NCBI GenBank assembly: GCA_964402965.1 | Contig: CAYODY010000001.1 | Span: 72,002-136,001, forward strand | Direction of reading: 5' to 3' | Length of the DNA stretch: 64,000 bases | Source of the DNA: an uncultured Candidatus Saccharibacteria bacterium | Lineage (GTDB): Bacteria > Patescibacteriota > Doudnabacteria > UBA920 | Shown: positions 1 through 64,000 of the stretch, in pieces | Numbering within the stretch: the first letter of the stretch is position 1 | Layout of the letters: each line of letters starts with the position of its first letter | Notes under the pieces: model-generated | What the model was told of the DNA's origin: nothing | Database searches by the model: none | Seen by the model: the letters and a program-made list of their open reading frames with translations, nothing else | Position numbers and translations under genes: made by a program

Positions 1-213
1 TTTGCCATCAGAGTTTTCAGGCTTAATCTGTTCATCATCTTTCCTATTTAGCGAATACTCATATGTGTAATTCTCATCTGACTTGGATTCAGAAACTACA
101 GGAGTTTTGTCAGTTAAAGTCGTCTTTTTGTTAAACACTACAATAGCCAAAGCTATTAACGCGAGGATTGCAATAACGCCTGCGATTATTGCTATTATTT
201 TAAAATTTTTCAT
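1..213 (-). CDS. hypothetical membrane-anchored protein, N-terminal part only (continues past window start)
   Basis: Minus-strand ATG at 213-211 overlaps the rplI TGA stop (ATGA). It translates as [36 protein letters not shown]..., giving an N-terminal TM helix. The frame is open to the window edge and is not in the ORF track. Confidence 0.35.
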
Positions 214-656
214 AGTGCTTCGATGTTTAATTTAGTTTTAGCGTTTATCCCGTTGCCGAGTTTAATGTTTATGTTATGTATTCCGAGTTCTTTAATACCT
301 TTATGCGCATCTATTTGGTTTTTATCTAACTGAAGTTTTGTTTTTTGATATATGGCTTGAATAATATCTTTTTCGTGCACGCCACCAAACACCTGTCCCT
401 TGTCGCCTACTTTTACCTTGACTGTGAATGTTCTACGTTCAAGCTCTTTTTGTGTTTCTACGGCTTTTTGCAAATGTTTAGTTTGAGATGCAGACTTTTC
501 TTGCATTTCTTTTTGAAGTTTTTTCTGGGCTTCAGCAGAGGCAAATACAGCAAGTCCTTTTTTGAGCAGCATATTATTTGCTAGGCCGTCGGCGACATCT
601 TTAATCTCCCCTTTTTTGCCAATTTTTGGCACATCTTTGAGTAAAATGACTTTCAT
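210..656 (-). CDS. rplI: 50S ribosomal protein L9
   Basis: N-terminus [21 protein letters not shown] is the canonical L9 start. Size 148 aa. Confidence 0.93.
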
Positions 657-749
657 AGGTATAAATAAATTACAAAAATAAAAAAACTCCCCATTCGAGA
701 GTTTTGGCTCTTTTTCAGTATACTACCACTTCAAAATCGGCGCAAGTTT

Positions 750-1667
750 TTACACTTTCAAATATTTACGCATCGCCATAAGGCTGGAAATGGTGCTGAG
801 AATGAAGGCAATGACCAATTGAACTAAGACAAGCAAAGCAAAAATTCCTAAACTTCCAGTAAATGTAGTGCCAGATGCTGTTAAATAGTGACTCACTTTT
901 GGAAGTAAAGTTGTATACACTGGGAATATAAGTGCGCTGGTAATGATGGTGGCAAGTAAGCTATACACCATTGCTTCTATTATGAATGGTCCACGAATGT
1001 ACCAATTTGTCGCTCCAACCAAACGCATAATTTCAACCTCTTCTCGGCGGTTGTAGATTGTTAGAGTAATGGTGTTGAAAATAACTAGAACTGCAATGCT
1101 AGAAAAGATGATAATTAGCACGATTCCAACAGTTACAATGAATTTTAGCAAGCCATTTAAACGTTCAATTAAAACTCTATTGTCTTCAAAGTTAATTTTT
1201 TCTATTGCAGATTGGTACTTGTCTGAGTTTAACATTTCTGCAATTGCTGGATATTCTTCTAGGTTTTTAGCTTTGATTTGAAGGGTTGCAGGTAATGGAT
1301 TTTCGTTCAATTGCCCAACTGACTCTAAAAGTAGAGGGTCATTGGCGTGATTCTCTTTAAACTGAGTTAACGCTTCTTCTGCAGAAACATAGTTAACGCT
1401 TGCAATTCTGCTGTCTGCAGAGAGTTGGTCGCGGATTTCAAAAATTTGGTTTTCGGCTAAACCGTTTTTAAAGTACGCGGAAATGTCTACGCGTTGTTGA
1501 ATTGTTCGAACAGATGAATTTGTAATTACAAACATTAAAGTCAACACAGAAAGTATTATGAGGGTAATTGTCATAATAAGTGTTGATGCCGCAGCTAACC
1601 AAACATTCCTACGGAAGTTGGTTAGACCCATGCGAATTATTCTGAAAAATGATACTGTATTTATCAC
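750..1667 (-). CDS. ftsX: cell division ABC transporter permease FtsX
   Basis: 305 aa with the FtsX-like permease topology (N-terminal TM, large extracytoplasmic loop, three C-terminal TMs). It lies immediately downstream of ftsE. Confidence 0.85.
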   Translation of the reverse strand: MINTVSFFRIIRMGLTNFRRNVWLAAASTLIMTITLIILSVLTLMFVITNSSVRTIQQRVDISAYFKNGLAENQIFEIRDQLSADSRIASVNYVSAEEALTQFKENHANDPLLLESVGQLNENPLPATLQIKAKNLEEYPAIAEMLNSDKYQSAIEKINFEDNRVLIERLNGLLKFIVTVGIVLIIIFSSIAVLVIFNTITLTIYNRREEVEIMRLVGATNWYIRGPFIIEAMVYSLLATIITSALIFPVYTTLLPKVSHYLTASGTTFTGSLGIFALLVLVQLVIAFILSTISSLMAMRKYLKV

Positions 1668-1678
1668 GTTAGTATAGT

Positions 1679-2356
1679 TTAAAGTTTGTACTTACCCTTT
1701 TCTTGTTCAATCGTAATCTGACCACCCTCAATAGTTATAACGCGCTTGTTGATTTTGTTTACAAGCTCCGAAGCATGAGTGGCAAGGATAACCGTTGTAC
1801 CAAGTTGGTTAATCTTCATTAATAAATCTAAAACCTCAGCTGCGTTTACTGCATCCAAGTTTCCTGTTGGCTCATCTGCTAAAAGTAGAACTGGACGATG
1901 AGCAAGAGAACGAGCAATAGCAACACGTTGGCGTTCTCCACCAGACATTTCGTTAGGGAAACTATCTCTTTTATGAAGAAGACCAACAAGTTCTAAAATT
2001 TTAGGGACATCTTTGTTGATTTTGTCTTTGGTGTGACCAGATACTTCCATAGCAAATGCAACATTTTCAAAAGCTGTGCGGCGTGGGAGTAGTTTAATGT
2101 CTTGAAAAACCATTCCAATCTTTCTGCGCAAGTAAGGTAGGTCAGTTTTTTTAACCTTAGACATATCTATTTCGTCAATGAGGATTTTACCATTGTCTAA
2201 ACTTTCCTCACCGATGATTAGTTTCATTAAAGTAGACTTCCCTGCTCCGGACATTCCGACAACAGAAATAAACTCTCCATGGTTAATTTGGAGATTGATG
2301 CCGTTTAGCGCTTTGTTTTTACCGTAGAATTTTGTTACGTTTTCAAATCGAATCAT
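1679..2356 (-). CDS. ftsE: cell division ATP-binding protein FtsE
   Basis: Walker A GMSGAGKST, ABC signature LSGGERQR and Walker B LLLADEPT. 225 aa, paired with ftsX. Confidence 0.9.
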   Translation of the reverse strand: MIRFENVTKFYGKNKALNGINLQINHGEFISVVGMSGAGKSTLMKLIIGEESLDNGKILIDEIDMSKVKKTDLPYLRRKIGMVFQDIKLLPRRTAFENVAFAMEVSGHTKDKINKDVPKILELVGLLHKRDSFPNEMSGGERQRVAIARSLAHRPVLLLADEPTGNLDAVNAAEVLDLLMKINQLGTTVILATHASELVNKINKRVITIEGGQITIEQEKGKYKL

Positions 2357-2432
2357 GTTGGCTTAATTATACCATAATTTTATGCTTACATACACAGTAC
2401 AAATGTAAATTACATTCGCAAAAGTGGATAAC

Positions 2433-2461
2433 TTGACGTTTTGTAAATATTATTGTATAAT
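2433..2461 (+). promoter_or_regulatory. sigma70-type promoter (TTGACG, 17-nt spacer, TATAAT) for the foreign ORF 2543-3019
   Basis: TTGACG at 2433-2438, a 17-nt spacer, then TATAAT at 2456-2461. A GGAGGA Shine-Dalgarno sits 6 nt before the ATG at 2543. A CCAGG-CGTCT-CCTGG hairpin lies in the leader at 2507-2521. Confidence 0.55.
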
Positions 2462-2542
2462 GCCAAAGTGATTTTTTGAAACGTTCATTGAATCACATAA
2501 ACGTTCCAGGCGTCTCCTGGTTTTGTATGATATGGAGGAAAT

Positions 2543-3019
2543 ATGAAAGACTTAAGCGATGCACGACCATCTGAAGTGCTCGTGGCTCATGGAAAAACGA
2601 CCAAGGTCGACGGCAAAATCTTTAGAACAAAGAAGATCGACAGGATCTACTTGTATGGAGTAGTTTCCGTGAATCTGAACCGCATCAGCCACAGGAGTAG
2701 TCTAACTGAAATCGAAAGAGGTGTCCTTTACTGGCACTTCTTCGGTGGCGAGAAAAAACATCAGTTGGACGATTCCTATCTGGCACAGTTCGGCCGACAT
2801 CTTGCTACATGTGAGATTTGCGTGAGCGAAATGCTCAAGCTTCCAAACTTTGTCGCCCTTGCGGATTGGGAAACTCTCGGGCAGGAACCTGATGACGACA
2901 TTCATCAGTCGTTCTCGGCTGAAGAGCACCGTTTTGACCAGGCCATCCCGAGCCATGTACTGGCGAACCAGATACGCTACGGCGACTGCCGGGACAGGTT
3001 CGACATTAACGACGATTAA
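2543..3019 (+). CDS. hypothetical protein with a compositionally foreign (higher-GC) gene and a putative H-x3-C-x2-C zinc-binding motif
   Basis: 158-aa ORF on the opposite strand to all its neighbours. GC is visibly higher than the flanks, with GC-rich codons (GCG, CGC, GGC). It has its own promoter, a strong SD and a terminator. It contains HLATCEIC (H-x3-C-x2-C) and an acidic C-terminus. I do not recognise the family. Confidence 0.5.
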   Translation: MKDLSDARPSEVLVAHGKTTKVDGKIFRTKKIDRIYLYGVVSVNLNRISHRSSLTEIERGVLYWHFFGGEKKHQLDDSYLAQFGRHLATCEICVSEMLKLPNFVALADWETLGQEPDDDIHQSFSAEEHRFDQAIPSHVLANQIRYGDCRDRFDINDD

Positions 3020-3046
3020 ATTTACGGTCGTCGCAACAACTTTAAA

Positions 3047-3081
3047 GGTTGCACTCTCACGAGTCGCAACCTTTTTTATTT
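3047..3081 (+). terminator. rho-independent terminator after ORF 2543-3019
   Basis: GGTTGCACTC-tcac-GAGTcGCAACC stem (10 bp, one bulge) followed by TTTTTTATTT. Confidence 0.7.
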
Positions 3082-3083
3082 AT

Positions 3084-4175
3084 CTATTGTATTTGACTTT
3101 CTAAATACTTTTCTACAAAGTTATCTAAGTTTCCATTTAGGACTTTATCTGGATCTGTTTCTTCGTATTCTGTGCGATGGTCTTTGACTAATTTGTATGG
3201 GTGTAAAACATAACTACGAATTTGATTCCCCCACTCTGCACTTTTGAATTCCCCGCGGAGTTCTTTTTTTTCTTTGGCTTTCTTTTCATCTTCCAAAGCT
3301 TGCAAGCGCGCGCGAAGAATTTTCATTGCGACTTCTTTGTTTTGATGCTGACTTCGCTCGTTTTGAATACTAACTTTAATTCCAGTAGGAATATGAGTAA
3401 TGGTAATGGCGCTATAGGTCGTGTTTACACTTTGCCCACCTGCACCACTGCTGGTTGAAGCTTTAATTTCTATATCTTTAGGATCAATAGTAATAGCTTC
3501 GGCTTCTTCTAATTGAGGCAGTAGTTCAAGAAGTGCAAAAGATGTTTCGCGAGTATGAGCTGGGTTGAACGGTGATTGTCTAACTAGTCTGTGCACTCCT
3601 GCTTCACTTTTTAGTAAACCATATGCAAAAGGTCCACGCGCTTCAACGGTCACAGATTTTATGCCTGCTTCACCGCCCTTAGACTGGTCGATAATCTCTG
3701 TGTGTAATCCTTTTTGTTCACAGTATCTTAGGTATTGTCTGAGTAACATTTCTGCCCAGTCTTGAGCATCTGTTCCCCCAGCACCTGCATGAATGGAGAA
3801 GATTGCATTATGGTCGTCGTATTGTTTAGACATCAAAACAATAAGCCGATTTTTTACATAGCGCTCTTCTATTTCTGAAACCTGTTTTTCTAGATAGCCA
3901 ACTGTTTCTTCGCTTTCGTCTGTGTTGCTAGTTACAAGCTCTTGGAGTTCTATTAGATTATTTTCAATTGATGACCAAAAATCCACGAACTCTTTAAGTC
4001 CGTTATACTCTTGAGTAATGCTTTGCGCAGTTTCTGGATTATCCCAAAAGTTTGGGACCTGCATTTTATCTTCTAGTTCCAGAATACGTTGTTCTTTCTG
4101 ATCTAAATTCAGCTGGCTCTTTAAATCTTGAACCTGTTGAAGTAAATTTGTAAGTCTTTTAGTGAGTTCGTTCAT
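3084..4175 (-). CDS. prfB: peptide chain release factor 2, uninterrupted (no programmed +1 frameshift)
   Basis: GGQ motif (SGAGGQSVN) and the RF2-specific SPF tripeptide in GVHRLVRQSPFNPAHTRETSFA, which matches the E. coli RF2 SPF region. 363 aa, continuous reading frame. Confidence 0.92.
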   Translation of the reverse strand: MNELTKRLTNLLQQVQDLKSQLNLDQKEQRILELEDKMQVPNFWDNPETAQSITQEYNGLKEFVDFWSSIENNLIELQELVTSNTDESEETVGYLEKQVSEIEERYVKNRLIVLMSKQYDDHNAIFSIHAGAGGTDAQDWAEMLLRQYLRYCEQKGLHTEIIDQSKGGEAGIKSVTVEARGPFAYGLLKSEAGVHRLVRQSPFNPAHTRETSFALLELLPQLEEAEAITIDPKDIEIKASTSSGAGGQSVNTTYSAITITHIPTGIKVSIQNERSQHQNKEVAMKILRARLQALEDEKKAKEKKELRGEFKSAEWGNQIRSYVLHPYKLVKDHRTEYEETDPDKVLNGNLDNFVEKYLESQIQ

Positions 4176-4212
4176 GGGTTTATTATACTGGAAATCTTGC
4201 TTTAAAAATAGG

Positions 4213-4245
4213 TAAGAAAAACCTCTCCAACTTGTGTAGGAGAGG
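4213..4245 (-). terminator. rho-independent terminator downstream of folA (end of the dcd-tmk-thyA-folA operon)
   Basis: On the minus strand: CCTCTCC-tacacaagtt-GGAGAGG followed by TTTTTCTTACCTATTTTT. Confidence 0.6.
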
Positions 4246-4268
4246 CTTTGATGCAGGACTAACTATAG

Positions 4269-4802
4269 TCAGTCCTGGCGTTTTGTATAGGTTATGAAGT
4301 CAAAAATTAATCCATCGGGAGTTTTGTGAGATTCAAAATCTGCAGGATACCAAATCACTGGATCAATTTCTGGGAAGTACCTAAGTTCTCGCATCCCTTC
4401 CGTTGGAAAGGATTTGGCAATTTCAGTGACTTCGATTTCTTCAACTAGCGGCATTGCAGCTTCATAAAGACTTGCACCACCACAAACATAAATGTCTTTA
4501 CCAAAAAATTCACCAACTAGGGTTTCATTTTGGCAAAGAGCAAGGGCTTGCTCTAGGTTAGGGGCAACTAGGACATCATCAGGAACTTCGTAACCAGCAT
4601 TGCTAGTCACTACAATTGTTTTTCTCCCAGAGAGCGGTCTAAACTTGATGGGAATTGATTCCCAAGTTACCCGGCCCATGATGCAAATATTGCCCATGGT
4701 TTTGGCTTTGAAATGCGCCATATCCTCCGAGAGTTGCCAAATGATTTTGCCGCCCGCACCAATTAAGTTGTTCGCGTCTAACGCGACGATTGCTTTGATC
4801 AT
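4269..4802 (-). CDS. folA: dihydrofolate reductase
   Basis: MIKAIVALDANNLIGAGGKIIWQLSEDMAHFKAKTMGNICIMGRVTWESIP is the typical DHFR N-terminus. 177 aa. Confidence 0.9.
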   Translation of the reverse strand: MIKAIVALDANNLIGAGGKIIWQLSEDMAHFKAKTMGNICIMGRVTWESIPIKFRPLSGRKTIVVTSNAGYEVPDDVLVAPNLEQALALCQNETLVGEFFGKDIYVCGGASLYEAAMPLVEEIEVTEIAKSFPTEGMRELRYFPEIDPVIWYPADFESHKTPDGLIFDFITYTKRQD

Positions 4803-4810
4803 AGTACTCC

Positions 4811-5668
4811 TTAAACAGAAACAGGTGCTGAGATTTTCCCTTGATGATTGTAATTAATGAGTTCGATGTTTTCTTTGCGGAATTTCATCAAACCATCAAA
4901 ACCCTTAAAATCCTCTGCGCCTATAAATTGGAGAGTAGGAAGTTCTCCTGGTGTTCGGGAAAGTTGTTCTTCAACTTGATCAACATGGTCGTTGTAAATA
5001 TGAGCGTCCCCGAAAGTATGGATAAATTTCCGCGGTTTCATTCCCATCGTATGCGCGATCATGCAAGTGAGGAGTGCATACGATGAAATATTGAACGGTA
5101 CTCCCAAGAAAAAGTCCGCACTCCGTTGGTACAGTTTGCAAGACAGATGTTGCTCTCCGTTGATTACATCAACCTTGAATTGGAACAAGGTGTGGCAAGG
5201 TGGCAGAGCCACGTTGTCAGCTTCAGCAGGATCCCATCCACTTACGATGTGGCGCCTTGAGTTCGGTTTGTTCTCCAGTTCTCGGTACAACCGTTGAATT
5301 TGGTCGTAACCATTTTTTTCGGGGTAGTCACCGCCGAAACTGCGCCATGTGTAGCCGTAGATTGGACCAAGATCGTTTTCTTCTCGACCGAATCGTGTGG
5401 TTTGTTCTGCAGTCGCCCAGTCATCCCAAATTGTGATATTTTTTTCCTTGAGCGTGGCGTTGTTAGTGTCCCCTGAAAGAAACCAAAAAAGTTCCTCAGC
5501 GACCCAGCGAAACGGAACACTCTTGGTGGTCATAATTGGGAAACCCTTGGTCAAGTCGAACGACATTTGAACTTCACCAAAGAGCGATGTAGTTCCTGTG
5601 CCAGTTCGGTCATCGTGTTTCACGCCATCTCGCAAGATTTGACGTAGAGCATCTTGATATTGTTTCAT
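4811..5668 (-). CDS. thyA: thymidylate synthase ThyA
   Basis: Highly conserved ThyA sequence (DRTGTGT, the catalytic Cys in ALPPCH, FGDAHIY). 285 aa. Confidence 0.95.
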   Translation of the reverse strand: MKQYQDALRQILRDGVKHDDRTGTGTTSLFGEVQMSFDLTKGFPIMTTKSVPFRWVAEELFWFLSGDTNNATLKEKNITIWDDWATAEQTTRFGREENDLGPIYGYTWRSFGGDYPEKNGYDQIQRLYRELENKPNSRRHIVSGWDPAEADNVALPPCHTLFQFKVDVINGEQHLSCKLYQRSADFFLGVPFNISSYALLTCMIAHTMGMKPRKFIHTFGDAHIYNDHVDQVEEQLSRTPGELPTLQFIGAEDFKGFDGLMKFRKENIELINYNHQGKISAPVSV

Positions 5669-5677
5669 TGTTTTCTC

Positions 5678-6412
5678 CTATTTTACAAGATTGGTTGGTT
5701 CAACATCTTTGAGTGCGATTCGGCGTACAAGTTCCCAAACTTTCGTGTGAACTTGTTGCGGGGTTAGCAAAACACCATTTTCTACACACTCAATCAGACG
5801 TGTGTTGGGAAATAGTTCAGCAATTTCGAGGTATACCGCTTCAGCACGTTTGAGATGTTCTGGATCGTTTTCGTGAATATCGCGCTTACGATTTTCAGAT
5901 ACTGATCGTTTTTCGATCAATTCCAAAGTCATTTCCATTGGAATGTGCAAAATGATGTTTAGATCAGGCTTCGGAATATTGAAAGTTCCAAATTCCAAAT
6001 TGTCTAACCATTTGTAGAACTTGATGCGTTCATCTCGATTGACAATTTTACCACCCTGATGACCTGCGTTGGAAGTGACGTATCTGTTTGTAATTACAGT
6101 CTTGCCACTCTGAAGCATCTCGCGAAGTTTAAAACTCGCGTCGAATCTATCTACCGCATAAAATATAGAAGCAGCTTCGGCATTCAGGTTTCCAAAATCT
6201 CCAGCAAGATACTTCTCCAACATCGCTGCGGAAGGTTGTCCGTACTGTGGAAAATCAAACATCGAAAAATCGTACCCAGAAACCTCGAGTGTCTTAGCCA
6301 ATAGGTCTGTTTGAGTTTTTTTCCCACTACCATCAGTACCATCAAGAACGATGAACTTGCCTGGTTGTGAAACCTTCTCCTTGTTGGATTTTCCGAAAAG
6401 TCTTTTTATCAT
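5678..6412 (-). CDS. tmk: thymidylate (dTMP) kinase
   Basis: P-loop FIVLDGTDGSGKKTQ is typical of Tmk. 244 aa. Confidence 0.8.
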   Translation of the reverse strand: MIKRLFGKSNKEKVSQPGKFIVLDGTDGSGKKTQTDLLAKTLEVSGYDFSMFDFPQYGQPSAAMLEKYLAGDFGNLNAEAASIFYAVDRFDASFKLREMLQSGKTVITNRYVTSNAGHQGGKIVNRDERIKFYKWLDNLEFGTFNIPKPDLNIILHIPMEMTLELIEKRSVSENRKRDIHENDPEHLKRAEAVYLEIAELFPNTRLIECVENGVLLTPQQVHTKVWELVRRIALKDVEPTNLVK

Positions 6413-6483
6413 AACTTATTTTCCTCCTTTATTAAGTTAAATAACTTTGTAAAGGATAGCCCCTATCCATATTAACTGTCAAA

Positions 6484-7077
6484 CTACTTTTTAAACTTAA
6501 TCCATTCATTATTCTTCAGGAAGTTTTTGTAGTACTGTGATGCTTGTGGTTTCATAGCGCCGTAGTATTTACTTCCTAACTTCCCTTTTCCGTATGGGGT
6601 ATCTGCTTTGGAAGATAGATTGATGAATGTCATTTGCCCTATCGGCATTTTGTAGTAAAGTTTTATTGGTAGCTCTGCAATATTGTGTAGTTCTAAAGTA
6701 ATGCGTAATTTATTTCCTGGGTCTATGTATCCTGCAGTAGCGTGAACTATTAAACCAATTCTGCCTAGACTAGATTTTCCGTCTAAGTGGCCCACAACAT
6801 CATCCCCTAGTCCAATAACTTCATATGTCATTCCGAGTGCGAATTGTCCTGGATGCAAAATGAAGTGAGATTTTTCATCTATCTTCACTTTGTCCATCAT
6901 GTTGTCTATATTTTCTTTAGGGTCAATGCAGATTTGGTCGCGAGTTTTAAATACCATAAAGTCTGCACCAAGATGAACATCGACACTGGCTGGTTGAATA
7001 GCTTTTGGGAATAATGGGTCTACAACTATTCGTCCGGTTTTGAGTGATTTTTTGATGTCTTTGTCTGATAGGATCAT
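6484..7077 (-). CDS. dcd: dCTP deaminase
   Basis: MILSDKDIKKSLKTGRIVVDPLFPKAIQPASVDVHLG is the dCTP deaminase/dUTPase fold. 197 aa. Confidence 0.88.
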   Translation of the reverse strand: MILSDKDIKKSLKTGRIVVDPLFPKAIQPASVDVHLGADFMVFKTRDQICIDPKENIDNMMDKVKIDEKSHFILHPGQFALGMTYEVIGLGDDVVGHLDGKSSLGRIGLIVHATAGYIDPGNKLRITLELHNIAELPIKLYYKMPIGQMTFINLSSKADTPYGKGKLGSKYYGAMKPQASQYYKNFLKNNEWIKFKK

Positions 7078-7189
7078 ATGTTTTTGTGTTAAGATGTCCC
7101 CCTTTTTTAAGGGTTAAATTAGCGTTTAATTGGCTATGAGCAAATTTAATGTTCTAAGCTCACTAAATTGTACCATAGATTTAGGTGTT

Positions 7190-7217
7190 AAAAAACAGCC
7201 CAGAAAGGCTGTTTTTT
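7190..7217 (-). terminator. bidirectional rho-independent terminator between rplA and dcd
   Basis: AAAAAA-CAGCC-cagaaa-GGCTG-TTTTTT. Confidence 0.65.
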
Positions 7218-7228
7218 AGTTCAAACAC

Positions 7229-7912
7229 TTAAGCTTTAAAGCGGATTCCAGGTCCCATTGTGGAGTTTAAAGTAGTGCTGATTACGTAGGATCGTTTTAT
7301 TGCAGCTGGCTTAACAGAATGTAAAGCTTCCATGAATGTTTTAAGATTCTCTTCAAGTTTTGCAGAATCGAAATCGGTTTTACCAATTACTTGGTGCACG
7401 TTTCCAGAATTGTCGTTCTTGAAGCTAACTTTACCACCAGCAATTTCTTTGATAGCAGTTGCGATGTTTTCAGAAACTGTTCCTGTTTTTGGGTTAGGCA
7501 TCATACCTCTTGTTCCCAAAATTTTTGCAATTTGTGCAAGTTTAGGCATCATTGCAGGTTCTGCTACAGCAATATCGAAATCAGTTTTTTCTGTTTCCTT
7601 AATTTGCTTAATTAATTCTTCGCCACCAGCAATTGTCGCTCCAGCAGCTAACGCAGCTGCTTCGTTTGTTTCTGTAACGAATGCAGCAATTTTGCGGGTC
7701 TTCCCTGTTCCGTTAGGCAAAGTTACTGAACCTCTAATTGCTTGGTCAGTTTTCTTTGCATCGATTCCAGTTTTAATGTGAACTTCGATTGAACCAACAA
7801 ACTTTGTTGTTGCAGTTTTCTTTGCTAATTCAATAGCTTCTGCAATTGAGTAGACTTTTTCTTTATCAACTTGTTCCGAGTTAGCCTTGGCGCGTTTAGA
7901 TATGATGGACAT
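7229..7912 (-). CDS. rplA: 50S ribosomal protein L1
   Basis: Conserved L1 sequence, 227 aa. Typical position in the L11-L1 operon. Confidence 0.93.
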   Translation of the reverse strand: MSIISKRAKANSEQVDKEKVYSIAEAIELAKKTATTKFVGSIEVHIKTGIDAKKTDQAIRGSVTLPNGTGKTRKIAAFVTETNEAAALAAGATIAGGEELIKQIKETEKTDFDIAVAEPAMMPKLAQIAKILGTRGMMPNPKTGTVSENIATAIKEIAGGKVSFKNDNSGNVHQVIGKTDFDSAKLEENLKTFMEALHSVKPAAIKRSYVISTTLNSTMGPGIRFKA

Positions 7913-7978
7913 AAAATTTCCTTTCGTGGTAGAACGAGTTTGGTTTTTAAACCTTGCTCTCCCACGTTAATTAATAGA

Positions 7979-8320
7979 TTAAACTTCTTTTCTAGCAAGT
8001 CTCCAGTGATACAAGAATACAGGCGTTGCAATTAGAATCATAGACATTGCCTGAGCGGCATCGCTTTGTTTCTGTGCATTGCTCATATTTTTTGCGTAAT
8101 TGGGGTCAGAACATTCTGGAGATTGTGCAACTACGGTTCCGTCAGGATTTTTTACTTCCTGAGGACAGTAAACATTCTGATACGTTAATTCATCGGCTTT
8201 CGGGAACACCCAAGTTTTGATTCCTAGGTTGATGAGCATTATCCCAGCTATTACTAGAATAACTAAAGATATAAGCGAGACTAAGTATAAATATACTTTT
8301 TTTATCCAAGAGAGGTTCAT
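7979..8320 (-). CDS. small two-TM membrane protein inserted between rplK and rplA
   Basis: 113 aa with two hydrophobic helices flanking a Cys-containing polar loop. Tight spacing: 10 nt after rplK and 66 nt before rplA. Confidence 0.5.
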   Translation of the reverse strand: MNLSWIKKVYLYLVSLISLVILVIAGIMLINLGIKTWVFPKADELTYQNVYCPQEVKNPDGTVVAQSPECSDPNYAKNMSNAQKQSDAAQAMSMILIATPVFLYHWRLARKEV

Positions 8321-8330
8321 ATGAGCTCCT

Positions 8331-8756
8331 TTACTCGGTAACGTCTACTCCCATAGAGCGGGCAGTACCGCGAATTATTTTTTCTGCTTGCTCGATGCTG
8401 TTTGCATTCAAGTCAGGCATTTTCTTCTCTGCAATTTCACGAATTTGTGCTGCAGAAATTTTTCCAACTTTTGTAGTTAGAGGGTTTCCACTTCCCTTTG
8501 CTAAACCAATCGTTTTCATGATTAGGTTAGAAGCTGGTGGAGTCTTAAGTATGAAGTCGAAACTACGATCTTCATAAATAGTCATTTCAACGGGGATAAT
8601 CAGATCTCCCATAGGAGCTGTTTTATCGTTGAATTGTTTGGTAAAGTCCGCGATGTTAATACCATGGGGCCCAAGGGCGGTACCAACAGGTGGAGCTGCA
8701 GTTGCTTTTCCGGCAGGAAGTTGCAACTTTACCATTGACTTAACTTTTTTTGCCAT
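8331..8756 (-). CDS. rplK: 50S ribosomal protein L11
   Basis: [25 protein letters not shown] is the canonical L11 sequence. 141 aa. Confidence 0.95.
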
Positions 8757-8887
8757 TGTCTTGAGTAGTAATCCTTCTTAGGGACGAGACCGCACTCGTA
8801 AGTGCAAGCCGACTACTTATATTAATGATAATCCAATTATGGATTTTACACGGAGCTTTATTTCAAAGCTCCGAAAAAATTCACAAT

Positions 8888-9433
8888 CTAGCTTTTCTTT
8901 ACTTGCAAGAAGTCTAATTCAACTGGAGTTTCGCGGCCAAAGATTGTAACCATTACTTTTACTTTACCTTTAGCTTGATCTATATCTGAAATCTTTCCTT
9001 GATATTCTTTGAATGGACCATCAATGATAGTAACTAACTCGCCTACTTCAAAGTCTACTTTGAACTTTGGTTCTTCAGTGCCCATGCGCTTTTGTAGGAA
9101 ATCCCACTCTTCTTGAGAAACTGGTGTTGGGATAGTTCCGGAACCAACGAATCCTGTTACGTTTGGTGTGTTACGAACAACATACCAAGAGTCATCTGTT
9201 ACAATCATGTTTACTAGAACGTAACCTGGGAAAATCTTTTCTTCAATAGTAGTACGTTTACCGTCACGAATTTTGATCTTCTTTTCTTTTGGTACTACGG
9301 CATCAAAAATTTTATCTTGCATGCCAAGATTTTCAATACGTTGTTTAAGGTTAACGGCAACGCTATCTTCGTACCCGCTGTATGTATGTAGGACGTACCA
9401 GTTTTTTTCGCCGGTGGTTTGTTGCTTAGACAT
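8888..9433 (-). CDS. nusG: transcription termination/antitermination factor NusG
   Basis: NGN domain (WYVLHTYSGYE) and a KOW motif (GELVTIIDGPFKEYQGKI). 181 aa. Confidence 0.9.
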   Translation of the reverse strand: MSKQQTTGEKNWYVLHTYSGYEDSVAVNLKQRIENLGMQDKIFDAVVPKEKKIKIRDGKRTTIEEKIFPGYVLVNMIVTDDSWYVVRNTPNVTGFVGSGTIPTPVSQEEWDFLQKRMGTEEPKFKVDFEVGELVTIIDGPFKEYQGKISDIDQAKGKVKVMVTIFGRETPVELDFLQVKKS

Positions 9434-9459
9434 TTAGAAAAAATTAAAATTCTTTATGA

Positions 9460-9642
9460 TTACTTAATAAGACTTTCAAAACCTTTTAGAAGGCCAAAGT
9501 CAGCTGCACCTAAAATTACTGCCATTGCTACACTAAAAGCAATAACAGTTAAAGTGTAACGAATTGTGTCTTGGCGAGATGGCCAAATTACTTTGCCCAA
9601 TTCTGCCCAAACATCTCTGAAAAATTGAATAATTTTTGACAT
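9460..9642 (-). CDS. secE: preprotein translocase subunit SecE
   Basis: 60-aa single-TM protein. FFRDVWAELGKVIWPSRQDT matches SecE. Sits upstream of nusG as usual. Confidence 0.85.
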   Translation of the reverse strand: MSKIIQFFRDVWAELGKVIWPSRQDTIRYTLTVIAFSVAMAVILGAADFGLLKGFESLIK

Positions 9643-9786
9643 TTTTTTATAATTTTCCGCTTGATTTTAGTAACGAAGCTAGGGTTTTCCTTAGGAAATT
9701 TCCTATTTTGGCCAAAATTTCAAGCTTTTTTAAAACCCGCAACGGGGTTTCCCCTATTATACTATGTTTTTTGTTAGAAAGTCAAA

Positions 9787-9812
9787 TATAAAAGGCCTGT
9801 AAGATTCAGGCC
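9787..9812 (-). terminator. putative terminator downstream of gyrB
   Basis: GGCCTG-aatctta-CAGGCC followed by TTTTATATTT on the minus strand. Confidence 0.45.
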
Positions 9813-9819
9813 CTTTATA

Positions 9820-11973
<2,154 letters not shown>

Positions 11974-12045
11974 TTAGCCAAATCTTTGGCTAAATACCTA
12001 AGTAAATTATAGCATATTAGGTTAAGTTTTTCCACAGTAAAAACA

Positions 12046-12078
12046 ACAAAAAACCCGCTTATACAAGCGAGTTTTTTA
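12046..12078 (-). terminator. rho-independent terminator downstream of pheS
   Basis: On the minus strand: CTCGCTTGTATAAGCGGG followed by TTTTTTGTTGTTTTT. Confidence 0.6.
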
Positions 12079-12109
12079 GTAAAAAGTATATCTATTTTTA
12101 GATAAGGAC

Positions 12110-13249
12110 CTATCGTAACTCTGCATCAAACTGTTTGGCAGTTTGGCTGTAAACCTCGGCTTGTAGAGGTTCAACTTCCTCGGCTTCTAGTGTGCGGTCT
12201 GGACTGCGGTATAGGACGCGGTAAGTGTAGCTTACGCGGTCTGCACCAAATTTCTCTGCGTTTTCGTATTTATCCATAAGCTGAACTTCTTCTACAAGGT
12301 CACCACCTATGTCGCGAATTAAGTCGAAGTAATTGTTAGGTTCAAAAGTATTTTTTACAATGAATGAAATGTCACGAATTATTGGAGGGTATTTGCTAAC
12401 TGCTTCAAATTTTTGCCCAAGATGTAATTGCTTCTTCACGCGTTCATCTTCTGACCAAAGCAATCGAATGTCTGGAAGTTCCATTCCAATAATCGCAAGG
12501 CGTTCTAATCCAAAACCAAACGCCCAACCGTTGTACTGTTCTGGATCGACGTCTAATCTTTTTAGTACTTCTGGATTTACAAGTCCTGCACCAAGTACTT
12601 CTACCCATTGATCATCTTTATCTACTTCCATTTCCAATGAACTATGTGTGTATGGGAAAGTGTCGTCGTTGAAACGGTATTTTATGTCTGGACCAAATGC
12701 TGCTTTTACAACATTTGCCAAAACTTCTTTTAAGTCGTCTTGAGTAATTGTGCGTTCGCTAGTTGGGTGCAAATACAGTCCATCCATTTGATGAAAAATA
12801 TTCATATGGTTTCGGTCAATTTCGTCTTTACGATAGACTTTTCCGTAAGACAAAACACCTAGTGGTTTATTGTCTGCAATTTTTGCACGTATTTCTGGTT
12901 GTTGAAAATAGTAGTACCACATAACTGTTGTGTGTGTACGCAAAATATTTTCTTCGTCAACGTAGTAAGTATCACTTTTTGAACGAGCAGGATGTTCGGG
13001 TGGGAAGTTAAATAAATCGAAGCTTGCACTCGCTGGAACTATTTCTGGAATGTCTATAATGTCGAAATCCTTAAACTGTTCAAGCCCAACAATATTATTC
13101 ACAAGTTCGCGAATTGGACCATCTTCCCTGCGGGAAAGGTCGGCCATATTTAAATAGCGCTTGATGCGCTCTGCTTCGCTGTCTGTGCGTTTGGCTAATT
13201 CAATTTTTAAACGATCTTCTGTATCTGAAGGTATACTTAATCTACTCAT
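12110..13249 (-). CDS. pheS: phenylalanine--tRNA ligase alpha subunit
   Basis: Class II aaRS motif 3 (GWAFGFGLERLAIIGMELPDIRLL) and typical PheS core. 379 aa. Confidence 0.92.
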   Translation of the reverse strand: MSRLSIPSDTEDRLKIELAKRTDSEAERIKRYLNMADLSRREDGPIRELVNNIVGLEQFKDFDIIDIPEIVPASASFDLFNFPPEHPARSKSDTYYVDEENILRTHTTVMWYYYFQQPEIRAKIADNKPLGVLSYGKVYRKDEIDRNHMNIFHQMDGLYLHPTSERTITQDDLKEVLANVVKAAFGPDIKYRFNDDTFPYTHSSLEMEVDKDDQWVEVLGAGLVNPEVLKRLDVDPEQYNGWAFGFGLERLAIIGMELPDIRLLWSEDERVKKQLHLGQKFEAVSKYPPIIRDISFIVKNTFEPNNYFDLIRDIGGDLVEEVQLMDKYENAEKFGADRVSYTYRVLYRSPDRTLEAEEVEPLQAEVYSQTAKQFDAELR

Positions 13250-13281
13250 ATAAAGTTAAATTCGTGCTTAATAAACTGCTA

Positions 13282-13728
13282 TTACTGCAAAATAGTACCA
13301 ATTTCTGTAGATTCTGGCAAGATCATTATTTCTGGTTTGTCGCCTATTTCTTCTGATTTGCCCAGTTCAAATGCGGCGCAGATCATTCCTTGGCTTTCTA
13401 TACCTCGAATCTTTGCTGTACCAAGAACGAAACTTTCATGCTCTTCTGAGTGTATATTGTGTGCGATAGTTGCTCCTGGAAGTGCTAATGCTACTATTGC
13501 ACCTTCCTCAAAGTTAAATGCTCCGCAAACTACTGGACCAATTTCTCGCGTGCCATCTGTTAAAGTAATAACTCGCAGACGGTCGGCGTTTGGATGCTTC
13601 TCAACTTTAGTTACTCGAGCCGCAATTACAGCTCCACTAGTGGGAGGTGTTTTGTTTGTAGAAGGAGTCGTTGTATTTACTGAATTTGTTGGTTTGTTTC
13701 CAAACAACTTTTTAAAAATATTTAACAT
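13282..13728 (-). CDS. free-standing tRNA-binding domain protein (Myf / PheT N-terminal-like, Trbp111/CsaA family)
   Basis: 148 aa. AARVTKVEKHPNADRLRVITLTDGTREIGPVVCGAFN...GMICAAFELG is the OB-fold tRNA_bind signature normally found at the N-terminus of PheT. It lies immediately upstream of pheS, and no pheT follows pheS. Confidence 0.75.
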   Translation of the reverse strand: MLNIFKKLFGNKPTNSVNTTTPSTNKTPPTSGAVIAARVTKVEKHPNADRLRVITLTDGTREIGPVVCGAFNFEEGAIVALALPGATIAHNIHSEEHESFVLGTAKIRGIESQGMICAAFELGKSEEIGDKPEIMILPESTEIGTILQ

Positions 13729-13747
13729 TGATTTCTAAATTAAGTTT

Positions 13748-15139
13748 CTAGTAGTACTTACACTCTTTTTCGTTACACATGTATCCTTTTTTCCCTGCTG
13801 GAGGATTTTGTAATACAGCTTTGATTGTAAATGTTTCAAAGAATTGACCTACTTCGTATTGGTAAATCATCCCATTTGGGTCTAACGGCACATCTGTAAT
13901 GTAACGTGGAATTAATGCACTTGGGAATTGGTCGTTAGTTGGGAATACATTTGTTTGTTGACTGTTAGAGTCTATATTCGCAGTTGAATAAATTAGTAAC
14001 GCACTTTTAATGCTTTCTAAGTCTGTTATTCTTTGTTGATCGTTAACTGCTGCTTCGTCTTTTTTAGCATCGTCTTCAGCATTCTTGCTAGTGTATTTGA
14101 TTAATTGATTTTGAGTTTCGCTGTAATATGCCAAAGTAAAATCTACCCCGTTTGGAGAAACTTCATAGCTATAAACATAGCGCTCTTTGTTGATTGGGTC
14201 GTTGTAATTTGTAGCGACGGTGTTGTATGAGCCAATTAGGTCGCTCATTGTTACGAAGTCTTTGCTGGTTGGAAAAGCTTTTTTGTCAGCTTTATATTTC
14301 AAAAGTGCTGCACCGACTTTTTTAATTGTAGTTTGGCGTTGGCTGTCTCTGTCTAGTTTAGCTTGAGGAGACATATCTAAATTTAAACTTGCAAGGGAGT
14401 CTGCGTCTGGATCTGTAAAATCGTAAAGCTCCATTGCGGCAGGACCAATTGTTGTAAGAGTTGGTTGATGTAATCCAAATCCTTTCACTTTTTCTTTTAG
14501 GGCAATAATTTGTTCTGGAGAATATGGGATATTTGTTTTAATATCATAACCACCTTTTACAAAATCTGAATCGGTATATTCCCCATCTCGGAAAGTACGG
14601 GAAAGCAGTGGGTCTGTTTCGAAAATATGAACTTCGTCGCCATCTGCAACGCCGTCGCTGTCGCTATCTGGATTATTTGGATCTGTTCCAGTATCAAACT
14701 CTTCTTTGTTTGCCAGTCCATCATGGTCTGGGTCGGATTTGTCAGCACAGGTGGTTTTAATGGTACAAGTTTCAGAGCCAAAATACCTTGCTAGCCACTC
14801 TGCAGGGGTTGTGACATCTGGGTCAGTAACTGGAGCAATAGGTGTTTCTACTGTTGGAGTTTCAATCGGTTCTGATTTTTTGTTGAGTAGAAAGAACCAC
14901 ACGCCTGCTCCAATTGCGGCAAGAAGAATCACAACAGCAGGGATCCATACAAATTTGTTTCTAAAAATTTTAAACACGCTACTTTTTGAATCCATGGTTA
15001 TGGAACTTCCGCGAGTCTCTGCACTACTAAAAACAGTTTCTGACTTAGAAGCATTAACTTTGCGCGAAACAGGAGCTTTATTGCCTGTTACTTCTGGCAT
15101 AACGTTGTAGAAAGTAGAAGGTTGTTTTTCGTCAGACAT
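13748..15139 (-). CDS. hypothetical membrane-anchored extracellular protein with thrombospondin-type-3-like Ca-binding repeats
   Basis: 463 aa. Single TM (WIPAVVILLAAIGAGVWFFLL) after a ~55-aa N-terminal segment. DPDHDGLANKEEFDTGTDPNNPDSDSDGVADGDE matches DxDxDG calcium-binding repeats. The C-terminal half shows two related modules. Confidence 0.5.
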   Translation of the reverse strand: MSDEKQPSTFYNVMPEVTGNKAPVSRKVNASKSETVFSSAETRGSSITMDSKSSVFKIFRNKFVWIPAVVILLAAIGAGVWFFLLNKKSEPIETPTVETPIAPVTDPDVTTPAEWLARYFGSETCTIKTTCADKSDPDHDGLANKEEFDTGTDPNNPDSDSDGVADGDEVHIFETDPLLSRTFRDGEYTDSDFVKGGYDIKTNIPYSPEQIIALKEKVKGFGLHQPTLTTIGPAAMELYDFTDPDADSLASLNLDMSPQAKLDRDSQRQTTIKKVGAALLKYKADKKAFPTSKDFVTMSDLIGSYNTVATNYNDPINKERYVYSYEVSPNGVDFTLAYYSETQNQLIKYTSKNAEDDAKKDEAAVNDQQRITDLESIKSALLIYSTANIDSNSQQTNVFPTNDQFPSALIPRYITDVPLDPNGMIYQYEVGQFFETFTIKAVLQNPPAGKKGYMCNEKECKYY

Positions 15140-15155
15140 TTATTTTGATGTTGAG

Positions 15156-15530
15156 CTAAGCGTTTAAAAATATTTCAAGAGTGATTATGAAAAGTATGAG
15201 TGTTAGTCCAACCCACCAGAATAGTAGGCTTGCTGATTGGAGGATTAACAACCCAGAAATTAAAAGTGCGAGAAGGATTGCTTGTCTTGCAGAAGTCCTA
15301 AGGTGTTCTGTAAACATCCCTGGAGTGAATCTTTTCCTCAAGAGAGTTCCTAGTAGTGTAATTATTCCTATCAAACTTAGTGAAAGGGTGATATAAAAAC
15401 TAAATTGTCCTACAAGTCCTGCTGTATTCGGATCTATAAACCACAATACAGAGCCAAATGCGGCAACAAACAGAATCGTTCCCAATAGAATCGGGATTAA
15501 GTAGGTTCGTGTGGTGTTGTGGATCTGCAA
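15156..15530 (-). CDS. hypothetical small polytopic membrane protein
   Basis: 124 aa, four predicted TM helices, no recognisable motif. Confidence 0.4.
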   Translation of the reverse strand: MQIHNTTRTYLIPILLGTILFVAAFGSVLWFIDPNTAGLVGQFSFYITLSLSLIGIITLLGTLLRKRFTPGMFTEHLRTSARQAILLALLISGLLILQSASLLFWWVGLTLILFIITLEIFLNA

Positions 15531-15641
15531 CTTAGATGAGCTTAATTTAATTAAACAGATCAGGAAAGCTGATCAGGCTGAATTACACTGCTGAATTACA
15601 TTATAGAGTGGTTTAATTATACCACATTCAGCTCGGTTCTC

Positions 15642-16271
15642 CTACTTTTTGAAGAGTTTGCGGATCTCTGAGAATATAACTGCTCTAAGTTCAGGACTAG
15701 TTGCGAATTTATACAAGTATGGGGAAATCGAAAGAAGGATGATTAAGGCAACACCTGGAAGAATATACATATCAACATTAGGTATGACTCTTCCAAGATA
15801 GTATCCTAGTACTGTTAATCCTGTAGACCATAGCAAGCTTCCCACAATGCTATAAGTTAGGAATGTGCTGTATTTCATATTCCCTACCCCCGCGAGAGTT
15901 GGTGTGAAAGTTCTAACAATCGGCACGAATCTCGCTAGAATAATTGTCTTCGGACCATGGAGTTTAAAAAATGCATTTGCTTTTTCTAAATGAGATTTGT
16001 GAAAGAAAAAAGATTCTTCTTTTTTGAAAATCTTTGGTCCAAGTTTTTTGCCAATATAGTAACCTGTGTTATCTCCTGCAAAAACGACAATAAAGAGACC
16101 AATAATTATTACCCATATATTTAAAACACCTTGGGAAGCTAGAATTCCAGCAGTAAATAATAGGCTATCGCCTGGTAAGAAAAATCCAAAAAGAAGACCA
16201 GTCTCTGCGAAGACAATCCCGAACAATCCAAGATATCCAACAGTTTTTAAAAGGGTTACTAAATCAAACAT
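15642..16271 (-). CDS. DedA/SNARE-associated (VTT domain) membrane protein
   Basis: GLFGIVFAETGLLFGFFLPGDSLLFTAG is the DedA family signature. 209 aa. Confidence 0.8.
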   Translation of the reverse strand: MFDLVTLLKTVGYLGLFGIVFAETGLLFGFFLPGDSLLFTAGILASQGVLNIWVIIIGLFIVVFAGDNTGYYIGKKLGPKIFKKEESFFFHKSHLEKANAFFKLHGPKTIILARFVPIVRTFTPTLAGVGNMKYSTFLTYSIVGSLLWSTGLTVLGYYLGRVIPNVDMYILPGVALIILLSISPYLYKFATSPELRAVIFSEIRKLFKK

Positions 16272-16303
16272 AAGTTATAGTTAATTGTTTATTTGCTTAA
16301 ATA

Positions 16304-19282
16304 TTATAGCAGATCCGGATGGCTACAATTGTGTCTTTTGCTTTTTTTGTGAAGTTCTGCGAATTTGTCGTACTTCACTGCATCCCTAATTTCTTCAATA
16401 GTTTTGAGAATTTTTTCTTTAAGCAAAGTTAGTTCATCTGGCGCAGCTTTTGGTACTGTGACTGTTTCATTTGGATAAACATACCAATACTGCAAATTCT
16501 CTACTTCCATATTTAAATATTCCTCACAGGCCCATTGGTAAATACGCAACTGATCCACCCCTTCACTATCAGTTTTAGTTGGAACTTTTTCAGAAGTTTT
16601 ATAATCAATAATTTGCAGGCTTGTAGTTTCTGTACCATCCTCTTGTGTAATAACAATACCAGAATCTGCTCTGTCAATCTTACCGTTAAAGGTGTACTGG
16701 TTTTTATCGCCTAGTTTTAGTGAGAAAGCTTTTTCGATTAATACAGGACTAACTGGTTTGCCCGATTTTTTCTTTTCCAGAGTTGTAGAATAGAAAGTTT
16801 TAAGAATTTGTAGACCTCGTTGTCTGTATGTTTCTTTTTGTTCTGGGCTTTCATACCAGTCGTCAATCCATTCCTTTTCGAATAATTCAAAAAGTAATTC
16901 TTCTGGAGGAAGTTCTACTTCAGTTTCTTTGGTAAACAAATCTTGCTGAGGCATGGAAAAACTGTGTTGGTAAGCTTCCATGTATTTCTGTAAGACATTG
17001 TGAATTGTTGAACCAAAACTTAAGTGATGATTTCCTGGTAATGGAAGCTTTAGATAGTAGCGGTACTTGTATTCAAGTGGGCATTGTACAAACTGAGAAA
17101 TTTGACTGAAAGAAAAATTTTCTGGTAGCTGTTTGTAAATAACTTTTTTAGACTTTGATTTGTTCGGAGTAAAGACTACTTTCCCTGTAGCTTTGTGTAC
17201 TGTATCGCTTGGGATTAAGTTAGTTTCGTTCAAAAATATTGATGGTTTTTTGTATTTTGCACCACCGTAATCTGTTGCCCAACTTAGATACAAATGAGTC
17301 TTGGCGCGAGTTACTGCAACGTAAAATAGACGGCGCTCCTCTTGTAAATGGAAATCTCCTTCCGGGAGAATGTCTTTTACTAATGCTTCTGGTAGTTCAA
17401 TTGCATCGCGCTTTGCACGAGTTGGGAATCGTTGGTCAACCATATTAATCAGAAAAGCGAATTTGAACTCCAATCCTTTTGAGCTGTGAATTGTCATGAC
17501 CTTTAAACTTTCAGGTCCTGAGTTTGGATCAAACTTAATAGTTCCATCTTCCCCTGCTTTGAACTCTAAGTTAAGTTCATTCAGAAAACCTCGCATAGTT
17601 CGGTCTTCTGCAGTTTGTACATATGCTTCAATTTTCTTATAGAACTGCTCAAGCAGTTCCCTATTTTGAACATTCTCAAGTGTTTCAACAGCGAGTATAG
17701 CATCTATAGAAAGATCTTCTACCAATTCAACAAAAAGTTCTACTGCAGATTTTTCTGTAGAGAGCTGGGTGTGTTTTGTTAAAAGTTCTAATAGAGTTCT
17801 AATTTTTAGTTTTGAATCCTCTGAAAGAACTGAAAGGGCTTCTTCGCTGTGCAGTGCTTCATATAGCGATATCGTTTTTCTGTTTGTAAACTGAGTTAAG
17901 TGCGCTACATCTAGTGCGTCTAATTGGAACTTTGGGAAATTCAAAACTCTGTAAAGCGCGCTGGATTCATGAAAATTTTTGAGTAATTTTAAATAATTTA
18001 TAATGTCGGAAATTAAAGGTTTCTTGTACAAACCTTTGTTGGCTACAAAACTATATGGAACTTGTTTGGCCTCAAGTATAGGTATAATTTCAGTTGCGGC
18101 GGAATTGGATCTAGTTAAAATACAAAAATCATTCCACGAAGTTTCTGGGAATCTCTCTTTTAATTCTATTGCCTTTGTAACTACTAGGTTTAATTCTTCA
18201 CTTAAGTCTTTTCCTTCAAGAACTTGAATTTCTGTTTCGGATTTTTCGTGTCCTTTTAGGCGCTTGTCTATTTTCAGTTTTGTTTCTAAACGATTCGGGT
18301 TATTTCCCTGAATGAAATTGTATGCTAAATCCAAAATTTTCTGAGTACTACGGTAGTTGTCTATTAAAGTTAAGCTTTGAATTGTTGGGTAATCTTCTTT
18401 TATTTTCAAAATATTAGATACTGATGCACCTCTAAACTTGTAAATAGATTGATCGTCATCGCCTACAACCACTAAGTTTTGTTCTGTGCCTGCTAACAAA
18501 CGGATGAGTTCGTATTGGGCGACGTTGGTATCTTGAAATTCATCTACCATTAAAAACCTAAATTGCTTTTGGTAGTATTTGAGTAAATTTGGACGTTTCT
18601 TGAAAAGTTGAATTGTGTAGTGAATTAGATCTCCGAAATCTAAGTACCCGTTGTCTAGCAGTAGTTGCTGATATGTTTTGTATGCATTGGCAAGTTCTTC
18701 AAGACGTTTTTGCTCTACAACCAAATCTTCATCTGGACCAATAGGAAGTTGATTCGCACCGTTTTCTGCTTTGAGTTTTTCAGCGTAAGCAATGTATTCG
18801 TCCGGAGTTATGAGTTCGTCTTTGCACTTAGAAAAATGATCCAAAAGTGCGTCTATGAATTTGTTTGGACTACCAAGTGGTTTGTAGTAGTCTAGTTTGA
18901 ATTCGTTGAAGTTTTTGTAAATAAAAATCCACTGACGAGTTGAGTCCAGAAGTTCGAAGTCGTTAGATAAGCCAATGTCTATACCATGCTGTTTAATAAT
19001 TCTTTCGCAAAAACTATGGAAAGTTGAAATCCAAAAATCATGGACTCCTAATGGTACAAGCATGTCTACTCTTTCTTCCATTTCGCTTGCAGCTTTGTCT
19101 GTAAAAGTAAGAGCTAGAATTTGGTCTGGTTTAGCCAGTTTCTGGTCTATTAGGTAAGCAATTCGACGAGTAATTACGGTAGTCTTCCCTGTTCCAGCAC
19201 CAGCAACAATTAAAAGAGGCCCATTTGTGTGGGTCACAGCTTTTAATTGTTCAGTGTTTAAATTTTCTAAAAGATTTGGCAT
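16304..19282 (-). CDS. UvrD/PcrA-family SF1 helicase fused to a C-terminal PD-(D/E)xK (RecB/AddA/Cas4-like) nuclease domain
   Basis: N-terminal helicase motif I (AGAGTGKTTVITRRIAYLI), DEFQDTN and later SF1 motifs. The C-terminal ~250 aa carry the IIDYKTSEK PD-(D/E)xK signature. 992 aa. The start ATG directly abuts the TAG stop of the PIN gene. Confidence 0.8.
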   Translation of the reverse strand: MPNLLENLNTEQLKAVTHTNGPLLIVAGAGTGKTTVITRRIAYLIDQKLAKPDQILALTFTDKAASEMEERVDMLVPLGVHDFWISTFHSFCERIIKQHGIDIGLSNDFELLDSTRQWIFIYKNFNEFKLDYYKPLGSPNKFIDALLDHFSKCKDELITPDEYIAYAEKLKAENGANQLPIGPDEDLVVEQKRLEELANAYKTYQQLLLDNGYLDFGDLIHYTIQLFKKRPNLLKYYQKQFRFLMVDEFQDTNVAQYELIRLLAGTEQNLVVVGDDDQSIYKFRGASVSNILKIKEDYPTIQSLTLIDNYRSTQKILDLAYNFIQGNNPNRLETKLKIDKRLKGHEKSETEIQVLEGKDLSEELNLVVTKAIELKERFPETSWNDFCILTRSNSAATEIIPILEAKQVPYSFVANKGLYKKPLISDIINYLKLLKNFHESSALYRVLNFPKFQLDALDVAHLTQFTNRKTISLYEALHSEEALSVLSEDSKLKIRTLLELLTKHTQLSTEKSAVELFVELVEDLSIDAILAVETLENVQNRELLEQFYKKIEAYVQTAEDRTMRGFLNELNLEFKAGEDGTIKFDPNSGPESLKVMTIHSSKGLEFKFAFLINMVDQRFPTRAKRDAIELPEALVKDILPEGDFHLQEERRLFYVAVTRAKTHLYLSWATDYGGAKYKKPSIFLNETNLIPSDTVHKATGKVVFTPNKSKSKKVIYKQLPENFSFSQISQFVQCPLEYKYRYYLKLPLPGNHHLSFGSTIHNVLQKYMEAYQHSFSMPQQDLFTKETEVELPPEELLFELFEKEWIDDWYESPEQKETYRQRGLQILKTFYSTTLEKKKSGKPVSPVLIEKAFSLKLGDKNQYTFNGKIDRADSGIVITQEDGTETTSLQIIDYKTSEKVPTKTDSEGVDQLRIYQWACEEYLNMEVENLQYWYVYPNETVTVPKAAPDELTLLKEKILKTIEEIRDAVKYDKFAELHKKSKRHNCSHPDLL

Positions 19283-19729
19283 CTATTCCTTTCCTGAGAA
19301 GAAACCTGCCCATTGTTTCCAAAGATCATTACCTTCATCTTTGTAACGAACCCAAAATTGAGACGGGTTCACAATTTGGACATTTTCGTATTTCTCGATA
19401 GAAAGTAAATCGTTGTCGCGCGTTACTAAATAGTCAGCACCTGCTTCAACCGCACTCTCTAAAATTTTATTGTCTTCTGGGTCGCGCACAATATTAATTT
19501 GACGTCGATTCACAACATGGTTTATTTGCGAAAGTAAATCATTGATTTCGTTTTCGTATTCTGGGTTTTCTACTAAACGACGCATAATTAACTTATTCTC
19601 TTGAATAGTTTGATGGTTTGCGTACGCTTCAATTTCCCCTGTCCTCACAGCGTCTATAATTTGTTTTTCGTAAGAGTAGTCGTCTTTAATTCCGTCTATT
19701 ATTACATTTGTATCTAAAACTATTTTCAT
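19283..19729 (-). CDS. PIN-domain protein (putative ribonuclease)
   Basis: KIVLDTNVII, DPEDNKIL and LVTRDNDL give the four-acidic-residue PIN pattern. 148 aa. No antitoxin-like partner. The stop abuts the helicase-nuclease start (TAGATG). Confidence 0.7.
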   Translation of the reverse strand: MKIVLDTNVIIDGIKDDYSYEKQIIDAVRTGEIEAYANHQTIQENKLIMRRLVENPEYENEINDLLSQINHVVNRRQINIVRDPEDNKILESAVEAGADYLVTRDNDLLSIEKYENVQIVNPSQFWVRYKDEGNDLWKQWAGFFSGKE

Positions 19730-19767
19730 TCTAATTTTTTCTATTGAAAGGTGCTCTTAGGTTTTGA

Positions 19768-20346
19768 TTAAGATCTGGCGTTTTTCCGTGCGGCGCGGGC
19801 TTGTGGTGTTCGACTGCTTGGGCGGGCGCCTGTACGACCACCTTTAATGGCCATCAGGAAACGACGAGGATCTTCATCTAAGTCTATGAAGTTATCTGTG
19901 AGCTCTTTAATCTTACTCGAAGTAGATTTTCCAAACGCAACGGTTTCAGTAAGTTGGCCTGTCATTTGTAGGTATTCTAGTAGAGGCGCGAAGTCGCCAT
20001 CGCCACTTGCTAAGACAACTACGTCGAGCTTGTTCATTTGCTTAATGATATCCATAGCAATGCCGACATCCCAATCGCCTTTTTGAGTTCCACCAGCAAA
20101 TGTTTGTAAATCTTTTGCTTTAACTTCGAAACCTGCTTTTTCAAGTGCGTCAAAAAAAGTTTGTTCTTCTGGCATATCTGCTTTTACAACATATGCAATG
20201 GCGCGGATTAAACGACGATTACCAAGAGCTTCGTGCAATACTTCGTTGAAGTTTACTCGAGAATTGTAAATGTTTCGCGCTGAGTAATATAGGTTTTGAA
20301 CATCAACAAATATTCCTACTCGCTGATCCGGGTTTCTTATAGACAT
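19768..20346 (-). CDS. NYN/LabA-like domain protein (PIN-like RNase fold) with an Arg-rich C-terminal tail
   Basis: GIFVDVQNLYYS and VVLASGDGDFAPLLEYLQ are the NYN (PF01936) hallmarks. The C-terminus is TGARPSSRTPQARAARKNARS. 192 aa. Confidence 0.7.
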   Translation of the reverse strand: MSIRNPDQRVGIFVDVQNLYYSARNIYNSRVNFNEVLHEALGNRRLIRAIAYVVKADMPEEQTFFDALEKAGFEVKAKDLQTFAGGTQKGDWDVGIAMDIIKQMNKLDVVVLASGDGDFAPLLEYLQMTGQLTETVAFGKSTSSKIKELTDNFIDLDEDPRRFLMAIKGGRTGARPSSRTPQARAARKNARS

Positions 20347-20373
20347 AAAAAATAGTTAAAAAATTAGATAAGG

Positions 20374-21429
20374 TTATTCAATTAAATTTTTAGATTCTTC
20401 CGCAGCAAATTCAGTAACCTCTACTTGCTCCATTTGTAAGGTAGCAGCATTTTTAATGTTACTTTGTAGTTTAGTAAAATCGTTAGCAACAGTACCCATT
20501 GTATTGGCAGAATTCTTAATATGATTAGCAAGAATTCCTAAGTTTCGGCCGAATTTATCGGATTCTTGTTGGATTCCAGAAACCATATGCAAAAGCTTTT
20601 CAGCAACTTCGTTAACTTGCTGACCACGTAAGGCTATTAAAATAATTTGTAAATGATGGTATAAAGTGTTTGGGCTCACCATGTAGACTTTTTTGTTGCG
20701 GGCGTATTCAACTGTTGCCATGTCTTCTAAAGCTTCATGGAAAACTCCCTCGCTTGGAATGTACATTAGTGCAAAATCAAAAGTTCCTTCTTGAGTAAGG
20801 ATGTATTTTTTGTGAATTTCATCAATTCGCTTGCGAATATCACGTAAAAAAGCTTTTTTCAAATTTTCTGCAGAATCTTCCTCTTTCGCTTCTTTGTACA
20901 AACGAAAATTTTCCATGGAGAATTTGCTATCTATAGAAAGAATTTTGTCTCCTACGAAAACAGCCATGTCTACAATTTCACCGTTGCTAAATTTATACTG
21001 GGCTTTGTATGAATTTTTATTTAGCACTTGGGAAAGCATGTTCTCTAGCATTTCTTCACCAAAGTTTCCGCGTGCTTTTGGCGAGGCCAGAACTTCGGAC
21101 AAACGACGAATGTCTGGACCAATTTGCGACATTTCTCCAAGTCTTCCTTGTAGCGCACCAATTACTTTTGCGGCATTATCAAGGCGCTCGTTGATGTCTT
21201 TATTAGTCGCAGAAATAGACTTTTCCATAGCATCTTTTGTGGCTTCTGTACCGGTTTTGATATCGCGCATCCATTCCATCATTACTTTCATATTAGTGTC
21301 GTCAACTGGTTTCTCGGCCGACTTTTTGAGCGTCGAAAGCATATACAAAAGAACGCCGAATCCGGCCACAAGTAAAGCTATGATGATATATAAAAATGTT
21401 GTCATATGGTTAATTATAGCAGAGGGCAC
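20374..21429 (-). CDS. rmuC: DNA recombination protein RmuC
   Basis: N-terminal TM, a long coiled coil, and a C-terminal RmuC domain (GNFGEEMLENMLSQVL, SIDSKFSMENF). 351 aa. Confidence 0.7.
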   Translation of the reverse strand: MPSAIINHMTTFLYIIIALLVAGFGVLLYMLSTLKKSAEKPVDDTNMKVMMEWMRDIKTGTEATKDAMEKSISATNKDINERLDNAAKVIGALQGRLGEMSQIGPDIRRLSEVLASPKARGNFGEEMLENMLSQVLNKNSYKAQYKFSNGEIVDMAVFVGDKILSIDSKFSMENFRLYKEAKEEDSAENLKKAFLRDIRKRIDEIHKKYILTQEGTFDFALMYIPSEGVFHEALEDMATVEYARNKKVYMVSPNTLYHHLQIILIALRGQQVNEVAEKLLHMVSGIQQESDKFGRNLGILANHIKNSANTMGTVANDFTKLQSNIKNAATLQMEQVEVTEFAAEESKNLIE

Positions 21430-21469
21430 ATAAACCAGCTACTGAATCTATTTAATGCCTCTTAAACCC

Positions 21470-21498
21470 AAAACACGCCCCTCTAGAAGGCGTGTTTT
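21470..21498. terminator. bidirectional terminator-like hairpin flanking the R-M module (left side)
   Basis: AAAACACGCC-cctctagaa-GGCGTGTTTT, a perfect 10-bp stem. Its core ctctagaagg is shared with the hairpin at 23643-23672. Confidence 0.65.
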
Positions 21499-21592
21499 CG
21501 GAACTTTGTTAAGTTATATCAGCTTTAACAGCTGTATTAATTATATCAGGCTATTAGGCACGCGCAAGGGCTTGGGCTGTGGATATTCTCGT

Positions 21593-22612
21593 TTATTTTC
21601 CCAATTTTTTTAATGTGCCAAGAGTCAATAAACTAGCAGGATATATTGTGCTAATTTTTTGCATGTATTCTTTGGAATTATAGATTTCATCACTAACAAA
21701 TGTTATAACGCCGTAATTGGCAATTGATTTTGCCTTTTCTTCGGTTAAATCTAAACCAAGTGTTATTTGAATCATAACGTCAATTTTACTCATCTGAACA
21801 GTTTTTATAAATTGTTTATACCTCTCTCTTAGAGTTCTTTTGGCACCAATTCCGTATACTTTATTCTTTATTTTAAAGAAAAAGTCAAATTCTGTTGAAC
21901 TGTCTGCTTTGTCATGAGTTTTTGATATGTCATTTGCTTTTATCCCCAAACTAATAAGGATATTATATATTCTGTCTTCATAATTTGAACCTGCATCGGA
22001 TAGAATCGATTGATTGATACTTTCTGAAAACATTAACATAAACATCTGATTTGGTTCCAATCCTTTAGTTTTTAGGAATCTATAATCATGAAATAGAGAA
22101 TTAACATATTCTTTAGTTGATTGAGAAATGAAACTTGTATCTTTATCTTCAAGCTTTGAAAAAAACAATAGAGAGAGTAAAGCGCCATTAACTCTAGTGT
22201 AATATGGTTTGCTTTTTGAAATCGTGTCGTATTCGACTGAAAGTTGATTTACATTTTGAAGTGAGGATAAGTTAGATATATCTCCAACTTTGGCTTCAGC
22301 GAGCAGTAAAGGTTTAATTTGAATTAATTTAAGTGAGAAAACAAAAGTGATTAAATCAGTAGTATTTTTAACTTGATACATCATGGCAGTAAGCCCTACT
22401 TTTTTAGTTTCTGAAAGCTGGTCTATTAAATTAATAAATATTGCTTTAATTTGATTGAGTGATAGTTTGGAGTTAGAAAAGTATGCTTCCAAGAATTTAT
22501 TGATTTCATTATCCGATAATTTAATAGCACCATTAAGCTCCTTTAAGAAAAAATATAGATTAAAGTTAGCATCAAGCTTATTCCTTTTAATTTTGACCTT
22601 ATTTATTTTCAT
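21593..22612 (-). CDS. candidate type II restriction endonuclease (unassigned family) cognate to the adjacent m5C methyltransferase
   Basis: 339-aa ORF with no recognisable housekeeping motif. Its start overlaps the methyltransferase stop by 14 nt (translational coupling). The call rests on genomic context only. Confidence 0.4.
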   Translation of the reverse strand: MKINKVKIKRNKLDANFNLYFFLKELNGAIKLSDNEINKFLEAYFSNSKLSLNQIKAIFINLIDQLSETKKVGLTAMMYQVKNTTDLITFVFSLKLIQIKPLLLAEAKVGDISNLSSLQNVNQLSVEYDTISKSKPYYTRVNGALLSLLFFSKLEDKDTSFISQSTKEYVNSLFHDYRFLKTKGLEPNQMFMLMFSESINQSILSDAGSNYEDRIYNILISLGIKANDISKTHDKADSSTEFDFFFKIKNKVYGIGAKRTLRERYKQFIKTVQMSKIDVMIQITLGLDLTEEKAKSIANYGVITFVSDEIYNSKEYMQKISTIYPASLLTLGTLKKLGK

Positions 22613-23603
22613 GTTTTTGCAAGGTATTAATAATCTGTTTTGCTAATGTTTTGATTACAGGCACTGCAACGCTGTTACCGAATTGTTTATACATTTGATT
22701 ATCGCTATTTGGCAAAACAAAAGAATCTGGAAACCCTTGGAGTCTTGCAGCCTCTCTAGGTGTTAATTTACGAGGGTTTTTATTTTTTTGTTCAATTAAA
22801 ATTTCAGATCCGTCTTTGTAATATCTTGCTGATATTGTACTGGTATACTTGGATTTTCTGTTAAACAAAGAATAGCCAAAACCATTACCTTTTTCTCTAT
22901 GTTCTTTTTTTCTTCTTTGGTGTCCTGCCCATAATTTATCAGAAATTGTATACTTAGGATCAATTTTCTTTTCAAGAATATCTCCTAATTTTGTTGCAGG
23001 TTTTGGTTCATCTGGAAAAGTAAATTCTATATTCCCTTTAAAAGCAACAATGTAAATTCTAACTCGATTTTGAGGCAAACCAAAATCTTTAGCATTATAT
23101 AATCTATGATAAACTTTATAACCCATATCCTCTAGGGTAGAAATAATCACTTTTAAGGTATTCCCTTTGTCGTGGCTTGCTAAATTCCTAACATTTTCTA
23201 AAAATACAACCTTTGGTTTATGGTGTTTAACTATTCTCGCTATATCAAAAAATAAGGTTCCGCGAGTATCTTCAAAGCCTTTTTTTAGACCTGCTTGAGA
23301 AAATGGCTGACATGGAAAGCCTGCTAATAACATATCGAAATTTGGAATTTCTTCTGGAGATATTTTTGTGATATCTCCGTATGGCAATTCGCCGAAGTTT
23401 GCAAGGTATGTCTTTTTCGCTGCCTCGTCCCACTCTGAAGTAAATACGCATTCACCGCCAGCATTTTCAAAACCCATGCGTATCCCTCCGATTCCTGCAA
23501 ACAAATCGATAAAAGTAAATTTAGCAGATTTAATTTTGTTAATAGGTTTAGTAAATAAGTCCCTAATTATAACTTTGCGTTTTAGAACGGTAGTATTTTG
23601 CAT
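22599..23603 (-). CDS. DNA (cytosine-5)-methyltransferase, M.HhaI-like family
   Basis: All C5-MTase motifs are present: I FIDLFAGIGGIRMGF, IV GFPCQPFSQAG, VI VVFLENVRNL, VIII QNRVRIYIVAF, X YKQFGNSVAVPV. The conserved blocks closely parallel M.HhaI; the target-recognition domain differs. 334 aa. Confidence 0.9.
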   Translation of the reverse strand: MQNTTVLKRKVIIRDLFTKPINKIKSAKFTFIDLFAGIGGIRMGFENAGGECVFTSEWDEAAKKTYLANFGELPYGDITKISPEEIPNFDMLLAGFPCQPFSQAGLKKGFEDTRGTLFFDIARIVKHHKPKVVFLENVRNLASHDKGNTLKVIISTLEDMGYKVYHRLYNAKDFGLPQNRVRIYIVAFKGNIEFTFPDEPKPATKLGDILEKKIDPKYTISDKLWAGHQRRKKEHREKGNGFGYSLFNRKSKYTSTISARYYKDGSEILIEQKNKNPRKLTPREAARLQGFPDSFVLPNSDNQMYKQFGNSVAVPVIKTLAKQIINTLQKHENK

Positions 23604-23642
23604 GTATAAATTATAGCATTAGAGCGATAAAGTTTATAGAAA

Positions 23643-23672
23643 AAAACAACCCTCTCTAGAAGGATTGTTTTT
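23643..23672. terminator. bidirectional terminator-like hairpin flanking the R-M module (right side, next to tRNA-Asp)
   Basis: AAAAACAAcCCT-ctctaga-AGGaTTGTTTTT, a 9-bp stem with one mismatch. It shares the ctctagaagg core with the hairpin at 21470-21498. Confidence 0.55.
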
Positions 23673-23681
23673 ATATATACG

Positions 23682-23758
23682 TGGCGGACTGAACGGGACT
23701 CGAACCCGCGACCTCTCGCGTGACAGGCGAGCGCTCTAACCAACTGAGCTACCAGTCC
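23682..23758 (-). tRNA. tRNA-Asp (GUC), CCA encoded
   Basis: The reverse complement folds as a cloverleaf: GGACTGG acceptor, anticodon loop CTGTCAC (GTC), T-loop TTCGAGT, 3' end GCCA. Confidence 0.85.
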
Positions 23759-23828
23759 ATGTTATTTATTGGCGCGAATGCGCTAAAATTTTCTTACACT
23801 TTTATATTTATTTCTATATTGATCGGGT

Positions 23829-23904
23829 TGGTACCGACGACAGGGATTGAACCTGTGACCTAAGGCTTATGAGTCCTTCGCTCTACCAACTGAGCTACGT
23901 CGGC
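23829..23904 (-). tRNA. tRNA-Met (CAU) elongator (tRNA-Ile2 with lysidine not excluded), CCA encoded
   Basis: The reverse complement GCCGACGTAGCTCAGTTGGTAGAGCGAAGGACTCATAAGCCTTAGGTCACAGGTTCAATCCCTGTCGTCGGTACCA folds as a cloverleaf, apart from an A31:G39 mismatch at the base of the anticodon stem. The anticodon is CAT. The C11:G24 pair indicates an elongator type. Confidence 0.8.
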
Positions 23905-24042
23905 TTATTACCCTACTGCGCTACAATTAGACTTGCAATAATTACTCTTGCGCTGTTGCGAATTTTATTGATGCGGCTTATGCTTCTGCATAATTTTTTT
24001 GGTTGCGGGGCCGGGATTCGAACCCGGAACCTCAAGGTTATG

Positions 24043-24694
24043 CATACCACTATAGCTTTCGCTACTCTATCGAAATCGATTCGAAATAGATTTGATGGTC
24101 TGGACTTTCTCTTCATCCATCTATATAATGGATGCCTACCATTAAGTCTCTACACCTTCCTGAAAATCTTCAGGCTTGGCTCGGGATTGCCATCTAACAG
24201 GGTTCCCCGAATTTGATAGGATTCACATCTAAATTACTTTAGATGCAGCCCATAGTGAGATAAGTTCAAAGTTTTCTCGGTAATCAGCTGACTTTGGTTT
24301 ACGTTGACGTTTGTCAGTTTCAACTAAGGTAAGCGTGCTACCAAAACTTATAAATATTTCTACTGGAAAAACGTAAAAAATTCGTTTTTCAGGGATGTAT
24401 ACAATAGCGAAGTCAAAATCTTGTTTATTGTACAAACTTCTTATCATAAATCTGCGATTAGTCTTAGTGCGTCTAACATCAACACAATAGTTTTGATCAG
24501 AAGTGTTAAACCAAGCAGATTTTACTTGAAGTTTTACAAGCTTTCCATTTATATCAACTATTAGATCGTAGGAATGTCTGTCGCCCACAGGCTTCGAAAC
24601 TCCCCATCCAAACTCTAATAGTTTTAGAATAGTGGCTTGTTCAGCTACATCGCCTTTTAGTTTAGTATCCATATAAAGAACTTTCTCGAGATTG
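24043..24694 (-). mobile_element. group I self-splicing intron (~652 nt) carrying a homing-endonuclease-like ORF
   Basis: Reading the minus strand downstream of the ORF shows the group I core elements. P is AAATTCGGGGAACC, Q is GCAATCCCGAGCCAAGCC, R is GTGTAGAGACTTAATGG and S is AGAAAGTCCAGACC. A P6 hairpin (CCTGAAGATTTTCAGG) and a P8 hairpin (CATCCATtatatagATGGATG) are present. The 5' exon ends in U and the intron ends in G, consistent with CU|...G|CAUAA splicing. Confidence 0.75.
24229..24672 (-). CDS. intron-encoded PD-(D/E)xK-fold endonuclease (putative homing endonuclease, cf. I-Ssp6803I of the cyanobacterial tRNA-fMet intron)
   Basis: 147 aa. GDVAEQATILKLLEFGWGV...DRHSYDLIVDINGKLVKLQVKS fits a helix-E / D / (Q)xK restriction-fold core. 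It lies entirely inside the intron, 22 nt after the 5' splice site. Confidence 0.6.
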   Translation of the reverse strand: MDTKLKGDVAEQATILKLLEFGWGVSKPVGDRHSYDLIVDINGKLVKLQVKSAWFNTSDQNYCVDVRRTKTNRRFMIRSLYNKQDFDFAIVYIPEKRIFYVFPVEIFISFGSTLTLVETDKRQRKPKSADYRENFELISLWAASKVI

Positions 24695-24879
24695 AGCCTT
24701 GCGAGCTGCCAATTGCTCTACCCCGCGTCAATATATATACCAAAAGGTACTTGGAGATTATATCACTATTACTAGGATTTGGCAAGGTTTTAGGTAAAAT
24801 TTATCATAAATTTAGTCAAGTAAAACAAAACCGCCCCTTGCGGAACGGTTTCGTCGATTGCTTCGAAGCAATTATCGAA

Positions 24880-25056
24880 TTAACGACGACGCTTCTTAGC
24901 AGCTGGCTTACGCTTTGCAGCTGGCTTACGCTTTGCTACTTTACGCTTAGCTGGCTTTTTAGCGGCAGCTTTTTTAGCTGGACGCTTTGCTACTTTACGC
25001 TTTGCAGCTTTTTTAGCTGGTGCGCGCTTTGCAGCTTTTCGCTTTTTTACGGCCAT
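24880..25056 (-). CDS. small Lys/Ala-rich basic protein (histone H1-like / HU-unrelated nucleoid-associated candidate), 58 aa
   Basis: Minus-strand ORF translates as MAVKKRKAAKRAPAKKAAKRKVAKRPAKKAAAKKPAKRKVAKRKPAAKRKPAAKKRRR. It is missing from the ORF track, probably because it is under 60 aa. GGAGA SD 10 nt upstream; TAA stop at 24880-24882. Confidence 0.6.
   Translation of the reverse strand: MAVKKRKAAKRAPAKKAAKRKVAKRPAKKAAAKKPAKRKVAKRKPAAKRKPAAKKRRR
24890..25050. repeat. tandem/imperfect direct repeats underlying the Lys/Ala-rich ORF
   Basis: Perfect 18-bp tandem duplication agctggcttacgctttgc at 24901-24918 and 24919-24936. The 20-mer cgctttgctactttacgctt occurs at 24929-24948 and 24983-25002. 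ttttttagctgg occurs at 24970-24981 and 25009-25020. Confidence 0.8.
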
Positions 25057-25269
25057 TGTGGCTAGTCTCCTGAGACAAACTATTTTGGGATTGTCTCAAT
25101 TTAATTTCTACTTCCTCACAACCGAAGTTGCGAAGGCTAAGTAGTACAAGTAATTTTTTTCTTTCTGTTTTTCTATCGTTTAGGTTGCGTAATTTTTTTT
25201 ACGCGTTGTTTCTGTTTCTCAGTCGTTACAATTGAACTAACTAAATTATAAAGTTTTTATGAAGTGAAG

Positions 25270-25944
25270 TCAATAGATACTGTGCATAACTTTTTGTAAT
25301 TTATTTATTAAAATTTTATTGTGCAAAGATTTAATTTCTTTTTCTAAACGTAATTTAGAAATATTTTTAGTAGTTGTAAAATATTTTTTTAAAACACTTT
25401 CTGTTTTAGAATCAAATTCAAATTGTAATTTTATTTGAAATCTATATGCTCGAATAATTCGTAATGGGTCTTCTAAAAGTTTTTTAGTTCCATTGCCGAT
25501 TAAACGAATTACCTGGTTTTTTAGATCTTCCAGTCCCCCGTGAAAGTCCAGAATTTCACCTGTGCAAGGGTTGTAATATATAGCGTTTATTGTGAAATCC
25601 CTTCTATTACTGTCTGTTTTTGGACTAGTTATGAATCTTACTTCAGGGAATCTGTTATTGCTGTATCGCTCAGTTCTGAATGTAGATATCTCTACCTTTG
25701 AGTTCCCTTTGTGAGCTACAATAACACCGAATTTTTCATGCGAAGTAGAAAATTTAACTTTATTAAATTTCAGAATTTTTTTAACTTGCTCTGGAGTAGC
25801 GCTTGTTGCAATATCCACGTCTGTAAATTTTCGTTGTAATAAAAAATCACGAACTGCACCGCCAACAAAATATGTTTTCGGATATTCGTGAAAAATTATT
25901 TTTTGAACAAGTAAAGAAAATTTTGGAAACTTTACACTATTCAT
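25270..25944 (-). CDS. minimal tRNA nucleotidyltransferase (CCA/CC/A-adding enzyme family, Pol-beta-like head and neck only)
   Basis: GGAVRDFLLQRKFTDVDIAT (head domain with the two Asp), RRDFTINAIYYN and EDPLRIIRAYRF motifs. Only 224 aa. Confidence 0.75.
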   Translation of the reverse strand: MNSVKFPKFSLLVQKIIFHEYPKTYFVGGAVRDFLLQRKFTDVDIATSATPEQVKKILKFNKVKFSTSHEKFGVIVAHKGNSKVEISTFRTERYSNNRFPEVRFITSPKTDSNRRDFTINAIYYNPCTGEILDFHGGLEDLKNQVIRLIGNGTKKLLEDPLRIIRAYRFQIKLQFEFDSKTESVLKKYFTTTKNISKLRLEKEIKSLHNKILINKLQKVMHSIY

Positions 25945-25947
25945 AAA

Positions 25948-26430
25948 TTATTGTTTGAATACACCTTCACTTGTAATTCTTGTTTTGCGATGAGAGTGTT
26001 TGCGAGCAATATTTATTCGACTTAAGTTACGACGTAAACTCATTGCAGCTAAAGCGTATTCTTCATCAGAAGAAGTCTGTTCCTTAAGAATTTTTTCAGC
26101 TTCTAGCTTGGCTTCTTCTGCTCTATCAAGATCTATTTCGTAAAAATGTTCGGCGGCATCTGCAAGGATTACAATTTCACTTCTGTTTTTACCAGCAACT
26201 TTTTCTTCGGAATGCTTGACTTGTACAAAACCTCCAGCAACGTGGATATTGTAGTCTTCTTGCCCTTCATTTTTAGCTATTAACTCGCCGCTTACTAAAG
26301 TTGCGATGAATGGCACGTGACCTGGTAAAATAGTAATTTGCCCCTCTTCTGTTGGGCAGACCAAACTAGCCACTTCCTCTGTAAGTAGTGAACGTTCGGG
26401 GGTGACTAATTGTACTTTTATAGTATTCAT
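25948..26430 (-). CDS. atpC: F-type ATP synthase epsilon subunit
   Basis: N-terminal beta-sandwich (VQLVTPERSLLTEEVASLVCPTEEGQITILPGHVPFIATL). Position after atpD. 160 aa with a basic C-terminal extension. Confidence 0.85.
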   Translation of the reverse strand: MNTIKVQLVTPERSLLTEEVASLVCPTEEGQITILPGHVPFIATLVSGELIAKNEGQEDYNIHVAGGFVQVKHSEEKVAGKNRSEIVILADAAEHFYEIDLDRAEEAKLEAEKILKEQTSSDEEYALAAMSLRRNLSRINIARKHSHRKTRITSEGVFKQ

Positions 26431-26480
26431 GTTTCTTTAATTTAACAGATGCCTGAAATTATGGTTTTTAAGCTATGGCT

Positions 26481-28807
<2,327 letters not shown>

Positions 28808-28818
28808 TGGTTACAAAT

Positions 28819-30318
28819 TTACTTAACCCATCCTTGTTTGAAAGCTTCAATTGAGGCTTTCAATTTTGCCTCAGTATCTTCTGAGATTTCTTTAGTGTCA
28901 CGGATTGCTTCTAATACAGATTTTCCTTGAGTTTCCATGAATTCAGTTAATCCTTTTTCAAATTCTCGCACTCTTTCCACTGGAACATCATCCATGAAAC
29001 CATTGTTCACTGCATATAGTGAGACAACCTGTTTTTCCATAGCTACTGGAGAGTATTGTGGTTGTTTCAAAAGCTCTGTTAGACGACGTCCAAGGTCGAG
29101 TTGTTGACGAGTGGATTCATCTAGATCAGAACCGAATTGAGCAAATGCTTCAAGTTCACGGAATTGCGCTAACGCAAGTTTTAATTTTCCAGCAACTTTT
29201 TTCATCGCTTTTGTTTGTGCGGAAGAACCTACACGAGAAACAGATGTTCCAACGTTTACTGCAGGACGAATACCTTTGTAGAAAAGTTCAGCTTCTAAGA
29301 AAATTTGACCATCAGTAATTGAGATTACGTTTGTAGGAATGTAAGCAGAAATGTCCCCAGCTTGAGTTTCAATAATTGGAAGAGCGGTAATTGAACCACC
29401 GCCGTAATCAGCATTTAATTTAGCAGCACGTTCTAGTAAGCGAGAGTGCAAATAGAAAACATCTCCTGGGTAAGCTTCGCGTCCTGGTGGGCGGCGAAGT
29501 AACAAAGAGATTTCGCGGTATGCCACTGCTTGCTTTGAAAGGTCATCGAAAACAATCAACACGTCTTTACCTTGATCCATGAAATATTCAGCCATCGCAC
29601 AACCTGAGTAAGGTGCAATGTATGCCAATGAAGCAGATTCAGATGCACCACTAGAAACAACGATTGTATATTCCATAGCACCTTTAGCTTCTAATTCAGC
29701 AACAATCTTCGCAACTTTACTTTCTTTTTGACCAACAGCTACATAAACACAAATCATGTTTTGACCCTTTTGGTTGATGATAGTATCTATAGCAACAGCC
29801 GTTTTACCAGTTTGACGGTCACCAATAATCAATTCGCGCTGACCACGACCAATTGGGATTAACGCATCAATAGCTTTAATACCTGTTTGTACGGGTTGGA
29901 AAACTGATTGACGAGTAATAACTCCAGGAGCGATCTTTTCCACTGGATAGAATGCAGAACCTTTAATGTCGCCTTTGCCATCTTTAGATTCACCAAGTGC
30001 ACCAACTACTCTACCGATTAATGCATCACCAACAGGAACAGAAAGGATTTTACCAGTTGCTCGGACAGTGCCACCTTGTTTAACTTTTTGGAAATCACCC
30101 AAGATAATTGCACCAACAGTGTTTTCTTCAAGGTTTAAAGCAACTCCAGTTACTCCATCACCAAAATCTAACATTTCCATGCTAGCAACTTGAGTTAATC
30201 CGGAAATACGTGCAATACCATCTCCTACTTCCAAAACTGTTCCAACTTGCTCAACGCTAACGCCTGGATCGAACTTTGTTATCTGATTTTTTAATTGTTC
30301 TACTATATTATTTGCCAT
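28819..30318 (-). CDS. atpA: F-type ATP synthase alpha subunit
   Basis: [19 protein letters not shown]-loop and a conserved alpha-subunit sequence. 499 aa. Confidence 0.95.
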
Positions 30319-30328
30319 ATGTTTTCTA

Positions 30329-30724
30329 TTAGGATTGAGTTAACGTATCTTTTAAATTCTCTAGTTTGTGCTTCACACTTCCGTCTATTAGCGTATCCCC
30401 TGCTCGGATGACCACTCCGCCAACAAGATTGCTATCTACTTTATGTTTAAGTTCTATATCTTTACCAACAACTTTGTTTAGATCGTCTAGTAATTCTTTA
30501 TTTAACTTTGCATCTAGTGCTGTAGTTACTTCAACTTCTGTAATTCCCTTTTGAGCTCTTTCATACTTTTCGTACTCGTCAATGATTTGTTCGTATCTGG
30601 AAAGGTCACCATTTGCTCTAAGAATATTGATAAAATTTTCTATTAAAATGTCGTGATCTTTTGTTTTAGTGTCCGAGATTGAATCGTAAAGAGCCTGAGC
30701 ATATTGTTCGTTTGTAAATTTCAT
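30329..30724 (-). CDS. atpH: F-type ATP synthase delta (OSCP) subunit, short form
   Basis: OSCP C-terminal pattern [25 protein letters not shown]. Position between atpF and atpA. 131 aa. Confidence 0.75.
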
Positions 30725-31446
30725 TAAGCCTTTCCTCCTTGTTCTGCTTTCTTAAGTGCTTCTGAAATTAATTCTTTGTCTTTCGTCGCATCAATTTTTT
30801 GCTTAAGAATAGTAGATGTAGCGCTTACAACGATTTCAGCAAGTTCAGATTTAGCAGATTGGATCATGGCAACTTTTTCTTGTTCTAAGCGAGCTTTAGT
30901 TTGTTCTACTAGTTTAGTTTGCTCTTCGTTTGTGGCTTTTAATGTTTCTGCCTTTAATGCCTCTGCGTTTTGCTTCGCTTCAGTAATAATTCCACTGGCT
31001 TCTGCGCGGACTTTGTTAATTTCACTTTGCTTCCAACCTTCAAAATCTTGACGGTCTTTAGTAACTTGGTCTGCTTCTTTTAATGAAGCTTCAATTTTTT
31101 CAGTTCTATCTGAAAGTCCTTTTGTAACAGGACCAAAAACCCATTTCCATAATACAAAAATGATAATTCCAAAGTTTACTAATTGCGCTAGGAAAAGTTT
31201 CCAATTCAAACCGAACATTCCAACAATTCCAGTATCTTCACTGTGTTCTTCAGATTCTGCTGTCGTTGCTTCTTTTGGAGTTGCTTCTGTTGAGCCTTCG
31301 GTGGTTGTAGTTTCGGTAGTTGTTTGTTCTGCAGTAGTTGGTTTAGCTGTCGAGGCAGAAGCTATATTAACTACATTAAAATTGGCAAAAAATATAAATG
31401 CCAATGCAACAACCAAAGTCGAAATTGTAAAATATCTCTTTATCAT
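30724..31446 (-). CDS. atpF: F-type ATP synthase subunit b with an N-terminal signal-peptide-like helix and a Thr/Glu-rich extension
   Basis: A canonical b-subunit TM and coiled coil (FLAQLVNFGIIIFVLWKWVFGPVTKGL...) is preceded by ~75 extra residues. These comprise a hydrophobic helix ending ...ASAST and the low-complexity stretch TTAEQTTTETTTTEGSTEATPKEATTAESEE. Confidence 0.8.
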   Translation of the reverse strand: MIKRYFTISTLVVALAFIFFANFNVVNIASASTAKPTTAEQTTTETTTTEGSTEATPKEATTAESEEHSEDTGIVGMFGLNWKLFLAQLVNFGIIIFVLWKWVFGPVTKGLSDRTEKIEASLKEADQVTKDRQDFEGWKQSEINKVRAEASGIITEAKQNAEALKAETLKATNEEQTKLVEQTKARLEQEKVAMIQSAKSELAEIVVSATSTILKQKIDATKDKELISEALKKAEQGGKA

Positions 31447-31530
31447 GTTCTATCAAAAATTAAATAATAATATTCAAAACATGCTCTTTTTTGTTGGCCA
31501 TGTGCAAACAAACAAGAGCAAATCTGATTA

Positions 31531-31800
<270 letters not shown>

Positions 31801-31930
31801 TTAAAGTCGTGTTTAAATATTTGAATCTAGTGCTGTTAAGTGATAAATATCAGGTTTCAAGTCTTACTTTTGTAAGTTTTGAACTCTGATTCAAACCACC
31901 AAAGTTTGTTGTGATCAAAATATTTTTGAG

Positions 31931-32782
31931 CTAAACAGTTGGAGTCGGTTCAAGATCTTCAGAATGTTCTTTATCGTGACTGACAATTGGCGTGGTCGCA
32001 ATGGTTAAATACACTAGTGTTAGCATTGCAAAAACAGTTGCCTGCACAACACCTACAATTATTTCTAGCGCCATGAAAGGCAAAGGTAAGAATACTGGCA
32101 GTATTCCTGCTAGTACAGTCAGTAAAACTTCACCAGCAAAAATATTTCCAAACAAACGCAAAGAAAGTGAAAGTAGTTTTGCGACTTCCGAAATAATTTC
32201 TAGCATTCCAACAAAAAATTCAATAATCGCAGTTAGGATCTTAATAGGACTTCCAGATTTAAAACCGTGCCATAGGTCGCCGAGTTTAATGAATTTATTT
32301 GCGTATTTAAAGAATCCTATGACAGCAATTCCCAAAAAGTGTGAGACAGTAACTGCAACAAGTGCCATTGCGATTGTCATGTTTAAGTCAGTGTTTGCAG
32401 GACGGAAAAGTGGAATAAGTGTTACTTCTCCGTGATGTATAAGGTATCTACCAACACTACCAATTCCTGGAAGTAAACCGATCCAGTTAGATACTAATAT
32501 GAAAAGAAATAGTGAACCAACCAACGGTAAAAACTGAATTGTTTTTTTGCGACTTTGTGTTACTGCATCGAAATACTGATAGAGCATCTCTAAAACGCTT
32601 TCGAAGAAATTCAATATTCCACCAGGAGCTTTGGATTGATATCTCTTTACGGCACGATTCACCAAAAAAGCGAAGACAACAAAACCCAACATGGTGAGTG
32701 TTGAGTTAATCACAGTATTTGTTACTGGGAAATTACCTATATGGAAGATCGCTTCTGCTGATAATGGTGGTAAGGCTGTCAT
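31931..32782 (-). CDS. atpB: F-type ATP synthase subunit a
   Basis: Conserved C-terminal helices with the stator Arg (LSLSLRLFGNIFAGEVLL). 283 aa. Confidence 0.9.
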   Translation of the reverse strand: MTALPPLSAEAIFHIGNFPVTNTVINSTLTMLGFVVFAFLVNRAVKRYQSKAPGGILNFFESVLEMLYQYFDAVTQSRKKTIQFLPLVGSLFLFILVSNWIGLLPGIGSVGRYLIHHGEVTLIPLFRPANTDLNMTIAMALVAVTVSHFLGIAVIGFFKYANKFIKLGDLWHGFKSGSPIKILTAIIEFFVGMLEIISEVAKLLSLSLRLFGNIFAGEVLLTVLAGILPVFLPLPFMALEIIVGVVQATVFAMLTLVYLTIATTPIVSHDKEHSEDLEPTPTV

Positions 32783-32790
32783 TTAGTGAG

Positions 32791-33075
32791 TTAATCTATG
32801 AAATCTTTGTACAAATCTGAGATTCTCTTGTAAAACCAGACTGTGCTTGTTAATAGTGCTAAAATTAGGCTTAAAAATAGGAAAATTTGGTTATTATAGT
32901 GAACAGATGCCCATTTTCCTGCTGAACCAAAAAGAACCAATGGAAGAACAATTATGAAGCCAAACTGGAGGACAAAAGACATACTTTTCATTAAAGTAAT
33001 TTTCTTTTTGTTCGCCTTTTCTTGTTCAGTTTGGGAACTGGATACAGGTGTTGGCTCGATTTTTTCTTCGTTCAT
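32791..33075 (-). CDS. small two-TM protein upstream of atpB (AtpI/AtpZ-like candidate)
   Basis: 94 aa with two TM helices, immediately 5' of atpB on the same strand. The call rests on position. Confidence 0.4.
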   Translation of the reverse strand: MNEEKIEPTPVSSSQTEQEKANKKKITLMKSMSFVLQFGFIIVLPLVLFGSAGKWASVHYNNQIFLFLSLILALLTSTVWFYKRISDLYKDFID

Positions 33076-33215
33076 ATATAGTTCTATCTAACGCAAAAAG
33101 TCTAACAAAAAAAGGTGCTTTTGGCAAGACAGGCTTTTTTGGGCAGGGTTGACTTTTTGTGCTTCTTTGTGATTAAAGCAATATTTGGAAATTTGAGTGG
33201 TGCTGAAGCTAAAGC

Positions 33216-33291
33216 TGGAGCCGGCTGCCGGACTTGAACCGGCCACCTACGGTTTACGATACCGTTGCTCTACCAGATGAGCTAAGCCGGC
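33216..33291 (-). tRNA. tRNA-Thr (CGU), CCA encoded
   Basis: The reverse complement GCCGGCTTAGCTCATCTGGTAGAGCAACGGTATCGTAAACCGTAGGTGGCCGGTTCAAGTCCGGCAGCCGGCTCCA forms a perfect cloverleaf with anticodon CGT. Confidence 0.88.
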
Positions 33292-33336
33292 AAATTTGTA
33301 TAAAACTTATATAGCAAAAGGGGTTTTTATGATTTT

Positions 33337-33410
33337 TGGAGCGGACGACGGGAATCGGACCCGTGTCTCAACCTTGGGAAGGTCGCATACTACCACTGTA
33401 CTACGCCCGC
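33337..33410 (-). tRNA. tRNA-Gly (CCC), CCA encoded, atypical T-loop (C at position 55)
   Basis: The reverse complement GCGGGCGTAGTACAGTGGTAGTATGCGACCTTCCCAAGGTTGAGACACGGGTCCGATTCCCGTCGTCCGCTCCA has anticodon CCC. The T-loop is UCCGAUU instead of UUCGAUU. Confidence 0.75.
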
Positions 33411-33482
33411 ATAGATAACTTCCACACAGATAAATTTATTATAACAAAAAAGCCCTCGTCTGAGAGGGCTTTTGAATGTAGA

Positions 33483-34421
33483 TTAGAACTTAAGAAGCTT
33501 GGAAACTTTTACACTCTCTTGTGCTTTTTTCAACCAGCTCGGGAAATCTTCAGTTTTTACAAAAATTTGTTGAATGTGAGTTTGCTTGGCTCCGTCTGGA
33601 CCATCATTGTTTAATTCTAAAGTTTTTAGAATATGTAATCCGTAACGGCTTGCAACTAAATTAGTATCTCCCACCTTAGCATCCTTTAAGCCTTCTTGGA
33701 ATTCTGGAAGTAATTCGTCAAAAATGATTACCCCACTGTCCCCTGCGAAATCTTTAGTTGCTTCGTCTTGAGTGTATGCTTTAGCTATTTCATCAAAGTT
33801 TCCACCAGAAGATAGTTTGTCTTTGAACTCTTTTGCCTTTTTGTAAGGATTTTCGTTCAAGTTTTCTTGTTTGTTGAACCAAAGCATTAACTGGGATTGT
33901 AAAATTTCTTGGCGGATCACTTCTGTTTTAAATTGCTCTGGATCCATCTGATATGTTTTTGTAAGTTCTTCTTTGAACTTAGCTTCGTCACCACCTGCAT
34001 ATTGCTTGATTATATTTTGGTATTCATCATCAATAGACTTAGCAGATGCAGTAACTCCGTATTTATTTGCTACTGCTTCAATTTTTTTGCTTTCTAATAA
34101 TTGATCGAATACGTCTGAACCACTAATTTCTGAAGTTGCACCTTGAATACCTGCAATTTGTTTAGCTAGATTAACTCTAGAGATAACTGTTTTTGCTGGA
34201 ATAAATTTTAAATCTACAATCGCCGCTGGAAGTGGTAAATAGTTAAAAACTTTTTCTTTTGTACTAGTAAGAGTGCCAGTGTAAAGCCATGTTATACCAC
34301 CGACGATAATGAAAACAATAACAATGACTATGCTTACAATCAAAAGTTGTTTAGTTTTCTTGCTCATATTTTTTTTAGCTGGTTTTTCAGCTTGGATTTC
34401 TTCTTCTGTTTCTTGTGACAT
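33483..34421 (-). CDS. membrane-anchored parvulin-type peptidyl-prolyl isomerase (PrsA/SurA-like foldase)
   Basis: N-terminal TM (LLIVSIVIVIVFIIVGGITWLY) and a C-terminal PpiC domain (FAGDSGVIIFDELLPEFQEGL...RYGLHILK). The track ORF starts at 34487, but Met23 (ATG at 34421, MSQETEEE) is the more plausible start. Confidence 0.75.
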   Translation of the reverse strand: MSQETEEEIQAEKPAKKNMSKKTKQLLIVSIVIVIVFIIVGGITWLYTGTLTSTKEKVFNYLPLPAAIVDLKFIPAKTVISRVNLAKQIAGIQGATSEISGSDVFDQLLESKKIEAVANKYGVTASAKSIDDEYQNIIKQYAGGDEAKFKEELTKTYQMDPEQFKTEVIRQEILQSQLMLWFNKQENLNENPYKKAKEFKDKLSSGGNFDEIAKAYTQDEATKDFAGDSGVIIFDELLPEFQEGLKDAKVGDTNLVASRYGLHILKTLELNNDGPDGAKQTHIQQIFVKTEDFPSWLKKAQESVKVSKLLKF

Positions 34422-34453
34422 TTTTCTTTTCTCAACACCCGAAGGTGAATTAA

Positions 34454-34825
34454 TTATGTTGATTTCGCAAAAATATACTCCCACCATTTTTGAGGATTGG
34501 ATTTCGGAGCTTCATTTTTATTCTCTGACTGATTCAGCATTCCACCCACTGGGTAATTTATTACTATTTCCCCATCTTTCTTTAATCCAAGCTGTTCTCT
34601 AGCTAACTTCTCTTTGTAGCTATCTGACGCGAAGTACTGCAAAGACTGCTCTAATGCGCTGTTCTTTTGAAGTAAATCTGCTTGTTCTTGTTTTAAAGCG
34701 TTTATTTCCGAATCAATTTTACGGCGTGTTTGCCATTGCTGTAATTCTAACCCAAAAACAGCGATTAGTACAATAATCGCACCAAATAAAAACAATTTAT
34801 TTTGAAAAATTTTCGGGAGTTTCAT
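34454..34825 (-). CDS. septum formation initiator family protein (FtsB/DivIC-like)
   Basis: 123 aa: N-terminal TM followed by a coiled coil (EINALKQEQADLLQKNSALEQSL...LAREQLGLKKDGEIV), typical of FtsB/DivIC. Confidence 0.65.
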   Translation of the reverse strand: MKLPKIFQNKLFLFGAIIVLIAVFGLELQQWQTRRKIDSEINALKQEQADLLQKNSALEQSLQYFASDSYKEKLAREQLGLKKDGEIVINYPVGGMLNQSENKNEAPKSNPQKWWEYIFAKST

Positions 34826-34855
34826 GTAATCTAAACGACGTGTATTGAGGTATGT

Positions 34856-35425
34856 TTATATTATTCTTTGATCTTTTTTAGTGTAACCTGCTCGTTCTTG
34901 AAGATGCTCTATGTCATCTGTGCTAAAAGCGTGATCAGATTTATTCTTTGTTGCACGAGCATGCATGTCCCATAGATAGTCTTTTATTTCCATTGGGGTA
35001 TTTACATTTTTCATAATCATAGGTTCCATTAAACCCACAACTTGAATTTCAACATTACCATACCCGACAAACGAGGAAATAATTCCTTCAGTTTTATAGC
35101 TAACGTTTAGAACACGTTCGTGTGGTGTTTCTACAACAGTCTTTTTAAATAGACTTTTCTGATCATAGTGAATTAAGCGCAAGTTTGTTACTACGTAGGT
35201 ATTTTTATACCAAAGGTAAACTTCGTAAAGTAAATGAACAGCTACTATGAAAGTCCAAAACCAAAGTACGGTAGTTATGATTCCCCCGTAACCTCCGTAT
35301 CTTAGTACAAAGTACCAAGGAATAATTACAGTGAAAATACTCATGGTAATTGGATGAATTAGAACAAAACGACTTTGTCGGTATGTTTCTCGAATGTGTT
35401 CATCTTGTTTTAAAGCGATGTCCAT
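34856..35425 (-). CDS. membrane protein with bacterial PH domain (DUF304/YdbS-like)
   Basis: Two N-terminal TM helices, then YVVTNLRLIHYD...VLNVSYKTEGIISSFVGYGNVEIQ, typical of bPH_2 proteins. 189 aa. Confidence 0.55.
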   Translation of the reverse strand: MDIALKQDEHIRETYRQSRFVLIHPITMSIFTVIIPWYFVLRYGGYGGIITTVLWFWTFIVAVHLLYEVYLWYKNTYVVTNLRLIHYDQKSLFKKTVVETPHERVLNVSYKTEGIISSFVGYGNVEIQVVGLMEPMIMKNVNTPMEIKDYLWDMHARATKNKSDHAFSTDDIEHLQERAGYTKKDQRII

Positions 35426-35461
35426 AGTATTAAATTTGAATTTAGTTAGGTGTATTCGAAG

Positions 35462-35593
35462 TTAAATAGCAAAAACACTGCCGACCATTGAAATACAAAT
35501 TAGTGCAGTTACTATGATAAAGATAAATTGCAAAATATTGCGATTTTTATTTGGGCGAATTTCTTTGCCATTTTTTAATTTGGTTTTGCTCAT
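35462..35593 (-). CDS. possible 43-aa small membrane protein (unsupported by SD)
   Basis: Translates as MSKTKLKNGKEIRPNKNRNILQFIFIIVTALICISMVGSVFAI and fills the lepA-to-next-gene gap. No obvious RBS. Confidence 0.2.
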   Translation of the reverse strand: MSKTKLKNGKEIRPNKNRNILQFIFIIVTALICISMVGSVFAI

Positions 35594-35623
35594 TTTTGTA
35601 ATTTACTTTTGAAGTTGTTTAGA

Positions 35624-37441
35624 TTATTTTTTAAGAACAGCTAAGAAAGCTTCTTGAGGTATATCAACTTTTCCTACACGCTTCATTCTTTTCTTTCCAA
35701 TTTTTTGCTTTTTCAATACTTTCATTTTACGAGTAACATCACCACCGTACAAACCAGTTGTTACGTCTTTACGGAATGCCGAGATTGTTTCGCGGGCAAT
35801 AACTTTGGCACCAATGGCCGCTTGAATGGCAATTTCAAATTGTTGTCGTGGAATTAGCGTTTTTAGTTTGGATACAAGTTCGCGACCTTCGGTTTCAGCA
35901 AATTGTTTATGCATTATTGCCGCCAATGCTTCTACTTTTTCACCACCAACTAAAATATCTACCTTTACTAGCTCGCCTGCACGTAATTCTATGAATTCAT
36001 AGTTTAAGGAAGCATAGCCACTAGAAACACTCTTAAGTTTATCATAAAAATCCATAATAATGTTTGCTAGAGGCATTTCGAAAGTCATCTCTACTCTTTC
36101 ACTTCCAACATATTTGATGTCTCCACTCAAACCACGACGTTGAGTAACAATTTCCATAATTGAACCTATGTATTTGGAAGGAGTAAGTATATTTACGCGC
36201 ATCCAAGGTTCACGGATTTCTTTTATTCCAGAAGGATCTGGAAAACGTGCAGCGCTGTAAACAGATTCCGTAGTTCCATTAGTTAATACGATTTCATAGG
36301 CAACACTTGGTGCGGTAAGTACAAGATCTAAATTATATTCTCGAGTTAGACGTTCTTGAACAATGTCCATGTGAAGCAAACCCAAAAAACCAGTGCGAAA
36401 ACCAAAACCAATGCTTGGGATATTTTCAGGTTCGTATTCTAGAGCTGAGTCGGAAAGTTTTAGTCTATCCATAGCTTCACGAAGCATTGGGTAGTCATCC
36501 CCACTTACTGGGAAAATACTGGCATAGACCATTGGGGTTACATGTTTGTAACCTGGTAGGATTGCAGTTTCTGTTTTTTTGGATGCCAAAGAAATTGTAT
36601 CTCCTACTCTAGCTTTGCTAACATCTCGTAGACCGGTAACTATGTAGCCTACTTCACCAGTTTCAATGGCTGAACTTTTATCCATTTGAGGTTTAAAGAA
36701 ACCAACTTCCAGAGCTTCAGCAGGAGTCTGACTTCCTAACATAAATAGTTTATCTCGTGCTTCAAGTCGTCCATCTACGACACGGATGTATGTAACTACC
36801 CCGCGATGAATGTCGTACATAGAGTCGAAAATTAGAGCACGCATCGGTGCTTCTGTGTCGCCTTTTGGTGCAGGGATTCTATTTACTATTGCCTCTAAAA
36901 TTTCTGGAACACCTTCCCCTGTTTTTCCTGACGCGTACAGAATCTCTTCTTCTTTAAATCCAAAAACAGACATAAGTTCTTCTGCGGTTTTTTTGCGATC
37001 CGAATTTGGCAAGTCTATTTTATTTACAACAGGAATAATAGTAAGATCGTGTTCTACGGCTAAGTACGCATTCGCTAAAGTTTGAGCTTCAATCCCTTGA
37101 GTGCTATCTACGACTAAAATTGCTCCCTCACATGCCGCAAGTGAACGTGATACTTCATAAGAAAAATCTACGTGACCAGGAGTATCTATTAAATTCAAAA
37201 TGAAGCGCTCTTTAGACTTTTCTGTCGTAGTAGGCGCTTCGTAGTCCATGCGAACTGGTTGAAGTTTAATAGTAATTCCACGTTCCCGTTCAATATCCAT
37301 TTGATCGAGTAACTGCTCTTTCATTTCCCGTTTAGTGACTGTGCCTGTGATTTCTAGCAGTCTATCGGCTAATGTGGACTTGCCATGGTCAATGTGCGCT
37401 ATGATGCAAAAATTGCGGATGTGGTCTTGTTTTAGTGCCAT
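35624..37441 (-). CDS. lepA: elongation factor 4 (LepA)
   Basis: IRNFCIIAHIDHGKSTLADRLLEITG G-domain and conserved LepA C-terminal domain. 605 aa. Confidence 0.95.
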   Translation of the reverse strand: MALKQDHIRNFCIIAHIDHGKSTLADRLLEITGTVTKREMKEQLLDQMDIERERGITIKLQPVRMDYEAPTTTEKSKERFILNLIDTPGHVDFSYEVSRSLAACEGAILVVDSTQGIEAQTLANAYLAVEHDLTIIPVVNKIDLPNSDRKKTAEELMSVFGFKEEEILYASGKTGEGVPEILEAIVNRIPAPKGDTEAPMRALIFDSMYDIHRGVVTYIRVVDGRLEARDKLFMLGSQTPAEALEVGFFKPQMDKSSAIETGEVGYIVTGLRDVSKARVGDTISLASKKTETAILPGYKHVTPMVYASIFPVSGDDYPMLREAMDRLKLSDSALEYEPENIPSIGFGFRTGFLGLLHMDIVQERLTREYNLDLVLTAPSVAYEIVLTNGTTESVYSAARFPDPSGIKEIREPWMRVNILTPSKYIGSIMEIVTQRRGLSGDIKYVGSERVEMTFEMPLANIIMDFYDKLKSVSSGYASLNYEFIELRAGELVKVDILVGGEKVEALAAIMHKQFAETEGRELVSKLKTLIPRQQFEIAIQAAIGAKVIARETISAFRKDVTTGLYGGDVTRKMKVLKKQKIGKKRMKRVGKVDIPQEAFLAVLKK

Positions 37442-37491
37442 ATGAGGCTAATTATAGCAAGAATTGTACTAAAAACAAAGAGTTTTCGTGG

Positions 37492-39135
37492 TTATGCTTG
37501 TTTGCGAATAAATCGCCAAAGTTTTAATACTCCTCTCCAAATTGCCTCTGATTCCAAAATTCCCCAGGCACGTGTTGCAACAATATAAACTACAGAACCA
37601 ACAGTTGTAGCAATCCCTGCTTGTAGGAAAATACCAATGACCGTATGAGTATTTACTAAAGGATCCATAACATACAAAGTTGCGTAAGTTGCAAGACCAA
37701 GTAAAATGCTAGCAAGTAAAATTTTCAAACTTTGTGTGACTATTGTACTATCGAATACTTCCAAGCTTTTTGGAGAAGCTTTTGAATCATTTTTAAATAC
37801 TCTATGAAGATATATGAAAAGTAATATGCATTGAACAGTGCTTGCAATCACGAACCCTAGTGCAATACCTACAACTCCTAAACCTTGCGCTAGTGAGTAA
37901 GAAAAAACTGCGTTAATTAGCATTCCTGTTAAACTAATTGCAACTGGGGTTTTTGTATTTTGTCTTGCGTAAAATGCTCTTGCAAACAATGGAGTTAAAC
38001 TTTGAGCAACAAGTCCTAAAGCCAATATTCCCAATGTGTTGAATGTGATTATTGTACAATTCCAATCACATCTGCCATAACCAAGCAGTAAACGAACAAT
38101 GTGAGCGCGGAGAAGTAGCAAGAAAATTGTCATTGGGATTACGAAGTACAGAACTTTAATGATTGTATGTTGTAGAGAACTGATGAAGCCTATTAAATCT
38201 TGTTTTGCAAAATATTCAGAGAGCACTGGAAAAATTGCTACTGCACTAGAAAGAGCAAAGATTCCAAGTGCAACTGCTTGAATGTTGTTTGCATAGTTAA
38301 ATGCTGTAATTGAACCAGTTATTAAACCTGAACCTATTATCGAAACGATTACTAAGTTTATGTATGAATTGTCTAGCCCAACTATTCGCGGTAAAAATAG
38401 CGCGCCAATCTTTTTTACTCCAGCATCTCTAAATTCCAATTGAGGTTTCCATCTATATCCAAAACGAATTGCTTCTGGAATTTGGACTGAGACATGTAAC
38501 AGCGCTCCAGCTATTACACCATAAGCAAGTCCAGCTAAACCAAACTTGGGGTACAAAAAAATTATTCCAAAAATAATTCCTAGGTTGTATAGAATTGGCG
38601 CAATGTTAACAATTAAAAACTTTTTCAAACTAATTAAGACGCTGGACATTACGTTTGAAATAGTAAAGATAATTGGTGAGAGCAACATAATTTGAGTTAT
38701 GTGCGCTGTCTTCAATATTTGGTCTGGTGTAAAACCAGGGGCAATAAGTTTAGTTAAGGGTTTGGCCAAAAGGAAAATGATTAGACAAATTACAATCATT
38801 CCACCTGCCGAAATGTTCATAATGCTGTTGGCAATTGTAAATGAGCGAGGCTTATCTTTTAAATAGTATTCACTAAAAACAGGAATAAAAGCCACGCTCA
38901 AAGTTCCAAGAATTAGTAAGTTGTAAACTAGATCAGGGATTCTAAATGCTGTGAAATATATGTCTGAATCTGCACTCAAACCTAGATGGCTAGCAAGCAA
39001 AATATCACGAACAAAACCCATTACGCGTGACAGCAATGTAAACGATGCAATAATTATAGTTGCTTGACCAATGTGAAAAGTTGATTCTAGTTGTTGGAGT
39101 TTTTTAAACATATTATTTGTGTAGTACCAGACCAA
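37492..39135 (-). CDS. murJ: lipid II flippase MurJ (MviN)
   Basis: ~14-TM MOP-superfamily protein. N-terminal ASFTLLSRVMGFVRDILLASHLG matches MurJ. 547 aa. Confidence 0.85.
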   Translation of the reverse strand: MVWYYTNNMFKKLQQLESTFHIGQATIIIASFTLLSRVMGFVRDILLASHLGLSADSDIYFTAFRIPDLVYNLLILGTLSVAFIPVFSEYYLKDKPRSFTIANSIMNISAGGMIVICLIIFLLAKPLTKLIAPGFTPDQILKTAHITQIMLLSPIIFTISNVMSSVLISLKKFLIVNIAPILYNLGIIFGIIFLYPKFGLAGLAYGVIAGALLHVSVQIPEAIRFGYRWKPQLEFRDAGVKKIGALFLPRIVGLDNSYINLVIVSIIGSGLITGSITAFNYANNIQAVALGIFALSSAVAIFPVLSEYFAKQDLIGFISSLQHTIIKVLYFVIPMTIFLLLLRAHIVRLLLGYGRCDWNCTIITFNTLGILALGLVAQSLTPLFARAFYARQNTKTPVAISLTGMLINAVFSYSLAQGLGVVGIALGFVIASTVQCILLFIYLHRVFKNDSKASPKSLEVFDSTIVTQSLKILLASILLGLATYATLYVMDPLVNTHTVIGIFLQAGIATTVGSVVYIVATRAWGILESEAIWRGVLKLWRFIRKQA

Positions 39136-41236
39136 AGAATGAGTCAGATTTTAATGATGAATTAAAAATTCCAGTTTCCCATGCTCTATTCCAGTCATCC
39201 GCCTTTACTTCGTATTCAAAGTTTTGTTCTAAAGTACCAGGTTGTTTTTGAACAATTAAACTTAAATGGTCAACAGGTTTTAATTTAAAAGGTAAGGCAT
39301 AGGTTAATGTAACCGTCTTAGACTCTCCCCCATTTACAACAAGCCAATTTCCAAACCAAGTTTTTCCAGATTCTTTTCCAATGTTAGTACCACTGACTGT
39401 ATCTTGTTTTACTTCAGCTTGCCAATTTTTCACAAATTCATCTTGCACATAACCTGTTAAGTCTAAACGAGGAATTTGAATGTCTGAATTAAATCCACTA
39501 CTTGAAATTAAATTTGAACCTTCCGGAACATAGAATCTAATGAAACTTTTATTTTCCAAACCTGCTTCATTAGGAAGTGGATTTGTAACAGTAAATTTTA
39601 TGGTATTTGTAATAACTCCTTCCTTCGTAATTTCTGAAAGAAGTTTACTGGAACGCTGAATATACCTATCTGTTTTTGTTCCACCTAGGTTGGAAGTAAC
39701 TATGCCTAAATAGTCGCGGTCTGTCTCTGCAAGTTTTCCTCCCCAGTTCAATGCGAGAATTTTATTTTGTAACTCAGTTGACCTTGACCATAGAAGGATT
39801 TGCTTTTGAGATAAATTCTTCTGCATTACTTCAATGTAGTTCATTAATCCACCAGAACTACTTAGTTTGTCCATGAGTATTGGAAAGAAATCCGCCAAAA
39901 ATTGTTTTGGTTGATTAAGCGTTTTGTCATAGTTCACTGAAGTTTCAGTTTGAGTTTGTTCTATGAAATTATCTTTTGTCAGAGTTACATTGTGTTGTGG
40001 AAGTGTAATTGGACCAGTTTTGTCGAGCATGTCCAAAATTACTTCTGGGGTAAGAACTATAATTAAATCTGGAGTTTCTCCACCTTCTTTTTCGTACATA
40101 GATGAAATTCTGCTAGCACTTTCTGGAAAACTCGCAAACCAATTGCTGTCACGCAAAAACCATTTATCGTTAACGGCGATTATTGGTTGAGGTGGTACAA
40201 TGTTTTCTTTGAGTTGTCCGTCGTAATCGTAAACGCTTCTGATATCTAAAGATTTAATGCTTCCATCTACTAAAGTAGCTTTTCCTACAGTTCCCATAAA
40301 CCCACCACTCGCTCTTAACTCATTGTTGTTTTGGAAAACAATAAGGACATTTTTTTGTCCAAGTAAAATTTGGAATAACAAAGAATATACATCTTTCACT
40401 GTGTCAGAGTTGGTTTGGAATATTGTTGCAATATCTTTTGCTGCAATGAATTGAGATCTCTTGCTTTCAGGAATTGTACTAATAGAAACTTTGTTAAGTT
40501 TTTCTGCTGCCAAATTTACACTCATTACACTTGAGTCAAGTAATTGCTGTGCTTTTTCTAAAGTTTGTTTATTCTTTGTTCCTGCGTCTAAACCAATAGC
40601 TCCAATTTTTACTGTGCTGAGTAGTTGTAATAATTGAGTTGTTTGTATTCCAGCTTGAGTAATTAGTTGAGCGGAAGAAATTAAATTATCTGCGTCGTAT
40701 TTTTGTGGGATTACTGCTAACACGCCTTGCAACGCTAAGTCTGCAGAATCCAAAGTTTCTTTGCTGTTCTTAAATGCTTCTAATGCTTTTGTAAGATGTT
40801 GTTGTGTTAACTCAAAGTTTTGAGATTCTAGAGATGTTTTTGCTTCTTGAAGATAATTTAATCCTGTATCACTTGTCCCCAATACGCGACCCTTTACTTG
40901 CATACCACTTGCTACAAGATTTAAACCGTAAATTCCAGTCACTGAAATTAAAACAGTTAAAGAGAAAATAGCAATTTTCCTTCTAAAATACACTAAGTGA
41001 ATTTTAGTGAAAATACTTTTTGTTCTTGATGGTATTGAATAAATAAATTTTATTATCGTAATCGGAAGTTTAATTATTTCTATTACTCCAAATCCTACAA
41101 TGTAGCACAAGTTAACGAGTGATTTTATTAAAAAAATGAAGAATCTTATTATGTTTCCAAAAACACCAGTTTGTTTTGTATACGAAACTGGTTCAACTAA
41201 ATCATGGTGCAAATAAAATTTTACTTCTTTTTTCAT
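39113..41236 (-). CDS. hypothetical large membrane-anchored extracellular protein (no confident family; possibly DUF4012-like)
   Basis: 707 aa. N-terminal hydrophobic region then a large hydrophilic domain with NNNELRASGGFMGTVGKATL. Overlaps murJ by 23 nt, implying co-transcription with cell-envelope genes. Confidence 0.4.
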   Translation of the reverse strand: MKKEVKFYLHHDLVEPVSYTKQTGVFGNIIRFFIFLIKSLVNLCYIVGFGVIEIIKLPITIIKFIYSIPSRTKSIFTKIHLVYFRRKIAIFSLTVLISVTGIYGLNLVASGMQVKGRVLGTSDTGLNYLQEAKTSLESQNFELTQQHLTKALEAFKNSKETLDSADLALQGVLAVIPQKYDADNLISSAQLITQAGIQTTQLLQLLSTVKIGAIGLDAGTKNKQTLEKAQQLLDSSVMSVNLAAEKLNKVSISTIPESKRSQFIAAKDIATIFQTNSDTVKDVYSLLFQILLGQKNVLIVFQNNNELRASGGFMGTVGKATLVDGSIKSLDIRSVYDYDGQLKENIVPPQPIIAVNDKWFLRDSNWFASFPESASRISSMYEKEGGETPDLIIVLTPEVILDMLDKTGPITLPQHNVTLTKDNFIEQTQTETSVNYDKTLNQPKQFLADFFPILMDKLSSSGGLMNYIEVMQKNLSQKQILLWSRSTELQNKILALNWGGKLAETDRDYLGIVTSNLGGTKTDRYIQRSSKLLSEITKEGVITNTIKFTVTNPLPNEAGLENKSFIRFYVPEGSNLISSSGFNSDIQIPRLDLTGYVQDEFVKNWQAEVKQDTVSGTNIGKESGKTWFGNWLVVNGGESKTVTLTYALPFKLKPVDHLSLIVQKQPGTLEQNFEYEVKADDWNRAWETGIFNSSLKSDSFFGLVLHK

Positions 41237-41243
41237 TTAAAAT

Positions 41244-42371
41244 TTATGTCTTGCTAATTTGACGGACTTCAGATTGTTTAGAAATATTTAGCACTATTCC
41301 ACAGCCAGTTAAAGTGATCACTAGCGCGCTACTTCCATAGCTAAAAAATGGTAATGGAATTCCTGTCAGAGGTAGTAATCCTGTAATAGCCCCTATATTT
41401 ACAACAAAAGCTGAGCCAATTACTGCGATCACCCCAACAACTAGCATTTTACCAAATAAGTCGGGTGCTCGGTAGCTAATTTGTATGCCACGAAGCAAAA
41501 ATATCCCAAATAGGGCGATGATTATGAGAACTCGAATAAAACCAAGCTCTTCGGCCATTATAGCGAAAATAGAGTCATTAATTGCTTCAGGAAGGTATGA
41601 ATACTTCTGACGAGAATGACCGTAGCCATATCCAAACCATCCACCGCTACCTATCGCTATTATGGCTTGGTTAATTTGGTATCCAATACCTAAAGGATCT
41701 ACAGATCTATTTAAAAACGCTGTAATACGTTGTACTCGGTAAGGTTCAAGTTTAATTAGAGCTAGCAATGAAACTACAAATCCTAAACTTAGCCAACCAA
41801 AGTAGCGCAGTTGAATTCCACCAACAAACATCATAATAGCTGCAGTTAATGAAAGTGAAATCATTGTACCTAAGTCCGGTTGCCAAAGAATTAACAAACA
41901 GAACAATCCAATGATTACAACTGGTGGGAAAACAGACTGCATAAATCCTTTGTGATGACTTCTTTCGCTCATCCAGCCAGCCAAGTAAATTATCAAGGCT
42001 AATTTTGCCGCTTCAGATGGTTGAAACAGAATTGGTCCAATATGAATCCAGCGAGTTGCACCGTTAGCGCTAAAACCAATTCCAGGAAGTTTTACCATAA
42101 CTAATGCAACAAGAGTGGTAAGGAGAGCAATTGGAATCATTTTTTTCCAAAAATGATAGTCAATGCGTGAAGCAATATACATTCCAACTAATCCAAGACC
42201 AATACCATAAAAAAGTTGGTGAGAAAAATAGTAACTAGTGTAGCCAAAGTTTTTTTGTGACTCAACAGTAGAAGCTGACCAAAGCATAATTAAACCAGTC
42301 AGCAAAAGTGTCCCGAGTAGAATTAAGAATATGTAGTCAACTTTTTTCCTTGTCTTAGCCATGTTATTCAC
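41244..42371 (-). CDS. ftsW: peptidoglycan glycosyltransferase FtsW (SEDS family)
   Basis: 10-TM SEDS protein. Located between murD and murJ in a dcw-like cluster. 375 aa. Confidence 0.85.
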   Translation of the reverse strand: MNNMAKTRKKVDYIFLILLGTLLLTGLIMLWSASTVESQKNFGYTSYYFSHQLFYGIGLGLVGMYIASRIDYHFWKKMIPIALLTTLVALVMVKLPGIGFSANGATRWIHIGPILFQPSEAAKLALIIYLAGWMSERSHHKGFMQSVFPPVVIIGLFCLLILWQPDLGTMISLSLTAAIMMFVGGIQLRYFGWLSLGFVVSLLALIKLEPYRVQRITAFLNRSVDPLGIGYQINQAIIAIGSGGWFGYGYGHSRQKYSYLPEAINDSIFAIMAEELGFIRVLIIIALFGIFLLRGIQISYRAPDLFGKMLVVGVIAVIGSAFVVNIGAITGLLPLTGIPLPFFSYGSSALVITLTGCGIVLNISKQSEVRQISKT

Positions 42372-43734
42372 TTACTAATTTTACAAATGTAGTTCCTCGT
42401 TCTGCGTAATTTTTAAACATATCAAACGATGCACTAGCAGGACTCAATAAAACAACATCTCCCTTTTTAGCACGATCTTTTGTTTCTTTAATAGCTAAAG
42501 CGAAGTCAGTGTAAGGACCGAATGTTGGAATACTGCTCGACTGCGCATCTAATAATTGTTTTATTGTATTACCTGTTTTTCCAAGCAGTGTAATGCTCGC
42601 TATATTTTTTCTGCTAATGAGATCTTTAACTAAATCGGTGTAATCTAGCCCTTTGTCGGATCCACCTAATAACAAATGCACTGGTTCAGTGAAAGAATTT
42701 AATGCCGCAATAGTAGTGTCAGGTACTGTTGAAATTGAATCATTGTAATACATTACTTCATTTTGTTCTCCTACCAATTGCAGTCTGTGTTCCAAACCTT
42801 TAAAATTTGTGACTGATTTAGTAATGTTCTCGGTAGAAATATCTAAAATAGATGCCGCAACAGTTGCTGCTGCGATGTTTTCCAAGTTATGAACGCCGCG
42901 CAGTGTTCTATTTGAGCAGTCAATAACTATATCCGCTTTAAATGGACTAGTTAAAATAATTTTTTCACCATCAATGTATGCTCCCTGAGTAGGTTTTGAT
43001 TTAGTTGAAAAAGTATATTTTTGTCCTAATCCTTGCTCCCCAATTTTTACAGATGCCTCGTGATCCGAATTGTAAATTACAAAATCATTTTGATTCTGAT
43101 GAGCACAGATAGATGCTTTTGCATTATGGTATTCATCTAAATTTTCATGGTGGTCTAGGTGGTCAGAAGTAACCATTAAGCAGATTCCTATATGTGGACT
43201 AATTGTAAGATCTTGTAATTGAAAACTAGAGAGTTCGTACACTACAAAGTCAGAAGCTTTTAACTCCGAAAGAAATTCCAATGGTTGAATTTTACCAATG
43301 TTTCCTGTTAAATAGGCGTGTCTAAAACTTGCTTTTAAACAGTCGTAAATAATAGAACTTGTAGTTCCTTTTCCTTTAGTACCAGTTATTCCAATGATAG
43401 TAGCAGGGCAGTTTTCAAAAAACCACTTTGTTTGGCTGGTAATAACTGAACCTTTCCTTTCCGCTTCTAGAATTTTTGGTTCATTGCGCCATACTCCAGG
43501 ACTTCTAAATAAAACTGTTGATTCTGAAATTGTATCTAAATAGTTTTCTCCTTGAACAATCGTTGTGTGATACTGGTGTGCGAATTGTTTGGTGTCTTCA
43601 GGAAGTTTGTCAAAATTTTTGTCGTAAACTGTAGCGCTGATTCCATTTTTTGCGAGGTAGTGCAAAACAGCTTGCCCTTCTTGGCCAAATCCTAAAATCC
43701 CAATTTTTTCACTTTTTAATTCAGCAATAGTCAT
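42364..43734 (-). CDS. murD: UDP-N-acetylmuramoylalanine--D-glutamate ligase
   Basis: Mur ligase P-loop IGITGTKGKGTTSSII. 456 aa. Located in the dcw cluster. Confidence 0.9.
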   Translation of the reverse strand: MTIAELKSEKIGILGFGQEGQAVLHYLAKNGISATVYDKNFDKLPEDTKQFAHQYHTTIVQGENYLDTISESTVLFRSPGVWRNEPKILEAERKGSVITSQTKWFFENCPATIIGITGTKGKGTTSSIIYDCLKASFRHAYLTGNIGKIQPLEFLSELKASDFVVYELSSFQLQDLTISPHIGICLMVTSDHLDHHENLDEYHNAKASICAHQNQNDFVIYNSDHEASVKIGEQGLGQKYTFSTKSKPTQGAYIDGEKIILTSPFKADIVIDCSNRTLRGVHNLENIAAATVAASILDISTENITKSVTNFKGLEHRLQLVGEQNEVMYYNDSISTVPDTTIAALNSFTEPVHLLLGGSDKGLDYTDLVKDLISRKNIASITLLGKTGNTIKQLLDAQSSSIPTFGPYTDFALAIKETKDRAKKGDVVLLSPASASFDMFKNYAERGTTFVKLVSE

Positions 43735-43735
43735 G

Positions 43736-45316
43736 TTACTCCCCTTTCTTTAAAAACACTCCGGAAAGTTCTTTAGACACAACTTTATTTGAAACTGCTA
43801 ATTTACCATTTACCCAAATATGACTAATACCATTAGCATATTGATATGGGTTTTCTATTGAAGATTGAGAATCAATTTTTTTAGGATCAAACAAAACTAG
43901 ATCTGCTTTAGCATCTATAGCAATCACTCCTCTGTCGCGTAATCCAACTTTTTTAGCAGGACCAGAAGTTAATTTGCGAATAGCTTCTGGAAGTGATATT
44001 GCTCGACTTTCTTCAACATCATGAAGGAACTTTGGCGCAGTGCCAAAACATCTTGGGTGCACCAACTTTTTGGTTGCATTTTTACTAGATTCAATCGCAT
44101 AACCACTTCCATTTGTTCCGACAAATGCAAGAGAATGATGAATCATACTATCTACAACTTCTTTGCTTAGACTGTTGTCGAAAACCAAAATTTCGCTACC
44201 GCCATTTTCAATTAAATGCAAAAGAGCTTCTTCGCTAGTTGTGCCAAAGCTTGCCGCTATGCTTGAAAGAGGTTTCCCCGTTGCCATTAGTTTAGAAGAT
44301 GTAGAAGCTATCAGTAGCTCAGGAATATTACTATCCGAAGTGTTTAAGGCAGTTAAAATTTTAATTCTCTGCGATGGATTTTTCAGTAATTCTAATAGGG
44401 TTTCGCGCCCACCCATTGTTGCCCAAGATGGTAAGTAGGTATATAGCGGTTGCCATGTTGAAGTGTATGGGTATAGGTCAAAGTGAATATTTGCACCACG
44501 ATGCCACGCCGCTTCTAATTCCGTAAGAACATCTGTGACTAATGGCCAGTTTTTCTTGTGACGAATTTTTAAATGCGAGATTTTAATGTTTGCTCCTGCT
44601 TGTTCTGCACTAGCTATTACTTCTCTAACGCTTTCAATAATTCCTTCAGCTTCATTTCTAAGATGAACTGCAATGTATGCATTGTGTTTAGCAACTATCT
44701 TTGCTAGCTCGAAGAGTTCGACTTCAGAAATATTCGCTTCGTGTGCATAAGCAAATCCTGTGGAGATACCAAAAGCGCCCTCGTTTAAAGCATCCTCAGC
44801 AAGTCGTTTTAGAGTATTTAATTCTTCAACAGAGACAGCACTTTGCCTATCTCCAATTAAACCTCTACGTAAAGTTGAGTAACCGACTAGACTCGCAACG
44901 TTTGTACCAAATTTAAGTTTAGACATGCTATCTGTGAATTCCGCAAAACTACGCCAGTTTATGTTTGAGCCTTCCATAGCGTGCCATTTTTGTAAGCTGA
45001 GTAAAGCTTGTGAGGAAACCAAAGGCGCTAAACTAGCACCAGAGTTACCAACCATAACTGTTGTATAGCCCTGAGTTAGAATGCTTTCTAAACCTGGACC
45101 ATCGAACAATCTCCAATGACTATCGCTGTGATTTTGAATGTCTATGAACCCTGGAGCTAAAACTTGTCCATTAGCTTGCACAACTTCCTTTGCAGGAGTA
45201 TTTATTTCTGGAGCAATATTAACAATGCGGTCTCCTTCAACCGCAACATCGGCGTGAATTGCTTGGCCGCCAGTACCATCTATAACTAAAGCTTTTTTAA
45301 TTAGCAGTGAGTACAT
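43736..45316 (-). CDS. amidohydrolase-family protein, N-acyl-D-amino-acid deacylase (D-aminoacylase)-like
   Basis: N-terminal ALVIDGTGG...DVAVEGDRIVNIAP...VLAPGFIDIQNHSDSHW is the D-aminoacylase-type metal-dependent hydrolase pattern. 526 aa. Sits between mraY and murD. Confidence 0.65.
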   Translation of the reverse strand: MYSLLIKKALVIDGTGGQAIHADVAVEGDRIVNIAPEINTPAKEVVQANGQVLAPGFIDIQNHSDSHWRLFDGPGLESILTQGYTTVMVGNSGASLAPLVSSQALLSLQKWHAMEGSNINWRSFAEFTDSMSKLKFGTNVASLVGYSTLRRGLIGDRQSAVSVEELNTLKRLAEDALNEGAFGISTGFAYAHEANISEVELFELAKIVAKHNAYIAVHLRNEAEGIIESVREVIASAEQAGANIKISHLKIRHKKNWPLVTDVLTELEAAWHRGANIHFDLYPYTSTWQPLYTYLPSWATMGGRETLLELLKNPSQRIKILTALNTSDSNIPELLIASTSSKLMATGKPLSSIAASFGTTSEEALLHLIENGGSEILVFDNSLSKEVVDSMIHHSLAFVGTNGSGYAIESSKNATKKLVHPRCFGTAPKFLHDVEESRAISLPEAIRKLTSGPAKKVGLRDRGVIAIDAKADLVLFDPKKIDSQSSIENPYQYANGISHIWVNGKLAVSNKVVSKELSGVFLKKGE

Positions 45317-46381
45317 TTATCTGTCTATAAAAAATATTATTACACCAATAATTCCTGCAACAACAGAAAGGATCCAAAAACGCATCGTTACTTTAGATTC
45401 TGGCCAACCTGATGCTTCTAAATGATGATGAATAGGAGCGGAGAGAAACAGTTTTCTTTTAAACAGTTTTCTCCAAATAATTTGAAGGAAAAAACTTAAT
45501 GCTTCAATCACAAATATAATACCGATGATAGGCAGAATAAAAACAGTATTGGTCAGAAAAGCAACTATTGCTAAGAGCACTCCTAAGCCCATTGAACCTG
45601 TGTCTCCCATAAAAAATCTAGCAGGATGAACGTTAAACCATAGAAACGCCAAGAGTGCACCACATATTACGCCTAATAAGGCTGCTAAATCTGTGCGTCC
45701 TTCCATGAATGCGATAATAGCGAAACAGAAAAATGCTATAGACAACGTTCCCCCAGCAAGACCATCTAGTCCATCTGTTTGGTTTACTGAGAAACTTGTT
45801 CCTACAACAACAGCTATGAAAAATGGAATGAAAAATAGACCCAAGTAAACATCGCCGTAGAAAGGGATGTGCATAGAGTCGAAACCTAACTTTACAAAGA
45901 ACCACCACGCACCAATACTTGCTACTATGGCATACAGAAATACTTTGAATCTGAAACGTAGTCCACGCCCTTTGTGACCCATGCCTTTAATGTCTAAAAG
46001 ATCATCAGCAAAACCAACTAATGCAGCGCCTAGCATGGCACCAAGTGGCAAAAGAGTTTCTTTTCTAGTTAGAAAGTTTAAAATATGGAATTGAGAAATA
46101 TCCAAAACTCTGTCCAATGTCCAAAAAACTAACATAACTATTACTGTTGTTCCCCAAACTAAAATCCCACCCATTGTTGGAGTACCTGCTTTTTTTGCGT
46201 GCATTGCAGTATACAAAGGTGTTGTACCATCCGAACGGATAGGCTTACCTAATTTGAAATGATAAAGCAATTGTGTAAGAAGAGGAGTCAACACAATTGC
46301 TACTAAAAAGGCTATCGAACTTAAGCTAAATATTTTAATTAAATCATCTGTTGGCATAACTTTATTATACCACAAATTCAT
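45317..46381 (-). CDS. mraY: phospho-N-acetylmuramoyl-pentapeptide transferase MraY
   Basis: 10-TM protein with the conserved DD and DxxD loops of the MraY/WecA family. 354 aa. Confidence 0.9.
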   Translation of the reverse strand: MNLWYNKVMPTDDLIKIFSLSSIAFLVAIVLTPLLTQLLYHFKLGKPIRSDGTTPLYTAMHAKKAGTPTMGGILVWGTTVIVMLVFWTLDRVLDISQFHILNFLTRKETLLPLGAMLGAALVGFADDLLDIKGMGHKGRGLRFRFKVFLYAIVASIGAWWFFVKLGFDSMHIPFYGDVYLGLFFIPFFIAVVVGTSFSVNQTDGLDGLAGGTLSIAFFCFAIIAFMEGRTDLAALLGVICGALLAFLWFNVHPARFFMGDTGSMGLGVLLAIVAFLTNTVFILPIIGIIFVIEALSFFLQIIWRKLFKRKLFLSAPIHHHLEASGWPESKVTMRFWILSVVAGIIGVIIFFIDR

Positions 46382-47325
46382 TAATTATTAGGTTCAGAGA
46401 GAGTTTTTAACGCTCGGGTTTTCAAAAGCTTTGTATCGTTCTCTCTATTTGAACTACCTAAGACAATAATTATCAAATTCTGTTGTTCGTGGACTACAGA
46501 TGTAATCATTGCACCCTTTGCTTCATCTGTATACCCTGTCTTTATTGCATGTATCTCAGGATCACCTGCTAATAATTTGTTAGTGGCTTTAACCGAGTAG
46601 CTCTGTCCATTTTCACTAACAAAAGAATACTGAAGTTTTCTATCTACTTTAGTAAAAATTGGCAATTTCTCTGTTTCATTAATTAGTAACAGCAAATCAC
46701 TTGCTGAAGAATAATTTTGTTCACTATCGAATCCAATTGGATTTTCATAGTGTGTTGAGGTCATGCCAAGTCTTTTTGCCTCTGAGTTCATCAATTCTTC
46801 CATTGGCACTTTTTTTAGAGAAGTAATGTACACACCTAGGGTTGCAGCTGCGTCATTCGCAGACCCAATTAAAATTGAATTGATTAAATCTTCAATTTTG
46901 ACCCTATCCCCAACCTTTAAACCTAAAACAGGGTTAATATTTAACGTGCCTGAAGATGTAACTGCCCAAATGTCATTCAGGTTACCATATTTTTGAACCA
47001 CATAAGCAGTCATTAATTTGGTTATGCTTGCAATTGCTAAAGGAGTTTTTGGATTTCTAGAAGCAATCACTTCTCCTGTATTTTTATCTATTACTAAATA
47101 GCTTTCTGCTTTAACTCCTTCACCTATAATATCTTTGCTTTCTGAATCATCAAATGTTTTTCCTGATTGTGTATTCGTTGAAGGGCTGATTTTCGGAATA
47201 TCTGGCTGGGTCATTTCTGGAGCTAGTGTAGGATTCGAAAATACAAAAATAACCATTCCAGTAACCAGAATAGCAATTACTCCAAACATTAAATTCTTCG
47301 ATATTTTCCTTACTTTTTTGCGCAT
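46381..47325 (-). CDS. D-alanyl-D-alanine carboxypeptidase (PBP5/DacA-like, peptidase S11)
   Basis: SxxK (ASITK), SxN (SANDAA) and KTG (IKTGYT) active-site motifs. N-terminal TM/signal. 314 aa. Confidence 0.85.
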   Translation of the reverse strand: MRKKVRKISKNLMFGVIAILVTGMVIFVFSNPTLAPEMTQPDIPKISPSTNTQSGKTFDDSESKDIIGEGVKAESYLVIDKNTGEVIASRNPKTPLAIASITKLMTAYVVQKYGNLNDIWAVTSSGTLNINPVLGLKVGDRVKIEDLINSILIGSANDAAATLGVYITSLKKVPMEELMNSEAKRLGMTSTHYENPIGFDSEQNYSSASDLLLLINETEKLPIFTKVDRKLQYSFVSENGQSYSVKATNKLLAGDPEIHAIKTGYTDEAKGAMITSVVHEQQNLIIIVLGSSNRENDTKLLKTRALKTLSEPNN

Positions 47326-47365
47326 TTAACTGTGTATTTACACTATCATTATAATCTAAATTTGA

Positions 47366-47394
47366 TTGACAATCTACCCTTAACTCGGTTAATA
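47366..47394 (+). promoter_or_regulatory. candidate sigma70 promoter for trxA (TTGACA, 17-nt spacer, TTAATA)
   Basis: TTGACA at 47366-47371 and TTAATA at 47389-47394, with a 17-nt spacer, ~37 nt upstream of the trxA ATG. Confidence 0.4.
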
Positions 47395-47430
47395 TTACTT
47401 GGCAAGTATAAGTAAAGACAAAATATATAT

Positions 47431-47751
47431 ATGAAGGAAATTAAAGTTTCTCAAGATAATTTTGAACAGGAAGTACTAAAGTCCGATATCCCTGTTTTAG
47501 TTGATTTTTGGGCAGAATGGTGCGGTCCTTGTAAGATTGTTGGACCAATTCTATCAGAACTTTCTGTTGAATATGAAGGAAAGATGAAAATCGCTAAACT
47601 AAATGTTGACGATAATCCTGACCTTACTAGCCGTTACAACGTAATGAGTATTCCAACTATGAAGTTCTTCAAGGGTGGAGAAATTGTTGGAGAGCTTGTT
47701 GGTGCAGCACCAAAGAATATGATAGAAGCAGAAATGGCAAAACATATCTAA
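47431..47751 (+). CDS. trxA: thioredoxin
   Basis: WCGPC active site (FWAEWCGPCK). 106 aa. Confidence 0.93.
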   Translation: MKEIKVSQDNFEQEVLKSDIPVLVDFWAEWCGPCKIVGPILSELSVEYEGKMKIAKLNVDDNPDLTSRYNVMSIPTMKFFKGGEIVGELVGAAPKNMIEAEMAKHI

Positions 47752-47785
47752 AATACTTCTCAATACAGATTGATCATAAAACTAA

Positions 47786-47816
47786 AAGCACTTTGCGTGA
47801 AGCAAGGTGCTTTTTT
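47786..47816. terminator. bidirectional rho-independent terminator between trxA and the convergent ATPase gene
   Basis: AAAAGCACTTTGC-gtgaa-GCAAGGTGCTTTTTT. Confidence 0.7.
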
Positions 47817-47823
47817 AAATAAA

Positions 47824-49728
47824 CTATAGTTGATGAGTTTCGCCTGGCTGAACTACAACTGAACTAGAATTTGAATTTGTCTGACTTGTTTGATTTGTCT
47901 GGGCGTTTTCTGTAATTGGACTTTGTTTAACTACTTCAGACACATCATTTGTAGCGTGGTTTGAATTAAAAGCTTCTTCAATCTTTTTGGTAATTTGTTG
48001 TGACTTCTCAGTTTGTAGACTCGCTGCAGACTCCCAAATTTTATGCTGGTTTGTTTTTTGGGGTTTGTTTGAATTATTTACATTCCTATTATTTGCACCG
48101 TTTTTATTAAAGGGTTTGAAATCTTGCTTTTTATCTGCTCTCTGAGCAGGTTTTGGTTCATGGTTTTGTTCAAATTTTTGTACTGGTTTTGAATCAGTTT
48201 TCTGAGTACGAACTTGTTGCATCCTGTCTTTAAAATCTGCAGATATTTTTATAGCAGGAGTTTGTGGTTCAGAAGCTTGAGATGATTCGTTATGATTCGA
48301 ATTTGCAGTTGTTTCGTTTAATAATTTCTCGGTTATTATTTCTGTTTTTTTCTCTTTTTGCGAAACTTCATTTCGTTCAGCAGCTTGAGCTTTTTCACTA
48401 CCACTAGCACTTTCTGCCGCTGCTTCGTGGAATTCTGCACCCATCCAACGGTTAATCTTGTCTTCTACTTCTGCCATCGGATTAGCATAGCGCTCACGAG
48501 AAACTTTGATAACCTTCTCTGCATTGCCAGTAAACCATGATTCATCAACTTGAATACTTGTTGCTGTGAATGGATCACTAGCCACACCGTTAATCATTAA
48601 CTTTAAAATCACATTGTATTTTGGAATGTTTACAATATCGTTTGGAGTAAAAGATGGTTCAAACTCTGTTTCTAAGTATTCAGCATCTGCAGCACCTACA
48701 CGAAACACAACCATTGTTCCAACGTTACCAAAAACCGCATCACGCATTTTTGTATTTCCTTCTGGGACTAATTGGCCAATGTATTGGTGGCCCATCGTTA
48801 GGTTTAAACGATATTTTCTGGCTTCACTAAGAATAGTAGCAAAGGAATCAGTTACAAAGTTTTGGAACTCATCTACGTATAAATAAAAGTCTTTACGTTC
48901 TTTTTCTGGTATATCTACTCGAGACAAAGCAGCAAGTTGAAGTTTAGTAATAATCATTGCACCAAGTAATGCAGAGTTATCTTCTCCGACTTTACCTTTT
49001 GACAAATCTAGCAGTAGGATTTTTTGTCCATCCATAATTTCTCTTAAATCTATAGTAGATTTTGGTTGTCCTACAATGTTACGAATAACTGCTGATGACA
49101 AAAATTGCCCAACTTTATTTTGGATAGGCGCAACAGCTTCTGTTCGGTATTTTTCCGCATAGTTTGCAAATTCTTCCATCCAGAAAGCTTTCACCATAGG
49201 GTCTTTAACAGCATCAACAATTTTCTTTCTATATTTTTTATCTACGTACATACGGACAATACCTAGCATGGTATTTCCTGGACTGTCTAGTAAAGCAAGA
49301 ATTGTATTGTTTAAGATGTATTCCATACGACTAGACCACATGCTCGCCCAAATTTTAGTGAAAACACCCATTAAACCAGAAGCAACCAAATGTTTGTATT
49401 TGGTATCTACGGCTTCTAAGATATTAAAAGCGATTGGATGATCTAAGTCAGCAGGATTGAAATATACTACATCATTAATTCGTTCATTTGGAACAAAATC
49501 TAAAATTTTACGAATTGAGTCACCATGTGGATCAATAAAACAAACACCTTGGCCATTTCGAATATCTTGAATTGCCATGTTTTCCATCATGGTTGTTTTT
49601 CCCATACCGGTTTTTCCAATTAGGTACATATGACGACGACGGTCATCTGTTTTAATACCAAAAGGAACTTGCCTATTACGGAAGCTTGTTTTTGCAAAGT
49701 AGTTAATTCTGTTTTCGTGTTCTATCAT
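47824..49728 (-). CDS. soluble VirD4/TraG/TrwB-like (type IV coupling protein superfamily; HerA/FtsK-like alternative) P-loop ATPase with a Q/N/S-rich disordered C-terminus
   Basis: Walker A YLIGKTGMGKTT followed by CFIDPHGD (the DPxGD motif seen after the P-loop in T4CPs) and Walker B LYVDEFQNF. No N-terminal TM. The last ~200 aa are low-complexity. Confidence 0.55.
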   Translation of the reverse strand: MIEHENRINYFAKTSFRNRQVPFGIKTDDRRRHMYLIGKTGMGKTTMMENMAIQDIRNGQGVCFIDPHGDSIRKILDFVPNERINDVVYFNPADLDHPIAFNILEAVDTKYKHLVASGLMGVFTKIWASMWSSRMEYILNNTILALLDSPGNTMLGIVRMYVDKKYRKKIVDAVKDPMVKAFWMEEFANYAEKYRTEAVAPIQNKVGQFLSSAVIRNIVGQPKSTIDLREIMDGQKILLLDLSKGKVGEDNSALLGAMIITKLQLAALSRVDIPEKERKDFYLYVDEFQNFVTDSFATILSEARKYRLNLTMGHQYIGQLVPEGNTKMRDAVFGNVGTMVVFRVGAADAEYLETEFEPSFTPNDIVNIPKYNVILKLMINGVASDPFTATSIQVDESWFTGNAEKVIKVSRERYANPMAEVEDKINRWMGAEFHEAAAESASGSEKAQAAERNEVSQKEKKTEIITEKLLNETTANSNHNESSQASEPQTPAIKISADFKDRMQQVRTQKTDSKPVQKFEQNHEPKPAQRADKKQDFKPFNKNGANNRNVNNSNKPQKTNQHKIWESAASLQTEKSQQITKKIEEAFNSNHATNDVSEVVKQSPITENAQTNQTSQTNSNSSSVVVQPGETHQL

Positions 49729-49741
49729 GACTGGTTTTTAA

Positions 49742-50908
49742 TTAAATTGGCAAATTCGATGGCGGTTGAATTTTCTTAGCTTCTACAGATTCAACTGAAG
49801 GATTGACTATGTCTGAAGTAACAGGGAAATGGAATAGTGTTGCTAGTTCTTCTGAGTTAAGTATAAACGATGGATCACCAATCCACATAGTCCTAGCTTT
49901 GAAAGCTTTAAAAATATCTATTTTTCTTTGTCTCACCCAATAGTTAATATATGGCGCTTCTAAAGATGCAGAAATTCTATATTGTAGTTTAGGCGAAAAA
50001 GTAGGCCTAAAACCATTTAAATTAGTTGAGCTGAATATCTTCATAGGGCTAAGTAACATCTTTTTTGCGTCTGAATTAAAGACGTCTTTGCTACCCATGT
50101 GAAGTACTCTGATCTTTGTATCAAAGCAAGGTTTCCCTATTTTAGTTTTAATGCCTGTGATTTGAAGTTTGGTGATGTCATCCAACTGTTGGAAGTCTTT
50201 TTCTGCAGATAGTTTTTCAACAAGTTCTTTTCCTTCACTATTAAGCGCTCCGTCTGCAACTGGACGAATAATAATTTGTAGTGCATAAAACTCATTTTGG
50301 TCCAAACGAGTAAACACTTCTAATAAAGGAATTAGCGGATCCAAAACTTTCTCGCTGGCATCTGGACCTTTTAAACTAATGAATTCTTTGTAAGTGCGGA
50401 TTGGAATACTTTGCGGAGCGGTTAATGTAAATTCTGAACCGAATAAATCGTACTTGTTATCGTCTGGGTCATAATCAAAATGTGCTAAATAGTCTTCAAT
50501 TTCGTTAATTTCTATGTGAGGATAGTTTGCATAGAAAGACGCTTCAACAAGCTGTCTCTGTTTTTTAGGAACTCTCAGTACAAAAGAAATCGTACCTCCT
50601 AAGCTGACAATTTCCAACGATAGCCAAAACATAACTCTTCCTTCAAGGTATTTTTCTTGAGGACTCCAATTGTCAAAAAGCATGTGCAATTGGTGGAAAA
50701 TTTGTTCTGCGTTGGCATAGCTAGTTAAGTTTTCCTTCGGCGCTTTGATTTCCAAAAAGACCCATTCTATAGTTTGTTTGTAGTTTTCTTGGATTTCGTT
50801 CATGTACAACTTGTACAGTATGACAATGGCTAGAACAACAAAAACAGCCCATCCACCATGAGCTATTATCCACCATACAATATTTAGAATTTGAATTACT
50901 GAGTCCAT
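49742..50908 (-). CDS. hypothetical membrane protein partner of the T4CP-like ATPase
   Basis: 388 aa with an N-terminal hydrophobic anchor (ILNIVWWIIAHGGWAVFVVLAIVILY) and no recognisable motif. Sits 13 nt upstream of the ATPase gene. Confidence 0.4.
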   Translation of the reverse strand: MDSVIQILNIVWWIIAHGGWAVFVVLAIVILYKLYMNEIQENYKQTIEWVFLEIKAPKENLTSYANAEQIFHQLHMLFDNWSPQEKYLEGRVMFWLSLEIVSLGGTISFVLRVPKKQRQLVEASFYANYPHIEINEIEDYLAHFDYDPDDNKYDLFGSEFTLTAPQSIPIRTYKEFISLKGPDASEKVLDPLIPLLEVFTRLDQNEFYALQIIIRPVADGALNSEGKELVEKLSAEKDFQQLDDITKLQITGIKTKIGKPCFDTKIRVLHMGSKDVFNSDAKKMLLSPMKIFSSTNLNGFRPTFSPKLQYRISASLEAPYINYWVRQRKIDIFKAFKARTMWIGDPSFILNSEELATLFHFPVTSDIVNPSVESVEAKKIQPPSNLPI

Positions 50909-50968
50909 GAAATTTTCTTTTTGTTTTAATTTCTAGTCTAACGCGGAATTAAGAATTTAAATTAGATT

Positions 50969-52087
50969 TTAGATTGCTTCGTATAGATTCTTACCAACTT
51001 TTTTAACTAATTTCTTGTTAGATAATCCTACCAAGATAGTATTGGTTTTTACCATGCGACGTTCCAAAACTTTCTCTATAATTTCTTCTCGAGTAAGAGG
51101 TTTGCCAGCATCTTTTAAGACGTTTACTATGATGTCAGACACAACTCCTGGTTTGTAACCCCATTCGGAAAGTGCATAAATTCCGCGTCCAACCAATACA
51201 AAACGTTTATCTTTAATAAGTTTATTATGAACTGTTTCTTTGTATGCTGTTCTCTTATCTAAACCGTTTTGGTTAATGAGTTCTGTGATTTTTGAGTAAT
51301 GTTCTGGTTTACCATGATGCTTCATCACCAAGTAAGCTTTATCTCCCACATCTTTAGGACGAATTTCATTCCAATGCTGTAATCCAAATTCGCCAAATGG
51401 ATTTTTGTGAATTCCAGTTGCAGTTTGCAAATAATTTAAAATAACGCGTTCAGGAAGTTTTTCTTGGTACTTCTTAAAGAACTCAGATTCCATGAATTTT
51501 TCAATAAATTCATCTGGTTGCAATGGTTTACCGTGATTTTCAAGTAAGGATTTAGTAGTTGTAATGAATTCTGTTAAAAATTCTTTATCAAAACCAAGAT
51601 GTGACCAAGATTGCTTCATGTGTTCATCTGCACCATGTTCTTCAAGTTCAGCCATTAAAGTAAGCAGGAATTTTAGTGCATTTACATCTTCATCTGAGTT
51701 TGCACCTAAGTGACCCATTAAAGTAGATTCGGCCATGATTCCGCCGTGCTCTGAGATAGTAGTAAGCAATAAATCACGCGCAGCCAAAAAAGAATCCAAT
51801 TGTTGGACACCACGTTTTAAGTTCTTCAAAAGATCTTTTTCAATCTGACGAACACGTTCTCGTGTTAAACCTTGCTCTTCACCAACTGTTTTTAGTGTTT
51901 GCATTTCTTCACCGGAAAGACCATAACGCTTAGAAAGAATCGTTTTTTCACGATCTTTTAGGGGGTCTAAAATCTTACCGATAATAAGGTTTAGCTCAAA
52001 TTGTTGCAAAGATTCCTTTTGATGGGAGTCGATGATTGTGTCTAAAATACCCATAATAAACCGATTATAACATAGATTTTGAACCAT
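50969..52087 (-). CDS. sigma-70 region-4-like HTH protein with two C-terminal HARE-HTH-like winged-helix modules (putative regulator)
   Basis: ILSKRYGLSGEEMQTLKTVGEEQGLTRERVRQIEKDLLKNL is a sigma region 4.2-type HTH. AYLVMKHHGKPEHYSKITELINQNGL...RFVLVGRGIYALSEW, and again IIVNVLKDAGKPLTREEIIEKVLE...LVKKVGKNLYEAI, resemble HARE-HTH domains. Confidence 0.5.
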   Translation of the reverse strand: MVQNLCYNRFIMGILDTIIDSHQKESLQQFELNLIIGKILDPLKDREKTILSKRYGLSGEEMQTLKTVGEEQGLTRERVRQIEKDLLKNLKRGVQQLDSFLAARDLLLTTISEHGGIMAESTLMGHLGANSDEDVNALKFLLTLMAELEEHGADEHMKQSWSHLGFDKEFLTEFITTTKSLLENHGKPLQPDEFIEKFMESEFFKKYQEKLPERVILNYLQTATGIHKNPFGEFGLQHWNEIRPKDVGDKAYLVMKHHGKPEHYSKITELINQNGLDKRTAYKETVHNKLIKDKRFVLVGRGIYALSEWGYKPGVVSDIIVNVLKDAGKPLTREEIIEKVLERRMVKTNTILVGLSNKKLVKKVGKNLYEAI

Positions 52088-52171
52088 GTCAAACTATGTG
52101 GGATAATAAAAAAATGCTACCTCTGGGTAAGTTGAGGTGGCATTTTTTATGCTTGAAAATTACTAAATTGA

Positions 52172-53065
52172 TTATTTGCGTTTACGATTTGACCAGTTTT
52201 GCCATAGAACCAAAATTGGAGATGCAACGAAGATTGAAGAGTAAGTTCCAGCTGCAATACCTATGAACAAAGCTAATACAAAGTATCGAATAGTTTCACC
52301 ACCGAACAGTAGCATTGCAAGAAGTACAAATAATACTGTTAAACTAGTATTTAATGAACGAACTAAAGTTTGTGAAATACTATGATTAACAATAAAATCT
52401 AAAGGTTGTCCAGCGTATACTTTCAAATTTTCTCTAATACGGTCAAATACAATAATTGTGTCGTGAACTGAGAAACCAAGAACTGTTAACATGGCTGTTA
52501 CGAATAAGCTATCAATTTCTATTCCGTAGAAATGACCAAGGAGTGAGAATATACCAATTACGATTAGTAAGTCGTGAATTAAAGCAATGATCGCAGCAAC
52601 TCCGAACTGTAACGGTGTAAGTGGTCTTGCTACTTTACGGAAAGCGTATGCAATGTACAAAATGATACCAATTGAAACTAAGATTAACTGGTAAATCGCC
52701 TTTTGCTTAAGCTCTTGTCCTATTACAGGGCCAATAGAGTCAAACTTTTTTTCAGTGAAATCCCCTACTTTAGCACGAATGTTAGTGGTAACTTTATCAT
52801 AATCCGCTTTGTTTAGGTTTTCTGTGCGGATAATTAGACCACGAGTTCCTGTGCTTTGTAGTTGAAAGTTTTTTATTCCTTCTTCAGAAATAACTGTCTT
52901 AACATCATTTTGATTGAAGTCTTGTTGGAATTCTATTTCAGTTACAATCCCGCCTTTGAAATCAATTCCAAATCTTAGACCAAAGATAGCTAAAGAAAGA
53001 ACTCCGAAAATAAGAATGATTCCTGAAAGCGCAAAGAGATATTTGTAGTAATTAAGTATTTTCAT
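52172..53065 (-). CDS. secF: protein translocase subunit SecF
   Basis: 6-TM SecF topology with a conserved C-terminal half. 297 aa. Adjacent to secD. Confidence 0.88.
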   Translation of the reverse strand: MKILNYYKYLFALSGIILIFGVLSLAIFGLRFGIDFKGGIVTEIEFQQDFNQNDVKTVISEEGIKNFQLQSTGTRGLIIRTENLNKADYDKVTTNIRAKVGDFTEKKFDSIGPVIGQELKQKAIYQLILVSIGIILYIAYAFRKVARPLTPLQFGVAAIIALIHDLLIVIGIFSLLGHFYGIEIDSLFVTAMLTVLGFSVHDTIIVFDRIRENLKVYAGQPLDFIVNHSISQTLVRSLNTSLTVLFVLLAMLLFGGETIRYFVLALFIGIAAGTYSSIFVASPILVLWQNWSNRKRK

Positions 53066-53066
53066 T

Positions 53067-54557
53067 TTATTTCTCTATTTCCTTTCTCATGCTAACCCCG
53101 AATAACCAAGGGTGAGACAAAACTTTAGCAGTGACAAATAATTTTAATAATGTGCGAGTAATAGTAATGGCGGTGAACATGGAAATGATAATACCAATCG
53201 CCAAAGTAACTGCGAATCCTTTAATAGATGGAGTACCGAACATGTAAAGAATCAGAGTTGTAATTAAGCTTGAGACGTTTGAGTCACGAATTGAAAGCCA
53301 AGCTCGAGCAAATCCATCATCAATAGCTTTATTAATGTCTTTTCCAGCGTGCATTTCTTCTTTTAGACGTTCGAAGATAAGGATATTAGCGTCTACAGCC
53401 ATACCAATAGATAGAATGAATCCAGCAATACCAGCAAGTGTAATTGTTACAGGAGAAACACCATTGAATAACATTAATAGGAAATAACTGAGTAGTGCAA
53501 GTAATCCAAACCATCGGCTGACTGTGAGTCCCAGTAAGAAAAATACACCAACTAGTATTACGGCTGTGATTGAAATTCCAACCTTAAATATAGCGACGGA
53601 CATAAGTACGTAAATGATCAAGGCAAATATTGCTAACAATCCTGGAAAACGGTAGTTTGCAATCATAAATATTGCAATTAACAATAATCCAATTAAACCA
53701 GCAATGATAGATTTATCGATAGATTCTTTACCTAAAGATGCCCCAACATTTTGTTGAGATACAAGTTCAATAGGTACTGGAAGTGCTCCTGAATTCAATC
53801 TTGTAGCTAATTCTTTAGCAGTGTCTGATGTAAAGTTACCTGTAATAACCGCTTCTCCATTTGTAATTGCACTTTGAACAGTTGGAGCACTAATTATTTT
53901 GTTGTCCAAAAAGATAGCTACCTGTTTGCCAATGTTTGCAGAGGTGATATCTCCAAAGAGTTTTGTACCTTCTTCATCAAAGAATAGACGAATTACAAAC
54001 TGTCCGCTTAGAGAACTTGTTGTTTGTTGCACGTCTGCGCTAGCTTTCTTAAGTTGTTTACCTGTTAAACCAGTTTGTTCCCAAACTCCATTTGGATCTA
54101 CTACAACTTTTCCATCTGGTCCAATCGTAGCGTTTTGTGCTTTAGAAGGATCGCCTTGAGTTTTGAATTCAAGTAACGGAGTTTGTCCAATTAGTTCAAT
54201 TGCTTTATTTACATCTGAAATTCCTGGAAGTTCAACCACGATTTGGTCATTTCCTTGAATTTGTACTAATGGTTCAGATACACCAAAACTGTTTACGCGG
54301 CGTTCAATTGTGTCGCGGACTGAGTTTAGTGCATCTTTTTGGTCACCTTGTGCAACATCTTTAAAGTTTGCTTTGTACACTAAGTGTGAACCACCTTGCA
54401 AATCTAACCCCAAATGAGTTGAAAACTCTTTTTTGTAGTTGATTTTTAACTTGTTTAGATCTATTCGGCTTCCATTTGGCCAAACAATCCATGCTGCGGC
54501 TAGGGCAATAAGTCCAATTCCTGCAAGCATTAGTACTTTCGTCAATATTGGTTTCAT
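53067..54557 (-). CDS. secD: protein translocase subunit SecD
   Basis: N-terminal TM, a large periplasmic domain, and six C-terminal TMs with conserved SecD blocks. 496 aa. Confidence 0.88.
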   Translation of the reverse strand: MKPILTKVLMLAGIGLIALAAAWIVWPNGSRIDLNKLKINYKKEFSTHLGLDLQGGSHLVYKANFKDVAQGDQKDALNSVRDTIERRVNSFGVSEPLVQIQGNDQIVVELPGISDVNKAIELIGQTPLLEFKTQGDPSKAQNATIGPDGKVVVDPNGVWEQTGLTGKQLKKASADVQQTTSSLSGQFVIRLFFDEEGTKLFGDITSANIGKQVAIFLDNKIISAPTVQSAITNGEAVITGNFTSDTAKELATRLNSGALPVPIELVSQQNVGASLGKESIDKSIIAGLIGLLLIAIFMIANYRFPGLLAIFALIIYVLMSVAIFKVGISITAVILVGVFFLLGLTVSRWFGLLALLSYFLLMLFNGVSPVTITLAGIAGFILSIGMAVDANILIFERLKEEMHAGKDINKAIDDGFARAWLSIRDSNVSSLITTLILYMFGTPSIKGFAVTLAIGIIISMFTAITITRTLLKLFVTAKVLSHPWLFGVSMRKEIEK

Positions 54558-54595
54558 GCGGTAAATTATTTAATTTCTACAGTATTATAGCTAGG

Positions 54596-57202
54596 TTATG
54601 CCGATTTTGCAATTGATTTCAGGAAATTCTTAACATCCTTTTTATCAGTTTCTTTCCATTTAGATTTTATGGCTATTTGTTCAAGCACCTGCTTAATTGC
54701 CCTATTTGCCACAGGAACAGGATTCTTTTTAAAGAACGCTTCAATTTCTTTTCTGGTTTTTATATCGGAAAAACTAGAGAGTGCCTCAACCACCCAAACT
54801 ATTAATCGTTCCTCTCTGTAAATTTCATGGATAGTTTTCCAATTTCTCCTTAGCCATTTCCATGCAACTTCCTTGTTTTGCGAATTGCTTAGAGCTGAGA
54901 ACATTAAAATTGGAGCATCTTGTTTACGAACATTTTTAGACAGAATAAAATCCAAATTTTTTAAGAATATTTCTTCCTTTTCGAAAGTTACCATAGCTCT
55001 TCCTATTCTACGTTGTTCTTCTTGCATATGTGAAGATGTGTACATTTGCCTTAACTCTTTAGATATACTCTGGTGACCATTTTTTGCAGTTAGTAAATAT
55101 ACTGTGTTTTTTAAGTCGGGGTGAATTGTTTTTTTGTTCCTGGATTTAAATAGCTGTAGGGATTTTTTAATAGTATTTTTATTTCCATATGAACCGTAAT
55201 GAAACAGAATGATTGAACGCAATTGTGTTTCCATTTGTGTTTCTTTCGGTTTTACTTCCCAGCCTACTCTATTTGCCATCGGTTTTAGAAATGCCAAATA
55301 GTAATTCGACAACTGCTCTTTCAGTTTTGAATCGGTTGCATAGAGATTATAGATTTCAGACATGCCAGACAATATTTCAGTCCAAATAATATAGCTATCT
55401 TCATCTTGGTACGCTTTGATAAATTCTAAATATGCGGATGTAGCAACTTTCCCTGATTTTACCATAGCCATTAGGTCACGGATTACACCGAAACGATCGA
55501 CAGTGCTTAATTCTTGAGTTCTAATTGGCTCGTACAATTTAGCTAATAGACTTGGGCTATACAGAGTCCGGTAAAATCCAGTTTCACTCACATTGGCTTT
55601 AAAGTATGGTAAGTCATTTGGAATTGTTACGACTGATTTTTCTTTGGTTAGTAAGTTATTAGTTAACGATTCATTTTGAAATGGTATTTGCCAAGTAGTA
55701 TTATCTTTGGTTTTTTCTAATGTGAATCTTTCTTGTATTACATCAATTTTTGAATTCGAGGTTTTAGAAGTATTTTCAACAATAGCCAAAAATGGATACC
55801 CTTCTTTTTCAGTCCAATTCTTCATAAACTTTCTAATTGGTTTCCCTGAGATTTTTTCAAAAGATTCCCAAAGATGTATTGACGACGTATTTTTGTAAGA
55901 TTGGCTCTTTAAGTAATGGCGTAATCCATCTCTAAAATTCTCTGGACCTATGTAGTTTTGCAACATTCTTAAAACGCTTGCACCTTTGTCGTAGCTAATA
56001 GCATCAAAAATTTCATCAATCTCACTAGGATGATGAACTTCAACTTCAATAGGATGTGTACTCCTAAGGCTATCTAACTCTAAAGCTGTATTATGGTCGT
56101 GAAGTACAAACCTTGTCCAAATTTTCCACTCTGGAAAAATGCTATCTAAAACAATATACGACATGAAAGAAGCAAAACTTTCATTCAACCAAAGATGTGT
56201 CCACCACTCCATAGTAACTAAGTTGCCAAACCATTGATGCACTAGTTCATGGGCAATTGTTTCTGCTACTTGTTGTTTATTGGAAAACGGAGTGTGCATT
56301 TCTTCAACTAATAACGCAGACTCGCGAAATGTTACAGCTCCCCAATTTTCCATTGCACCAGCAGCGAAGTCTGGGATTGCTATTAAATCTAATACAGGTA
56401 ATGGGTATGGGATAGCGAAATATTCTTCAAGAAAATCCAAACTTTTCTTAGCTACTTCTAACGCAAATTTTGTTTGTTTAGACTTACCTGGAGTTGTAAA
56501 AACTCTAATAGTCACACCGTTTTTAGTCTTTGATTCTACACTTTCAAATTCTCCAACCATGTATGCAAGTAAGTAGGTAGACATTTTTGGAGTTGGAGCG
56601 AATTTCACAACTTTGTAGTTACTGTTGTGATCTACTCCTTCTGGCGTTGGGCTAATTGTTTGGACAGAAGACTCAACTGTATTAGAAATAGCAGTTAGAT
56701 GATTTGGAACCTCTAAAGTCAGCTCGAAAACAGCTTTATGCGAAGGTTCATCAAAACAAGGAAAAGCTTTGCGTGCATCTGTAGGTTCAAATTGGGTTGT
56801 AATTATATGTTGAACTTTACCTTTGTGAGAATACTTACTTCTATAAAAACCAGATAAGTCTTCTGTAATTATGCCTCGGAAATTTAAGTGTAATTCACCA
56901 GCACCTTTTGGAATTTCTTTTTGAAACTTTAACGTCACAGTTTCTGATTTAGTGTCATAGGAAATTTTTGCAATTTCTATTTTAGTAGCTTTTTTATTTT
57001 TACTAAATTGCCAAAATCCATCTAAAATTTCTATGGTTTTACAATGCAGAGAAATCTGTTTAACACTCTTACCTATTTCCACATGCACAATTTCAGAACC
57101 AGAAAAAGTAAACGACTCCATGTCCGGACGAATAGAAAGTTGATAGAAACTTGGTTTAATGAAATTTGGTAATCTTACTTTGTTTATGTTCTTTGCCTGC
57201 AT
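54596..57202 (-). CDS. pepN: aminopeptidase N (M1 family zinc metallopeptidase)
   Basis: GAMENWG exopeptidase motif and HELVHQWFGNLVTMEWW...E zinc-binding motif. 868 aa. Confidence 0.9.
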   Translation of the reverse strand: MQAKNINKVRLPNFIKPSFYQLSIRPDMESFTFSGSEIVHVEIGKSVKQISLHCKTIEILDGFWQFSKNKKATKIEIAKISYDTKSETVTLKFQKEIPKGAGELHLNFRGIITEDLSGFYRSKYSHKGKVQHIITTQFEPTDARKAFPCFDEPSHKAVFELTLEVPNHLTAISNTVESSVQTISPTPEGVDHNSNYKVVKFAPTPKMSTYLLAYMVGEFESVESKTKNGVTIRVFTTPGKSKQTKFALEVAKKSLDFLEEYFAIPYPLPVLDLIAIPDFAAGAMENWGAVTFRESALLVEEMHTPFSNKQQVAETIAHELVHQWFGNLVTMEWWTHLWLNESFASFMSYIVLDSIFPEWKIWTRFVLHDHNTALELDSLRSTHPIEVEVHHPSEIDEIFDAISYDKGASVLRMLQNYIGPENFRDGLRHYLKSQSYKNTSSIHLWESFEKISGKPIRKFMKNWTEKEGYPFLAIVENTSKTSNSKIDVIQERFTLEKTKDNTTWQIPFQNESLTNNLLTKEKSVVTIPNDLPYFKANVSETGFYRTLYSPSLLAKLYEPIRTQELSTVDRFGVIRDLMAMVKSGKVATSAYLEFIKAYQDEDSYIIWTEILSGMSEIYNLYATDSKLKEQLSNYYLAFLKPMANRVGWEVKPKETQMETQLRSIILFHYGSYGNKNTIKKSLQLFKSRNKKTIHPDLKNTVYLLTAKNGHQSISKELRQMYTSSHMQEEQRRIGRAMVTFEKEEIFLKNLDFILSKNVRKQDAPILMFSALSNSQNKEVAWKWLRRNWKTIHEIYREERLIVWVVEALSSFSDIKTRKEIEAFFKKNPVPVANRAIKQVLEQIAIKSKWKETDKKDVKNFLKSIAKSA

Positions 57203-57774
57203 TATTGTTTTAAAATTAATTTTTGAAGTTTTTTAAAATCTTTGAAAATAGTTTCGCGAAGTTTCGGAGAATACAACGGCGCTGCTGGATGATAACTTAG
57301 AAAGTATGTTCGCCCTGTTTCAGTTAAAGTAGTGCCATGTTTTTCACTAATAGAAACTTTTTGTTGGAATAACGAAATGGCAGAAGTATTGCCCAAGACA
57401 ACAACTATCTTTGGTTTTATTACTTCAAGTTGTTTTTCTAAATGTATTTTGCCGTGGGAAATATCTTTCTCTTTAGGTGTCGTATAATTTTTTGGTAAAT
57501 ATTTTACGGCACTGGTGATAAAAACATCTTCTGGTTTTAAGCCAATACTAGCAATGAGTTCACGAAGGAGTTTTCCTGCTCTACCAACAAATGGACGACC
57601 AGTTTTGATTTCTTCTTTACCTGGGGCTTCACCGATGAACACAATCTTTGAGTTTGCACTCCCCTCCCCAGGAACGAGTAAGCCTTGCTTTTCTTTAAGA
57701 CAAATTTTGCAAGTCAAAATTTCTGCTTTAACAGAATTTAATTGTACAGTTTTCTTGCTCATTTTGTTAATCAA
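57202..57774 (-). CDS. uracil-DNA glycosylase, family 4 (Fe-S type)
   Basis: N-terminal Cys cluster (CKIC...) and GEAPG motif (IVFIGEAPGKEE), FVGRAGKLL. 190 aa. Confidence 0.8.
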   Translation of the reverse strand: MINKMSKKTVQLNSVKAEILTCKICLKEKQGLLVPGEGSANSKIVFIGEAPGKEEIKTGRPFVGRAGKLLRELIASIGLKPEDVFITSAVKYLPKNYTTPKEKDISHGKIHLEKQLEVIKPKIVVVLGNTSAISLFQQKVSISEKHGTTLTETGRTYFLSYHPAAPLYSPKLRETIFKDFKKLQKLILKQ

Positions 57775-57802
57775 TTCAAACTTACTTGCCTAGCTAAAAA
57801 AT

Positions 57803-58345
57803 TTAGCTAACAAGTTTTGCTACTCCATTTGCTAATTGTTTTTCTGCAATATTTGCAAGTGAACGGTTGGAAAATTTTATCTCTTGACCCCATTCGTTTA
57901 TTTCTATAACAATAGCGGAATGATTTTCATTTTTTTGCTCTTTAAATAGAACGTCCTTACTTTGTAAGCCCTGTTTAATGTTTTCTAAATCTTCAACTAA
58001 AATTTCAATATGATCTATTAGGTCGTGAGTTGTAGCAATCGCGTCAGGTTTCGGCTCCATTATTTCTAGGGTTGAAACTGCTCCAAAGTTACCTGCGTCT
58101 AAACGTTCATTTAATTCTGCAATAGCAATGAAGCGAGGACCAACTTGTTCTTCAGAAAGTCTTTTGCAAAGAGGTTTATAGAGGTCTAAATATTGCTTGT
58201 AAACCTCTGTGTTTAAAGCTTTTACTGCAACATGATCAATTGGGACGTCGACTACTAAATTAGCTAAACCATATGAATAAAAAAACAGCTTAGCTTCTTC
58301 AGCATAATCTAAAAGTAATTTTTGTAGTCTATCTGGGTCTATCAT
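57803..58345 (-). CDS. hypothetical protein (possible VOC/glyoxalase-like fold)
   Basis: 180 aa, no strong motif. HVAVKA...HIEILVEDLE is weakly VOC-like. Confidence 0.3.
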   Translation of the reverse strand: MIDPDRLQKLLLDYAEEAKLFFYSYGLANLVVDVPIDHVAVKALNTEVYKQYLDLYKPLCKRLSEEQVGPRFIAIAELNERLDAGNFGAVSTLEIMEPKPDAIATTHDLIDHIEILVEDLENIKQGLQSKDVLFKEQKNENHSAIVIEINEWGQEIKFSNRSLANIAEKQLANGVAKLVS

Positions 58346-58351
58346 TTTTTA

Positions 58352-58561
58352 TTATTCTTCGCGGATAAGTTCAAATCGAGAAGTTGTTTTGCCGTCCACC
58401 TCGACATTTTCGGTAAACATTTTCATGGGTCTCACCCACAAATCCATTTCTCCGTACATGGCCTGGTACACCACGAGTTCTTCGAGTGTTTCGGAATGTT
58501 TTGCCACCCCCAAAACTTTGTATTCATTTCCTTTGTAGTGTTTATAGATTCCAAGCTTCAT
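58352..58561 (-). CDS. DUF1653 family protein
   Basis: GIYKHYKGNEYKVLGVAKHSETLEELVVYQAMYGEMDLWVRPMKMF matches the DUF1653 consensus. 69 aa. Confidence 0.7.
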   Translation of the reverse strand: MKLGIYKHYKGNEYKVLGVAKHSETLEELVVYQAMYGEMDLWVRPMKMFTENVEVDGKTTSRFELIREE

Positions 58562-58566
58562 CTTGT

Positions 58567-61407
58567 TTATGCCCTAAATTCTAATTCTTTGCCAGTCAAA
58601 TATTTTTGATGGTCTGGTGAATTAATTAGCCCACATTTTTTGTATTTCTTTCCGCTTCCGCAATAACAAAGATCATTGCGACCAATTCCTACTGCACGAG
58701 GATCTGCTTCAACTGCTTTGGCTTGAATAGCTTGAGGTTCAGCTGACCCAGCATTGCTTCCTGAGAGAATTATATTTCCTTGCTCAACATGTTGTTGTCC
58801 ATCTTCATGAATATGCACACCAACTTTCAAAACTGAGTACACAACTTGTTTGTCTATATCATCAAGTAAGTTTTGGAAAAGATTAAATCCTTCTTTTTTG
58901 TATTCAACCAAAGGATCACGTTGACCGTAACCACGTAAACGAACTGAATCTCGCAAATGGTCCATTGTGTCTAAGTGTTCCATCCAAAGTGTATCTATGG
59001 ATTGCAAGATTATGAAACGCATAATTTGCTCATAGTTCTCTGCGCCAATTTCTTGTTCTTTGGATTCCATAACTTTCACAGCGCCAACATAAAGTTCATC
59101 TATTAAAACAAATTCTCGATCGCTGGAATTTGCCATAGCTTCTTCTATTGTAGCTTGTTGAGAATTCGCAATAGGATAGATAGTATTTACAGTTTTAAAA
59201 ATTTCTTCTAGTGCGCTTTTTTCTTCAGTATGCGCACTGAATGCAGATTGAACTATGTATTCAATTTCCTCTTTAAGTAGTTCTAAAACTTCATCGCGGA
59301 TGTTTACAAATTCACTTTCTTGAGATTCATCTGTTTCTAAAGTTTCTTCTGTAAGTACAGGATTTGTTTGTCCTGCTAAGTAATTGCGACGACGTTTGTA
59401 AATTACTTTACGTTGATGATTTAGAACGTCATCATATTCTAAAACGTTTTTACGAGTATCAAAGTTTAATCCTTCAATTTTCTTTTGCGCAGATTCAATA
59501 GAACGAGAAACTAAACGTGCTTCTACTGGCTGGTCATCTGGGATACGCAAAGTTTCCATCATGCTTTGCATTCTTTCACCACCAAAAAGACGCATTAGGT
59601 CATCTCCCATAGATACATAGAATTGACTAGACCCTGGGTCACCCTGACGTCCACTACGTCCACGAAGCTGGTTGTCTATACGTCGAGATTCGTGTCTTTC
59701 TGTACCGATTACTGCAAGACCTCCTGCTTCTCTAACTTTTTCTGCTTCTTCTTTATTGATTGGATTTCCACCCAAAAAGATGTCCACACCACGTCCTGCG
59801 ATGTTTGTAGCCAGAGTTATAGCACCAAAAGACCCAGCTTGAGCAATAATTTGTGCTTCACGTTCATGATTTTTAGCGTTCAACAGTTCAAAACGCAAAC
59901 CTTCTTTTTTAAGGTATTCTGCTAATAATTCATTTTTTGCAATGCTGACCGTTCCAATTAAAACAGGTTGCCCGCGCTTATTTCGTTCTTTTACATCCTT
60001 GGCTATTGCAGCAAATTTACCTTCTTCATTTTTGTATACCAAATCTGGTTCATCAATTCTAATCATTGGTTGGTTCGTCGGAATTTGGATAACTTCTAGT
60101 TGATAAATTTTAAAGAACTCTTCTTCTTCTGTTTTTCCTGTACCAGTCATACCAGAAAGTCTATCGTACAAACGGAATAAGTTTTGGAAAGTAATAGTTG
60201 CTAAAGTTTTACTCTCTTGTTGGATTTTAACGTTTTCTTTAGCTTCTATTGCTTGGTGCAATCCTTCGCTGTAACGACGTCCAAACATTAAACGACCAGT
60301 GAATTCATCTACAATGATAATTTCATTGTCTCGAATTACATAGTCACGATCTTTTAAGAACAAAGTTTTAGCTCGCAAAGCTTGTTCAATATGATGCAAA
60401 GTAGTAACACCTTTACTTGTATCGTAGATGTTATCTAGTTTTAAGATTTGTTCAATTTTATTTATTCCATCGTCAGTTAAGGTTGCAGCTTTGTGTTTTT
60501 CATCTACATTATAGTCAACATCTTCTTGAAGTTGATTTACAATTTGTGAAAATTGTATGTATTTGTCTGTTGGGTCAGTATCTGGTTGAGAGATAATTAA
60601 CGGAGTACGAGCTTCATCAATTAATATACTGTCGACTTCGTCTACAATTGTGAAAAACAAATCGCGTTGGCGAAGTTCAGAAGTGCGTTGCACCATGTTA
60701 TCACGCAAATAGTCAAAACCGTATTCGTTGTTAGTTCCGTAAGTTATGTCTGCTCTGTACGCTTCTTGGCGAGAGATTGGTCGCATATGCTTTACGTCCA
60801 AAACAAGACCTTGAATCTGTCCTTCTATCTGTTCAATTTCTTCTTGGACAGGTTGAAAAGTTGGATCGTAAATGAAAGATGCTTCATGTTGAATACTCGC
60901 AGTTGTTAATCCAAGTTGGTCGTATACTTTTCCCATTAAACTTGCTTGCCAACGAGCTAAGTAGTCGTTCACAGTTACCAAATGTGTGCCTCGTCCTGCT
61001 AGTGCAAATAAAACGATTGGTAAAGTAGCGGTTAAGGTTTTACCTTCACCAGTTTTCATTTCTGCGATGTTTCCATCTGCCAAAACTAATCCGCCTGCAA
61101 GCTGAACATCATAATGGAATTGTCCGATAGCACGTTTTCCCGCTTCTCTTGTTAAAGCAAAAACTCGAGGACGAATTTCTGCTAATTTTTTGAACATAGC
61201 TTCTTTTGCAGATTTCTTTTGAGATCCTGCTGAAGAATCCATTTTCTCAGAAAATGGCTTTAATTCTTTCTTAAATTTTGCTATTTCATCTTTAATTTGA
61301 TCATCAGTAAGGCTCGCGATTTCATCTTTATAGCTGTTTATGGTCGCAATTTCTCCTGAATAGATTTTTAAAGGGTCACTGGAAAATAGTTTTGAAAATA
61401 TAGACAT
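58567..61407 (-). CDS. secA: preprotein translocase ATPase SecA
   Basis: DEAD-like motor motifs (MKTGEGKTL, DEVDSILIDEARTPLIIS) and a C-terminal zinc finger (CYCGSGKKYKKCG). 946 aa. Confidence 0.95.
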   Translation of the reverse strand: MSIFSKLFSSDPLKIYSGEIATINSYKDEIASLTDDQIKDEIAKFKKELKPFSEKMDSSAGSQKKSAKEAMFKKLAEIRPRVFALTREAGKRAIGQFHYDVQLAGGLVLADGNIAEMKTGEGKTLTATLPIVLFALAGRGTHLVTVNDYLARWQASLMGKVYDQLGLTTASIQHEASFIYDPTFQPVQEEIEQIEGQIQGLVLDVKHMRPISRQEAYRADITYGTNNEYGFDYLRDNMVQRTSELRQRDLFFTIVDEVDSILIDEARTPLIISQPDTDPTDKYIQFSQIVNQLQEDVDYNVDEKHKAATLTDDGINKIEQILKLDNIYDTSKGVTTLHHIEQALRAKTLFLKDRDYVIRDNEIIIVDEFTGRLMFGRRYSEGLHQAIEAKENVKIQQESKTLATITFQNLFRLYDRLSGMTGTGKTEEEEFFKIYQLEVIQIPTNQPMIRIDEPDLVYKNEEGKFAAIAKDVKERNKRGQPVLIGTVSIAKNELLAEYLKKEGLRFELLNAKNHEREAQIIAQAGSFGAITLATNIAGRGVDIFLGGNPINKEEAEKVREAGGLAVIGTERHESRRIDNQLRGRSGRQGDPGSSQFYVSMGDDLMRLFGGERMQSMMETLRIPDDQPVEARLVSRSIESAQKKIEGLNFDTRKNVLEYDDVLNHQRKVIYKRRRNYLAGQTNPVLTEETLETDESQESEFVNIRDEVLELLKEEIEYIVQSAFSAHTEEKSALEEIFKTVNTIYPIANSQQATIEEAMANSSDREFVLIDELYVGAVKVMESKEQEIGAENYEQIMRFIILQSIDTLWMEHLDTMDHLRDSVRLRGYGQRDPLVEYKKEGFNLFQNLLDDIDKQVVYSVLKVGVHIHEDGQQHVEQGNIILSGSNAGSAEPQAIQAKAVEADPRAVGIGRNDLCYCGSGKKYKKCGLINSPDHQKYLTGKELEFRA

Positions 61408-61469
61408 GAAAATATGAGTAAATTAGTAAAAAATGCCGTAAAATGGCGGTATTTCAAGGTATTATACCA

Positions 61470-62168
61470 CTATTTATACAAATATAATAGCCAAAAATTT
61501 CGTTTATATGACTTTCCTTGGAATTGAGTGTGGCTAGATTTGCGTTCTATGTGTTTAATTTTAAAGTCAGAATAAAGATTTTGAATGTCTTCTTTTGTGA
61601 AAACTCGTTCTACAATTCTAGTTTCGGGCATGATGTAAGTATCTTTTTCGTTCATTGGAAACTTTTCTAGTAAGTTCTGAGCGTTTTTGTCTCCATCTTT
61701 ACACAGTGCTTTAACAAACATGTACCCACCTGGTTTTAAAACTCTGTTAACTTCCTTTATATACGCAGTTCTCTCGGCTTCAGTTAATGAGTTTGAAGAG
61801 ACTACATCAATAATAATATCGAATTCACTATCTCTAAGCGGAAAATCTTCACCTATACTATGCCTTAAGAATGTACACATTACACCAGCTTCATTTGCGC
61901 GTCCTTCAGCTAGTGCAATCGCTGTTTCTGAAATTTCCATGCCAGTGACCTCGCAACCACGTTCAGCTAAAAAAATTGAATTCTTTCCTGTACCAGATCC
62001 TAAATCCAAAACCCTCAACCCTTCGAGTTCAAGTTTTGCTGTTTTACGAAGCCACTTAATAAAATGTTTAAAATCTAACTGGGGCTCATTAGAATTACTA
62101 ATCAGTTTTGGGTTGCGATATTCTTTTTCCCAGACGTCTGTTTGAGGCATGTGTTTATAAACGAACAA
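61470..62168 (-). CDS. class I SAM-dependent methyltransferase
   Basis: Motif I VLDLGSGTGKNSIFLAERGCEVTGMEIS. 232 aa. Confidence 0.75.
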   Translation of the reverse strand: MFVYKHMPQTDVWEKEYRNPKLISNSNEPQLDFKHFIKWLRKTAKLELEGLRVLDLGSGTGKNSIFLAERGCEVTGMEISETAIALAEGRANEAGVMCTFLRHSIGEDFPLRDSEFDIIIDVVSSNSLTEAERTAYIKEVNRVLKPGGYMFVKALCKDGDKNAQNLLEKFPMNEKDTYIMPETRIVERVFTKEDIQNLYSDFKIKHIERKSSHTQFQGKSYKRNFWLLYLYK

Positions 62169-62195
62169 CCCCGATTTCTCGGGATTGTTTTTAAT

Positions 62196-62525
62196 CTAAT
62201 TTCGTTTGAAGAATCTTCCTATTCTACGACGCAAACTTATTTGCTTATCTTTTTCTTTAGTTAACTGTTGTTTAATTTTAGGGAGTACAAGGTCAATTGC
62301 TTCGTAAAAGTCATTACCCATAGCATCTGCGTAAACTCCTCTAGGAGTTATATGCACTTCAACCCTGCTAAACAAACCTGATTTATGGTGAGTATCTTCC
62401 CCTATTTCAACGCGAATTTTGTCTTCAGGCTTCATAAAGCCTTCAATTGTTGAGATTTTGTTCTCAATAGTTTGACGAATCGCATCGGTCAAGGTTGTGT
62501 TTGTAGCTTTGATGTTAATGTTCAT
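62196..62525 (-). CDS. hpf: ribosome hibernation promoting factor (RaiA/HPF short form)
   Basis: MNINIKATNTTLTDAIRQTIENKISTIEGF...RVEVHI is the typical S30AE/HPF sequence. 109 aa. Confidence 0.85.
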   Translation of the reverse strand: MNINIKATNTTLTDAIRQTIENKISTIEGFMKPEDKIRVEIGEDTHHKSGLFSRVEVHITPRGVYADAMGNDFYEAIDLVLPKIKQQLTKEKDKQISLRRRIGRFFKRN

Positions 62526-62594
62526 AATTAAATCTCCTTGTACCTATATTATAGCACGTAATCCCTGTAAACTAACTTGCTAACTAGCTTTTGA

Positions 62595-64000
62595 CTAGCT
62601 AGATAAAGAAACCAAATCTTGAGCTAGGACGTTAAAATTACCTACCGCCATTACTATTACTACATCTCCAGACTTTGACTCACCTTTTAATATATCTAAA
62701 GCTTCTGATTTATCTTTCACAAGACGGACATTCTCGTGGTGTTTAGAAATTTCATCTACAACTTGAGCACCTGTTATATTTCCCTCTTGCACTCTTTCTC
62801 GTGCAGGATATATTTCTGCCAACAATACTTCATCTGCAGGCTCAAACGCTTTTGCTAATTCTGGCAATGTAGCTATTGTACGAGAAAAAGTGTGTGGTTC
62901 AAAAACAGCCCAAATTTTTTGATTCGGAAATTTTAAACGTGCTGTTCGAAGTGTTTCTAAAATTGCTGTAGGGTGATGTGCGTAATCATCGTAAACTTTA
63001 ACGCCATCTTTTTCTCCTATGAACTCGAATCTTCGTTTCACTCCATAGTAAGTTGAGATGCCATCTTGAACCTGTTCTTGAGTAAAGCCAAGTGTGCGAA
63101 GAGTGGCAATAACCCCTAAAGCATTATAAACATTTATATGGCCAGATAAATTTATGTTGTAATTCTCAGTTAAATTCTCTCGTCCTTCTTTTGTCCAAAC
63201 CACAGAAAAACTTGTTCCATCCTCAGTTGAAACTATGTCTGTAGCTCTAAAGTCTGCAGGCGCATCTAAGGCAAAGGAAATTTGCCCAACATTACTCTCG
63301 TACATAAGCTGAGTTAAAGCAATACTGTCTGCGTTATAAGCGACTAAAGCGTCTGATGGTAAGTCATGAATTAATGTTCTAAACTCATTTTGCATTTCTT
63401 CCAGAGAGTCAAATATATCTGGATGATCAAACTCCAAGTTTGTTAAAAGCAAAATATCTGCTTTGTATTGGTGGAATTTAGGGGTTGGGTCATTGTGTAG
63501 CGCTTTGTATTCATCTCCTTCAAATACAAAATAGTGGCCATCGCCAACATGAAAATTAGTGTTGTCATGTTGTAAAACTGCTCCGGTCATAAATGAGCTA
63601 TCATCAATTGTTTGCAAAGTTTTTCCTAGCATTCCTGCTGTAGTAGATTTTCCATGAGTACCAGCAACTACAACTCGGAGTTTGTCTTGCGCTAATGCTG
63701 CCAAGAGTTCGCTAAACGAATGGATCTCGATTTCTTGTTTTTCAAGCCAAGCTATTTCTGGGTTAGTTGTGCCTTCACCGGCAGAGGCAATATACAAATC
63801 CGCATGAGCATTTGCTACATTCTCTTCTGCAAAACCTGCAAAGTATTCTATATCGTTGTTTTCTAGTACAGACTTAGCGGGATCATAAAGTTCTTTACTG
63901 TCCGATCCAGAAACTTCAATACCCATCTGCGCTGAAATTCCTGCCGCAGCAGACATACCTACCCCTCCAATACCAATGAAATATATCTTTTTTACATTCT
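62595..64000 (-). CDS. murC: UDP-N-acetylmuramate--L-alanine ligase MurC (5' end beyond window)
   Basis: AGTHGKSTTAGML P-loop. The frame stays open to the window edge upstream of the internal Met at 63956 (KKIYFIGIGGVGMSAAAGI), so the true start is probably beyond position 64000. Confidence 0.88.
   Translation of the reverse strand, partial: NVKKIYFIGIGGVGMSAAAGISAQMGIEVSGSDSKELYDPAKSVLENNDIEYFAGFAEENVANAHADLYIASAGEGTTNPEIAWLEKQEIEIHSFSELLAALAQDKLRVVVAGTHGKSTTAGMLGKTLQTIDDSSFMTGAVLQHDNTNFHVGDGHYFVFEGDEYKALHNDPTPKFHQYKADILLLTNLEFDHPDIFDSLEEMQNEFRTLIHDLPSDALVAYNADSIALTQLMYESNVGQISFALDAPADFRATDIVSTEDGTSFSVVWTKEGRENLTENYNINLSGHINVYNALGVIATLRTLGFTQEQVQDGISTYYGVKRRFEFIGEKDGVKVYDDYAHHPTAILETLRTARLKFPNQKIWAVFEPHTFSRTIATLPELAKAFEPADEVLLAEIYPARERVQEGNITGAQVVDEISKHHENVRLVKDKSEALDILKGESKSGDVVIVMAVGNFNVLAQDLVSLSS

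Follow-up and report, generated by a model that had tools for sequence, protein, structure and literature searches.

A genuine single-gene cassette between ftsE and prfB in a Patescibacteria clade encodes a protein with a motif like that of zinc anti-sigma factors

The DNA analysed here, a 64-kb stretch referred to below as the window, carries between ftsE and prfB a genuine monocistronic cassette of about 690 bp, with its own promoter, SD, ORF and bidirectional terminator. Members of the gene family occur in just two lineages, both from one Patescibacteria clade. We give an even chance to the reading that its product is an introgressed, lineage-restricted zinc anti-sigma (ZAS)-type protein, soluble and working as a zinc/thiol-dependent regulator.

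Results

Organization of the cassette

ORF calling over the window confirmed the 158-residue ORF that a first-pass annotation had proposed on the plus strand at 2543-3019 (stop codon included), flanked by ftsE and prfB. The encoded protein is soluble, with a basic N-terminus and an acidic C-terminus. At the prfB|ftsE junction, the cassette is oriented opposite to almost every other gene. It had been described as one of two plus-strand genes. The only other one with a family match is a thioredoxin gene (47431-47751), but a further plus-strand ORF, without Pfam match, is present at 24751-25065.

The predicted promoter is of the sigma-70 type. It is composed of TTGACG (2433-2438), a 17-nt spacer and TATAAT (2456-2461) on the plus strand, as annotated, with a match at 11 of 12 positions, and it is the best promoter-like site within 2200-3300. 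The inferred 5' leader, of about 75 nt (2468-2542, plus strand), contains the GGAGGA SD noted previously (2534-2539, 3 nt ahead of the ATG). It also contains the CCAGG/CCTGG hairpin of the earlier description. This hairpin exists, with 5 bp at 2506-2520, but it is outside the minimum-energy fold and no better than chance. The structure of the whole leader is not significant when compared with shuffles (z = -1.4), and the leader of sister lineage L091, where the only distant homologue was found (see below), cannot be aligned with that of the window. On these two grounds, a leader attenuator or riboswitch was rejected.

Downstream of the ORF, a hairpin (3044-3074) followed by a T-run, TTTTTTATTTAT, forms an intrinsic terminator (3044-3081). 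On the plus strand, the hairpin has a dG of -16.6 kcal/mol (z = -4.35). It folds on the minus strand too (dG -20.9, z = -5.0) and the terminator is therefore bidirectional; these values bear out the strength attributed to it. The terminator is common to ORF 2543-3019 and to prfB, which are convergent. A counterpart is present in L091, with the core GGTTGC...GCAACC. With the 11/12 promoter, the SD and the strong terminator, the view of the gene as a self-contained transcription unit is supported.

On the other side, ftsE has an extended -10 promoter, TGGTATAAT, on the minus strand (2366-2374), located 9 nt before its ATG and without SD. This promoter is part of the host backbone, and the cassette has its left edge there. 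The promoter is kept in L091, and TGnTATAAT-like boxes are found at or near the equivalent place in relatives without the insert, namely L013 and L095 and, less exactly, L012, L093 and L011. Homology between the window and L091 fades just past it. Between the divergent promoters of ftsE and the ORF lies the palindrome AATGTAAATTACATT (2402-2416, unstranded). What had been reported as a 6-bp inverted repeat does exist, with arms of 7 bp around one central base, but it is no more than chance would give: perfect inverted repeats with 6-bp arms have a background density of 1.6 per kb in the window. The significance of the palindrome is doubtful because it is not conserved in L091. For this reason, and in view of the high background density of such repeats, a role as an operator was rejected.

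The cassette is real and codes for a protein

The first-pass annotation had also considered a chimeric or contaminant insertion. This idea is refuted by 13 independent metagenome assemblies from different sequencing runs, which carry the same cassette with the same junctions between ftsE and prfB, at 98.5-100% identity. SRR34217543 and SRR14234030 are among the samples in which the cassette is present. Because these assemblies share the junctions, the cassette is not an assembly artefact. The sole support for an assembly chimera, or for contaminant DNA spliced between the two genes, is the sharp compositional step at ORF 2543-3019. In addition to the 13 assemblies, a diverged homologue at the same junction in another lineage and a terminator that serves both convergent genes argue against it, so that a chimera is practically inconceivable. 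The GC-rich stretch might alternatively be a structured non-coding RNA, or the ORF might be spurious. RNA genes are frequent among the GC-rich islands of AT-rich genomes, and overlapping ORFs occur in other frames. Against this, searches over 2300-3150 with ARAGORN and with Rfam, at the gathering threshold and at E <= 10, found no RNA gene and no tRNA or tmRNA. Four alleles of the ORF differ by 16 synonymous changes, all at the third position in frame, and by 8 non-synonymous ones, giving a pN/pS of about 0.13 (99.7 synonymous and 374.3 non-synonymous sites). The protein shares similarity and its motif with the homologue P0003 although the DNA of the two is unalignable, and the SD is present at the correct position in both orthologues. 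We thus consider the non-coding alternative highly improbable. ORF 2543-3019 is protein-coding and under purifying selection.

Composition of the ORF

GC content and codon adaptation, computed for the genes of the window, single out ORF 2543-3019 as the strongest outlier. Its GC content is 0.495, where the 58 ORFs of the window average 0.376 +/- 0.035 (z = +3.4), and its GC3 is 0.579, compared with 0.298 +/- 0.069 (z = +4.1); it is the top outlier for both. A CAI-like index, for which all other window genes served as the reference, is 0.507 versus 0.711 +/- 0.044 (z = -4.7), the minimum of the window. The gene is thus the most extreme of 58 on GC, GC3 and codon index, and the claim that it is compositionally foreign is borne out. 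The codons in excess are chiefly GAC, CAG, ATC, GGC and CTG. Among the codons named in the first-pass annotation, GGC and CTG agree with the overall bias, but GCG and CGC occur just twice each. The promoter and leader of the cassette are AT-rich like the host.

Distribution and relatives

An exhaustive HMMER search, covering 1.84 billion representatives of about 15 billion proteins, gave five hits. Three of them (P0002, P0004 and P0005) were discarded as spurious long repeat proteins. The two credible matches are P0001, from the same species, and P0003, which is 28% identical. The product of ORF 2543-3019 is nearly an orphan and P0003 is its only credible relative outside the species. A word-indexed profile search with the family alignment identified no further members, and no relative of the cassette gene was found in phage genomes, plasmids, IMG/VR or PHROGs. 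In line with the earlier statement that no family could be recognised, Pfam, PHROGs and PADLOC gave no match to the product, and the only NCBIfam match, MtrR, is far below threshold.

In L091, the gene for P0003 has ftsE (FtsE 91% identical) and prfB (PrfB 86%) as its neighbours and lies on the strand opposite to both. The look-up in relatives thus places the cassette in L091 as well as in the window species. The five next-closest relatives, L012, L092, L093, L094 and L169 (FtsE 75-82% identical), lack it, and their junction measures only 57-110 bp.

Probable import and exchange of alleles

The window copy looks compositionally young, judging from its sequence. GC3 is about 0.30 in the host genes of the window and 0.58 in the ORF; in L091, the corresponding values are 0.48-0.51 and 0.55. 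The recent horizontal acquisition proposed earlier agrees with the foreign composition and the patchy presence of the gene. An unrelated donor does not fit, however, with a homologue at the same junction and of host-like GC3. Because P0003 shares the junction and matches its host in GC3, the likely source is a GC-richer relative that already had the gene in this place. The window copy therefore probably arrived by introgression or allelic replacement from such a relative, rather than from an unrelated donor or by a mobile element. Between the window and L091, the cassette as a whole is unalignable, regulatory DNA included, although the ftsE promoter next to it is conserved. The two lineages are saturated at four-fold degenerate sites (21/55 and 12/68 identical), yet the GC3 of the window copy suits a GC-richer genome. 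Against introgression, no donor has been found, and the cassette-adjacent ends of ftsE and prfB have no GC-rich recombination patches.

Comparison of alleles argues for recombination within the population. The 17 differences of the L173 allele are clustered in 2737-2857, with 0 differences in the 186 bp upstream, in the terminator and in 1092 bp of prfB. One identical ORF allele is found on at least 3 different flanking haplotypes. The cassette alleles are recombination mosaics, with exchange apparently ongoing. In its atypical GC3 and codon usage, patchy distribution, conserved flanking backbone and mosaic alleles, the cassette is like the ORFan or genomic-islet genes that derive from homologous recombination between related lineages. 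It differs from these in that neither a mobility gene (integrase or transposase) nor an adjacent tRNA accompanies it, and in that the search for target-site duplications and terminal inverted repeats around it gave only short, low-identity chance pairs. It also differs in being a single gene with its own expression signals.

Candidate zinc ligands

The H-x3-C-x2-C motif and the acidic tail mentioned in the first-pass annotation are both present. The motif corresponds to H86, C90 and C93 (encoded at 2798-2821), and the C-terminal 50 residues contain 13 D/E versus 4 K/R. No transmembrane segment is predicted (hydropathy maximum 1.06). H86, C90 and C93 are invariant in 5/5 sequences (the 4 alleles and P0003), and residues between them vary (T89S, I92S). 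Position 53 (codon at 2699-2701, plus strand) is a candidate fourth zinc ligand. It is Cys (TGT) in 4/5 sequences, namely every other allele and P0003, and Ser (AGT) in the window allele. Position 53 is, however, 33 residues upstream of H86, whereas the fourth ligand of classical ZAS proteins, a Cys or His in helix I, is about 23-26 residues before the His. It takes a relaxed hhalign alignment, of low confidence, to pair C53 with the helix-I Cys of ZAS proteins.

Structure prediction is unreliable for this protein (pLDDT 34 and 44.6) and fold searches were uninformative. The AF2 model obtained with 5 sequences suggests, at low confidence, helices at 56-68, 77-89, 91-98 and 103-112. In this model, H86 ends one helix and the CxxC starts the next, so that the ligands would be placed as they are at the helix II / helix III junction of ZAS domains.

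Comparison with zinc anti-sigma factors

Residues 74-107 (2762-2863, plus strand) resemble helices II-III of zinc anti-sigma domains. hhalign comparison with four solved ZAS domains gave a probability of 91-92% and P ~1e-6 over this region, for a comparison picked after the motif was known and a confident alignment of 32-34 columns that does not include helix I. The score of 39.7 is reached by 0/200 shuffles in which H, C and C were fixed (maximum 30.1). The H-x3-C-x2-C motif is shared with the ZAS anti-sigma factors RsrA (5frf), RslA (3hug_B), RsiW (5wuq_C) and DdvA (8rlz_A), and the flanking sequence of the ORF product, LAQFGRHLATCEICVSEML, matches helix II-III of DdvA, AQAFGQHLADCEKCQVELT. 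Searches of the PDB gave borderline E-values (0.05-0.8): the best match of P0003 is RslA (3hug_B, E = 0.048), followed by Fin (5msl, E = 0.74), and the family profile matched DdvA (8rlz, E = 0.16) and RslA. With the hhalign and PDB matches, the suggested likeness to zinc anti-sigma-type motifs is supported beyond the three ligand residues. RsrA is also small and soluble, as is the ORF product.

Several features set the ORF product apart from ZAS factors. The Pfam family zf-HC2 (PF13490) does not match the window protein, P0001, P0003 or the isolated motif segments at E <= 10. About 52 extra N-terminal residues precede the domain, and the family is restricted to the two lineages named above. 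ZAS anti-sigma factors are usually encoded next to their cognate sigma factor and co-transcribed with it. Here, no ECF sigma gene is adjacent or co-transcribed; the unit is monocistronic and adjoins ftsE and prfB, with no sigma gene of any type. The sole sigma-like ORF of the window, encoding a Sigma70_r4 + HARE-HTH protein (50969-52087), is 48 kb off. In this respect, Fin (YabK), the Bacillus anti-sigma-F protein, may be compared. Fin is a stand-alone zinc protein, small and soluble, whose target is RNA polymerase and whose gene is not next to that of its sigma factor. The match of P0003 to Fin, through H...CEDC, is not significant, and Fin is about half the size of the ORF product, with no shared fold found. 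A literature search combining Patescibacteria and anti-sigma factor found nothing relevant.

Discussion

The origin and the function of the gene can each be read in another way. The cassette may be an old resident, inserted once in the ancestor of the clade, with its high GC kept by selection or by recombination-associated GC bias. This would agree with the homologue that L091 has at the shared junction, with the lack of GC-rich patches where ftsE and prfB adjoin the cassette, and with a promoter and leader as AT-rich as the host. The gene is also a hotspot of recombination, and GC-biased conversion could be promoted there. However, the GC3 gap of 0.28 is, to our knowledge, far above the recombination-associated effects reported in bacteria. 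Because synonymous sites between the lineages are saturated, a resident gene should already show the GC3 of its host. The cassette, moreover, cannot be aligned between lineages in which the ftsE promoter is conserved. We regard an old resident as unlikely and favour introgression of the window copy.

As to function, the product might be a degenerate TetR-type DNA-binding regulator, divergent from ftsEX and controlling ftsEX and itself via the palindrome. Residues 31-77, including GxLYWHF, align with the HTH of the TetR repressors MtrR and AcrR (NCBIfam E = 0.001; PDB E = 0.1). hhalign against a small TetR_N alignment, in which 3/4 sequences were entered by hand, gave a probability of 74% over 26 columns, and 0/150 shuffles with YWHF fixed reach the score. 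TetR regulators are typically divergent from an ABC-type operon with a palindrome between, and the ORF has this arrangement, the palindrome being of 15 bp. Yet Pfam TetR_N (PF00440) gives no match, the NCBIfam MtrR score is 18.9 bits for a cutoff of 280, and the alignment requires a 3-residue insertion in the turn of the helix-turn-helix. The orthologue P0003 does not conserve the HTH: its would-be helix 2 contains two prolines, and it gives no TetR match. Only about 83 residues, bearing the ZAS-like motif, follow the HTH-like segment, whereas a ligand-binding/dimerisation domain needs about 130; the ORF product has no such domain. Finally, the palindrome is not shared by L091, and relatives lacking the gene keep the same ftsE promoter. 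A TetR-type regulator is therefore very unlikely.

In the ZAS-type reading that we prefer, the cassette is an insertion at the prfB|ftsE junction of a small Patescibacteria clade. The window copy would most likely have been imported by recombination from a GC-richer relative having the gene at the same junction, and cassette alleles would still be exchanged within the population. The core of the product (about residues 53-110) would have the build of the part of a ZAS-type anti-sigma domain that binds zinc, with C53 (Ser in the window allele), H86, C90 and C93 as candidate ligands. The protein would most likely be a protein-protein regulator, zinc- or thiol-dependent, whose mode of action is to sequester a transcription factor, which may be RNA polymerase or a sigma-type domain. 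Zinc binding, the partner and the regulatory role of the ORF product are here what we infer. A more specific proposal, which we see as a long shot, is that of a soluble ZAS-type zinc/thiol switch, stand-alone and without an ECF sigma partner, acting on the machinery of housekeeping transcription in a Patescibacteria bacterium of reduced genome. Its target might be the primary sigma factor, RNA polymerase, as for Fin, or the Sigma70_r4 + HARE-HTH protein. The switch would spread among related lineages as a self-contained, head-on prfB|ftsE cassette, and the natural Cys53/Ser53 alleles would tune or disable it.

For now, the cassette gene is another orphan whose motif is suggestive, and it would not surprise a specialist. 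It is nevertheless useful to know that the cassette gene is real and not an artefact. The locus is also a small and clean illustration of how genes flow between uncultured lineages that are related, with a compositionally young cassette on a conserved backbone and mosaic alleles directly visible in public metagenomes. Very few regulators are known in Patescibacteria, whose genomes are tiny. A recombining, lineage-restricted gene whose core is zinc anti-sigma-like would thus be a rare handle on the regulation of transcription in these bacteria, or on their sensing of redox or metal stress.

Genomic context and composition of the ORF

The window has a GC content of 37% and its genome type is that of Patescibacteria (CPR). 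Among species-representative genomes, the nearest matches of its RF2 and FtsE come from Candidatus Doudnabacteria-type and other Patescibacteria MAGs, with identities of just 55-66% for RF2 and 70-77% for FtsE. On the minus strand, prfB (3084-4175) is followed by ftsE (1679-2356) and then ftsX. The product of prfB is identified as RF2 by its SPF and GGQ motifs. The gene is one unbroken 363-aa ORF, so that RF2 is made here without the programmed +1 frameshift present in the RF2 gene of many bacteria. The ORF under study (2543-3019, plus strand, 158 aa) is located between prfB and ftsE, convergent with the former and divergent from the latter. Besides this ORF, the sole plus-strand gene matching a family encodes a thioredoxin (47431-47751).

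The ORF is the most extreme of the 58 in the window for GC (0.495 versus 0.376 +/- 0.035) and for GC3 (0.579 versus 0.298 +/- 0.069). Its CAI-like index, calculated with all other window genes as reference, is the window minimum (0.507 versus 0.711 +/- 0.044; z = -4.7). The first-pass annotation was therefore correct in describing the gene as odd for its genome. Its account of the codons has to be changed, as the excess concerns GAC, CAG, ATC, GGC and CTG, not GCG or CGC.

Most of the expression signals that had been proposed are found. A sigma70-type promoter (TTGACG-17-TATAAT, 2433-2461) matches at 11 of 12 positions, and a GGAGGA SD precedes the ATG by 3 nt. The terminator is strong, with a hairpin at 3044-3074 followed by a T-run (dG -16.6, z = -4.35). 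On the strand of prfB the hairpin folds just as well (dG -20.9, z = -5.0), which makes the terminator bidirectional. Two further elements were not retained. The CCAGG/CCTGG hairpin of the leader is absent from the minimum-energy fold, and leader structure is no better than that of shuffles (z = -1.4). The inverted repeat upstream of the promoter is in fact AATGTAAATTACATT (2402-2416); the background density of such repeats is 1.6 per kb, so it does not stand out.

Two other parts of the window deserve mention. Next to prfB, folA and thyA (4269-5668, minus strand) have raised GC3 (0.39 and 0.45 versus about 0.30) and the fourth and third lowest CAI-like indices; both are possible further cases of acquisition or exchange. 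In one strain assembly (L003, 8074-8930), thyA is called as two fragments of 83 and 141 aa. Ungapped comparison with the window gives 163 mismatches over 858 bp, which fits an indel or frameshift of the strain or of the assembly. In an initiator-type tRNA(CAU) gene (24003-24727, minus strand), whose exons were read by eye, the anticodon loop is interrupted by an intron of group I (Rfam RF00028, 70.4 bits at 24080-24267), which is about 650 nt long and encodes a 147-aa PD-(D/E)XK endonuclease (24229-24672; PF11645, E = 8e-47). ARAGORN did not call this split tRNA.

The gene is carried by independent assemblies

Ten independent assemblies encode, between ftsE and prfB, a protein (P0001) that is 99% identical to that of the window. 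They come from different sequencing runs and match the window DNA at 98.5-99.5% identity over 1601-4300. In three more assemblies, the allele is that of the window or one of two others. Because the same arrangement was assembled independently from different runs, the chimera or contaminant considered in the first-pass annotation is ruled out. Among the four DNA alleles there are 24 changes, of which 16 are synonymous, every one at a third codon position, and 8 are non-synonymous. The resulting pN/pS of about 0.13 (99.7 synonymous and 374.3 non-synonymous sites) indicates a translated frame under purifying selection. A non-coding RNA gene was also considered and rejected, since the substitutions fit such a frame; Rfam and ARAGORN gave zero matches across the ORF region. 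The gene is almost certainly real. It is a selected, lineage-restricted and expressed-looking gene of foreign composition.

Distribution and origin

When 1.84 billion cluster representatives, representing about 15 billion proteins, were scanned exhaustively with HMMER, only two matches were credible, P0001 from the same species and P0003. Three other matches, to long repeat proteins, were discarded as spurious. P0003 (136 aa, E = 2e-7, 28% identity across 111 residues) is encoded on a 1.7-kb metagenome contig of a sister lineage (L091), whose FtsE and RF2 are 91% and 86% identical to those of the window. Its gene also lies between ftsE and prfB, opposite to them in strand, with its own promoter-like sequence, an SD and a terminator with a 12-bp stem. 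In the next-closest relatives found (L012, L092, L093, L094 and L169; FtsE 75-82%, RF2 61-68%), prfB and ftsE are just 57-110 bp apart and the gene has left no trace.

Upstream of ftsE, a TATAAT-type -10 box is found in the window, in L091 and in the gene-lacking relatives, in most cases as an extended TGnTATAAT. Thus, ftsE was never dependent on read-through from prfB. In the window (2354-2374, minus strand), the extended -10 box TGGTATAAT is 9 nt upstream of the ftsE ATG and there is no SD. In L091 and several relatives (including L012, L013 and L095), too, at most about 10 nt separate the box from the start codon and an SD is missing. The ftsEX mRNA would on this evidence be leaderless. The window and L091 are homologous through the ftsE promoter, after which homology collapses; promoters and leaders of the two cassettes cannot be aligned. 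Across Patescibacteria, unrelated insertions occasionally occupy the same junction, making it a recurrent insertion point: a UbiA prenyltransferase in L011 (1010-1873), an IS200-like Y1 transposase in L159 (1977-2663) and unknown ORFs in L034, L038 and L064.

The sister-lineage gene is similar in GC3 (0.55) to the genes on either side of it (0.48-0.51), whereas GC3 of the window ORF (0.58) is nearly twice that of its own flanks (0.28-0.32). Four-fold degenerate sites are saturated between the two lineages (21/55 identical in ftsE, 12/68 in prfB), so a gene resident since the lineages split should resemble its host by now. This argues for later arrival or replacement from a GC-richer clade member, and the window copy is probably a recent import from a relative. 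An old insertion whose high GC is kept up by other forces seems unlikely for the same reason, even though no donor was found and adjacent gene ends show no GC-rich patches. Recent import would have occurred by introgression at the homologous locus, with a GC-richer member of the same clade as source, rather than by capture from a donor outside it. Consistent with this, searches around the cassette gave neither mobility genes nor flanking repeats, and it had no homologues in phages or plasmids. Recombination at the ORF is directly visible among strains. In the assembly L173, 17 substitutions are crowded into 2737-2857; the 186 bp upstream, the terminator and prfB over its full 1092 bp have none. 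Differences between the common allele and the window allele fall mainly within 2887-2995, and the ORF sequence of the common allele recurs in strains with 0 to 18 differing positions in ftsE. The horizontal acquisition first proposed is best narrowed to introgression within a small clade.

Resemblance to zinc-binding anti-sigma domains

The window protein is predicted to be soluble (19-residue hydropathy maximum 1.06), with a basic N-terminal stretch of 50 residues and an acidic C-terminal one of the same length, and no curated family library recognises it. Columns kept in both orthologues include W64, H65, F67, G69, H73, L75, H86, L87, C90, E91, C93, S95, L98, P101 and F103. The H-x3-C-x2-C motif is invariant, as is also seen in allele P0007, where inter-ligand residues are altered (T89S, I92S) and H, C and C retained. 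The motif's context resembles zinc anti-sigma (ZAS) domains, as the first-pass annotation had sensed. Searched alone against PDB sequences, P0003 matched the zinc anti-sigma-L factor RslA (3hug_B, E = 0.048) and, next, Fin, an anti-sigma-F factor. With the family profile, the matches were the anti-sigma factor DdvA (8rlz, E = 0.16) and RslA; both sets of matches are borderline, and they are coherent with each other.

We then compared the family alignment with a small alignment of four solved ZAS domains. The RslA, DdvA and RsiW segments were taken from PDB match alignments; that of RsrA is the wild-type sequence, which the PDB search paired with 5frf save for engineered Cys substitutions. hhalign gave a probability of 91-92% (P about 1e-6, residues 74-107). 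Among 200 shuffles that permuted the 57 non-ligand columns of residues 54-113 and kept the three ligand columns in place, none reached the observed score of 39.7 (mean 16.7, sd 4.7, maximum 30.1), so the resemblance extends beyond the motif itself. A low-confidence AF2 model (five sequences, pLDDT 44.6) places helices at 56-68, 77-89, 91-98 and 103-112. In this model the His closes one helix and the CxxC opens the following one, an arrangement shared with ZAS domains; fold searches with the model were uninformative. Cys53, a candidate fourth ligand, is kept in P0003 and in the allelic proteins P0001, P0007 and P0008, but the window allele has Ser at this position. Only in a relaxed alignment does Cys53 line up with the helix-I Cys of ZAS proteins.

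The window protein fails the Pfam model for ZAS domains. No sigma gene adjoins the ORF, which sets it outside the classical sigma/anti-sigma gene pairs. The only sigma-like ORF in the 64-kb window is 48 kb away (50969-52087, minus strand); its 372-aa product has an unusual architecture, joining Sigma-70 region 4 (E = 2e-12) to HARE-HTH (E = 2e-14).

A TetR-like repressor was also considered. Residues 31-77 resemble a TetR-family helix-turn-helix (GVLYWHF), which is matched in a PDB search (E = 0.1) and by hhalign (probability 74%), and the divergent ftsEX operon and the palindrome at 2402-2416 would suit a repressor. NCBIfam MtrR is matched at E = 0.001, but the score of 18.9 bits falls far short of the cutoff, 280. 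The TetR alignment requires a 3-residue insertion within the turn, Pfam TetR_N is unmatched and the protein has no ligand-binding domain. Moreover, P0003 has prolines in the would-be helix and no TetR match, and the palindrome is not conserved in the sister lineage. The TetR resemblance is weaker than that to ZAS domains, and such a repressor appears quite improbable; the resemblance may be a relic of the gene's ancestry.

A ZAS-like zinc protein is the reading we somewhat favour. Zinc would be bound via H86, C90, C93 and possibly C53, and the protein might act by sequestering a protein partner, like RsrA, RslA, RsiW or Fin. That it truly acts as an anti-sigma factor is doubtful. Orphan genes are common in Patescibacteria genomes and the function proposed here is inferred, so the significance of this one is modest: it belongs to a new family of very small size, with a core that varies a class of motif already known.

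Follow-up and report, generated by a model that had tools for sequence, protein, structure and literature searches.

A lineage-fixed RmuC-NYN-PIN-helicase gene string of Doudnabacteria-like Patescibacteria probably serves genome maintenance beside an insertion hot spot

The window, by which we mean the whole 64,000-nt stretch of DNA that was analyzed, carries on its minus strand a string of four genes: RmuC (20374-21429, 351 aa when read from GTG), NYN (19768-20346, 192 aa), PIN (19283-19729, 148 aa) and a helicase-nuclease (16304-19282, 992 aa). The open reading frames lie where the original prediction had placed them, separated by 27 nt (RmuC/NYN), 38 nt (NYN/PIN) and 0 nt (PIN/helicase), and reading of the sequence confirmed that the TAG stop of PIN directly abuts the helicase ATG. 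The gene identities that had been proposed were likewise recovered as Pfam matches to RmuC, NYN, PIN_3 and, for the helicase, UvrD-helicase plus UvrD_C plus PDDEXK_1. The tight packing is real in that the gaps are short, but it is not unusual for this genome and is no more than expected by chance: the 56 same-strand gaps in the window have a median of 31 nt, with 57% at or below 38 nt and 16% at or below 0, and other runs of four to six tight gaps are present. All 57 listed genes of the window are on the minus strand, at a coding density of 90%.

The first gene encodes an RmuC-family protein. Although the mechanically called frame reaches a GTG at 21429, the true start is likely the ATG at 21405 (20374..21405, 343 aa), which gene callers used on five independent contigs with an identical helicase (Logan). 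Its nuclease domain (Pfam RmuC, 3.1e-50) follows a hydrophobic N-terminal segment, and the protein would be a membrane-anchored PD-(D/E)xK nuclease associated with recombination. Among relatives, two RmuC sequence types (58-85% versus 31-33% identity) share the one syntenic position. The arrangement of an RmuC domain (3e-50) behind a hydrophobic segment resembles both E. coli RmuC (YigN) and ShdA of the Shield system, in which an RmuC domain has been co-opted for defence and most homologues are reported to have such a segment (PMC10270631). However, ShdA is a protein of approximately 524 aa that has been reported only from Pseudomonas and is present in 6.8% of genomes; it lies in defence islands or on mobile elements and is partnered by ShdB-E (PMC10270631), whereas the RmuC of the window has 343 aa, holds a housekeeping position fixed across a CPR lineage and lacks ShdB-E partners.

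The last gene of the four (16304..19282) encodes an SF1A helicase of PcrA/UvrD type (motor, residues ~1-690) joined by a linker (692-711) to a RecB-family PD-(D/E)xK nuclease (~720-985); the Pfam matches are UvrD-helicase (6e-86), UvrD_C (3e-49) and PDDEXK_1 (2e-26). By sequence the protein scores highest against Geobacillus PcrA (PDB 1pjr/3pjr; 349 bits with 1pjr, versus 132 for AdnB, 112 for AddA and 48 for RecB), and residues ~3-690 align to PcrA over its full length at 34% identity. Against the NCBIfam PcrA equivalog it reaches 491 bits, where the cut-off is 911, and the UvrD and Rep cut-offs are likewise not reached. Foldseek searches with an AF2 model (pLDDT 81, with a flexible linker) ranked PcrA and UvrD at the top, gave a full-length alignment to AddA (TMq 0.50-0.52) and found the best query TM-scores with AdnB chains (0.55-0.58). 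The motor is PcrA-like and the whole architecture AddA/AdnB-like. What sets the protein apart from PcrA, UvrD and Rep is the extra C-terminal nuclease of ~270 residues on its flexible linker. With AddA (AddAB), AdnB (AdnAB) and RecB (RecBCD) it shares the order of an SF1A motor followed by a PD-(D/E)xK nuclease in one chain, and the nuclease motifs D...D-x-K and QxxxY; it differs from them in a motor much closer to PcrA, in its size (992 aa versus 1095-1232) and in that no AddB-, AdnA-, RecC- or RecD-like partner was found within 10 kb. All helicase motifs of the motor are invariant among homologues, and Walker A, DEFQD, D870, D893-Y-K895 and Q911..Y915 remain so down to 34% identity. Only two cysteines are invariant, so the nuclease has no 4-Cys Fe-S cluster. 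The homologues come from Patescibacteria or Doudnabacteria, and the 119 listed below the cluster of identical sequences (55-79% identity, 96-100% query coverage) all carry PDDEXK_1.

Between these two genes lie NYN and PIN. The NYN protein (19768..20346; LabA/COG1432-type nuclease fold, Pfam NYN 1.4e-32) matches PDB 2qip (VPA0982) over its full length (2e-28), and the motifs VDVQN, GDWDVG and SGDGDF are invariant among its homologues. The Arg-rich tail that had been noted is present; as an Arg/Ser-rich tail it varies among homologues, and it distinguishes this subfamily from other LabA-like proteins together with an unusual degree of sequence conservation, since the best 120 relatives are all at least 78% identical. 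The function of the NYN.COG1432 family is not known, although gene neighborhoods link bacterial NYN proteins to tRNA and rRNA processing (PMC5499597). The stand-alone PIN_3 protein (19283..19729; VapC fold, Pfam PIN_3 3.2e-20, TIGR00305 1.2e-15) has the acidic residues D6, E44, D83/E85/D86 and D105 invariant and a conserved Trp-rich C-terminal tail; its AF2 model (pLDDT 85.6) is nearest to VapC folds at a TM of ~0.57. PIN_3 proteins are usually toxins of toxin-antitoxin (TA) systems (PMC5499597). Unlike VapC-type toxins, which it resembles in family, fold and acidic residues, this protein has a fixed place, vertical inheritance, slow evolution, the Trp-rich tail and, as had been predicted, no antitoxin gene, for which the 38-nt gap to NYN leaves no space. 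Both proteins would be small Mg-dependent nucleases.

Downstream, 32 nt beyond the helicase, lies a gene for a DedA/VTT-domain membrane protein (15642..16271, minus strand; Pfam VTT_dom 2.7e-20, NCBIfam DedA 5e-44), which is the same neighbor in six relatives (L022, L086, L087, L089, L090, L125) and is probably the last gene of the transcription unit. A consensus scan found the first terminator-like hairpin downstream of the string after DedA (15558..15574, minus strand); on that strand, 15575-21465 has just one further terminator-like site, which is weak and falls within the helicase frame. At the other end, reading of the sequence revealed an extended -10-like box, cTGcTATAATt (21410..21422, minus strand), which ends 7-8 nt before the RmuC ATG and is kept as TTTGnTATAAT in six relatives. 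This box is a probable RmuC promoter, from which the mRNA would be leaderless or nearly so. Judged from these consensus matches, RmuC through DedA would probably form one transcript that ends at the post-DedA terminator. The string is nevertheless not an obligate operon, because frames intervene within it in several relatives, on the opposite strand in L087, L089b, L090 and L022 and as other insertions in L086, L087 and L010.

Upstream of RmuC we found the type II restriction-modification (R-M) module and tRNA cluster that had been predicted. The R-M cassette (21593..23603, minus strand) consists of a C5 cytosine methyltransferase (22599-23603; DNA_methylase 4e-113, PADLOC MTase_II 7e-134) that overlaps by 14 nt the frame of a putative restriction endonuclease (21593-22612, 339 aa), whose only match is a weak one to EcoRII-C (E 0.003). 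The pair is absent from all six relatives that cover the interval (L010, L022, L086, L087, L088, L090), and its GC content (0.296 at 22-23 kb) is below the value of about 0.36, which the four-gene block (0.345-0.394) matches. The cassette is bracketed by an 83% identical direct repeat (D1) of a minus-strand hairpin. One copy (21470..21498), between the endonuclease gene and RmuC, has a 10-bp stem, the loop TTCTAGAGG and a T-rich tail, and lies in an 86-nt fold with z = -5.3; the other (23643..23671) stands directly after tRNA-Asp, upstream of the methyltransferase. The same hairpin, with the loop TTCTAGAG, also precedes RmuC in L086, L087, L089a and L022. The -10-like box is duplicated as well, with a second copy before the methyltransferase (23609-23618). 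Absence from relatives, lower GC and the duplicated hairpin and box together identify the R-M pair as an inserted cassette, a mobile defence insertion. Next to it are tRNA-Asp(GTC) and an elongator-type tRNA-Met(CAT) (23682..23904, minus strand; ARAGORN, Rfam), which also precede RmuC in L010 and L022. An initiator-like tRNA-Met(CAT) (24000..24727, minus strand) was recovered by ARAGORN with introns allowed; its anticodon loop is split by a 652-nt group I intron (Rfam Intron_gpI, 70.4 bits; gathering score 50) whose reading frame (24229-24672) encodes a PD-(D/E)xK homing endonuclease (Pfam PDDEXK_5 8e-47, PDB 2ost 1.3e-53). At the site of the R-M cassette another relative, L006, carries other defence genes, namely a type IIG R-M, HKD-SNF2 and PDC-S06. 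Variable cargo, including these real defence genes, has thus landed repeatedly in the interval that surrounds the block. The adjacency from which a defence island had been read is therefore real, but the R-M module stands beside the block because it was inserted there in this lineage only.

Comparison with relatives' contigs on which the helicase is 52-78% identical to that of the window revealed a syntenic housekeeping block. The order RmuC-NYN-PIN-helicase recurs in L009, L010, L022, L086-L091 and L125, and short contigs (L008, L093) hold parts of it. Where sequence was available, one flank carries ATP synthase, the CCA enzyme and tRNAs, and the other DedA, a pilin-like gene, tRNA_bind, PheS, GyrB, SecE-NusG and L11-L1. 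Identity to the window is 79-95% for NYN, 69-89% for AtpD, 77-85% for GyrB, 59-87% for PheS, 51-92% for PIN and 52-78% for the helicase; conservation of NYN equals that of AtpD and GyrB, and that of PIN runs parallel to PheS. At the sequence level, the proteins of the block evolve at core-gene rates and all of its catalytic motifs are intact.

Because the whole region of ~30 kb is collinear among relatives, adjacency by itself is no evidence for functional coupling. The four genes could be unrelated neighbors kept together by a low rearrangement rate, with NYN and PIN in RNA processing or decay (tRNA/rRNA maturation), RmuC and the helicase acting separately on DNA, and the spacing reflecting compaction. 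The adjacencies pilin-PheS and PheS-GyrB are conserved at least as well as those within the string, and the 31-nt median gap, the insertions within the string (in L086, L087, L010 and L006) and the published association of NYN with tRNA/rRNA processing all fit this account. So does L007, which keeps the gene order and NYN but lacks PIN, as does the absence of NYN and PIN from the surroundings of the helicase in less closely related Patescibacteria. In other lineages, moreover, PIN is most often fused to a TM/coiled-coil/SLT-like peptidoglycan hydrolase, a partner that does not point to DNA repair; a PRTase is a further fusion partner. Other pairings argue against this account: RmuC stays near the helicase in different surroundings (L014, L016, L019, L020, L021), as PIN does in L094 and L096 (order PIN-[PG hydrolase]-helicase), and NYN, PIN and helicase abut or overlap by 1 nt in several relatives. 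PIN is also fused, in one protein (P0448), to an HhH-GPD glycosylase, and in the distant relative L149 RmuC and a PIN fusion flank LexA(-), with RecR and DnaB nearby. We give the reading as unrelated neighbors a fairly low probability, well below that of the genome-maintenance reading.

It appears improbable that the four genes form an anti-phage or anti-plasmid system, fixed in the chromosome and passed on vertically, in which the helicase-nuclease degrades invading DNA and PIN, NYN and RmuC are extra effectors. In favor of it, each of the four proteins is a nuclease or helicase whose catalytic residues are intact, RmuC domains and UvrD-like helicases have been co-opted in Shield (PMC10270631) and Gabija, the locus repeatedly draws defence cargo, and on one contig the entire block occurs again in a divergent form. 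Against this, the block holds a constant position within housekeeping synteny, evolves at core-gene rates and has the GC of its genome. Helicase orthologues occur across Patescibacteria, and in the distant relative L019 (GyrA-RmuC ... M16 peptidase-helicase-RuvB) the gene adjoins RuvB. The block was not found on viral contigs, where the closest relatives are only 25-39% identical. PADLOC returned no system-level match for the region, but only generic GajB/UvrD hits, a partial NYN match and noise. GajB is itself UvrD-like, which explains the strong match of the helicase to its profiles (364 bits), yet GajB structures align by sequence over the Walker A region only (~46 bits), and GajA, the OLD-family ATPase/TOPRIM nuclease of Gabija, was not found nearby. 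The view that the four-gene combination is unlike any described system holds, since neither PADLOC nor the literature offered a match. It is very improbable that PIN acts as toxin in an unconventional TA or abortive-infection pair, with NYN or the helicase neutralizing it: the toxin annotation of PIN_3/TIGR00305, the VapC-like fold and the conserved acidic residues favor it, but a small gene for a DNA-binding antitoxin is lacking, PIN is single-copy, fixed in place and 51-92% identical in relatives, whereas VapBC loci are sporadic and fast-evolving, PIN is kept in some relatives although inserted genes part it from its neighbors, and L007 retains NYN without it.

Of the two roles originally offered, defence or repair, the data favor repair and recombination housekeeping; the defence-island reading was not upheld for a conserved block with housekeeping genes on both sides and core-gene rates. 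We put at roughly 70% the probability that the string is vertically inherited chromosomal backbone of Doudnabacteria-like Patescibacteria with a role in genome maintenance, rather than a mobile or variable defence module, and the locus is best read as a lineage-fixed genome-maintenance neighborhood bordering an insertion hot spot. PIN would plausibly be tied to the DNA-damage response, while NYN may act in RNA processing instead. The 992-aa protein would be the lineage's PcrA/UvrD-type 3'-5' SF1A motor, flexibly linked to a RecB-family nuclease, and may act in recombinational repair as an AddA/AdnB-like helicase-nuclease made of a single chain, unwinding DNA ends or stalled intermediates and cutting them.

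The four minus-strand genes were recovered by ORF listing exactly as first described: RmuC at 20374-21429, NYN at 19768-20346 (192 aa), PIN at 19283-19729 (148 aa) and the helicase-nuclease gene, referred to here as HEL, at 16304-19282 (992 aa). The gaps between successive genes are 27, 38 and 0 nt, and in the sequence the TAG stop codon of PIN directly abuts the ATG of HEL. All of the original domain calls were confirmed by Pfam (RmuC, 3e-50; NYN, 1e-32; PIN_3, 3e-20; and, in HEL, UvrD-helicase, 6e-86, UvrD_C, 3e-49, and PDDEXK_1, 2e-26). The RmuC frame encodes 351 aa when read from its GTG; since gene callers chose the ATG at 21405 on five independent Logan contigs carrying an identical HEL and the same neighbours, the true start is more probably this ATG, which gives a protein of 343 aa. 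The tight packing of the block is uninformative, because all 57 of the 57 listed window genes lie on the minus strand at a coding density of 90%, same-strand gaps have a median of 31 nt (57% are 38 nt or shorter) and further runs of 4 to 6 tight gaps occur in the window. Transcription would start at an extended -10 box just upstream of the RmuC ATG, proceed through NYN, PIN, HEL and DedA, and end at the first minus-strand terminator-like hairpin, at 15574-15558.

The set of relatives comprised 80 loci fetched from species-representative genomes, to which were added Pfam-annotated contigs for helicases spanning the identity range and 35 metagenome loci identified by PIN profile. All window genes were mapped onto these loci (designated by L numbers) with phmmer, HMMs and BLASTP. 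The HEL homologues are from Patescibacteria, the named ones mostly from Candidatus Doudnabacteria; the 119 listed below the identical cluster were 55-79% identical at a query coverage of 96-100%, and all carried the C-terminal PDDEXK_1 domain. The order RmuC-NYN-PIN-HEL was kept where HEL was 52-78% identical (L009, L010, L022, L086-L091 and L125), and parts of it were visible on two short contigs, L008 and L093. Among the 12 lineages with at least 3 kb of upstream sequence, 11 have the order RmuC-NYN-(PIN)-HEL; L007 lacks PIN alone, with NYN directly preceding HEL, and the exception is L006, where other genes fill the 10 kb upstream of HEL. The flanks are also collinear. Upstream, where covered, they run from ATP-synthase subunits through the CCA-adding enzyme, tRNA-Met plus tRNA-Asp and a variable interval to the block; downstream lie DedA, joined in some relatives by a cupin, then a 124-aa ORF, a pilin-like gene, a tRNA-binding protein, PheS, GyrB, SecE/NusG and L11/L1. 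The variable presence among close relatives that marks a defence module is shown by the R-M pair next to RmuC and not by the block. The four genes are thus a conserved frame rather than cargo, and the proposal that they form a defence module was not borne out: they are syntenic within housekeeping genes on both sides, the pattern that the original prediction itself had set against that reading.

Rates and composition were examined in the same genomes. Identity to the window was 79-95% for NYN, 51-92% for PIN and 52-78% for HEL; the corresponding values were 69-89% for AtpD, 77-85% for GyrB and 59-87% for PheS among core genes, and 58-71% for DedA and 40-62% for the pilin-like protein among downstream genes. 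The GC content of the block (0.345-0.394) equals the window background, and that of the R-M interval falls to 0.296. By identity comparison and GC, neither fast evolution nor atypical composition relative to core genes was found for the block. In a database of 5.8 billion proteins, each of the 120 best NYN relatives was at least 78% identical, and the best 120 PIN relatives were stand-alone proteins, nearly all of 146-156 aa, with 67-95% identity. The block genes evolve at core-gene rates, unlike defence genes, and because constraint is at the core-gene level, NYN and the antitoxin-less PIN probably have important functions.

Some features of the conserved region were noted in passing. The pilin-like protein (13748-15139, minus strand; 463 aa) has weak bacterial TSP3-repeat and T2SS-G pilin-like matches, and the 124-aa ORF (15156-15530, minus strand) has no family match; both are found just downstream of the block in all syntenic relatives, at 35-66% identity, and evolve faster than their neighbours. 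One contig, L089/L125 (GCA_034680565.1, JAXOUH010053930.1, 181869-205265), holds two inverted, divergent RmuC-NYN-PIN-HEL-DedA copies; the usual housekeeping synteny resumes beyond copy a, and copy b extends to the end of the contig. Identity of HEL to the window is 57% for copy b versus 72% for copy a, whereas PIN shows the opposite trend, 84% for copy b versus 67% for copy a. The double block may reflect a true segmental duplication, or the assembly may be chimeric.

The R-M pair is an insertion and is the mobile part of the locus. The upstream neighbours of RmuC are a C5 cytosine MTase (4e-113; PADLOC MTase_II 7e-134), an overlapping 339-aa ORF, tRNA-Asp and tRNA-Met. The adjacent type II R-M module and tRNA cluster of the original prediction therefore stand in part: the MTase is certain and the tRNAs are present, while the endonuclease candidate, the 339-aa ORF, has a weak EcoRII-C match alone (E 0.003, below the cut-off) and no PADLOC match. 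No R-M genes were found between the tRNAs and RmuC in L010, L022, L086, L087, L088 or L090. A 29-nt hairpin occurs twice in the window, bracketing the cassette (21470-21498 and 23643-23671; 83% identical and 2173 nt apart). Each copy is followed by an identical 10-nt box, AATTATAGCA, at 21412-21421 for RmuC and 23609-23618 for the MTase, which reads on the coding strand as a TGcTATAAT -10 element. In the relatives, RmuC is preceded by the same hairpin, with a TTCTAGAG loop, and by an extended -10 box that stops 5-8 nt upstream of the ATG. Since both hairpin and -10-like box are duplicated around the cassette, the simplest reading, and the one that the sequence suggests, is that MTase and REase were inserted between tRNA-Asp and RmuC and that the native terminator/promoter segment of RmuC was duplicated in the process. 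The MTase and RmuC mRNAs may both be leaderless, because their starts would fall 6-8 nt after the -10 boxes. Alignment of the region upstream of RmuC showed the hairpin and -10 box alone, with no further conserved operator, and no LexA-box-like palindrome was identified there. A second box, GATATAAT, lies about 50 nt upstream of the conserved hairpin and is kept in L086 and in copy a of L089. An 86-nt stretch at window positions ~21460-21545 (minus strand) folds with z = -5.3; an Rfam search of the hairpin-containing interval gave no match, and the stretch, lying between the tRNA cluster and RmuC, could give rise to a short non-coding RNA.

Other cargo occupies this neighbourhood in the relatives. 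In L086 it consists of a LAGLIDADG ORF and ORFs of 213, 54 and 386 aa, and in L087 a 644-aa ORF lies between NYN and PIN; the inserted ORFs of these two loci had no Pfam or PADLOC matches. In L006 (positions 352-9885; Doudnabacteria SJ812), the genes directly upstream of HEL encode a DrmD/C3a139-like HKD/PLD+SNF2 protein of 1109 aa, a type IIG REase-MTase of 1186 aa and a full-length PDC-S06 protein (879 aa, 755 bits). As this cargo sits upstream of an orthologous HEL, the same chromosomal site holds different defence cargo in another species. The defence-island context that had been proposed thus applies to the insertion site, with its R-M genes and the cargo of L006, and does not apply to the four genes. 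R-M genes, other defence genes and homing-endonuclease introns have repeatedly inserted in the tRNA-to-RmuC interval, which is therefore a convenient place to look for CPR defence cargo.

The third tRNA of the cluster, an initiator-like tRNA-Met(CAT) at 24000-24727 (minus strand), was missed by a standard ARAGORN scan and found when introns were allowed. It has a C1.A72 mismatch and carries a 652-nt group I intron in the anticodon loop (Rfam Intron_gpI, 70.4 bits against a gathering score of 50 bits). The intron ORF, at 24229-24672, encodes a PD-(D/E)xK homing endonuclease (PDDEXK_5, 8e-47; 184 bits to PDB 2ost, which is I-Ssp6803I). The Synechocystis tRNA-fMet intron with I-Ssp6803I has the same arrangement, an anticodon-loop group I intron combined with a PD-(D/E)xK homing endonuclease, here seen in a Patescibacteria genome. 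In the corresponding interval, L022 has an endonuclease homologue, the third tRNA-Met of L010 is uninterrupted, and L086 has its LAGLIDADG ORF.

Several candidate explanations were weighed for the four genes. PADLOC returned strong but generic GajB/RTasHel matches for HEL, a partial match for NYN (4e-13) and noise-level matches for PIN and RmuC; no described or candidate defence system in PADLOC matched the block. The statement that the four-gene combination is absent from described systems held up in literature searches, which found no description of it and nothing specific on CPR repair helicases. The Shield system resembles the block in one component: its ShdA is an RmuC-domain protein of ~524 aa, known only from Pseudomonas (6.8% of genomes), where it lies in defence islands or mobile elements with its partners ShdB-E encoded downstream (PMC10270631). 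The RmuC of the block is likewise an RmuC-domain nuclease with a putative N-terminal transmembrane segment, the hydrophobic stretch MTTFLYIIIALLVAGFGVLLYML as read from the sequence. However, it is fixed and syntenic, and NYN, PIN and HEL are downstream of it (partners judged by Pfam content). Shield was rejected since the RmuC architecture is common to both, while distribution and partners are unlike. In Gabija, the OLD-family nuclease GajA is encoded beside the UvrD-like GajB, but among ten neighbouring proteins of the block there was no match to GajA in PADLOC or to OLD/TOPRIM in Pfam; the GajB matches reflect generic UvrD similarity, and Gabija was rejected. A toxin-antitoxin role for PIN draws on its likeness to VapBC, namely a toxin-type fold with conserved acidic residues. 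A small antitoxin gene usually lies upstream of or overlapping such a toxin, whereas here the 192-aa NYN is 38 nt upstream and HEL is 0 nt downstream. PIN has no antitoxin partner, as had been observed, and its gene is fixed in position and conserved, which led us to reject this role. A phage or mobile-element origin was dismissed because viral contigs hold generic UvrD-like genes alone, 25-39% identical to HEL, and the GC of the block is ordinary.

We then considered what kind of enzyme HEL is. By sequence its motor is closest to PcrA (1pjr; 349 bits over residues 3-688), followed by UvrD, UvrD1 and Rep, and scores against AdnB (132 bits), AddA (112), RecB (48) and GajB (46) are far below that for PcrA. 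In an AlphaFold2 model built with 60 homologues (pLDDT 81), the motor is joined by a disordered linker (692-711) to a nuclease domain of alpha/beta type. Foldseek placed PcrA and UvrD at the top for the motor, aligned the full length to AddA (TMq 0.50-0.52) and gave the best query TM-scores with AdnB chains (0.55-0.58). Walker A, DEFQD and the nuclease residues D870, D893-Y-K895 and Q911..Y915 are invariant in homologues down to 34% identity. The only invariant cysteines of the nuclease domain among the 60 homologues are C734, in a QCP motif, and C986, near the C-terminus, so a Cas4/AddB-type 4-Cys Fe-S cluster is unlikely. HEL thus shares full-length motor similarity with the housekeeping helicases PcrA and UvrD, and it shares with AddAB, AdnAB and RecBCD the combination, in a single chain whose catalytic motifs are intact, of an SF1A motor and a C-terminal RecB-family nuclease. 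It differs from the latter systems in having no partner subunit nearby and in scoring below the curated cut-offs. No second UvrD-like or PDDEXK_1 gene that could encode an AddB, AdnA, RecC or RecD partner was found within ~10 kb in the window, and the genes called or mapped in the syntenic relatives likewise included none. The sequence covered was the 64 kb of the window and, for relatives, pieces of 20 kb. All NCBIfam equivalog cut-offs were missed (PcrA, 491 versus 911.2; TIGR02785 addA_Gpos, 185.7 versus 707.65; TIGR00609 recB, 157.7 versus 696; PRK13909 RecB-like, 121 versus 759). HEL is therefore a PcrA-type motor in an AddA/AdnB/RecB-type architecture, a protein of a known kind that stands outside the characterised families, as it falls below the equivalog cut-offs and has no partner within 10 kb.

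The remaining three proteins are less easily placed. PDB sequence searches were uninformative for RmuC and PIN, and NYN matches 2qip, an uncharacterised protein; the NYN family has no established function, its bacterial members being tied to tRNA/rRNA processing by gene neighbourhood (PMC5499597). Two types of RmuC sequence occupy the syntenic position: identity to the window is 58-85% in most relatives, but 31-33% in L022 (7465-8535), L088 (5937-7022) and L009 (2-1111). Since the lower values resemble those for RmuC of distant Patescibacteria, they suggest that RmuC was replaced in situ by a paralogue or xenologue in these three loci. The PIN model (pLDDT 85.6) has a VapC-like fold, with a TM-score of ~0.57 to VapC structures; acidic residues D6, E44 and D105 are invariant, and a Trp-rich tail is also conserved. 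A profile search of 1.84 billion representatives yielded 9187 PIN relatives. Some of them are fusions, in which the partner is a TM/coiled-coil/SLT-like peptidoglycan hydrolase (fusions of 553-576 aa), an HhH-GPD base-excision glycosylase or a PRTase domain. Read-through artefacts were suspected, but two of the fusions were verified as single translated ORFs. Neither the 120 listed PIN relatives nor the best 150 of the 9187 representatives included a PIN-helicase Rosetta-stone fusion. PIN is repeatedly fused to, or encoded directly upstream of, the TM, coiled-coil and SLT-like hydrolase protein (PIN relatives P0383, P0391, P0406, P0428, P0432 and P0449), and such fusion or adjacency is seen in L096 (5995-7776) and L149 (1585-3303). 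Further real or apparent fusions join PIN to the HhH-GPD glycosylase (P0448, L148) and PRTase to PIN (P0417). This pairing of a cytoplasmic PIN with an extracytoplasmic cell-wall hydrolase argues for caution over the repair link.

Whether the four genes work together is a separate question. Collinearity extends over the whole region, so that gene adjacency within the Doudnabacteria-like clade says little about functional linkage. Nor are the genes an obligate operon, since the string is interrupted by inserted or opposite-strand genes in some relatives. In L087, L089b, L090 and L022, PIN and HEL are separated by a small ORF on the opposite strand that is absent from the window. This ORF (83-106 aa; for example L087 7630-7950(-) and L089 7672-7923(-)) has a common ANAFVVG...QFYRI-like motif, its own GGAGG site and no Pfam match, and in L010 the same spacer holds instead a 126-aa PD-(D/E)xK-like ORF. 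RmuC, PIN and HEL nevertheless recur near one another in lineages with different surroundings. In the distant Patescibacteria L014, L016, L019 and L021, RmuC lies within ~6 kb upstream of HEL on the same strand, and closer in L020; neither NYN nor PIN occurs within 10 kb in these lineages. The context in L019 is GyrA-RmuC ... M16 peptidase-HEL-RuvB. In L094 and L096, PIN relatives of 33-37% identity lie one gene upstream of the helicase-nuclease, the intervening gene encoding the coiled-coil/SLT-like peptidoglycan hydrolase to which PIN is fused elsewhere. At L149 33-3303 (GCA_025450675.1), RmuC, LexA (opposite strand) and a PIN-hydrolase fusion lie side by side, and RecR and DnaB are encoded a few kb from them; the divergent transcription of this PIN from lexA hints that PIN might be under SOS control. 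The connections with LexA, RuvB, HhH-GPD and GyrA tilt the balance towards a DNA-damage response and recombination.

The block genes are intact, conserved, syntenic and strongly constrained, and we favour a repair or housekeeping role over a defence module, with a probability of about 0.7. HEL would translocate 3'-5' on ssDNA like PcrA and UvrD, its tethered RecB-type nuclease would cut the displaced or tracked strand, and the enzyme would serve recombinational repair in genomes possibly lacking AddAB/RecBCD. RmuC would be a recombination-associated nuclease anchored in the membrane, PIN may have an accessory or regulatory part in DNA processing, and NYN may be an RNA-processing enzyme that merely shares the transcription unit. 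A bolder proposal, which we regard as improbable, is that RmuC, PIN and HEL (with NYN in Doudnabacteria) might together form a LexA-linked machine of Patescibacteria for end processing or recombination, one not described before, in which the partner-less PcrA-like motor-nuclease would use PIN, through its Trp-rich tail, as a second nuclease or regulator. It is allowed by the recurrence of the three genes, the abutting or overlapping PIN/HEL junctions, the PIN-HhH-GPD fusion and the RmuC-LexA-PIN locus, and if true, such a machine would represent a housekeeping use of a 'toxin' fold.

The four proteins add members to known families, and no earlier description was found of the conserved CPR gene neighbourhood in which they lie. 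In compact CPR genomes, tight spacing, a nuclease/helicase string and an R-M neighbour can mimic a defence island where there is core backbone, and checks of synteny and evolutionary rate separate the two quickly. With no partner detected nearby, the fusion of a PcrA-like helicase to a RecB-type nuclease, conserved across Patescibacteria, is a candidate DNA-end processor in these reduced genomes.

Follow-up and report, generated by a model that had tools for sequence, protein, structure and literature searches.

The window analyzed here, a 64-kb stretch of a Patescibacteria (CPR) genome, carries two overlapping genes on the minus strand between a tRNA-Asp gene and RmuC. The first gene (M, 22599..23603) encodes, according to Pfam, TIGR and motif evidence, a C5-cytosine DNA methyltransferase (MTase) of 334 aa, which is of the SsoII/Ecl18kI/SpyI type. 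The second (R, 21593..22612) encodes a predicted restriction endonuclease of 339 aa. Both open reading frames were confirmed as they stood in a preliminary description of this DNA, including the overlap of 14 nt between the M stop and the R start (ATGAAAATAAATAA, 22599-22612, minus strand), which can be read directly from the sequence. Together with a promoter, the two genes make up an R-M cassette of ~2,054 bp (21587..23640, minus strand).

Several observations indicate that the cassette is an insertion. First, empty insertion sites are present in relatives, and the cassette boundaries were defined by aligning the two window junctions with the empty sites of five of them (L013, L014, L017, L071 and L078). 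Second, M and R are both absent from all 78 related RmuC loci. Third, the GC content of the M gene (33%) and the R gene (28.5%) is lower than that of the window (36.9%). The explanation that we favor as a whole, with a probability of about 0.78, is that this Patescibacteria (CPR) genome gained a minimal Type IIP R-M cassette by horizontal transfer.

Upstream, the insertion site is marked by the tRNA-Asp gene (23682-23758, minus strand; ARAGORN and Rfam), followed by its hairpin/T-run terminator (23663-23641, minus strand; terminator scan); relatives are arranged alike. On the other side lies a small-RNA-like transcription unit with its own promoter, 5′ hairpin and terminator (21464..21586, minus strand). 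This unit is older than the cassette and is kept at the empty sites of about 10 relatives. It includes an AAGTTCC(A/G)AA stretch, its terminator stem shows compensatory changes at five pairs, and it has no match in Rfam. The preliminary description had counted positions 21470-21592 as part of the R-M module, but they correspond to this conserved unit, which also stands where the cassette is absent. The terminator of the small unit is outside the cassette, yet it is probably the end of the cassette transcript. Two similar hairpins (CCTTCTAGAG.GGG) were considered as a target-site duplication and rejected, since both exist at the empty sites of relatives.

The MTase matches Pfam PF00145 (DNA_methylase, 4e-113) and TIGR00675 (2e-110), and its motifs I, IV (PCQ, with Cys98), VI, VIII, IX and X are all intact. 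The conserved blocks reported earlier (FIDLFAGIGG, GFPCQPFS, RGTLFFDIARIV, KPKVVFLENV and QNRVRIY) were all found. Among solved structures, the best sequence match of the full MTase is M.HhaI (9e-77), in line with the preliminary view of an M.HhaI-like enzyme with a novel target-recognition domain (TRD), a new specificity and a nuclease of unknown family as its partner. The likeness to M.HhaI is real, but it extends no further than the catalytic domain, the motifs of which are common to all C5-MTases. When the TRD (aa 195-282; 22758..23021, minus strand) was searched alone, M.HhaI was not matched, so the domain is not of the M.HhaI-like (GCGC) kind; only the Dcm-type structures 3LX6/3ME5 were found (E = 4e-13). 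The TRD of M.HhaI is unrelated, and therefore HhaI specificity does not transfer. Characterized relatives are far closer, with 61% identity to M.Ecl18kI (pECL18) and 65% to M.SpyI over the MTase, and 42% identity with 70 gap positions to Dcm. Nor is the TRD distinct, as had been claimed: it aligns without gaps to those of M.Ecl18kI and M.SpyI at 68% and 74% identity, respectively.

The MTase combines the catalytic motifs with a CCNGG-type TRD and, judged by its sequence, is a member of the SsoII/Ecl18kI/SpyI clade, the characterized members of which methylate CCNGG. M.SpyI methylates CCAGG, CCTGG, CCCGG and CCGGG (PMC10082018), and the recognition site of Ecl18kI is CCNGG (PMC2577355). Given the gap-free TRD identity to these CCNGG enzymes, CCNGG is the most likely target of the window MTase, although identity of 61-74% is no guarantee of equal MTase specificity. 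On each strand of CCNGG, the inner cytosine is the base most likely to be methylated. The unknown or new specificity proposed for the pair is not borne out by this clade membership. The N-terminal HTH autoregulatory region of M.SsoII and M.Ecl18kI is missing from the window MTase: the alignment begins at M.Ecl18kI residue 61, and about 27 residues precede motif I. The HTH region is present in the Bacillus MTase homologue. C5/Dcm-type enzymes fall outside the scope of a 2026 preprint on CPR methyltransferases.

It is unlikely that a system of like architecture is instead specific for CCWGG, as are Dcm, EcoRII and PspGI, or for some other subset or relative of CCNGG. Compared with its gap-free alignment to two CCNGG enzymes, the TRD shows 36% identity and 18 gaps to that of Dcm (CCWGG). 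Moreover, CCWGG is not depleted in the window (48 sites versus 47 expected from base composition), and CCSGG is low (6 versus 27.5 expected; the Markov expectation is 8). The count of CCNGG, a check suggested earlier, did reveal a modest depletion: 54 sites versus about 75 expected, with an observed/expected ratio of 0.71-0.72 in the window versus 0.88-1.00 in close relatives that lack the cassette. However, CCGG is depleted at least as strongly; therefore, CCNGG is not singled out and site usage is not diagnostic.

An extended -10 element, TGcTATAAT (23610..23618, minus strand), was read directly from the sequence and is the putative promoter of the cassette. Its end is separated from the MTase ATG by 6 nt, so the MTase mRNA is probably leaderless; no Shine-Dalgarno sequence was seen upstream of this ATG. 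RmuC is preceded by a like layout, TGnTATAAT plus about 7 nt, both here and in relatives. A consensus promoter scan yielded nothing above the shuffled expectation and did not list the extended -10 element because its -35 hexamer is poor. A single transcript, probably leaderless, would start from this element, with the methyltransferase encoded first. The ATG of R likewise has no Shine-Dalgarno sequence in sight. Because R starts 14 nt inside the end of the M gene and is without a ribosome-binding site of its own, its translation would be coupled to that of M, most likely being carried out only by ribosomes fresh from M. With such coupling, protection would come no later than restriction, and probably in excess. 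Homologous M-R junctions at four other loci show overlaps of 4, 4 and 11 nt and one 4-nt gap; in the Bacillus case, the genes lie 92 nt apart, with a strong Shine-Dalgarno sequence in between.

In R, an all-helical N-terminal region spans aa 1-221, and the nuclease core spans aa 244-325. According to the preliminary description this protein had no detectable motifs. However, it matches Pfam PF09019 (EcoRII-C) with E = 0.0032 and 18 bits, below the gathering cut-off of 25. The same profile is matched by 34 of 41 R homologues at E<=0.01 (best 1.7e-6), and several database homologues have a precomputed PF09019 match. In an hhalign comparison with R.Ecl18kI (E = 2.9e-5), E212 is aligned with E125, K258 with K182, and the RER triplets with each other. 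The best fold matches are restriction enzymes, with low Foldseek TM-scores of 0.31-0.49, and the predicted PD-(D/E)XK fold is most like members of the CCGG-family (Cfr10I, NgoMIV, SgrAI, AgeI, BsaWI, Kpn2I, Ecl18kI, PspGI, EcoRII-C and PfoI; PMC6344858). A profile search of PDB sequences with R matched no restriction enzyme, PfoI being missed as well, and no sequence similarity between PfoI and R was detected. Weak matches to internalin (leucine-rich repeat), obtained from PDB sequences with single-sequence and profile HMM searches, had E>=1e-3 and were judged spurious. NCBIfam and PADLOC searches assigned R to no family; tblastn gave no match in phage genomes and one distant match, from Bacillus, in plasmids. 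The lack of an above-threshold family in Pfam, NCBIfam or PADLOC would agree with a nuclease of unknown family beside an M.HhaI-like enzyme. Nevertheless, profile, motif and fold together place R as a divergent CCGG-family member, a cousin of the Ecl18kI/PspGI/EcoRII cutters and not a new fold, and the HhaI-based account as a whole is hardly credible. What is upheld from that account is a compact Type II R-M module with overlapping genes, M before R, in which the second product is a predicted nuclease.

In the CCGG-family, a conserved helix opens with the R-(D/E)-R motif, a few residues past the catalytic Lys (PMC6344858). The same layout was found in R. The block K258-R-T-L-R262-E263-R264 (codons 21821..21841, minus strand) aligns to ISAK-TTL-RER of Ecl18kI, and it holds a putative catalytic Lys and a putative R-E-R triplet for reading CC:GG. 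Across 51 sequences with identity down to 26%, K258, E263 and R264 never vary, and all but one retain R262. In the model of R, strand 251-257 is followed by helix 262-274 with RER at its N-terminus. The active site shows a departure from the family pattern. Canonical members have a permuted PD...K...(D/E) site, with the acidic residue ~13-14 positions past the Lys on the recognition helix (PMC6344858), for example E195 at K+13 in Ecl18kI. R does not have this arrangement: the position is T271, and it is T, L, D, N, S or K across the R family. Instead, R has E241-F-D243 (codons 21884..21892, minus strand), an ExD that is proposed to bind metal where the second core strand begins; all 51 sequences have both E241 and D243. 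The conserved Glu E212 (codon 21977..21979, minus strand), on the N-terminal helix of the putative active site, is equally invariant (51/51), and its hhalign partner is the Glu of GKEFE in Ecl18kI. PfoI, an active and accepted member of the family, has an E...ExD...K arrangement (PMC6344858), and the invariant ExD of R is a deviation of the same kind. D234, which hhalign puts opposite D160 of Ecl18kI, was considered for this role but rejected, since D, H and E all occur at its position in the family. D243 is invariant and precedes strand 244-248 in the model, and is the preferred, not the proven, candidate for the catalytic Asp.

The missing canonical Glu could also point to a catalytically dead DNA-binding relic or to a Vsr-like T:G mismatch nicking/repair nuclease serving an m5C methylase. 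A Vsr role would fit with the overlapping dcm and vsr genes of E. coli, and no Vsr is encoded within the window. However, R has no match to Pfam PF03852, its best folds are restriction enzymes and not Vsr, and at one locus (L091) a separate, true Vsr directly follows an R homologue; therefore, the two are not equivalent. The invariance of E212, E241, D243 and K258 over about 200 clusters indicates a maintained active site, and PfoI is active with the matching layout. Both ideas are thus very improbable.

In the favored restriction reading, R is probably a homodimer. The recognition helix would be inserted into the major groove, with R262-E263-R264 at its N-terminus recognizing both CC:GG half-sites, and E212, E241, D243 and K258 would make up a Mg2+-dependent active site. 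By analogy, cleavage of incoming DNA would take place in front of the first C, at all unmethylated CCNGG sites or at a subset of them; recognition of CCNGG by R is predicted only from its partner MTase, with its place in the CCNGG clade. In Ecl18kI (R116), PspGI and EcoRII, an Arg serves next to the flipped base, and the alignment puts Ile203 of R opposite this Arg. R may thus treat the central base pair differently, or this part of the alignment may be wrong.

R differs from each of the known systems. BLAST similarity to the endonuclease of Ecl18kI/SsoII (CCNGG; plasmids pECL18, P4-type) is limited to one 38-residue stretch, and the helical region before the active-site Glu has 211 residues in R versus about 124 in Ecl18kI. 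The genes of pECL18 are divergent, whereas those in the window are co-directional and overlapping. PfoI (T^CCNGGA), the most diverged characterized CCGG-family member, has an altered R189-x-K191-E192, whereas the R family has the canonical, contiguous R-E-R. PspGI and the C-terminal domain of EcoRII require an A/T pair at the center of their site (CCWGG). At its N-terminus, EcoRII carries a B3-like effector domain, in contrast to the all-helical N-terminus of R, for which no relative was detected. M.PspGI is thought to be an N4-cytosine enzyme, unlike the C5 MTase in the window. Finally, SpyI, from Streptococcus pyogenes phage phi1207.3, has the closest characterized MTase, but its restriction partner has two subunits, one with an AAA (dynein-related) domain and the other LlaJI-like, and is unrelated to R. 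One MTase clade pairs with at least three different nuclease partners.

The R family comprises about 200 clusters at 50% identity and more than 900 database proteins, all unnamed or annotated as "hypothetical". Seven contexts were examined, drawn from CPR, DPANN archaea, Campylobacterales and a Bacillus plasmid, and in each of them R is directly downstream of an SsoII/Ecl18kI/SpyI-type MTase. The partner MTase in Bacillus is 63% identical to M.Ecl18kI. Most of the family comes from CPR bacteria and DPANN archaea, groups whose defense systems are poorly cataloged.

This is otherwise an ordinary Type IIP R-M system. What it adds is modest: the nuclease is a variant, unannotated until now, within an established family, and enzymes with the predicted specificity have already been described and can be bought. 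The R family, to which a function and a CCNGG site can now be assigned as predictions, is missed by NCBIfam and PADLOC, and many members, R of the window among them, fall below the Pfam EcoRII-C threshold. We would tentatively suggest, as a possibility short of an even chance, that the R family is a distinct solution within the CCGG-family, which combines an Ecl18kI-type R-E-R, a PfoI-type E...ExD...K, a hydrophobic residue for the Arg wedge and an extra helical N-terminus, and hence may handle the central base of CCNGG in another way. If so, it may leave the base unflipped, use another pocket, show a narrower or novel preference at the central base, or need two sites by way of its N-terminus. 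As a natural hybrid of the active site and recognition features of Ecl18kI and PfoI, the family could shed light on how catalytic residues come to change position inside a single fold.

Two genes on the minus strand of the window, encoding a 334-aa C5-methyltransferase (MTase, or M; 22599..23603) and a 339-aa protein (R; 21593..22612), lie exactly where the preliminary description placed them, and the 14 nt common to the MTase stop and the R start (ATGAAAATAAATAA) were confirmed from the sequence. The MTase matches Pfam DNA_methylase (4e-113) and TIGR00675 (2e-110); motifs I, IV (PCQ), VI (ENV), VIII (QNRVR), IX and X are all intact, and every C5-MTase block quoted in that description was found. 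Therefore, the sequence-level observation holds. M.HhaI is its top full-length match among solved structures (9e-77). When the target-recognition domain (TRD, aa 195-282) was searched alone against solved structures, M.HhaI gave no match, and the hits were confined to 3LX6/3ME5, which are Dcm-type (E 4e-13).

Two characterised enzymes are nearest to the MTase in annotated collections. One, the methyltransferase of the Ecl18kI system on Enterobacter cloacae plasmid pECL18, is 60.9% identical across 93% of the protein and occurs in identical form on small plasmids of Shigella, Klebsiella and E. coli; the other, spyIM from S. pyogenes phage phi1207.3, is 64.9% identical. Ecl18kI recognizes CCNGG (PMC2577355), and M.SpyI methylates CCAGG, CCTGG, CCCGG and CCGGG (PMC10082018). 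The TRD, once considered distinct, is 68% and 74% identical, gap-free, to those of M.Ecl18kI and M.SpyI, respectively, and identity to both enzymes is greater in the TRD than in the catalytic domain. In contrast, the TRD of E. coli Dcm (CCWGG) is 36% identical, with 18 gaps. From this closeness to CCNGG enzymes and distance from Dcm, the predicted target is CCNGG, an already known specificity rather than the new one initially proposed, and the MTase is a new addition to the SsoII/Ecl18kI/SpyI clade of CCNGG enzymes. Unlike M.Ecl18kI and M.SsoII, it has no N-terminal HTH region (the alignment starts at Ecl18kI residue 61).

In a count of sites for avoidance, CCNGG occurs 54 times in the window versus about 75 expected (O/E 0.71-0.72), below the 0.88-1.00 of close relatives without the cassette (M plus R), but CCGG is depleted too (31 sites versus 74.5 expected from composition or 47 from a Markov model; about 1.0 in close relatives). 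The test is only suggestive for a CCNGG system. The depletion of CCGG exceeds what such a system alone explains; another system, directed at CCGG and encoded elsewhere in the genome, may be behind it.

The R protein had been regarded as a candidate nuclease of unknown family with no detectable motifs. However, its residues 193-321 match positions 25-157 of Pfam EcoRII-C below threshold (E 0.0032, 18 bits; cut-off 25 bits), the part of the model on which R.Ecl18kI also falls. R has >900 homologues, every one unnamed or 'hypothetical'; in a sample of 41, EcoRII-C was matched by 34, at 1.7e-6 in the best case. BLASTP aligned IGAKRTLRERYKQ of R to ISAKTTLRERWQE of R.Ecl18kI, and when hhalign compared the R family profile with R.Ecl18kI (E 2.9e-5), E212 fell opposite the GKEFE Glu, K258 opposite the catalytic Lys, and the two RER motifs opposite each other. 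Ecl18kI and EcoRII-C belong to the CCGG-family, whose definition has three parts: a permuted PD...K...D/E active site, a conserved helix that carries R-(D/E)R at its N-terminus, and cleavage ahead of the first C in a CCGG/CCNGG core (PMC6344858). In an AlphaFold2 model of R (41 input sequences, pLDDT 83), an all-helical N-terminal part (1-221) is followed by an alpha/beta core, in which strand 251-257 ends just ahead of K258 and R262-E263-R264 stands at the N-terminus of helix 262-274, straight after that strand. When 1.84 billion representatives were searched exhaustively with the profile, the family came out as 207 clusters (50% identity), full-length members being nearly all 320-365 aa. Across 51 divergent sequences (identity down to 26%), R140, Q201, E212, E241, D243, K258, E263, R264, K266, Q267 and D288 are invariant, and R262 is kept in 50. 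The EcoRII-C match, hhalign and the model place R in a divergent and so far unannotated branch of the CCGG-family whose active site is a variant one.

This variation has a precedent. In Ecl18kI, PspGI and EcoRII the catalytic Glu lies 13 residues after the Lys; R has T271 there, a position variable family-wide. Instead, an invariant E241-x-D243 stands where the second core strand begins, giving E...ExD...K, the same order as the atypical arrangement demonstrated in PfoI (PMC6344858). Beside the flipped base, Ecl18kI, PspGI and EcoRII have an Arg, which aligns with Ile203 of R; PfoI is likewise hydrophobic at this position (PMC6344858). The helical N-terminal region is longer than in canonical members. 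The catalytic Asp is probably D243 and not D234, judging from invariance and strand position, although hhalign placed the gap otherwise. With its Ecl18kI-like RER and PfoI-like E...ExD...K, the R family appears to combine both types, an Ecl18kI-type reading head joined to a PfoI-type catalytic centre.

The R gene is directly downstream of the same MTase type in all 7 contexts examined: the window and identical contigs, a 656-kb Pacearchaeota contig, a Campylobacterales MAG, three further metagenomic contigs, and a Bacillus plasmid, on which R is only 31.5% identical but the MTase shares 63% identity, and the HTH region, with M.Ecl18kI. In small-genome hosts M and R overlap by 4-14 nt or stand 4 nt apart, and in Bacillus they are separated by 92 nt that include a strong Shine-Dalgarno sequence. 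Serine recombinases or integrases adjoin several copies. R might be taken as the equivalent of Vsr; in one locus (L091), however, a true Vsr (PF03852; 5038-5454) follows R as a third gene, which argues against this. In two other loci (L008 and L009) the third gene is an unrelated 173-aa ORF (L008 7024-7545) for which no Pfam match is recorded, and a serine recombinase comes after it. Neither Vsr nor this ORF is present as a third gene in the window cassette.

Neither M nor R was found in any of 78 related loci. The relatives, identified by RmuC (identity up to 89%) and for the most part labelled Ca. Doudnabacteria or, generically, Ca. Saccharibacteria, put the host of the window in Patescibacteria. 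Their empty site consists of tRNA-Asp, a terminator, a conserved ~120-nt unit and RmuC, and the window cassette (23640..21587, minus strand, ~2,054 bp) sits between that first terminator and the unit. It contains an extended -10 element and two genes, nothing further; neither an integrase within the insert nor a convincing target duplication was found. GC content is 33% in M and 28.5% in R versus 36.9% in the window. The terminator at ~21464-21498, included in the module (21470-23672) by the preliminary description, belongs to the pre-existing unit. M and R form a Type IIP R-M cassette that is genuine, intact and of recent acquisition. The tRNA-Asp/RmuC interval carries differing inserts of 1-4 kb in other relatives (L015, L016, L018, L019, L020 and L021) and thus looks like a hot spot for insertions.

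The extended -10 element, TGcTATAAT, ends 6 nt ahead of the MTase ATG, implying that the MTase mRNA is probably leaderless. A TGnTATAAT element ends 6-7 nt before the ATG of both MTase and RmuC (23601-23620; 21405-21440), which suggests leaderless mRNAs for both; RmuC probably starts at the ATG at 21405 (343 aa, as called on contig L001), not at the ORF finder's GTG at 21429. The conserved unit between tRNA-Asp and RmuC (21464-21586, minus strand) resembles a small RNA gene, has no Rfam match and recurs in L012, L013, L014, L017, L023, L055, L071, L077 and L078. It comprises a promoter (-35 hexamer TTGCnn, -10 element TGnTAnnAT), a 5' hairpin in which compensatory changes occur, a single-stranded stretch conserved as AAGTTCC(A/G)AAG, and a terminator whose loop (UUCUAGAG) is invariant and whose stem has five covarying pairs.

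Nearby, an initiator-type tRNA-Met (C1/A72; 24000-24727, minus strand) is split in the anticodon loop by a group I intron (about 24694-24043, ~652 nt; Rfam RF00028, 70.4 bits). Its exons (24727-24695 and 24042-24000) exactly match the intact tRNA of a relative (L014). The intron ORF (24229-24672, minus strand) codes for a homing endonuclease of the PDDEXK_5 type (Pfam 8e-47; PADLOC HEase 2.6e-60). One tRNA-Met is detectable in relatives with the homing endonuclease gene and two in those without. The intron resembles the cyanobacterial tRNA-fMet intron encoding I-Ssp6803I. Lys, Ala, Arg and Pro make up almost all of a 58-aa ORF (AKKAAKRKVAKRPAKKAAAKK...; 24880-25056, minus strand) that is called as a gene on contig L002. 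Its product has the look of a small basic nucleoid protein, akin to histone H1 or of another kind.

CCNGG C5-MTases of a single clade occur with three different nuclease partners: Ecl18kI-type (pECL18), two-subunit AAA/LlaJI-like (phage phi1207.3) and the R family of the window. This illustrates partner swapping in R-M systems. Overall the finding is modest and no surprise, and it is of use in annotating the defence systems of CPR and DPANN genomes and for the structural evolution of restriction enzymes.

Follow-up and report, generated by a model that had tools for sequence, protein, structure and literature searches.

The genome of an uncultured Candidatus Saccharibacteria bacterium carries a restriction-modification (R-M) gene pair between two similar hairpins, one of which lies next to tRNA-Asp, and this raises the question of whether the hairpins are scars of the insertion of the R-M genes, members of a dispersed repeat family, or structures that were already in place when the genes arrived. 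In the 64-kb stretch of DNA analysed here (the window), a repeat search identified a 29-nt direct repeat, 24/29 identical, at 21470–21498 and 23643–23671 (2173 nt apart), bracketing a C5-methyltransferase gene (M) and a gene for a CCGG-family restriction endonuclease (R). The initial annotation, which had described related hairpins with a common 10-mer around the R-M genes, is confirmed on this point. The left copy (21470–21498) reads AAAACACGCC-CCTCTAGAA-GGCGTGTTTT, and the 10-mer common to both copies, CTCTAGAAGG, occurs at only two places on both strands of the 64 kb. Two occurrences against 0.05 expected, a count reached in 0 of 100 shuffles, bear out the view that such sharing is unlikely to arise by chance; one-mismatch matches at 10214 and 11852 are coding sequence and form no hairpins. 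The right hairpin adjoins tRNA-Asp as had been described, ending 9 nt from the 3' end of the tRNA. The hairpins had also been thought to enclose exactly the two R-M genes; both genes do lie between them, but so do a predicted promoter and the body of a predicted small RNA (21499–21588). The features of the locus are the following.

20374–21405, minus strand: RmuC, the downstream anchor gene, 343 aa from the ATG at 21405 (PF02646)
21413–21421, minus strand: predicted RmuC promoter, TGCTATAAT
21463–21539, minus strand: predicted small RNA of about 70–77 nt, with a 5' stem-loop, an A/U-rich second stem-loop and terminator hairpin B
21470–21498, minus strand: hairpin B, AAAACACGCCUU-CUAGA-GGGGCGUGUUUU, from folding and covariation
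21540–21588, minus strand: predicted small-RNA promoter block, with a AATATCCACAG core at 21578–21586, a -35 box (TTGCGC) at 21562–21567 and an extended -10 box (TGATATAAT) at 21540–21548
21589–23641, no strand assigned: inserted segment of about 2.05 kb, made up of M and R with the promoter of M, bounded by the points at which homology to R-M-free relatives stops and resumes
21593–22612, minus strand: R, type II restriction endonuclease with a predicted fold of the CCGG/CCNGG family, 339 aa, overlapping M by 14 nt
22599–23603, minus strand: M, C5 cytosine DNA methyltransferase, 334 aa (PF00145, E 4e-113; TIGR00675)
23610–23618, minus strand: putative extended -10 promoter (TGCTATAAT) for M and R, read from the sequence, 6 nt ahead of the ATG
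23642–23672, minus strand: hairpin A, AAAAACAAUCCUU-CUAGA-GAGGGUUGUUUUU, then more U, from folding, a hairpin scan and a partial match (28 bits) to the small-RNA model
23682–23758, minus strand: tRNA-Asp (GUC), last gene of the tRNA operon (ARAGORN and Rfam)
23829–23904, minus strand: tRNA-Met (CAU) (ARAGORN and Rfam)

Every gene from 16 to 28 kb is on the minus strand, and both hairpins fold better on this strand (–14.6 kcal/mol, z –4.6, for hairpin A; –20.8 kcal/mol, z –3.9, for hairpin B) than on the plus strand. G-U pairs on the minus strand extend both stems to 12–13 bp, closed by a 5-nt CUAGA loop, and this is the strand considered relevant here. On this transcribed strand, each hairpin is a stable G+C-rich stem-loop directly before a U-tract (U4–U7), as in a Rho-independent terminator, and hairpin A was also recovered by a consensus terminator scan. 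Both occupy the 3' ends of minus-strand units: A follows tRNA-Asp, and B follows the small-RNA body and lies downstream of R. Hairpin A is, thus, probably the intrinsic terminator of a tRNA-fMet/tRNA-Met/tRNA-Asp operon, and hairpin B probably terminates the small RNA and would serve, by read-through, as the sole terminator downstream of the M-R operon. The locus resembles known Rho-independent terminators (including those of tRNA operons with paired A- and U-tracts) in having G+C-rich stem-loops and U-tracts at the ends of co-oriented units, with stems upheld by compensatory change; it differs from them in a near-invariant U-CUAGA-G loop (20/21 hairpins) and in a conserved CC...GG clamp that pairs outside the A/U tracts of hairpin B. 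If transcribed, this clamp would bury the U-tract, which is unusual for a simple terminator.

The helices of the hairpins have been kept across species. In an alignment of 20 hairpins, 95.8% of cells were paired and compensatory (double) changes were found in 8 of 13 pairs, the number of double-change cells being 40, compared with 10.3 for shuffles, and 0/500 shuffles reached this level; the signal collapsed in slid controls. The loop and its closing pair, U-CUAGA-G, are invariant in all but one of the 21 hairpins seen (13–15 organisms, two paralogous positions), the exception being hairpin A of L098, with UCUAG, and at least eight other species keep this loop at both positions. Hairpin A of the window is identical to that of L013 at 28/31 positions and hairpin B is identical to that of L096 at 29/31, whereas A and B of the window are identical to each other at only 24/31. 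Judged by these identities, each hairpin is nearer to its orthologues than to its partner, and A and B are probably old paralogues, the stems of which drifted with compensatory changes while U-CUAGA-G remained fixed.

The comparison set consisted of ten other Candidatus Saccharibacteria loci spanning tRNA-Asp (or a remnant of it) to RmuC. Both hairpins are present in eight of these ten loci and the R-M genes in none. The order in L013 is tRNA-Asp, hairpin A, 19 nt, promoter, small RNA, hairpin B and RmuC, so that the slot after hairpin A (slot 1) is empty, and the slot between the hairpins is likewise empty in L098. Six relatives in all, including L012, L014, L095, L096 and L097, keep both hairpins around unrelated cargo. 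Orthologues of A lie about 6–10 nt after tRNA-Asp in L013, L014, L095, L096, L097 and L098. Slot 1 and the slot after hairpin B (slot 2) hold different, mostly unrelated genes according to species. The slot-1 cargo proteins of different species showed no homology to each other by BLASTP, a faint resemblance between those of L012 and L097 being visible by eye only, and replacement of a conserved gene is therefore not claimed. A same-species strain without the R-M genes was not found, with RmuC homologues jumping from 100% to 89% identity; because the nearest R-M-free relative stands at 89%, other species are the basis for inferring the precise sequence before insertion.

The R-M segment is a foreign, lineage-specific insertion. 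Alignment to L012, L013, L014 and L015 set its boundaries: homology to these relatives stops at the U-tract of hairpin A and resumes at AATATCCACAG, 6 nt past the R stop codon, where the small-RNA promoter block starts. The GC content of the insert (0.308) is below that of all 620 sliding 2,053-nt windows of the 64 kb, and no homologue of M or R was found in 81 related loci (L010–L090). The best solved relative of M is M.HhaI (E 9e-77). The assignment of R to the restriction-endonuclease fold comes from a fold search, the CCGG/CCNGG family being the best match of the predicted fold; R has an invariant R-E-R triplet (residues 262–264) and a long helical N-terminal half, and sequence searches against solved structures, whether started from R alone or from a profile of 30 sequences, produced nothing but spurious leucine-rich-repeat matches. 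The system is, thus, like the CCGG/CCNGG type II systems (Ecl18kI, PspGI, EcoRII, AgeI, NgoMIV) in the predicted fold of R and in its C5 methyltransferase partner, and one relative of the pair is linked to a Vsr gene; it differs in that R has no sequence-level match to any solved enzyme and in the helical N-terminal half. Of all 4-nt palindromes in the window, CCGG is the most depleted, at 0.66 of the Markov expectation, which is an indirect hint only as to the specificity of the system. The M-R operon, with its promoter so close to the ATG, would be leaderless. Adjacent M-R pairs with the same 14-nt overlap are also found in L091–L094 (M 77–82% and R 75–79% identical in amino-acid sequence), in contexts unrelated to this one; the nearest pairs sit in phage-like, toxin-antitoxin and integrase/Vsr contexts. 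Neither CTCTAGAAG nor CTTCTAGAG occurs in L091–L094, and there are no CUAGA hairpins beside the nearest M-R modules.

Hairpin B is part of a predicted small-RNA gene. A covariance model matched the window copy with 82.5 bits (E 7e-14), its sole full-length match in the window with filters off, and in 16 related loci it gave one full-length match each, plus one partial match. Folding of the orthologues one at a time again gives three stems, the 5' stem-loop differing in sequence between them; RNAalifold did not call this stem-loop. The promoter block could be aligned and is conserved in up to 13 relatives, which retain AATATCCACAG, the -35 box and TGnTATAAT, with hairpin B following 70–77 nt further on. 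No Rfam family was matched at E<=10 over 21380–21620 (small RNA and hairpin B), nor was either hairpin or the small RNA matched at gathering thresholds in the scan of the whole window, and a literature search for such a small RNA or terminator in Saccharibacteria found nothing. These results suggest that the unit ending in hairpin B is a conserved, previously uncatalogued and independently promoted small transcription unit of about 75 nt, just upstream of RmuC. A DnaA-box cluster or oriC was considered for the conserved ATATCCACA and rejected: only one site looks like a box, the counts match those expected from shuffles and the skew does not switch, leaving a resemblance only. The RmuC protein itself is found, in exact form, on 10 public contigs, with orthologues in all related loci; an exact-protein look-up from the GTG start returned nothing, the ATG at 21405 being the start on record.

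Together, these data favour, with a probability of about 0.8, a reading in which the two hairpins, as Rho-independent terminators, were already in place and had been passed down vertically, and the M-R module was acquired later, into slot 1. The conserved locus would consist of the tRNA-fMet/Met/Asp operon, slot 1, the small-RNA gene, slot 2 and RmuC, with hairpin A stopping transcription of the tRNA operon 9 nt past tRNA-Asp. A 2.05-kb M-R module with its own extended -10 promoter would have been acquired horizontally in the lineage of the window and would have come to lie in slot 1, with the U-tract of hairpin A directly on one side and the small-RNA promoter directly on the other. The module appears to have brought no terminator, so its transcript would be expected to continue across the small-RNA gene and to end at hairpin B. 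Insertion probably took place by recombination, possibly via the conserved flanks, into an intergenic slot that is permissive and insulated by terminators. Since both hairpins are also present in relatives without the R-M genes, they appear to mark a hotspot of gene swapping rather than the scars of an insertion.

The most obvious alternative is that insertion of the R-M genes beside tRNA-Asp left the hairpins behind, as att-like direct repeats or as a target duplication. The 29-nt repeat does flank the R-M genes with no further copy in the window, a tRNA gene lies next to the site, the insert is foreign in composition, and R-M insertions with long target duplication form a class on record, known from H. 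pylori, H. influenzae and others (PMC2853133). This explanation is nevertheless very improbable, as the empty loci L013 and L098 hold both copies rather than the single one expected of an empty site, six more relatives hold both around unrelated cargo, and the closest M-R modules elsewhere have no such repeat. The window copies also differ at 5/29 positions, each being closer to its orthologues, hairpin B forms part of a conserved small-RNA gene, a scan of the ten neighbouring proteins showed no integrase or recombinase domain, and the 29-nt repeat falls short of the >30-bp criterion for that class (Furuta, Abe & Kobayashi, 2010; PMC2853133). The proposal of an insertion island at a tRNA locus holds in part: there is a foreign, lineage-specific insert beside a tRNA cluster and the content of the locus is variable, but the repeats are not its scars. 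An equally poor account is given by a generic genome-wide terminator or REP-like family, for which the flanking of R-M genes would be uninformative. Other terminators in the window do have the A-tract/stem/U-tract design, and one at 62164–62189 has the AACAATCC stem of hairpin A, but dispersed copies were found in neither the window, the related DNA, nor the strict-pattern genome and viral-contig scans. No other hairpin in the 64 kb has a CUAGA loop or a model score (next best E 0.05, the antisense of hairpin B, filters off). In 0.53–0.59 Mb of related DNA, the tRNA-Asp/RmuC locus is the only place with convincing hairpins of the CUAGA-loop type (a U-tract and a stem of 9 bp or more); the few matches elsewhere are weaker, lie in coding regions and have no model score. 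A scan of 185,579 genomes, made with a strict pattern (the covariance model was run on the window and related loci), yielded one match per genome in four Saccharibacteria plus one chance match in a coding region, and a pattern scan of viral contigs yielded none. Thus, the earlier view of the hairpins as terminators stands as to their shape on the transcribed strand, whereas their membership of a repeat family does not.

The hairpins might also be cassette-capture or recombination sites, integron-attC-like or hairpin-targeted, with variable cargo directly 3' of each and the invariant loop recognized by a protein. The variable, mostly unrelated content of both slots is in keeping with this idea, as are the invariance of the UCUAGAG loop (which contains the palindrome TCTAGA) beside varying stems and the recombination and repair functions of the conserved neighbours (RmuC, NYN, PIN and a UvrD-PD-(D/E)XK helicase-nuclease). 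It is improbable, if somewhat less so than the two preceding explanations, given that no integrase, transposase or HUH enzyme was found among the scanned proteins or the genes of L001–L009 and L095–L098. The distal boundary of the cargo is the small-RNA or RmuC promoter, not another hairpin, and G-U pairs on the sense strand only favour an RNA-level over a DNA-level structure. Integron attC sites are 57–141 nt long, contain R''/L''/L'/R' cores and have an IntI integrase in their vicinity, and their cassettes are promoterless and uniformly oriented. The arrangement described here is similar in that hairpins separate variable cargo, but the 31-nt hairpin is far below attC size and has no visible GTTRRRY or other attC-like core, there are only two hairpins and no IntI, M has its own TGCTATAAT, and cargo with its own promoters is found in both orientations (reverse-strand genes in L095 and L090). 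The idea that two unrelated terminators resemble each other by chance gains a little from the A/U tracts and G+C-rich stems common to all terminators, which inflate identity, but it has almost nothing to recommend it, as both occurrences of the 10-mer fall in the loop region of adjacent terminators and the loop is kept at both positions across species.

The inherited terminator pair with a later R-M acquisition can be set against other known systems. Islands adjacent to tRNA genes carry tyrosine integrases and att sites that overlap the 3' end of the tRNA. The locus is like them in its variability and in having foreign DNA beside a tRNA, but it has no integrase, the repeat contains no tRNA sequence and the insertion point lies beyond the terminator. 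It shares with the long-target-duplication class the presence of R-M genes only, with direct repeats and no transposase or integrase, but it differs in that empty sites hold two copies and the repeat is 83% identical and older than the insertion. "Chance insertions between repeated sequences" are another of the three classes of repeat-flanked R-M systems (Furuta, Abe & Kobayashi, 2010; PMC2853133), and the locus is similar to these in that the R-M genes have no mobility gene and the repeats pre-exist in R-M-free genomes, the difference being that the repeats here are orthologously conserved terminators, predicted to be functional. Because sister species repeatedly reuse the slot for other cargo, "chance" is probably better read here as "permissive hotspot".

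The loop deserves separate consideration. To our knowledge, the loops of ordinary terminators are not constrained like U-CUAGA-G, and a plain terminator would not be expected to hold an invariant 7-nt loop across species and paralogous sites; the hairpins may therefore have an additional role beyond termination. CUAG is self-complementary, so the loops could form a loop-loop kissing contact. Tentatively, and with the odds well against it, U-CUAGA-G might be a functional recognition element (for kissing or protein binding) that links a clade-specific, hitherto undescribed Saccharibacteria small RNA to the 3' trailer of the tRNA-Asp operon, the hairpins defining or insulating two adjacent gene-capture slots that repeatedly swap defence and stress genes (R-M, HSP20, exported proteins).

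These results remove a false lead, as R-M genes flanked by repeats beside a tRNA resemble an integration scar, which the pair of hairpins here appears not to be. They expose a conserved, uncatalogued candidate small-RNA gene, with the loop of its predicted terminator and that of the neighbouring tRNA-operon terminator under a sequence constraint not expected of plain terminators. The locus would also provide a clean example, from the ultra-small genomes of Saccharibacteria, of acquired defence genes housed in a terminator-insulated slot that sister species fill otherwise.

The restriction-modification (R-M) module, consisting of a C5 DNA methyltransferase gene (M) and a restriction endonuclease gene (R), is bracketed by two related hairpins next to tRNA-Asp, hairpin A on the side of the tRNA operon and hairpin B on the side of RmuC. 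The initial annotation had described this arrangement, and the sequence, the repeat search and the motif counts agree with it. The two hairpins form a direct repeat of 29 nt (24 of 29 positions identical, spacing 2173 nt), and the 10-mer that they share, CTCTAGAAGG, has only two sites when both strands of the 64-kb window are counted, one in each of these hairpins (0.05 expected; none of 100 shuffles reached two). Allowing one mismatch gives four extra matches in the window, and the two inspected, at 10214 and 11852, lie in coding sequence and form no hairpin. All genes between about 16 and 28 kb are on the minus strand, in the order tRNA operon, M, R, RmuC, NYN, PIN and UvrD/PD-(D/E)XK helicase-nuclease, and hairpin A is separated by 9 nt from tRNA-Asp (23682–23758, minus strand). 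The features of the junction are as follows.

21413–21421, minus strand: extended -10 TGCTATAAT of the putative RmuC promoter, matching the M promoter in design
21463–21539, minus strand: predicted small RNA of about 70–77 nt ending in B (conservation and covariance model)
21470–21498, functional strand minus: left hairpin (B), AAAACACGCC-CCTCTAGAA-GGCGTGTTTT
21540–21548, minus strand: extended -10 TGnTATAAT, conserved in relatives
21562–21567, minus strand: -35-like TTGCRY, conserved in relatives
21578–21586, minus strand: motif AATATCCACAG, agreeing with the DnaA-box consensus TTATCCACA at 8 of 9 positions, a resemblance only
23610–23618, minus strand: extended -10 TGCTATAAT of the putative M promoter, 6 nt before the ATG
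23642–23672, functional strand minus: right hairpin (A)

Folded as minus-strand RNA, B (AAAACACGCCUU-CUAGA-GGGGCGUGUUUU) reaches -20.8 kcal/mol (z -3.9) and A (AAAAACAAUCCUU-CUAGA-GAGGGUUGUUUUUUU) -14.6 kcal/mol (z -4.6); G-U pairs strengthen both hairpins on this strand, and the plus-strand folds are weaker. A U-tract directly follows each hairpin, a predicted combination of stem-loop and U-tract that is typical of intrinsic terminators. The terminator reading, already proposed, gains further support from an alignment of 20 hairpins (seven A, 13 B), in which 95.8% of the cells of a 13-bp helix are paired. Two-sided changes at eight pairs affect 40 cells, versus 10.3 in shuffles, the observed values being reached by none of 500 shuffles, and pairing falls to 50–66% when the partner is slid by one to three columns. 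At one position of the helix, 11 sequences have U-G, six have U-A and two have C-G; as U-G pairs are A-C mismatches on the opposite strand, the aligned sequences argue for selection of the structure on the sense (minus) strand, as RNA. The hairpins do not belong to a generic terminator family scattered over unrelated loci, since the CUAGA-type loop is absent from about 10 other terminator-like hairpins of A-tract/stem/U-tract design in the window and the genome scan described below gave one match per genome. The minus-strand terminator-like hairpin AACAATCCCGA-GAAA-TCGGGGTTGTT (62164–62189) has the AACAATCC/GGGTTGTT stem of A with a different loop, a likeness that may be due to chance.

The distribution of the hairpins among relatives bears directly on their origin. 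When 185,579 species genomes were searched for the pattern ACANNCCNCTCTAGAAGGNNTGT, four Candidatus Saccharibacteria MAGs gave one match each, which places the organism of the window in this group; the only other match, within a Polynucleobacter gene, is due to chance. The four loci (L011–L014) correspond to that of the window, with RmuC proteins 84–87% identical to its own, and all are without M or R; four more relatives (L095–L098; RmuC 86–89% identical) were obtained via a protein index. In L013, tRNA-Asp is followed by A, 19 nt, the promoter and small-RNA body ending in B, and RmuC; this is thus an empty site with both hairpins, and L098 is a second. Elsewhere, the slot between A and the small-RNA promoter (slot 1) holds other cargo: A and B surround a 182-aa ORF in L014 and a 150-aa ORF in L012, and slot 1 contains a reverse-strand 90-aa ORF in L095, a 232-aa ORF in L096 and a 198-aa ORF in L097, with no detectable homology among the cargos of different relatives. 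In L011, B stands alone, immediately before RmuC, and the tRNA cluster is replaced. A tblastn search for M or R in L010–L090 (0.53 Mb, chiefly relatives' RmuC loci) found none.

It had also been proposed that the hairpins could be att-like direct repeats left by insertion of the module, in which case an empty site would be expected to hold a single hairpin. The comparison refutes this: both empty sites hold two (A of L098 having a variant loop), and each copy is closer to its orthologues than to its partner: A of the window matches A of L013 at 28 of 31 positions and B matches B of L096 at 29 of 31, versus just 24 of 31 between A and B of the window. In every case A is found no more than about 10 nt from tRNA-Asp or a CCGCCA remnant, and B comes after the small-RNA body. 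These identities and fixed positions indicate that the pair is older than both the split between these species and the acquisition of the R-M module. B can be traced to relatives with RmuC identities as low as 58% (L061), whereas A is confined to the 84–89% group and is missing from L015, L016 and L011; given this wider range, B looks the older of the two, and A was probably derived from a B-like hairpin.

The other part of the proposal, an insertion island, is supported for the R-M segment itself, which is foreign in GC content, bounded by breaks in homology and absent from relatives. In alignments with L012, L013 and L014, homology spans tRNA-Asp and A, stops at the U-tract of A and picks up again at AATATCCACAG, 6 nt past the R stop codon. 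The inserted segment (about 21589–23641) contains the M promoter, M and R, and nothing else, and its GC content (0.308) is lower than in any of 620 sliding windows of equal size. As it contains no terminator, transcription past R would first meet one at B. Both M and RmuC carry TGCTATAAT 6–7 nt before the ATG and no Shine-Dalgarno sequence, and the RmuC layout recurs in L013 and L015, which suggests that both mRNAs may be leaderless. The closest R homologues are 74–79% identical and their M partners 77–82%, with the 14-nt M/R overlap kept; these nearest relatives of the module are found beside a terminase-like gene with a serine recombinase, beside a ParE/RHH pair or, on a contig that looks archaeal, beside a tyrosine integrase with a Vsr gene. 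CUAGA hairpins are absent from all these loci, and such unrelated settings indicate a mobile module and hairpins that belong to the host locus. Most public same-strain Logan contigs (L001–L006) end within tRNA-Asp, and L003 starts about 20 nt downstream of B; these breaks are compatible with assembly-graph branching at conserved or variable sequence, and say nothing about the presence or absence of the module.

By its predicted products, the slot-1 cargo of the window is a real R-M system. M (334 aa) is a C5 DNA methyltransferase (PF00145, E 4e-113; TIGR00675; best solved relative M.HhaI). R (339 aa) has no above-threshold Pfam match, EcoRII-C being sub-threshold only, and this domain is present in many of its 905 homologues. 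An AlphaFold model of R from 30 homologues has a pLDDT of 82.7, and R262-E263-R264, invariant in the family, appears to resemble the R-(D/E)-R motif with which CCGG-family endonucleases read CC:GG. Among the 4-nt palindromes of the window, CCGG is the one most strongly under-represented (62 observed versus a Markov expectation of 94, ratio 0.66; about 0.71 for CCWGG), which is weak evidence, compatible with the CCGG-family fold of the endonuclease.

Furuta, Abe and Kobayashi (PMC2853133) distinguished three classes of repeat-flanked R-M systems, arising by site-specific recombination, by insertion with long target duplication (one copy at the empty site, repeats of more than 30 bp) or by chance insertion between repeated sequences. 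The module of the window falls outside the first two classes and agrees with the third, with the qualification that its "repeats" are a pair of conserved terminators on either side of a slot that can be reused. The event itself is of an ordinary kind, the insertion of an R-M module into a permissive intergenic slot.

Variability extends beyond slot 1. The slot between B and RmuC, also variable in L018, is empty in the window, L012, L013, L015, L097 and L098, and holds a reverse-strand HSP20 gene in L090 and L095 and genes for small unrelated proteins in L014/L017, L061, L078, L030 and L096. Many distant CPR loci (L022–L077) also have the tRNA-Met/Met/Asp cluster linked to RmuC, at spacings of 56 nt to 4.4 kb and frequently in inverted orientation, which indicates that inversions and insertions have recurred here. 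The cluster is swapped for unrelated DNA in L011 (about 6270–6290), L012 (about 1660–1680) and L018 (about 850–880), exactly at ...TTCGCCGCCA, a mimic of the CCGCCA 3' end of tRNA-Asp, and past the junction L011 has exactly the sequence that follows the intact tRNA-Asp of L015; this suggests that the tRNA 3' end was a breakpoint of rearrangement or integration. The first gene of the tRNA operon (24001–24727, minus strand) is an initiator-type tRNA-Met (5' CGCGGGG..., 3' ...CCCCGCAACCA, anticodon CAU), not called by ARAGORN; a group I intron (about 645 nt; Rfam RF00028, 70 bits, 24080–24267) interrupts its anticodon loop and carries a 147-aa PD-(D/E)XK ORF (PF11645, 24229–24672). In L013, L014, L095, L097 and L098 neither of the two tRNA-Met genes is interrupted, so this intron, like the R-M insert lying 400 nt from it, is specific to the lineage. 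Upstream of the operon, the 24.75–25.07 kb region, with ORFs on both strands, contains imperfect repeats with an 18-nt period (TTTGCAGCTGGCTTACGC..., 24896–25044) and could encode a low-complexity Ala/Lys-rich protein.

The block upstream of B is conserved in up to 13 relatives. Its DnaA-box-like motif, which reads ATATCCACA or, in a number of relatives, TAATCCACA, may be where a regulator binds; a replication origin was rejected, the window having neither a cluster of such boxes nor a skew switch. In single-sequence folds of six orthologues, the predicted small RNA always has a 5' stem-loop of differing sequence (CAGCU, UAGCU, GUCC, GUACU, AAGCA) and the terminator last, with an A/U-rich second stem-loop in the closer relatives; RNAalifold called the terminator alone, plus a conserved CC...GG clamp. 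With filters off, a covariance model built from 12 sequences found one full-length copy in the window (21463–21539, 82.5 bits, E 7e-14) and a partial match at A (28 bits), with no other match better than E 0.05. In 587 kb of related loci, it found one full-length copy at each of 16 loci, plus one partial copy, and none in distant RmuC loci or R-M relatives. The loci with this small transcription unit are the window, L011–L018, L030, L061, L078, L088, L090 and L095–L098. No Rfam family matches the small RNA or the hairpins, and a full-text literature search found no paper on such an RNA; the predicted gene is uncatalogued and limited to a Saccharibacteria sub-clade, with one copy per locus.

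The seven central bases of the terminator, U-CUAGA-G, are identical in all 20 aligned hairpins; A of L098, a further hairpin outside this alignment, carries a UCUAG variant. The loop thus stays fixed at two paralogous terminators while the stems drift. CUAG is self-complementary, so loop–loop contact is possible, and a protein might also recognise the loop or the TCTAGA palindrome. The by-product of this analysis, of moderate interest, is an uncatalogued, clade-specific predicted small-RNA gene with an unusually constrained terminator loop.
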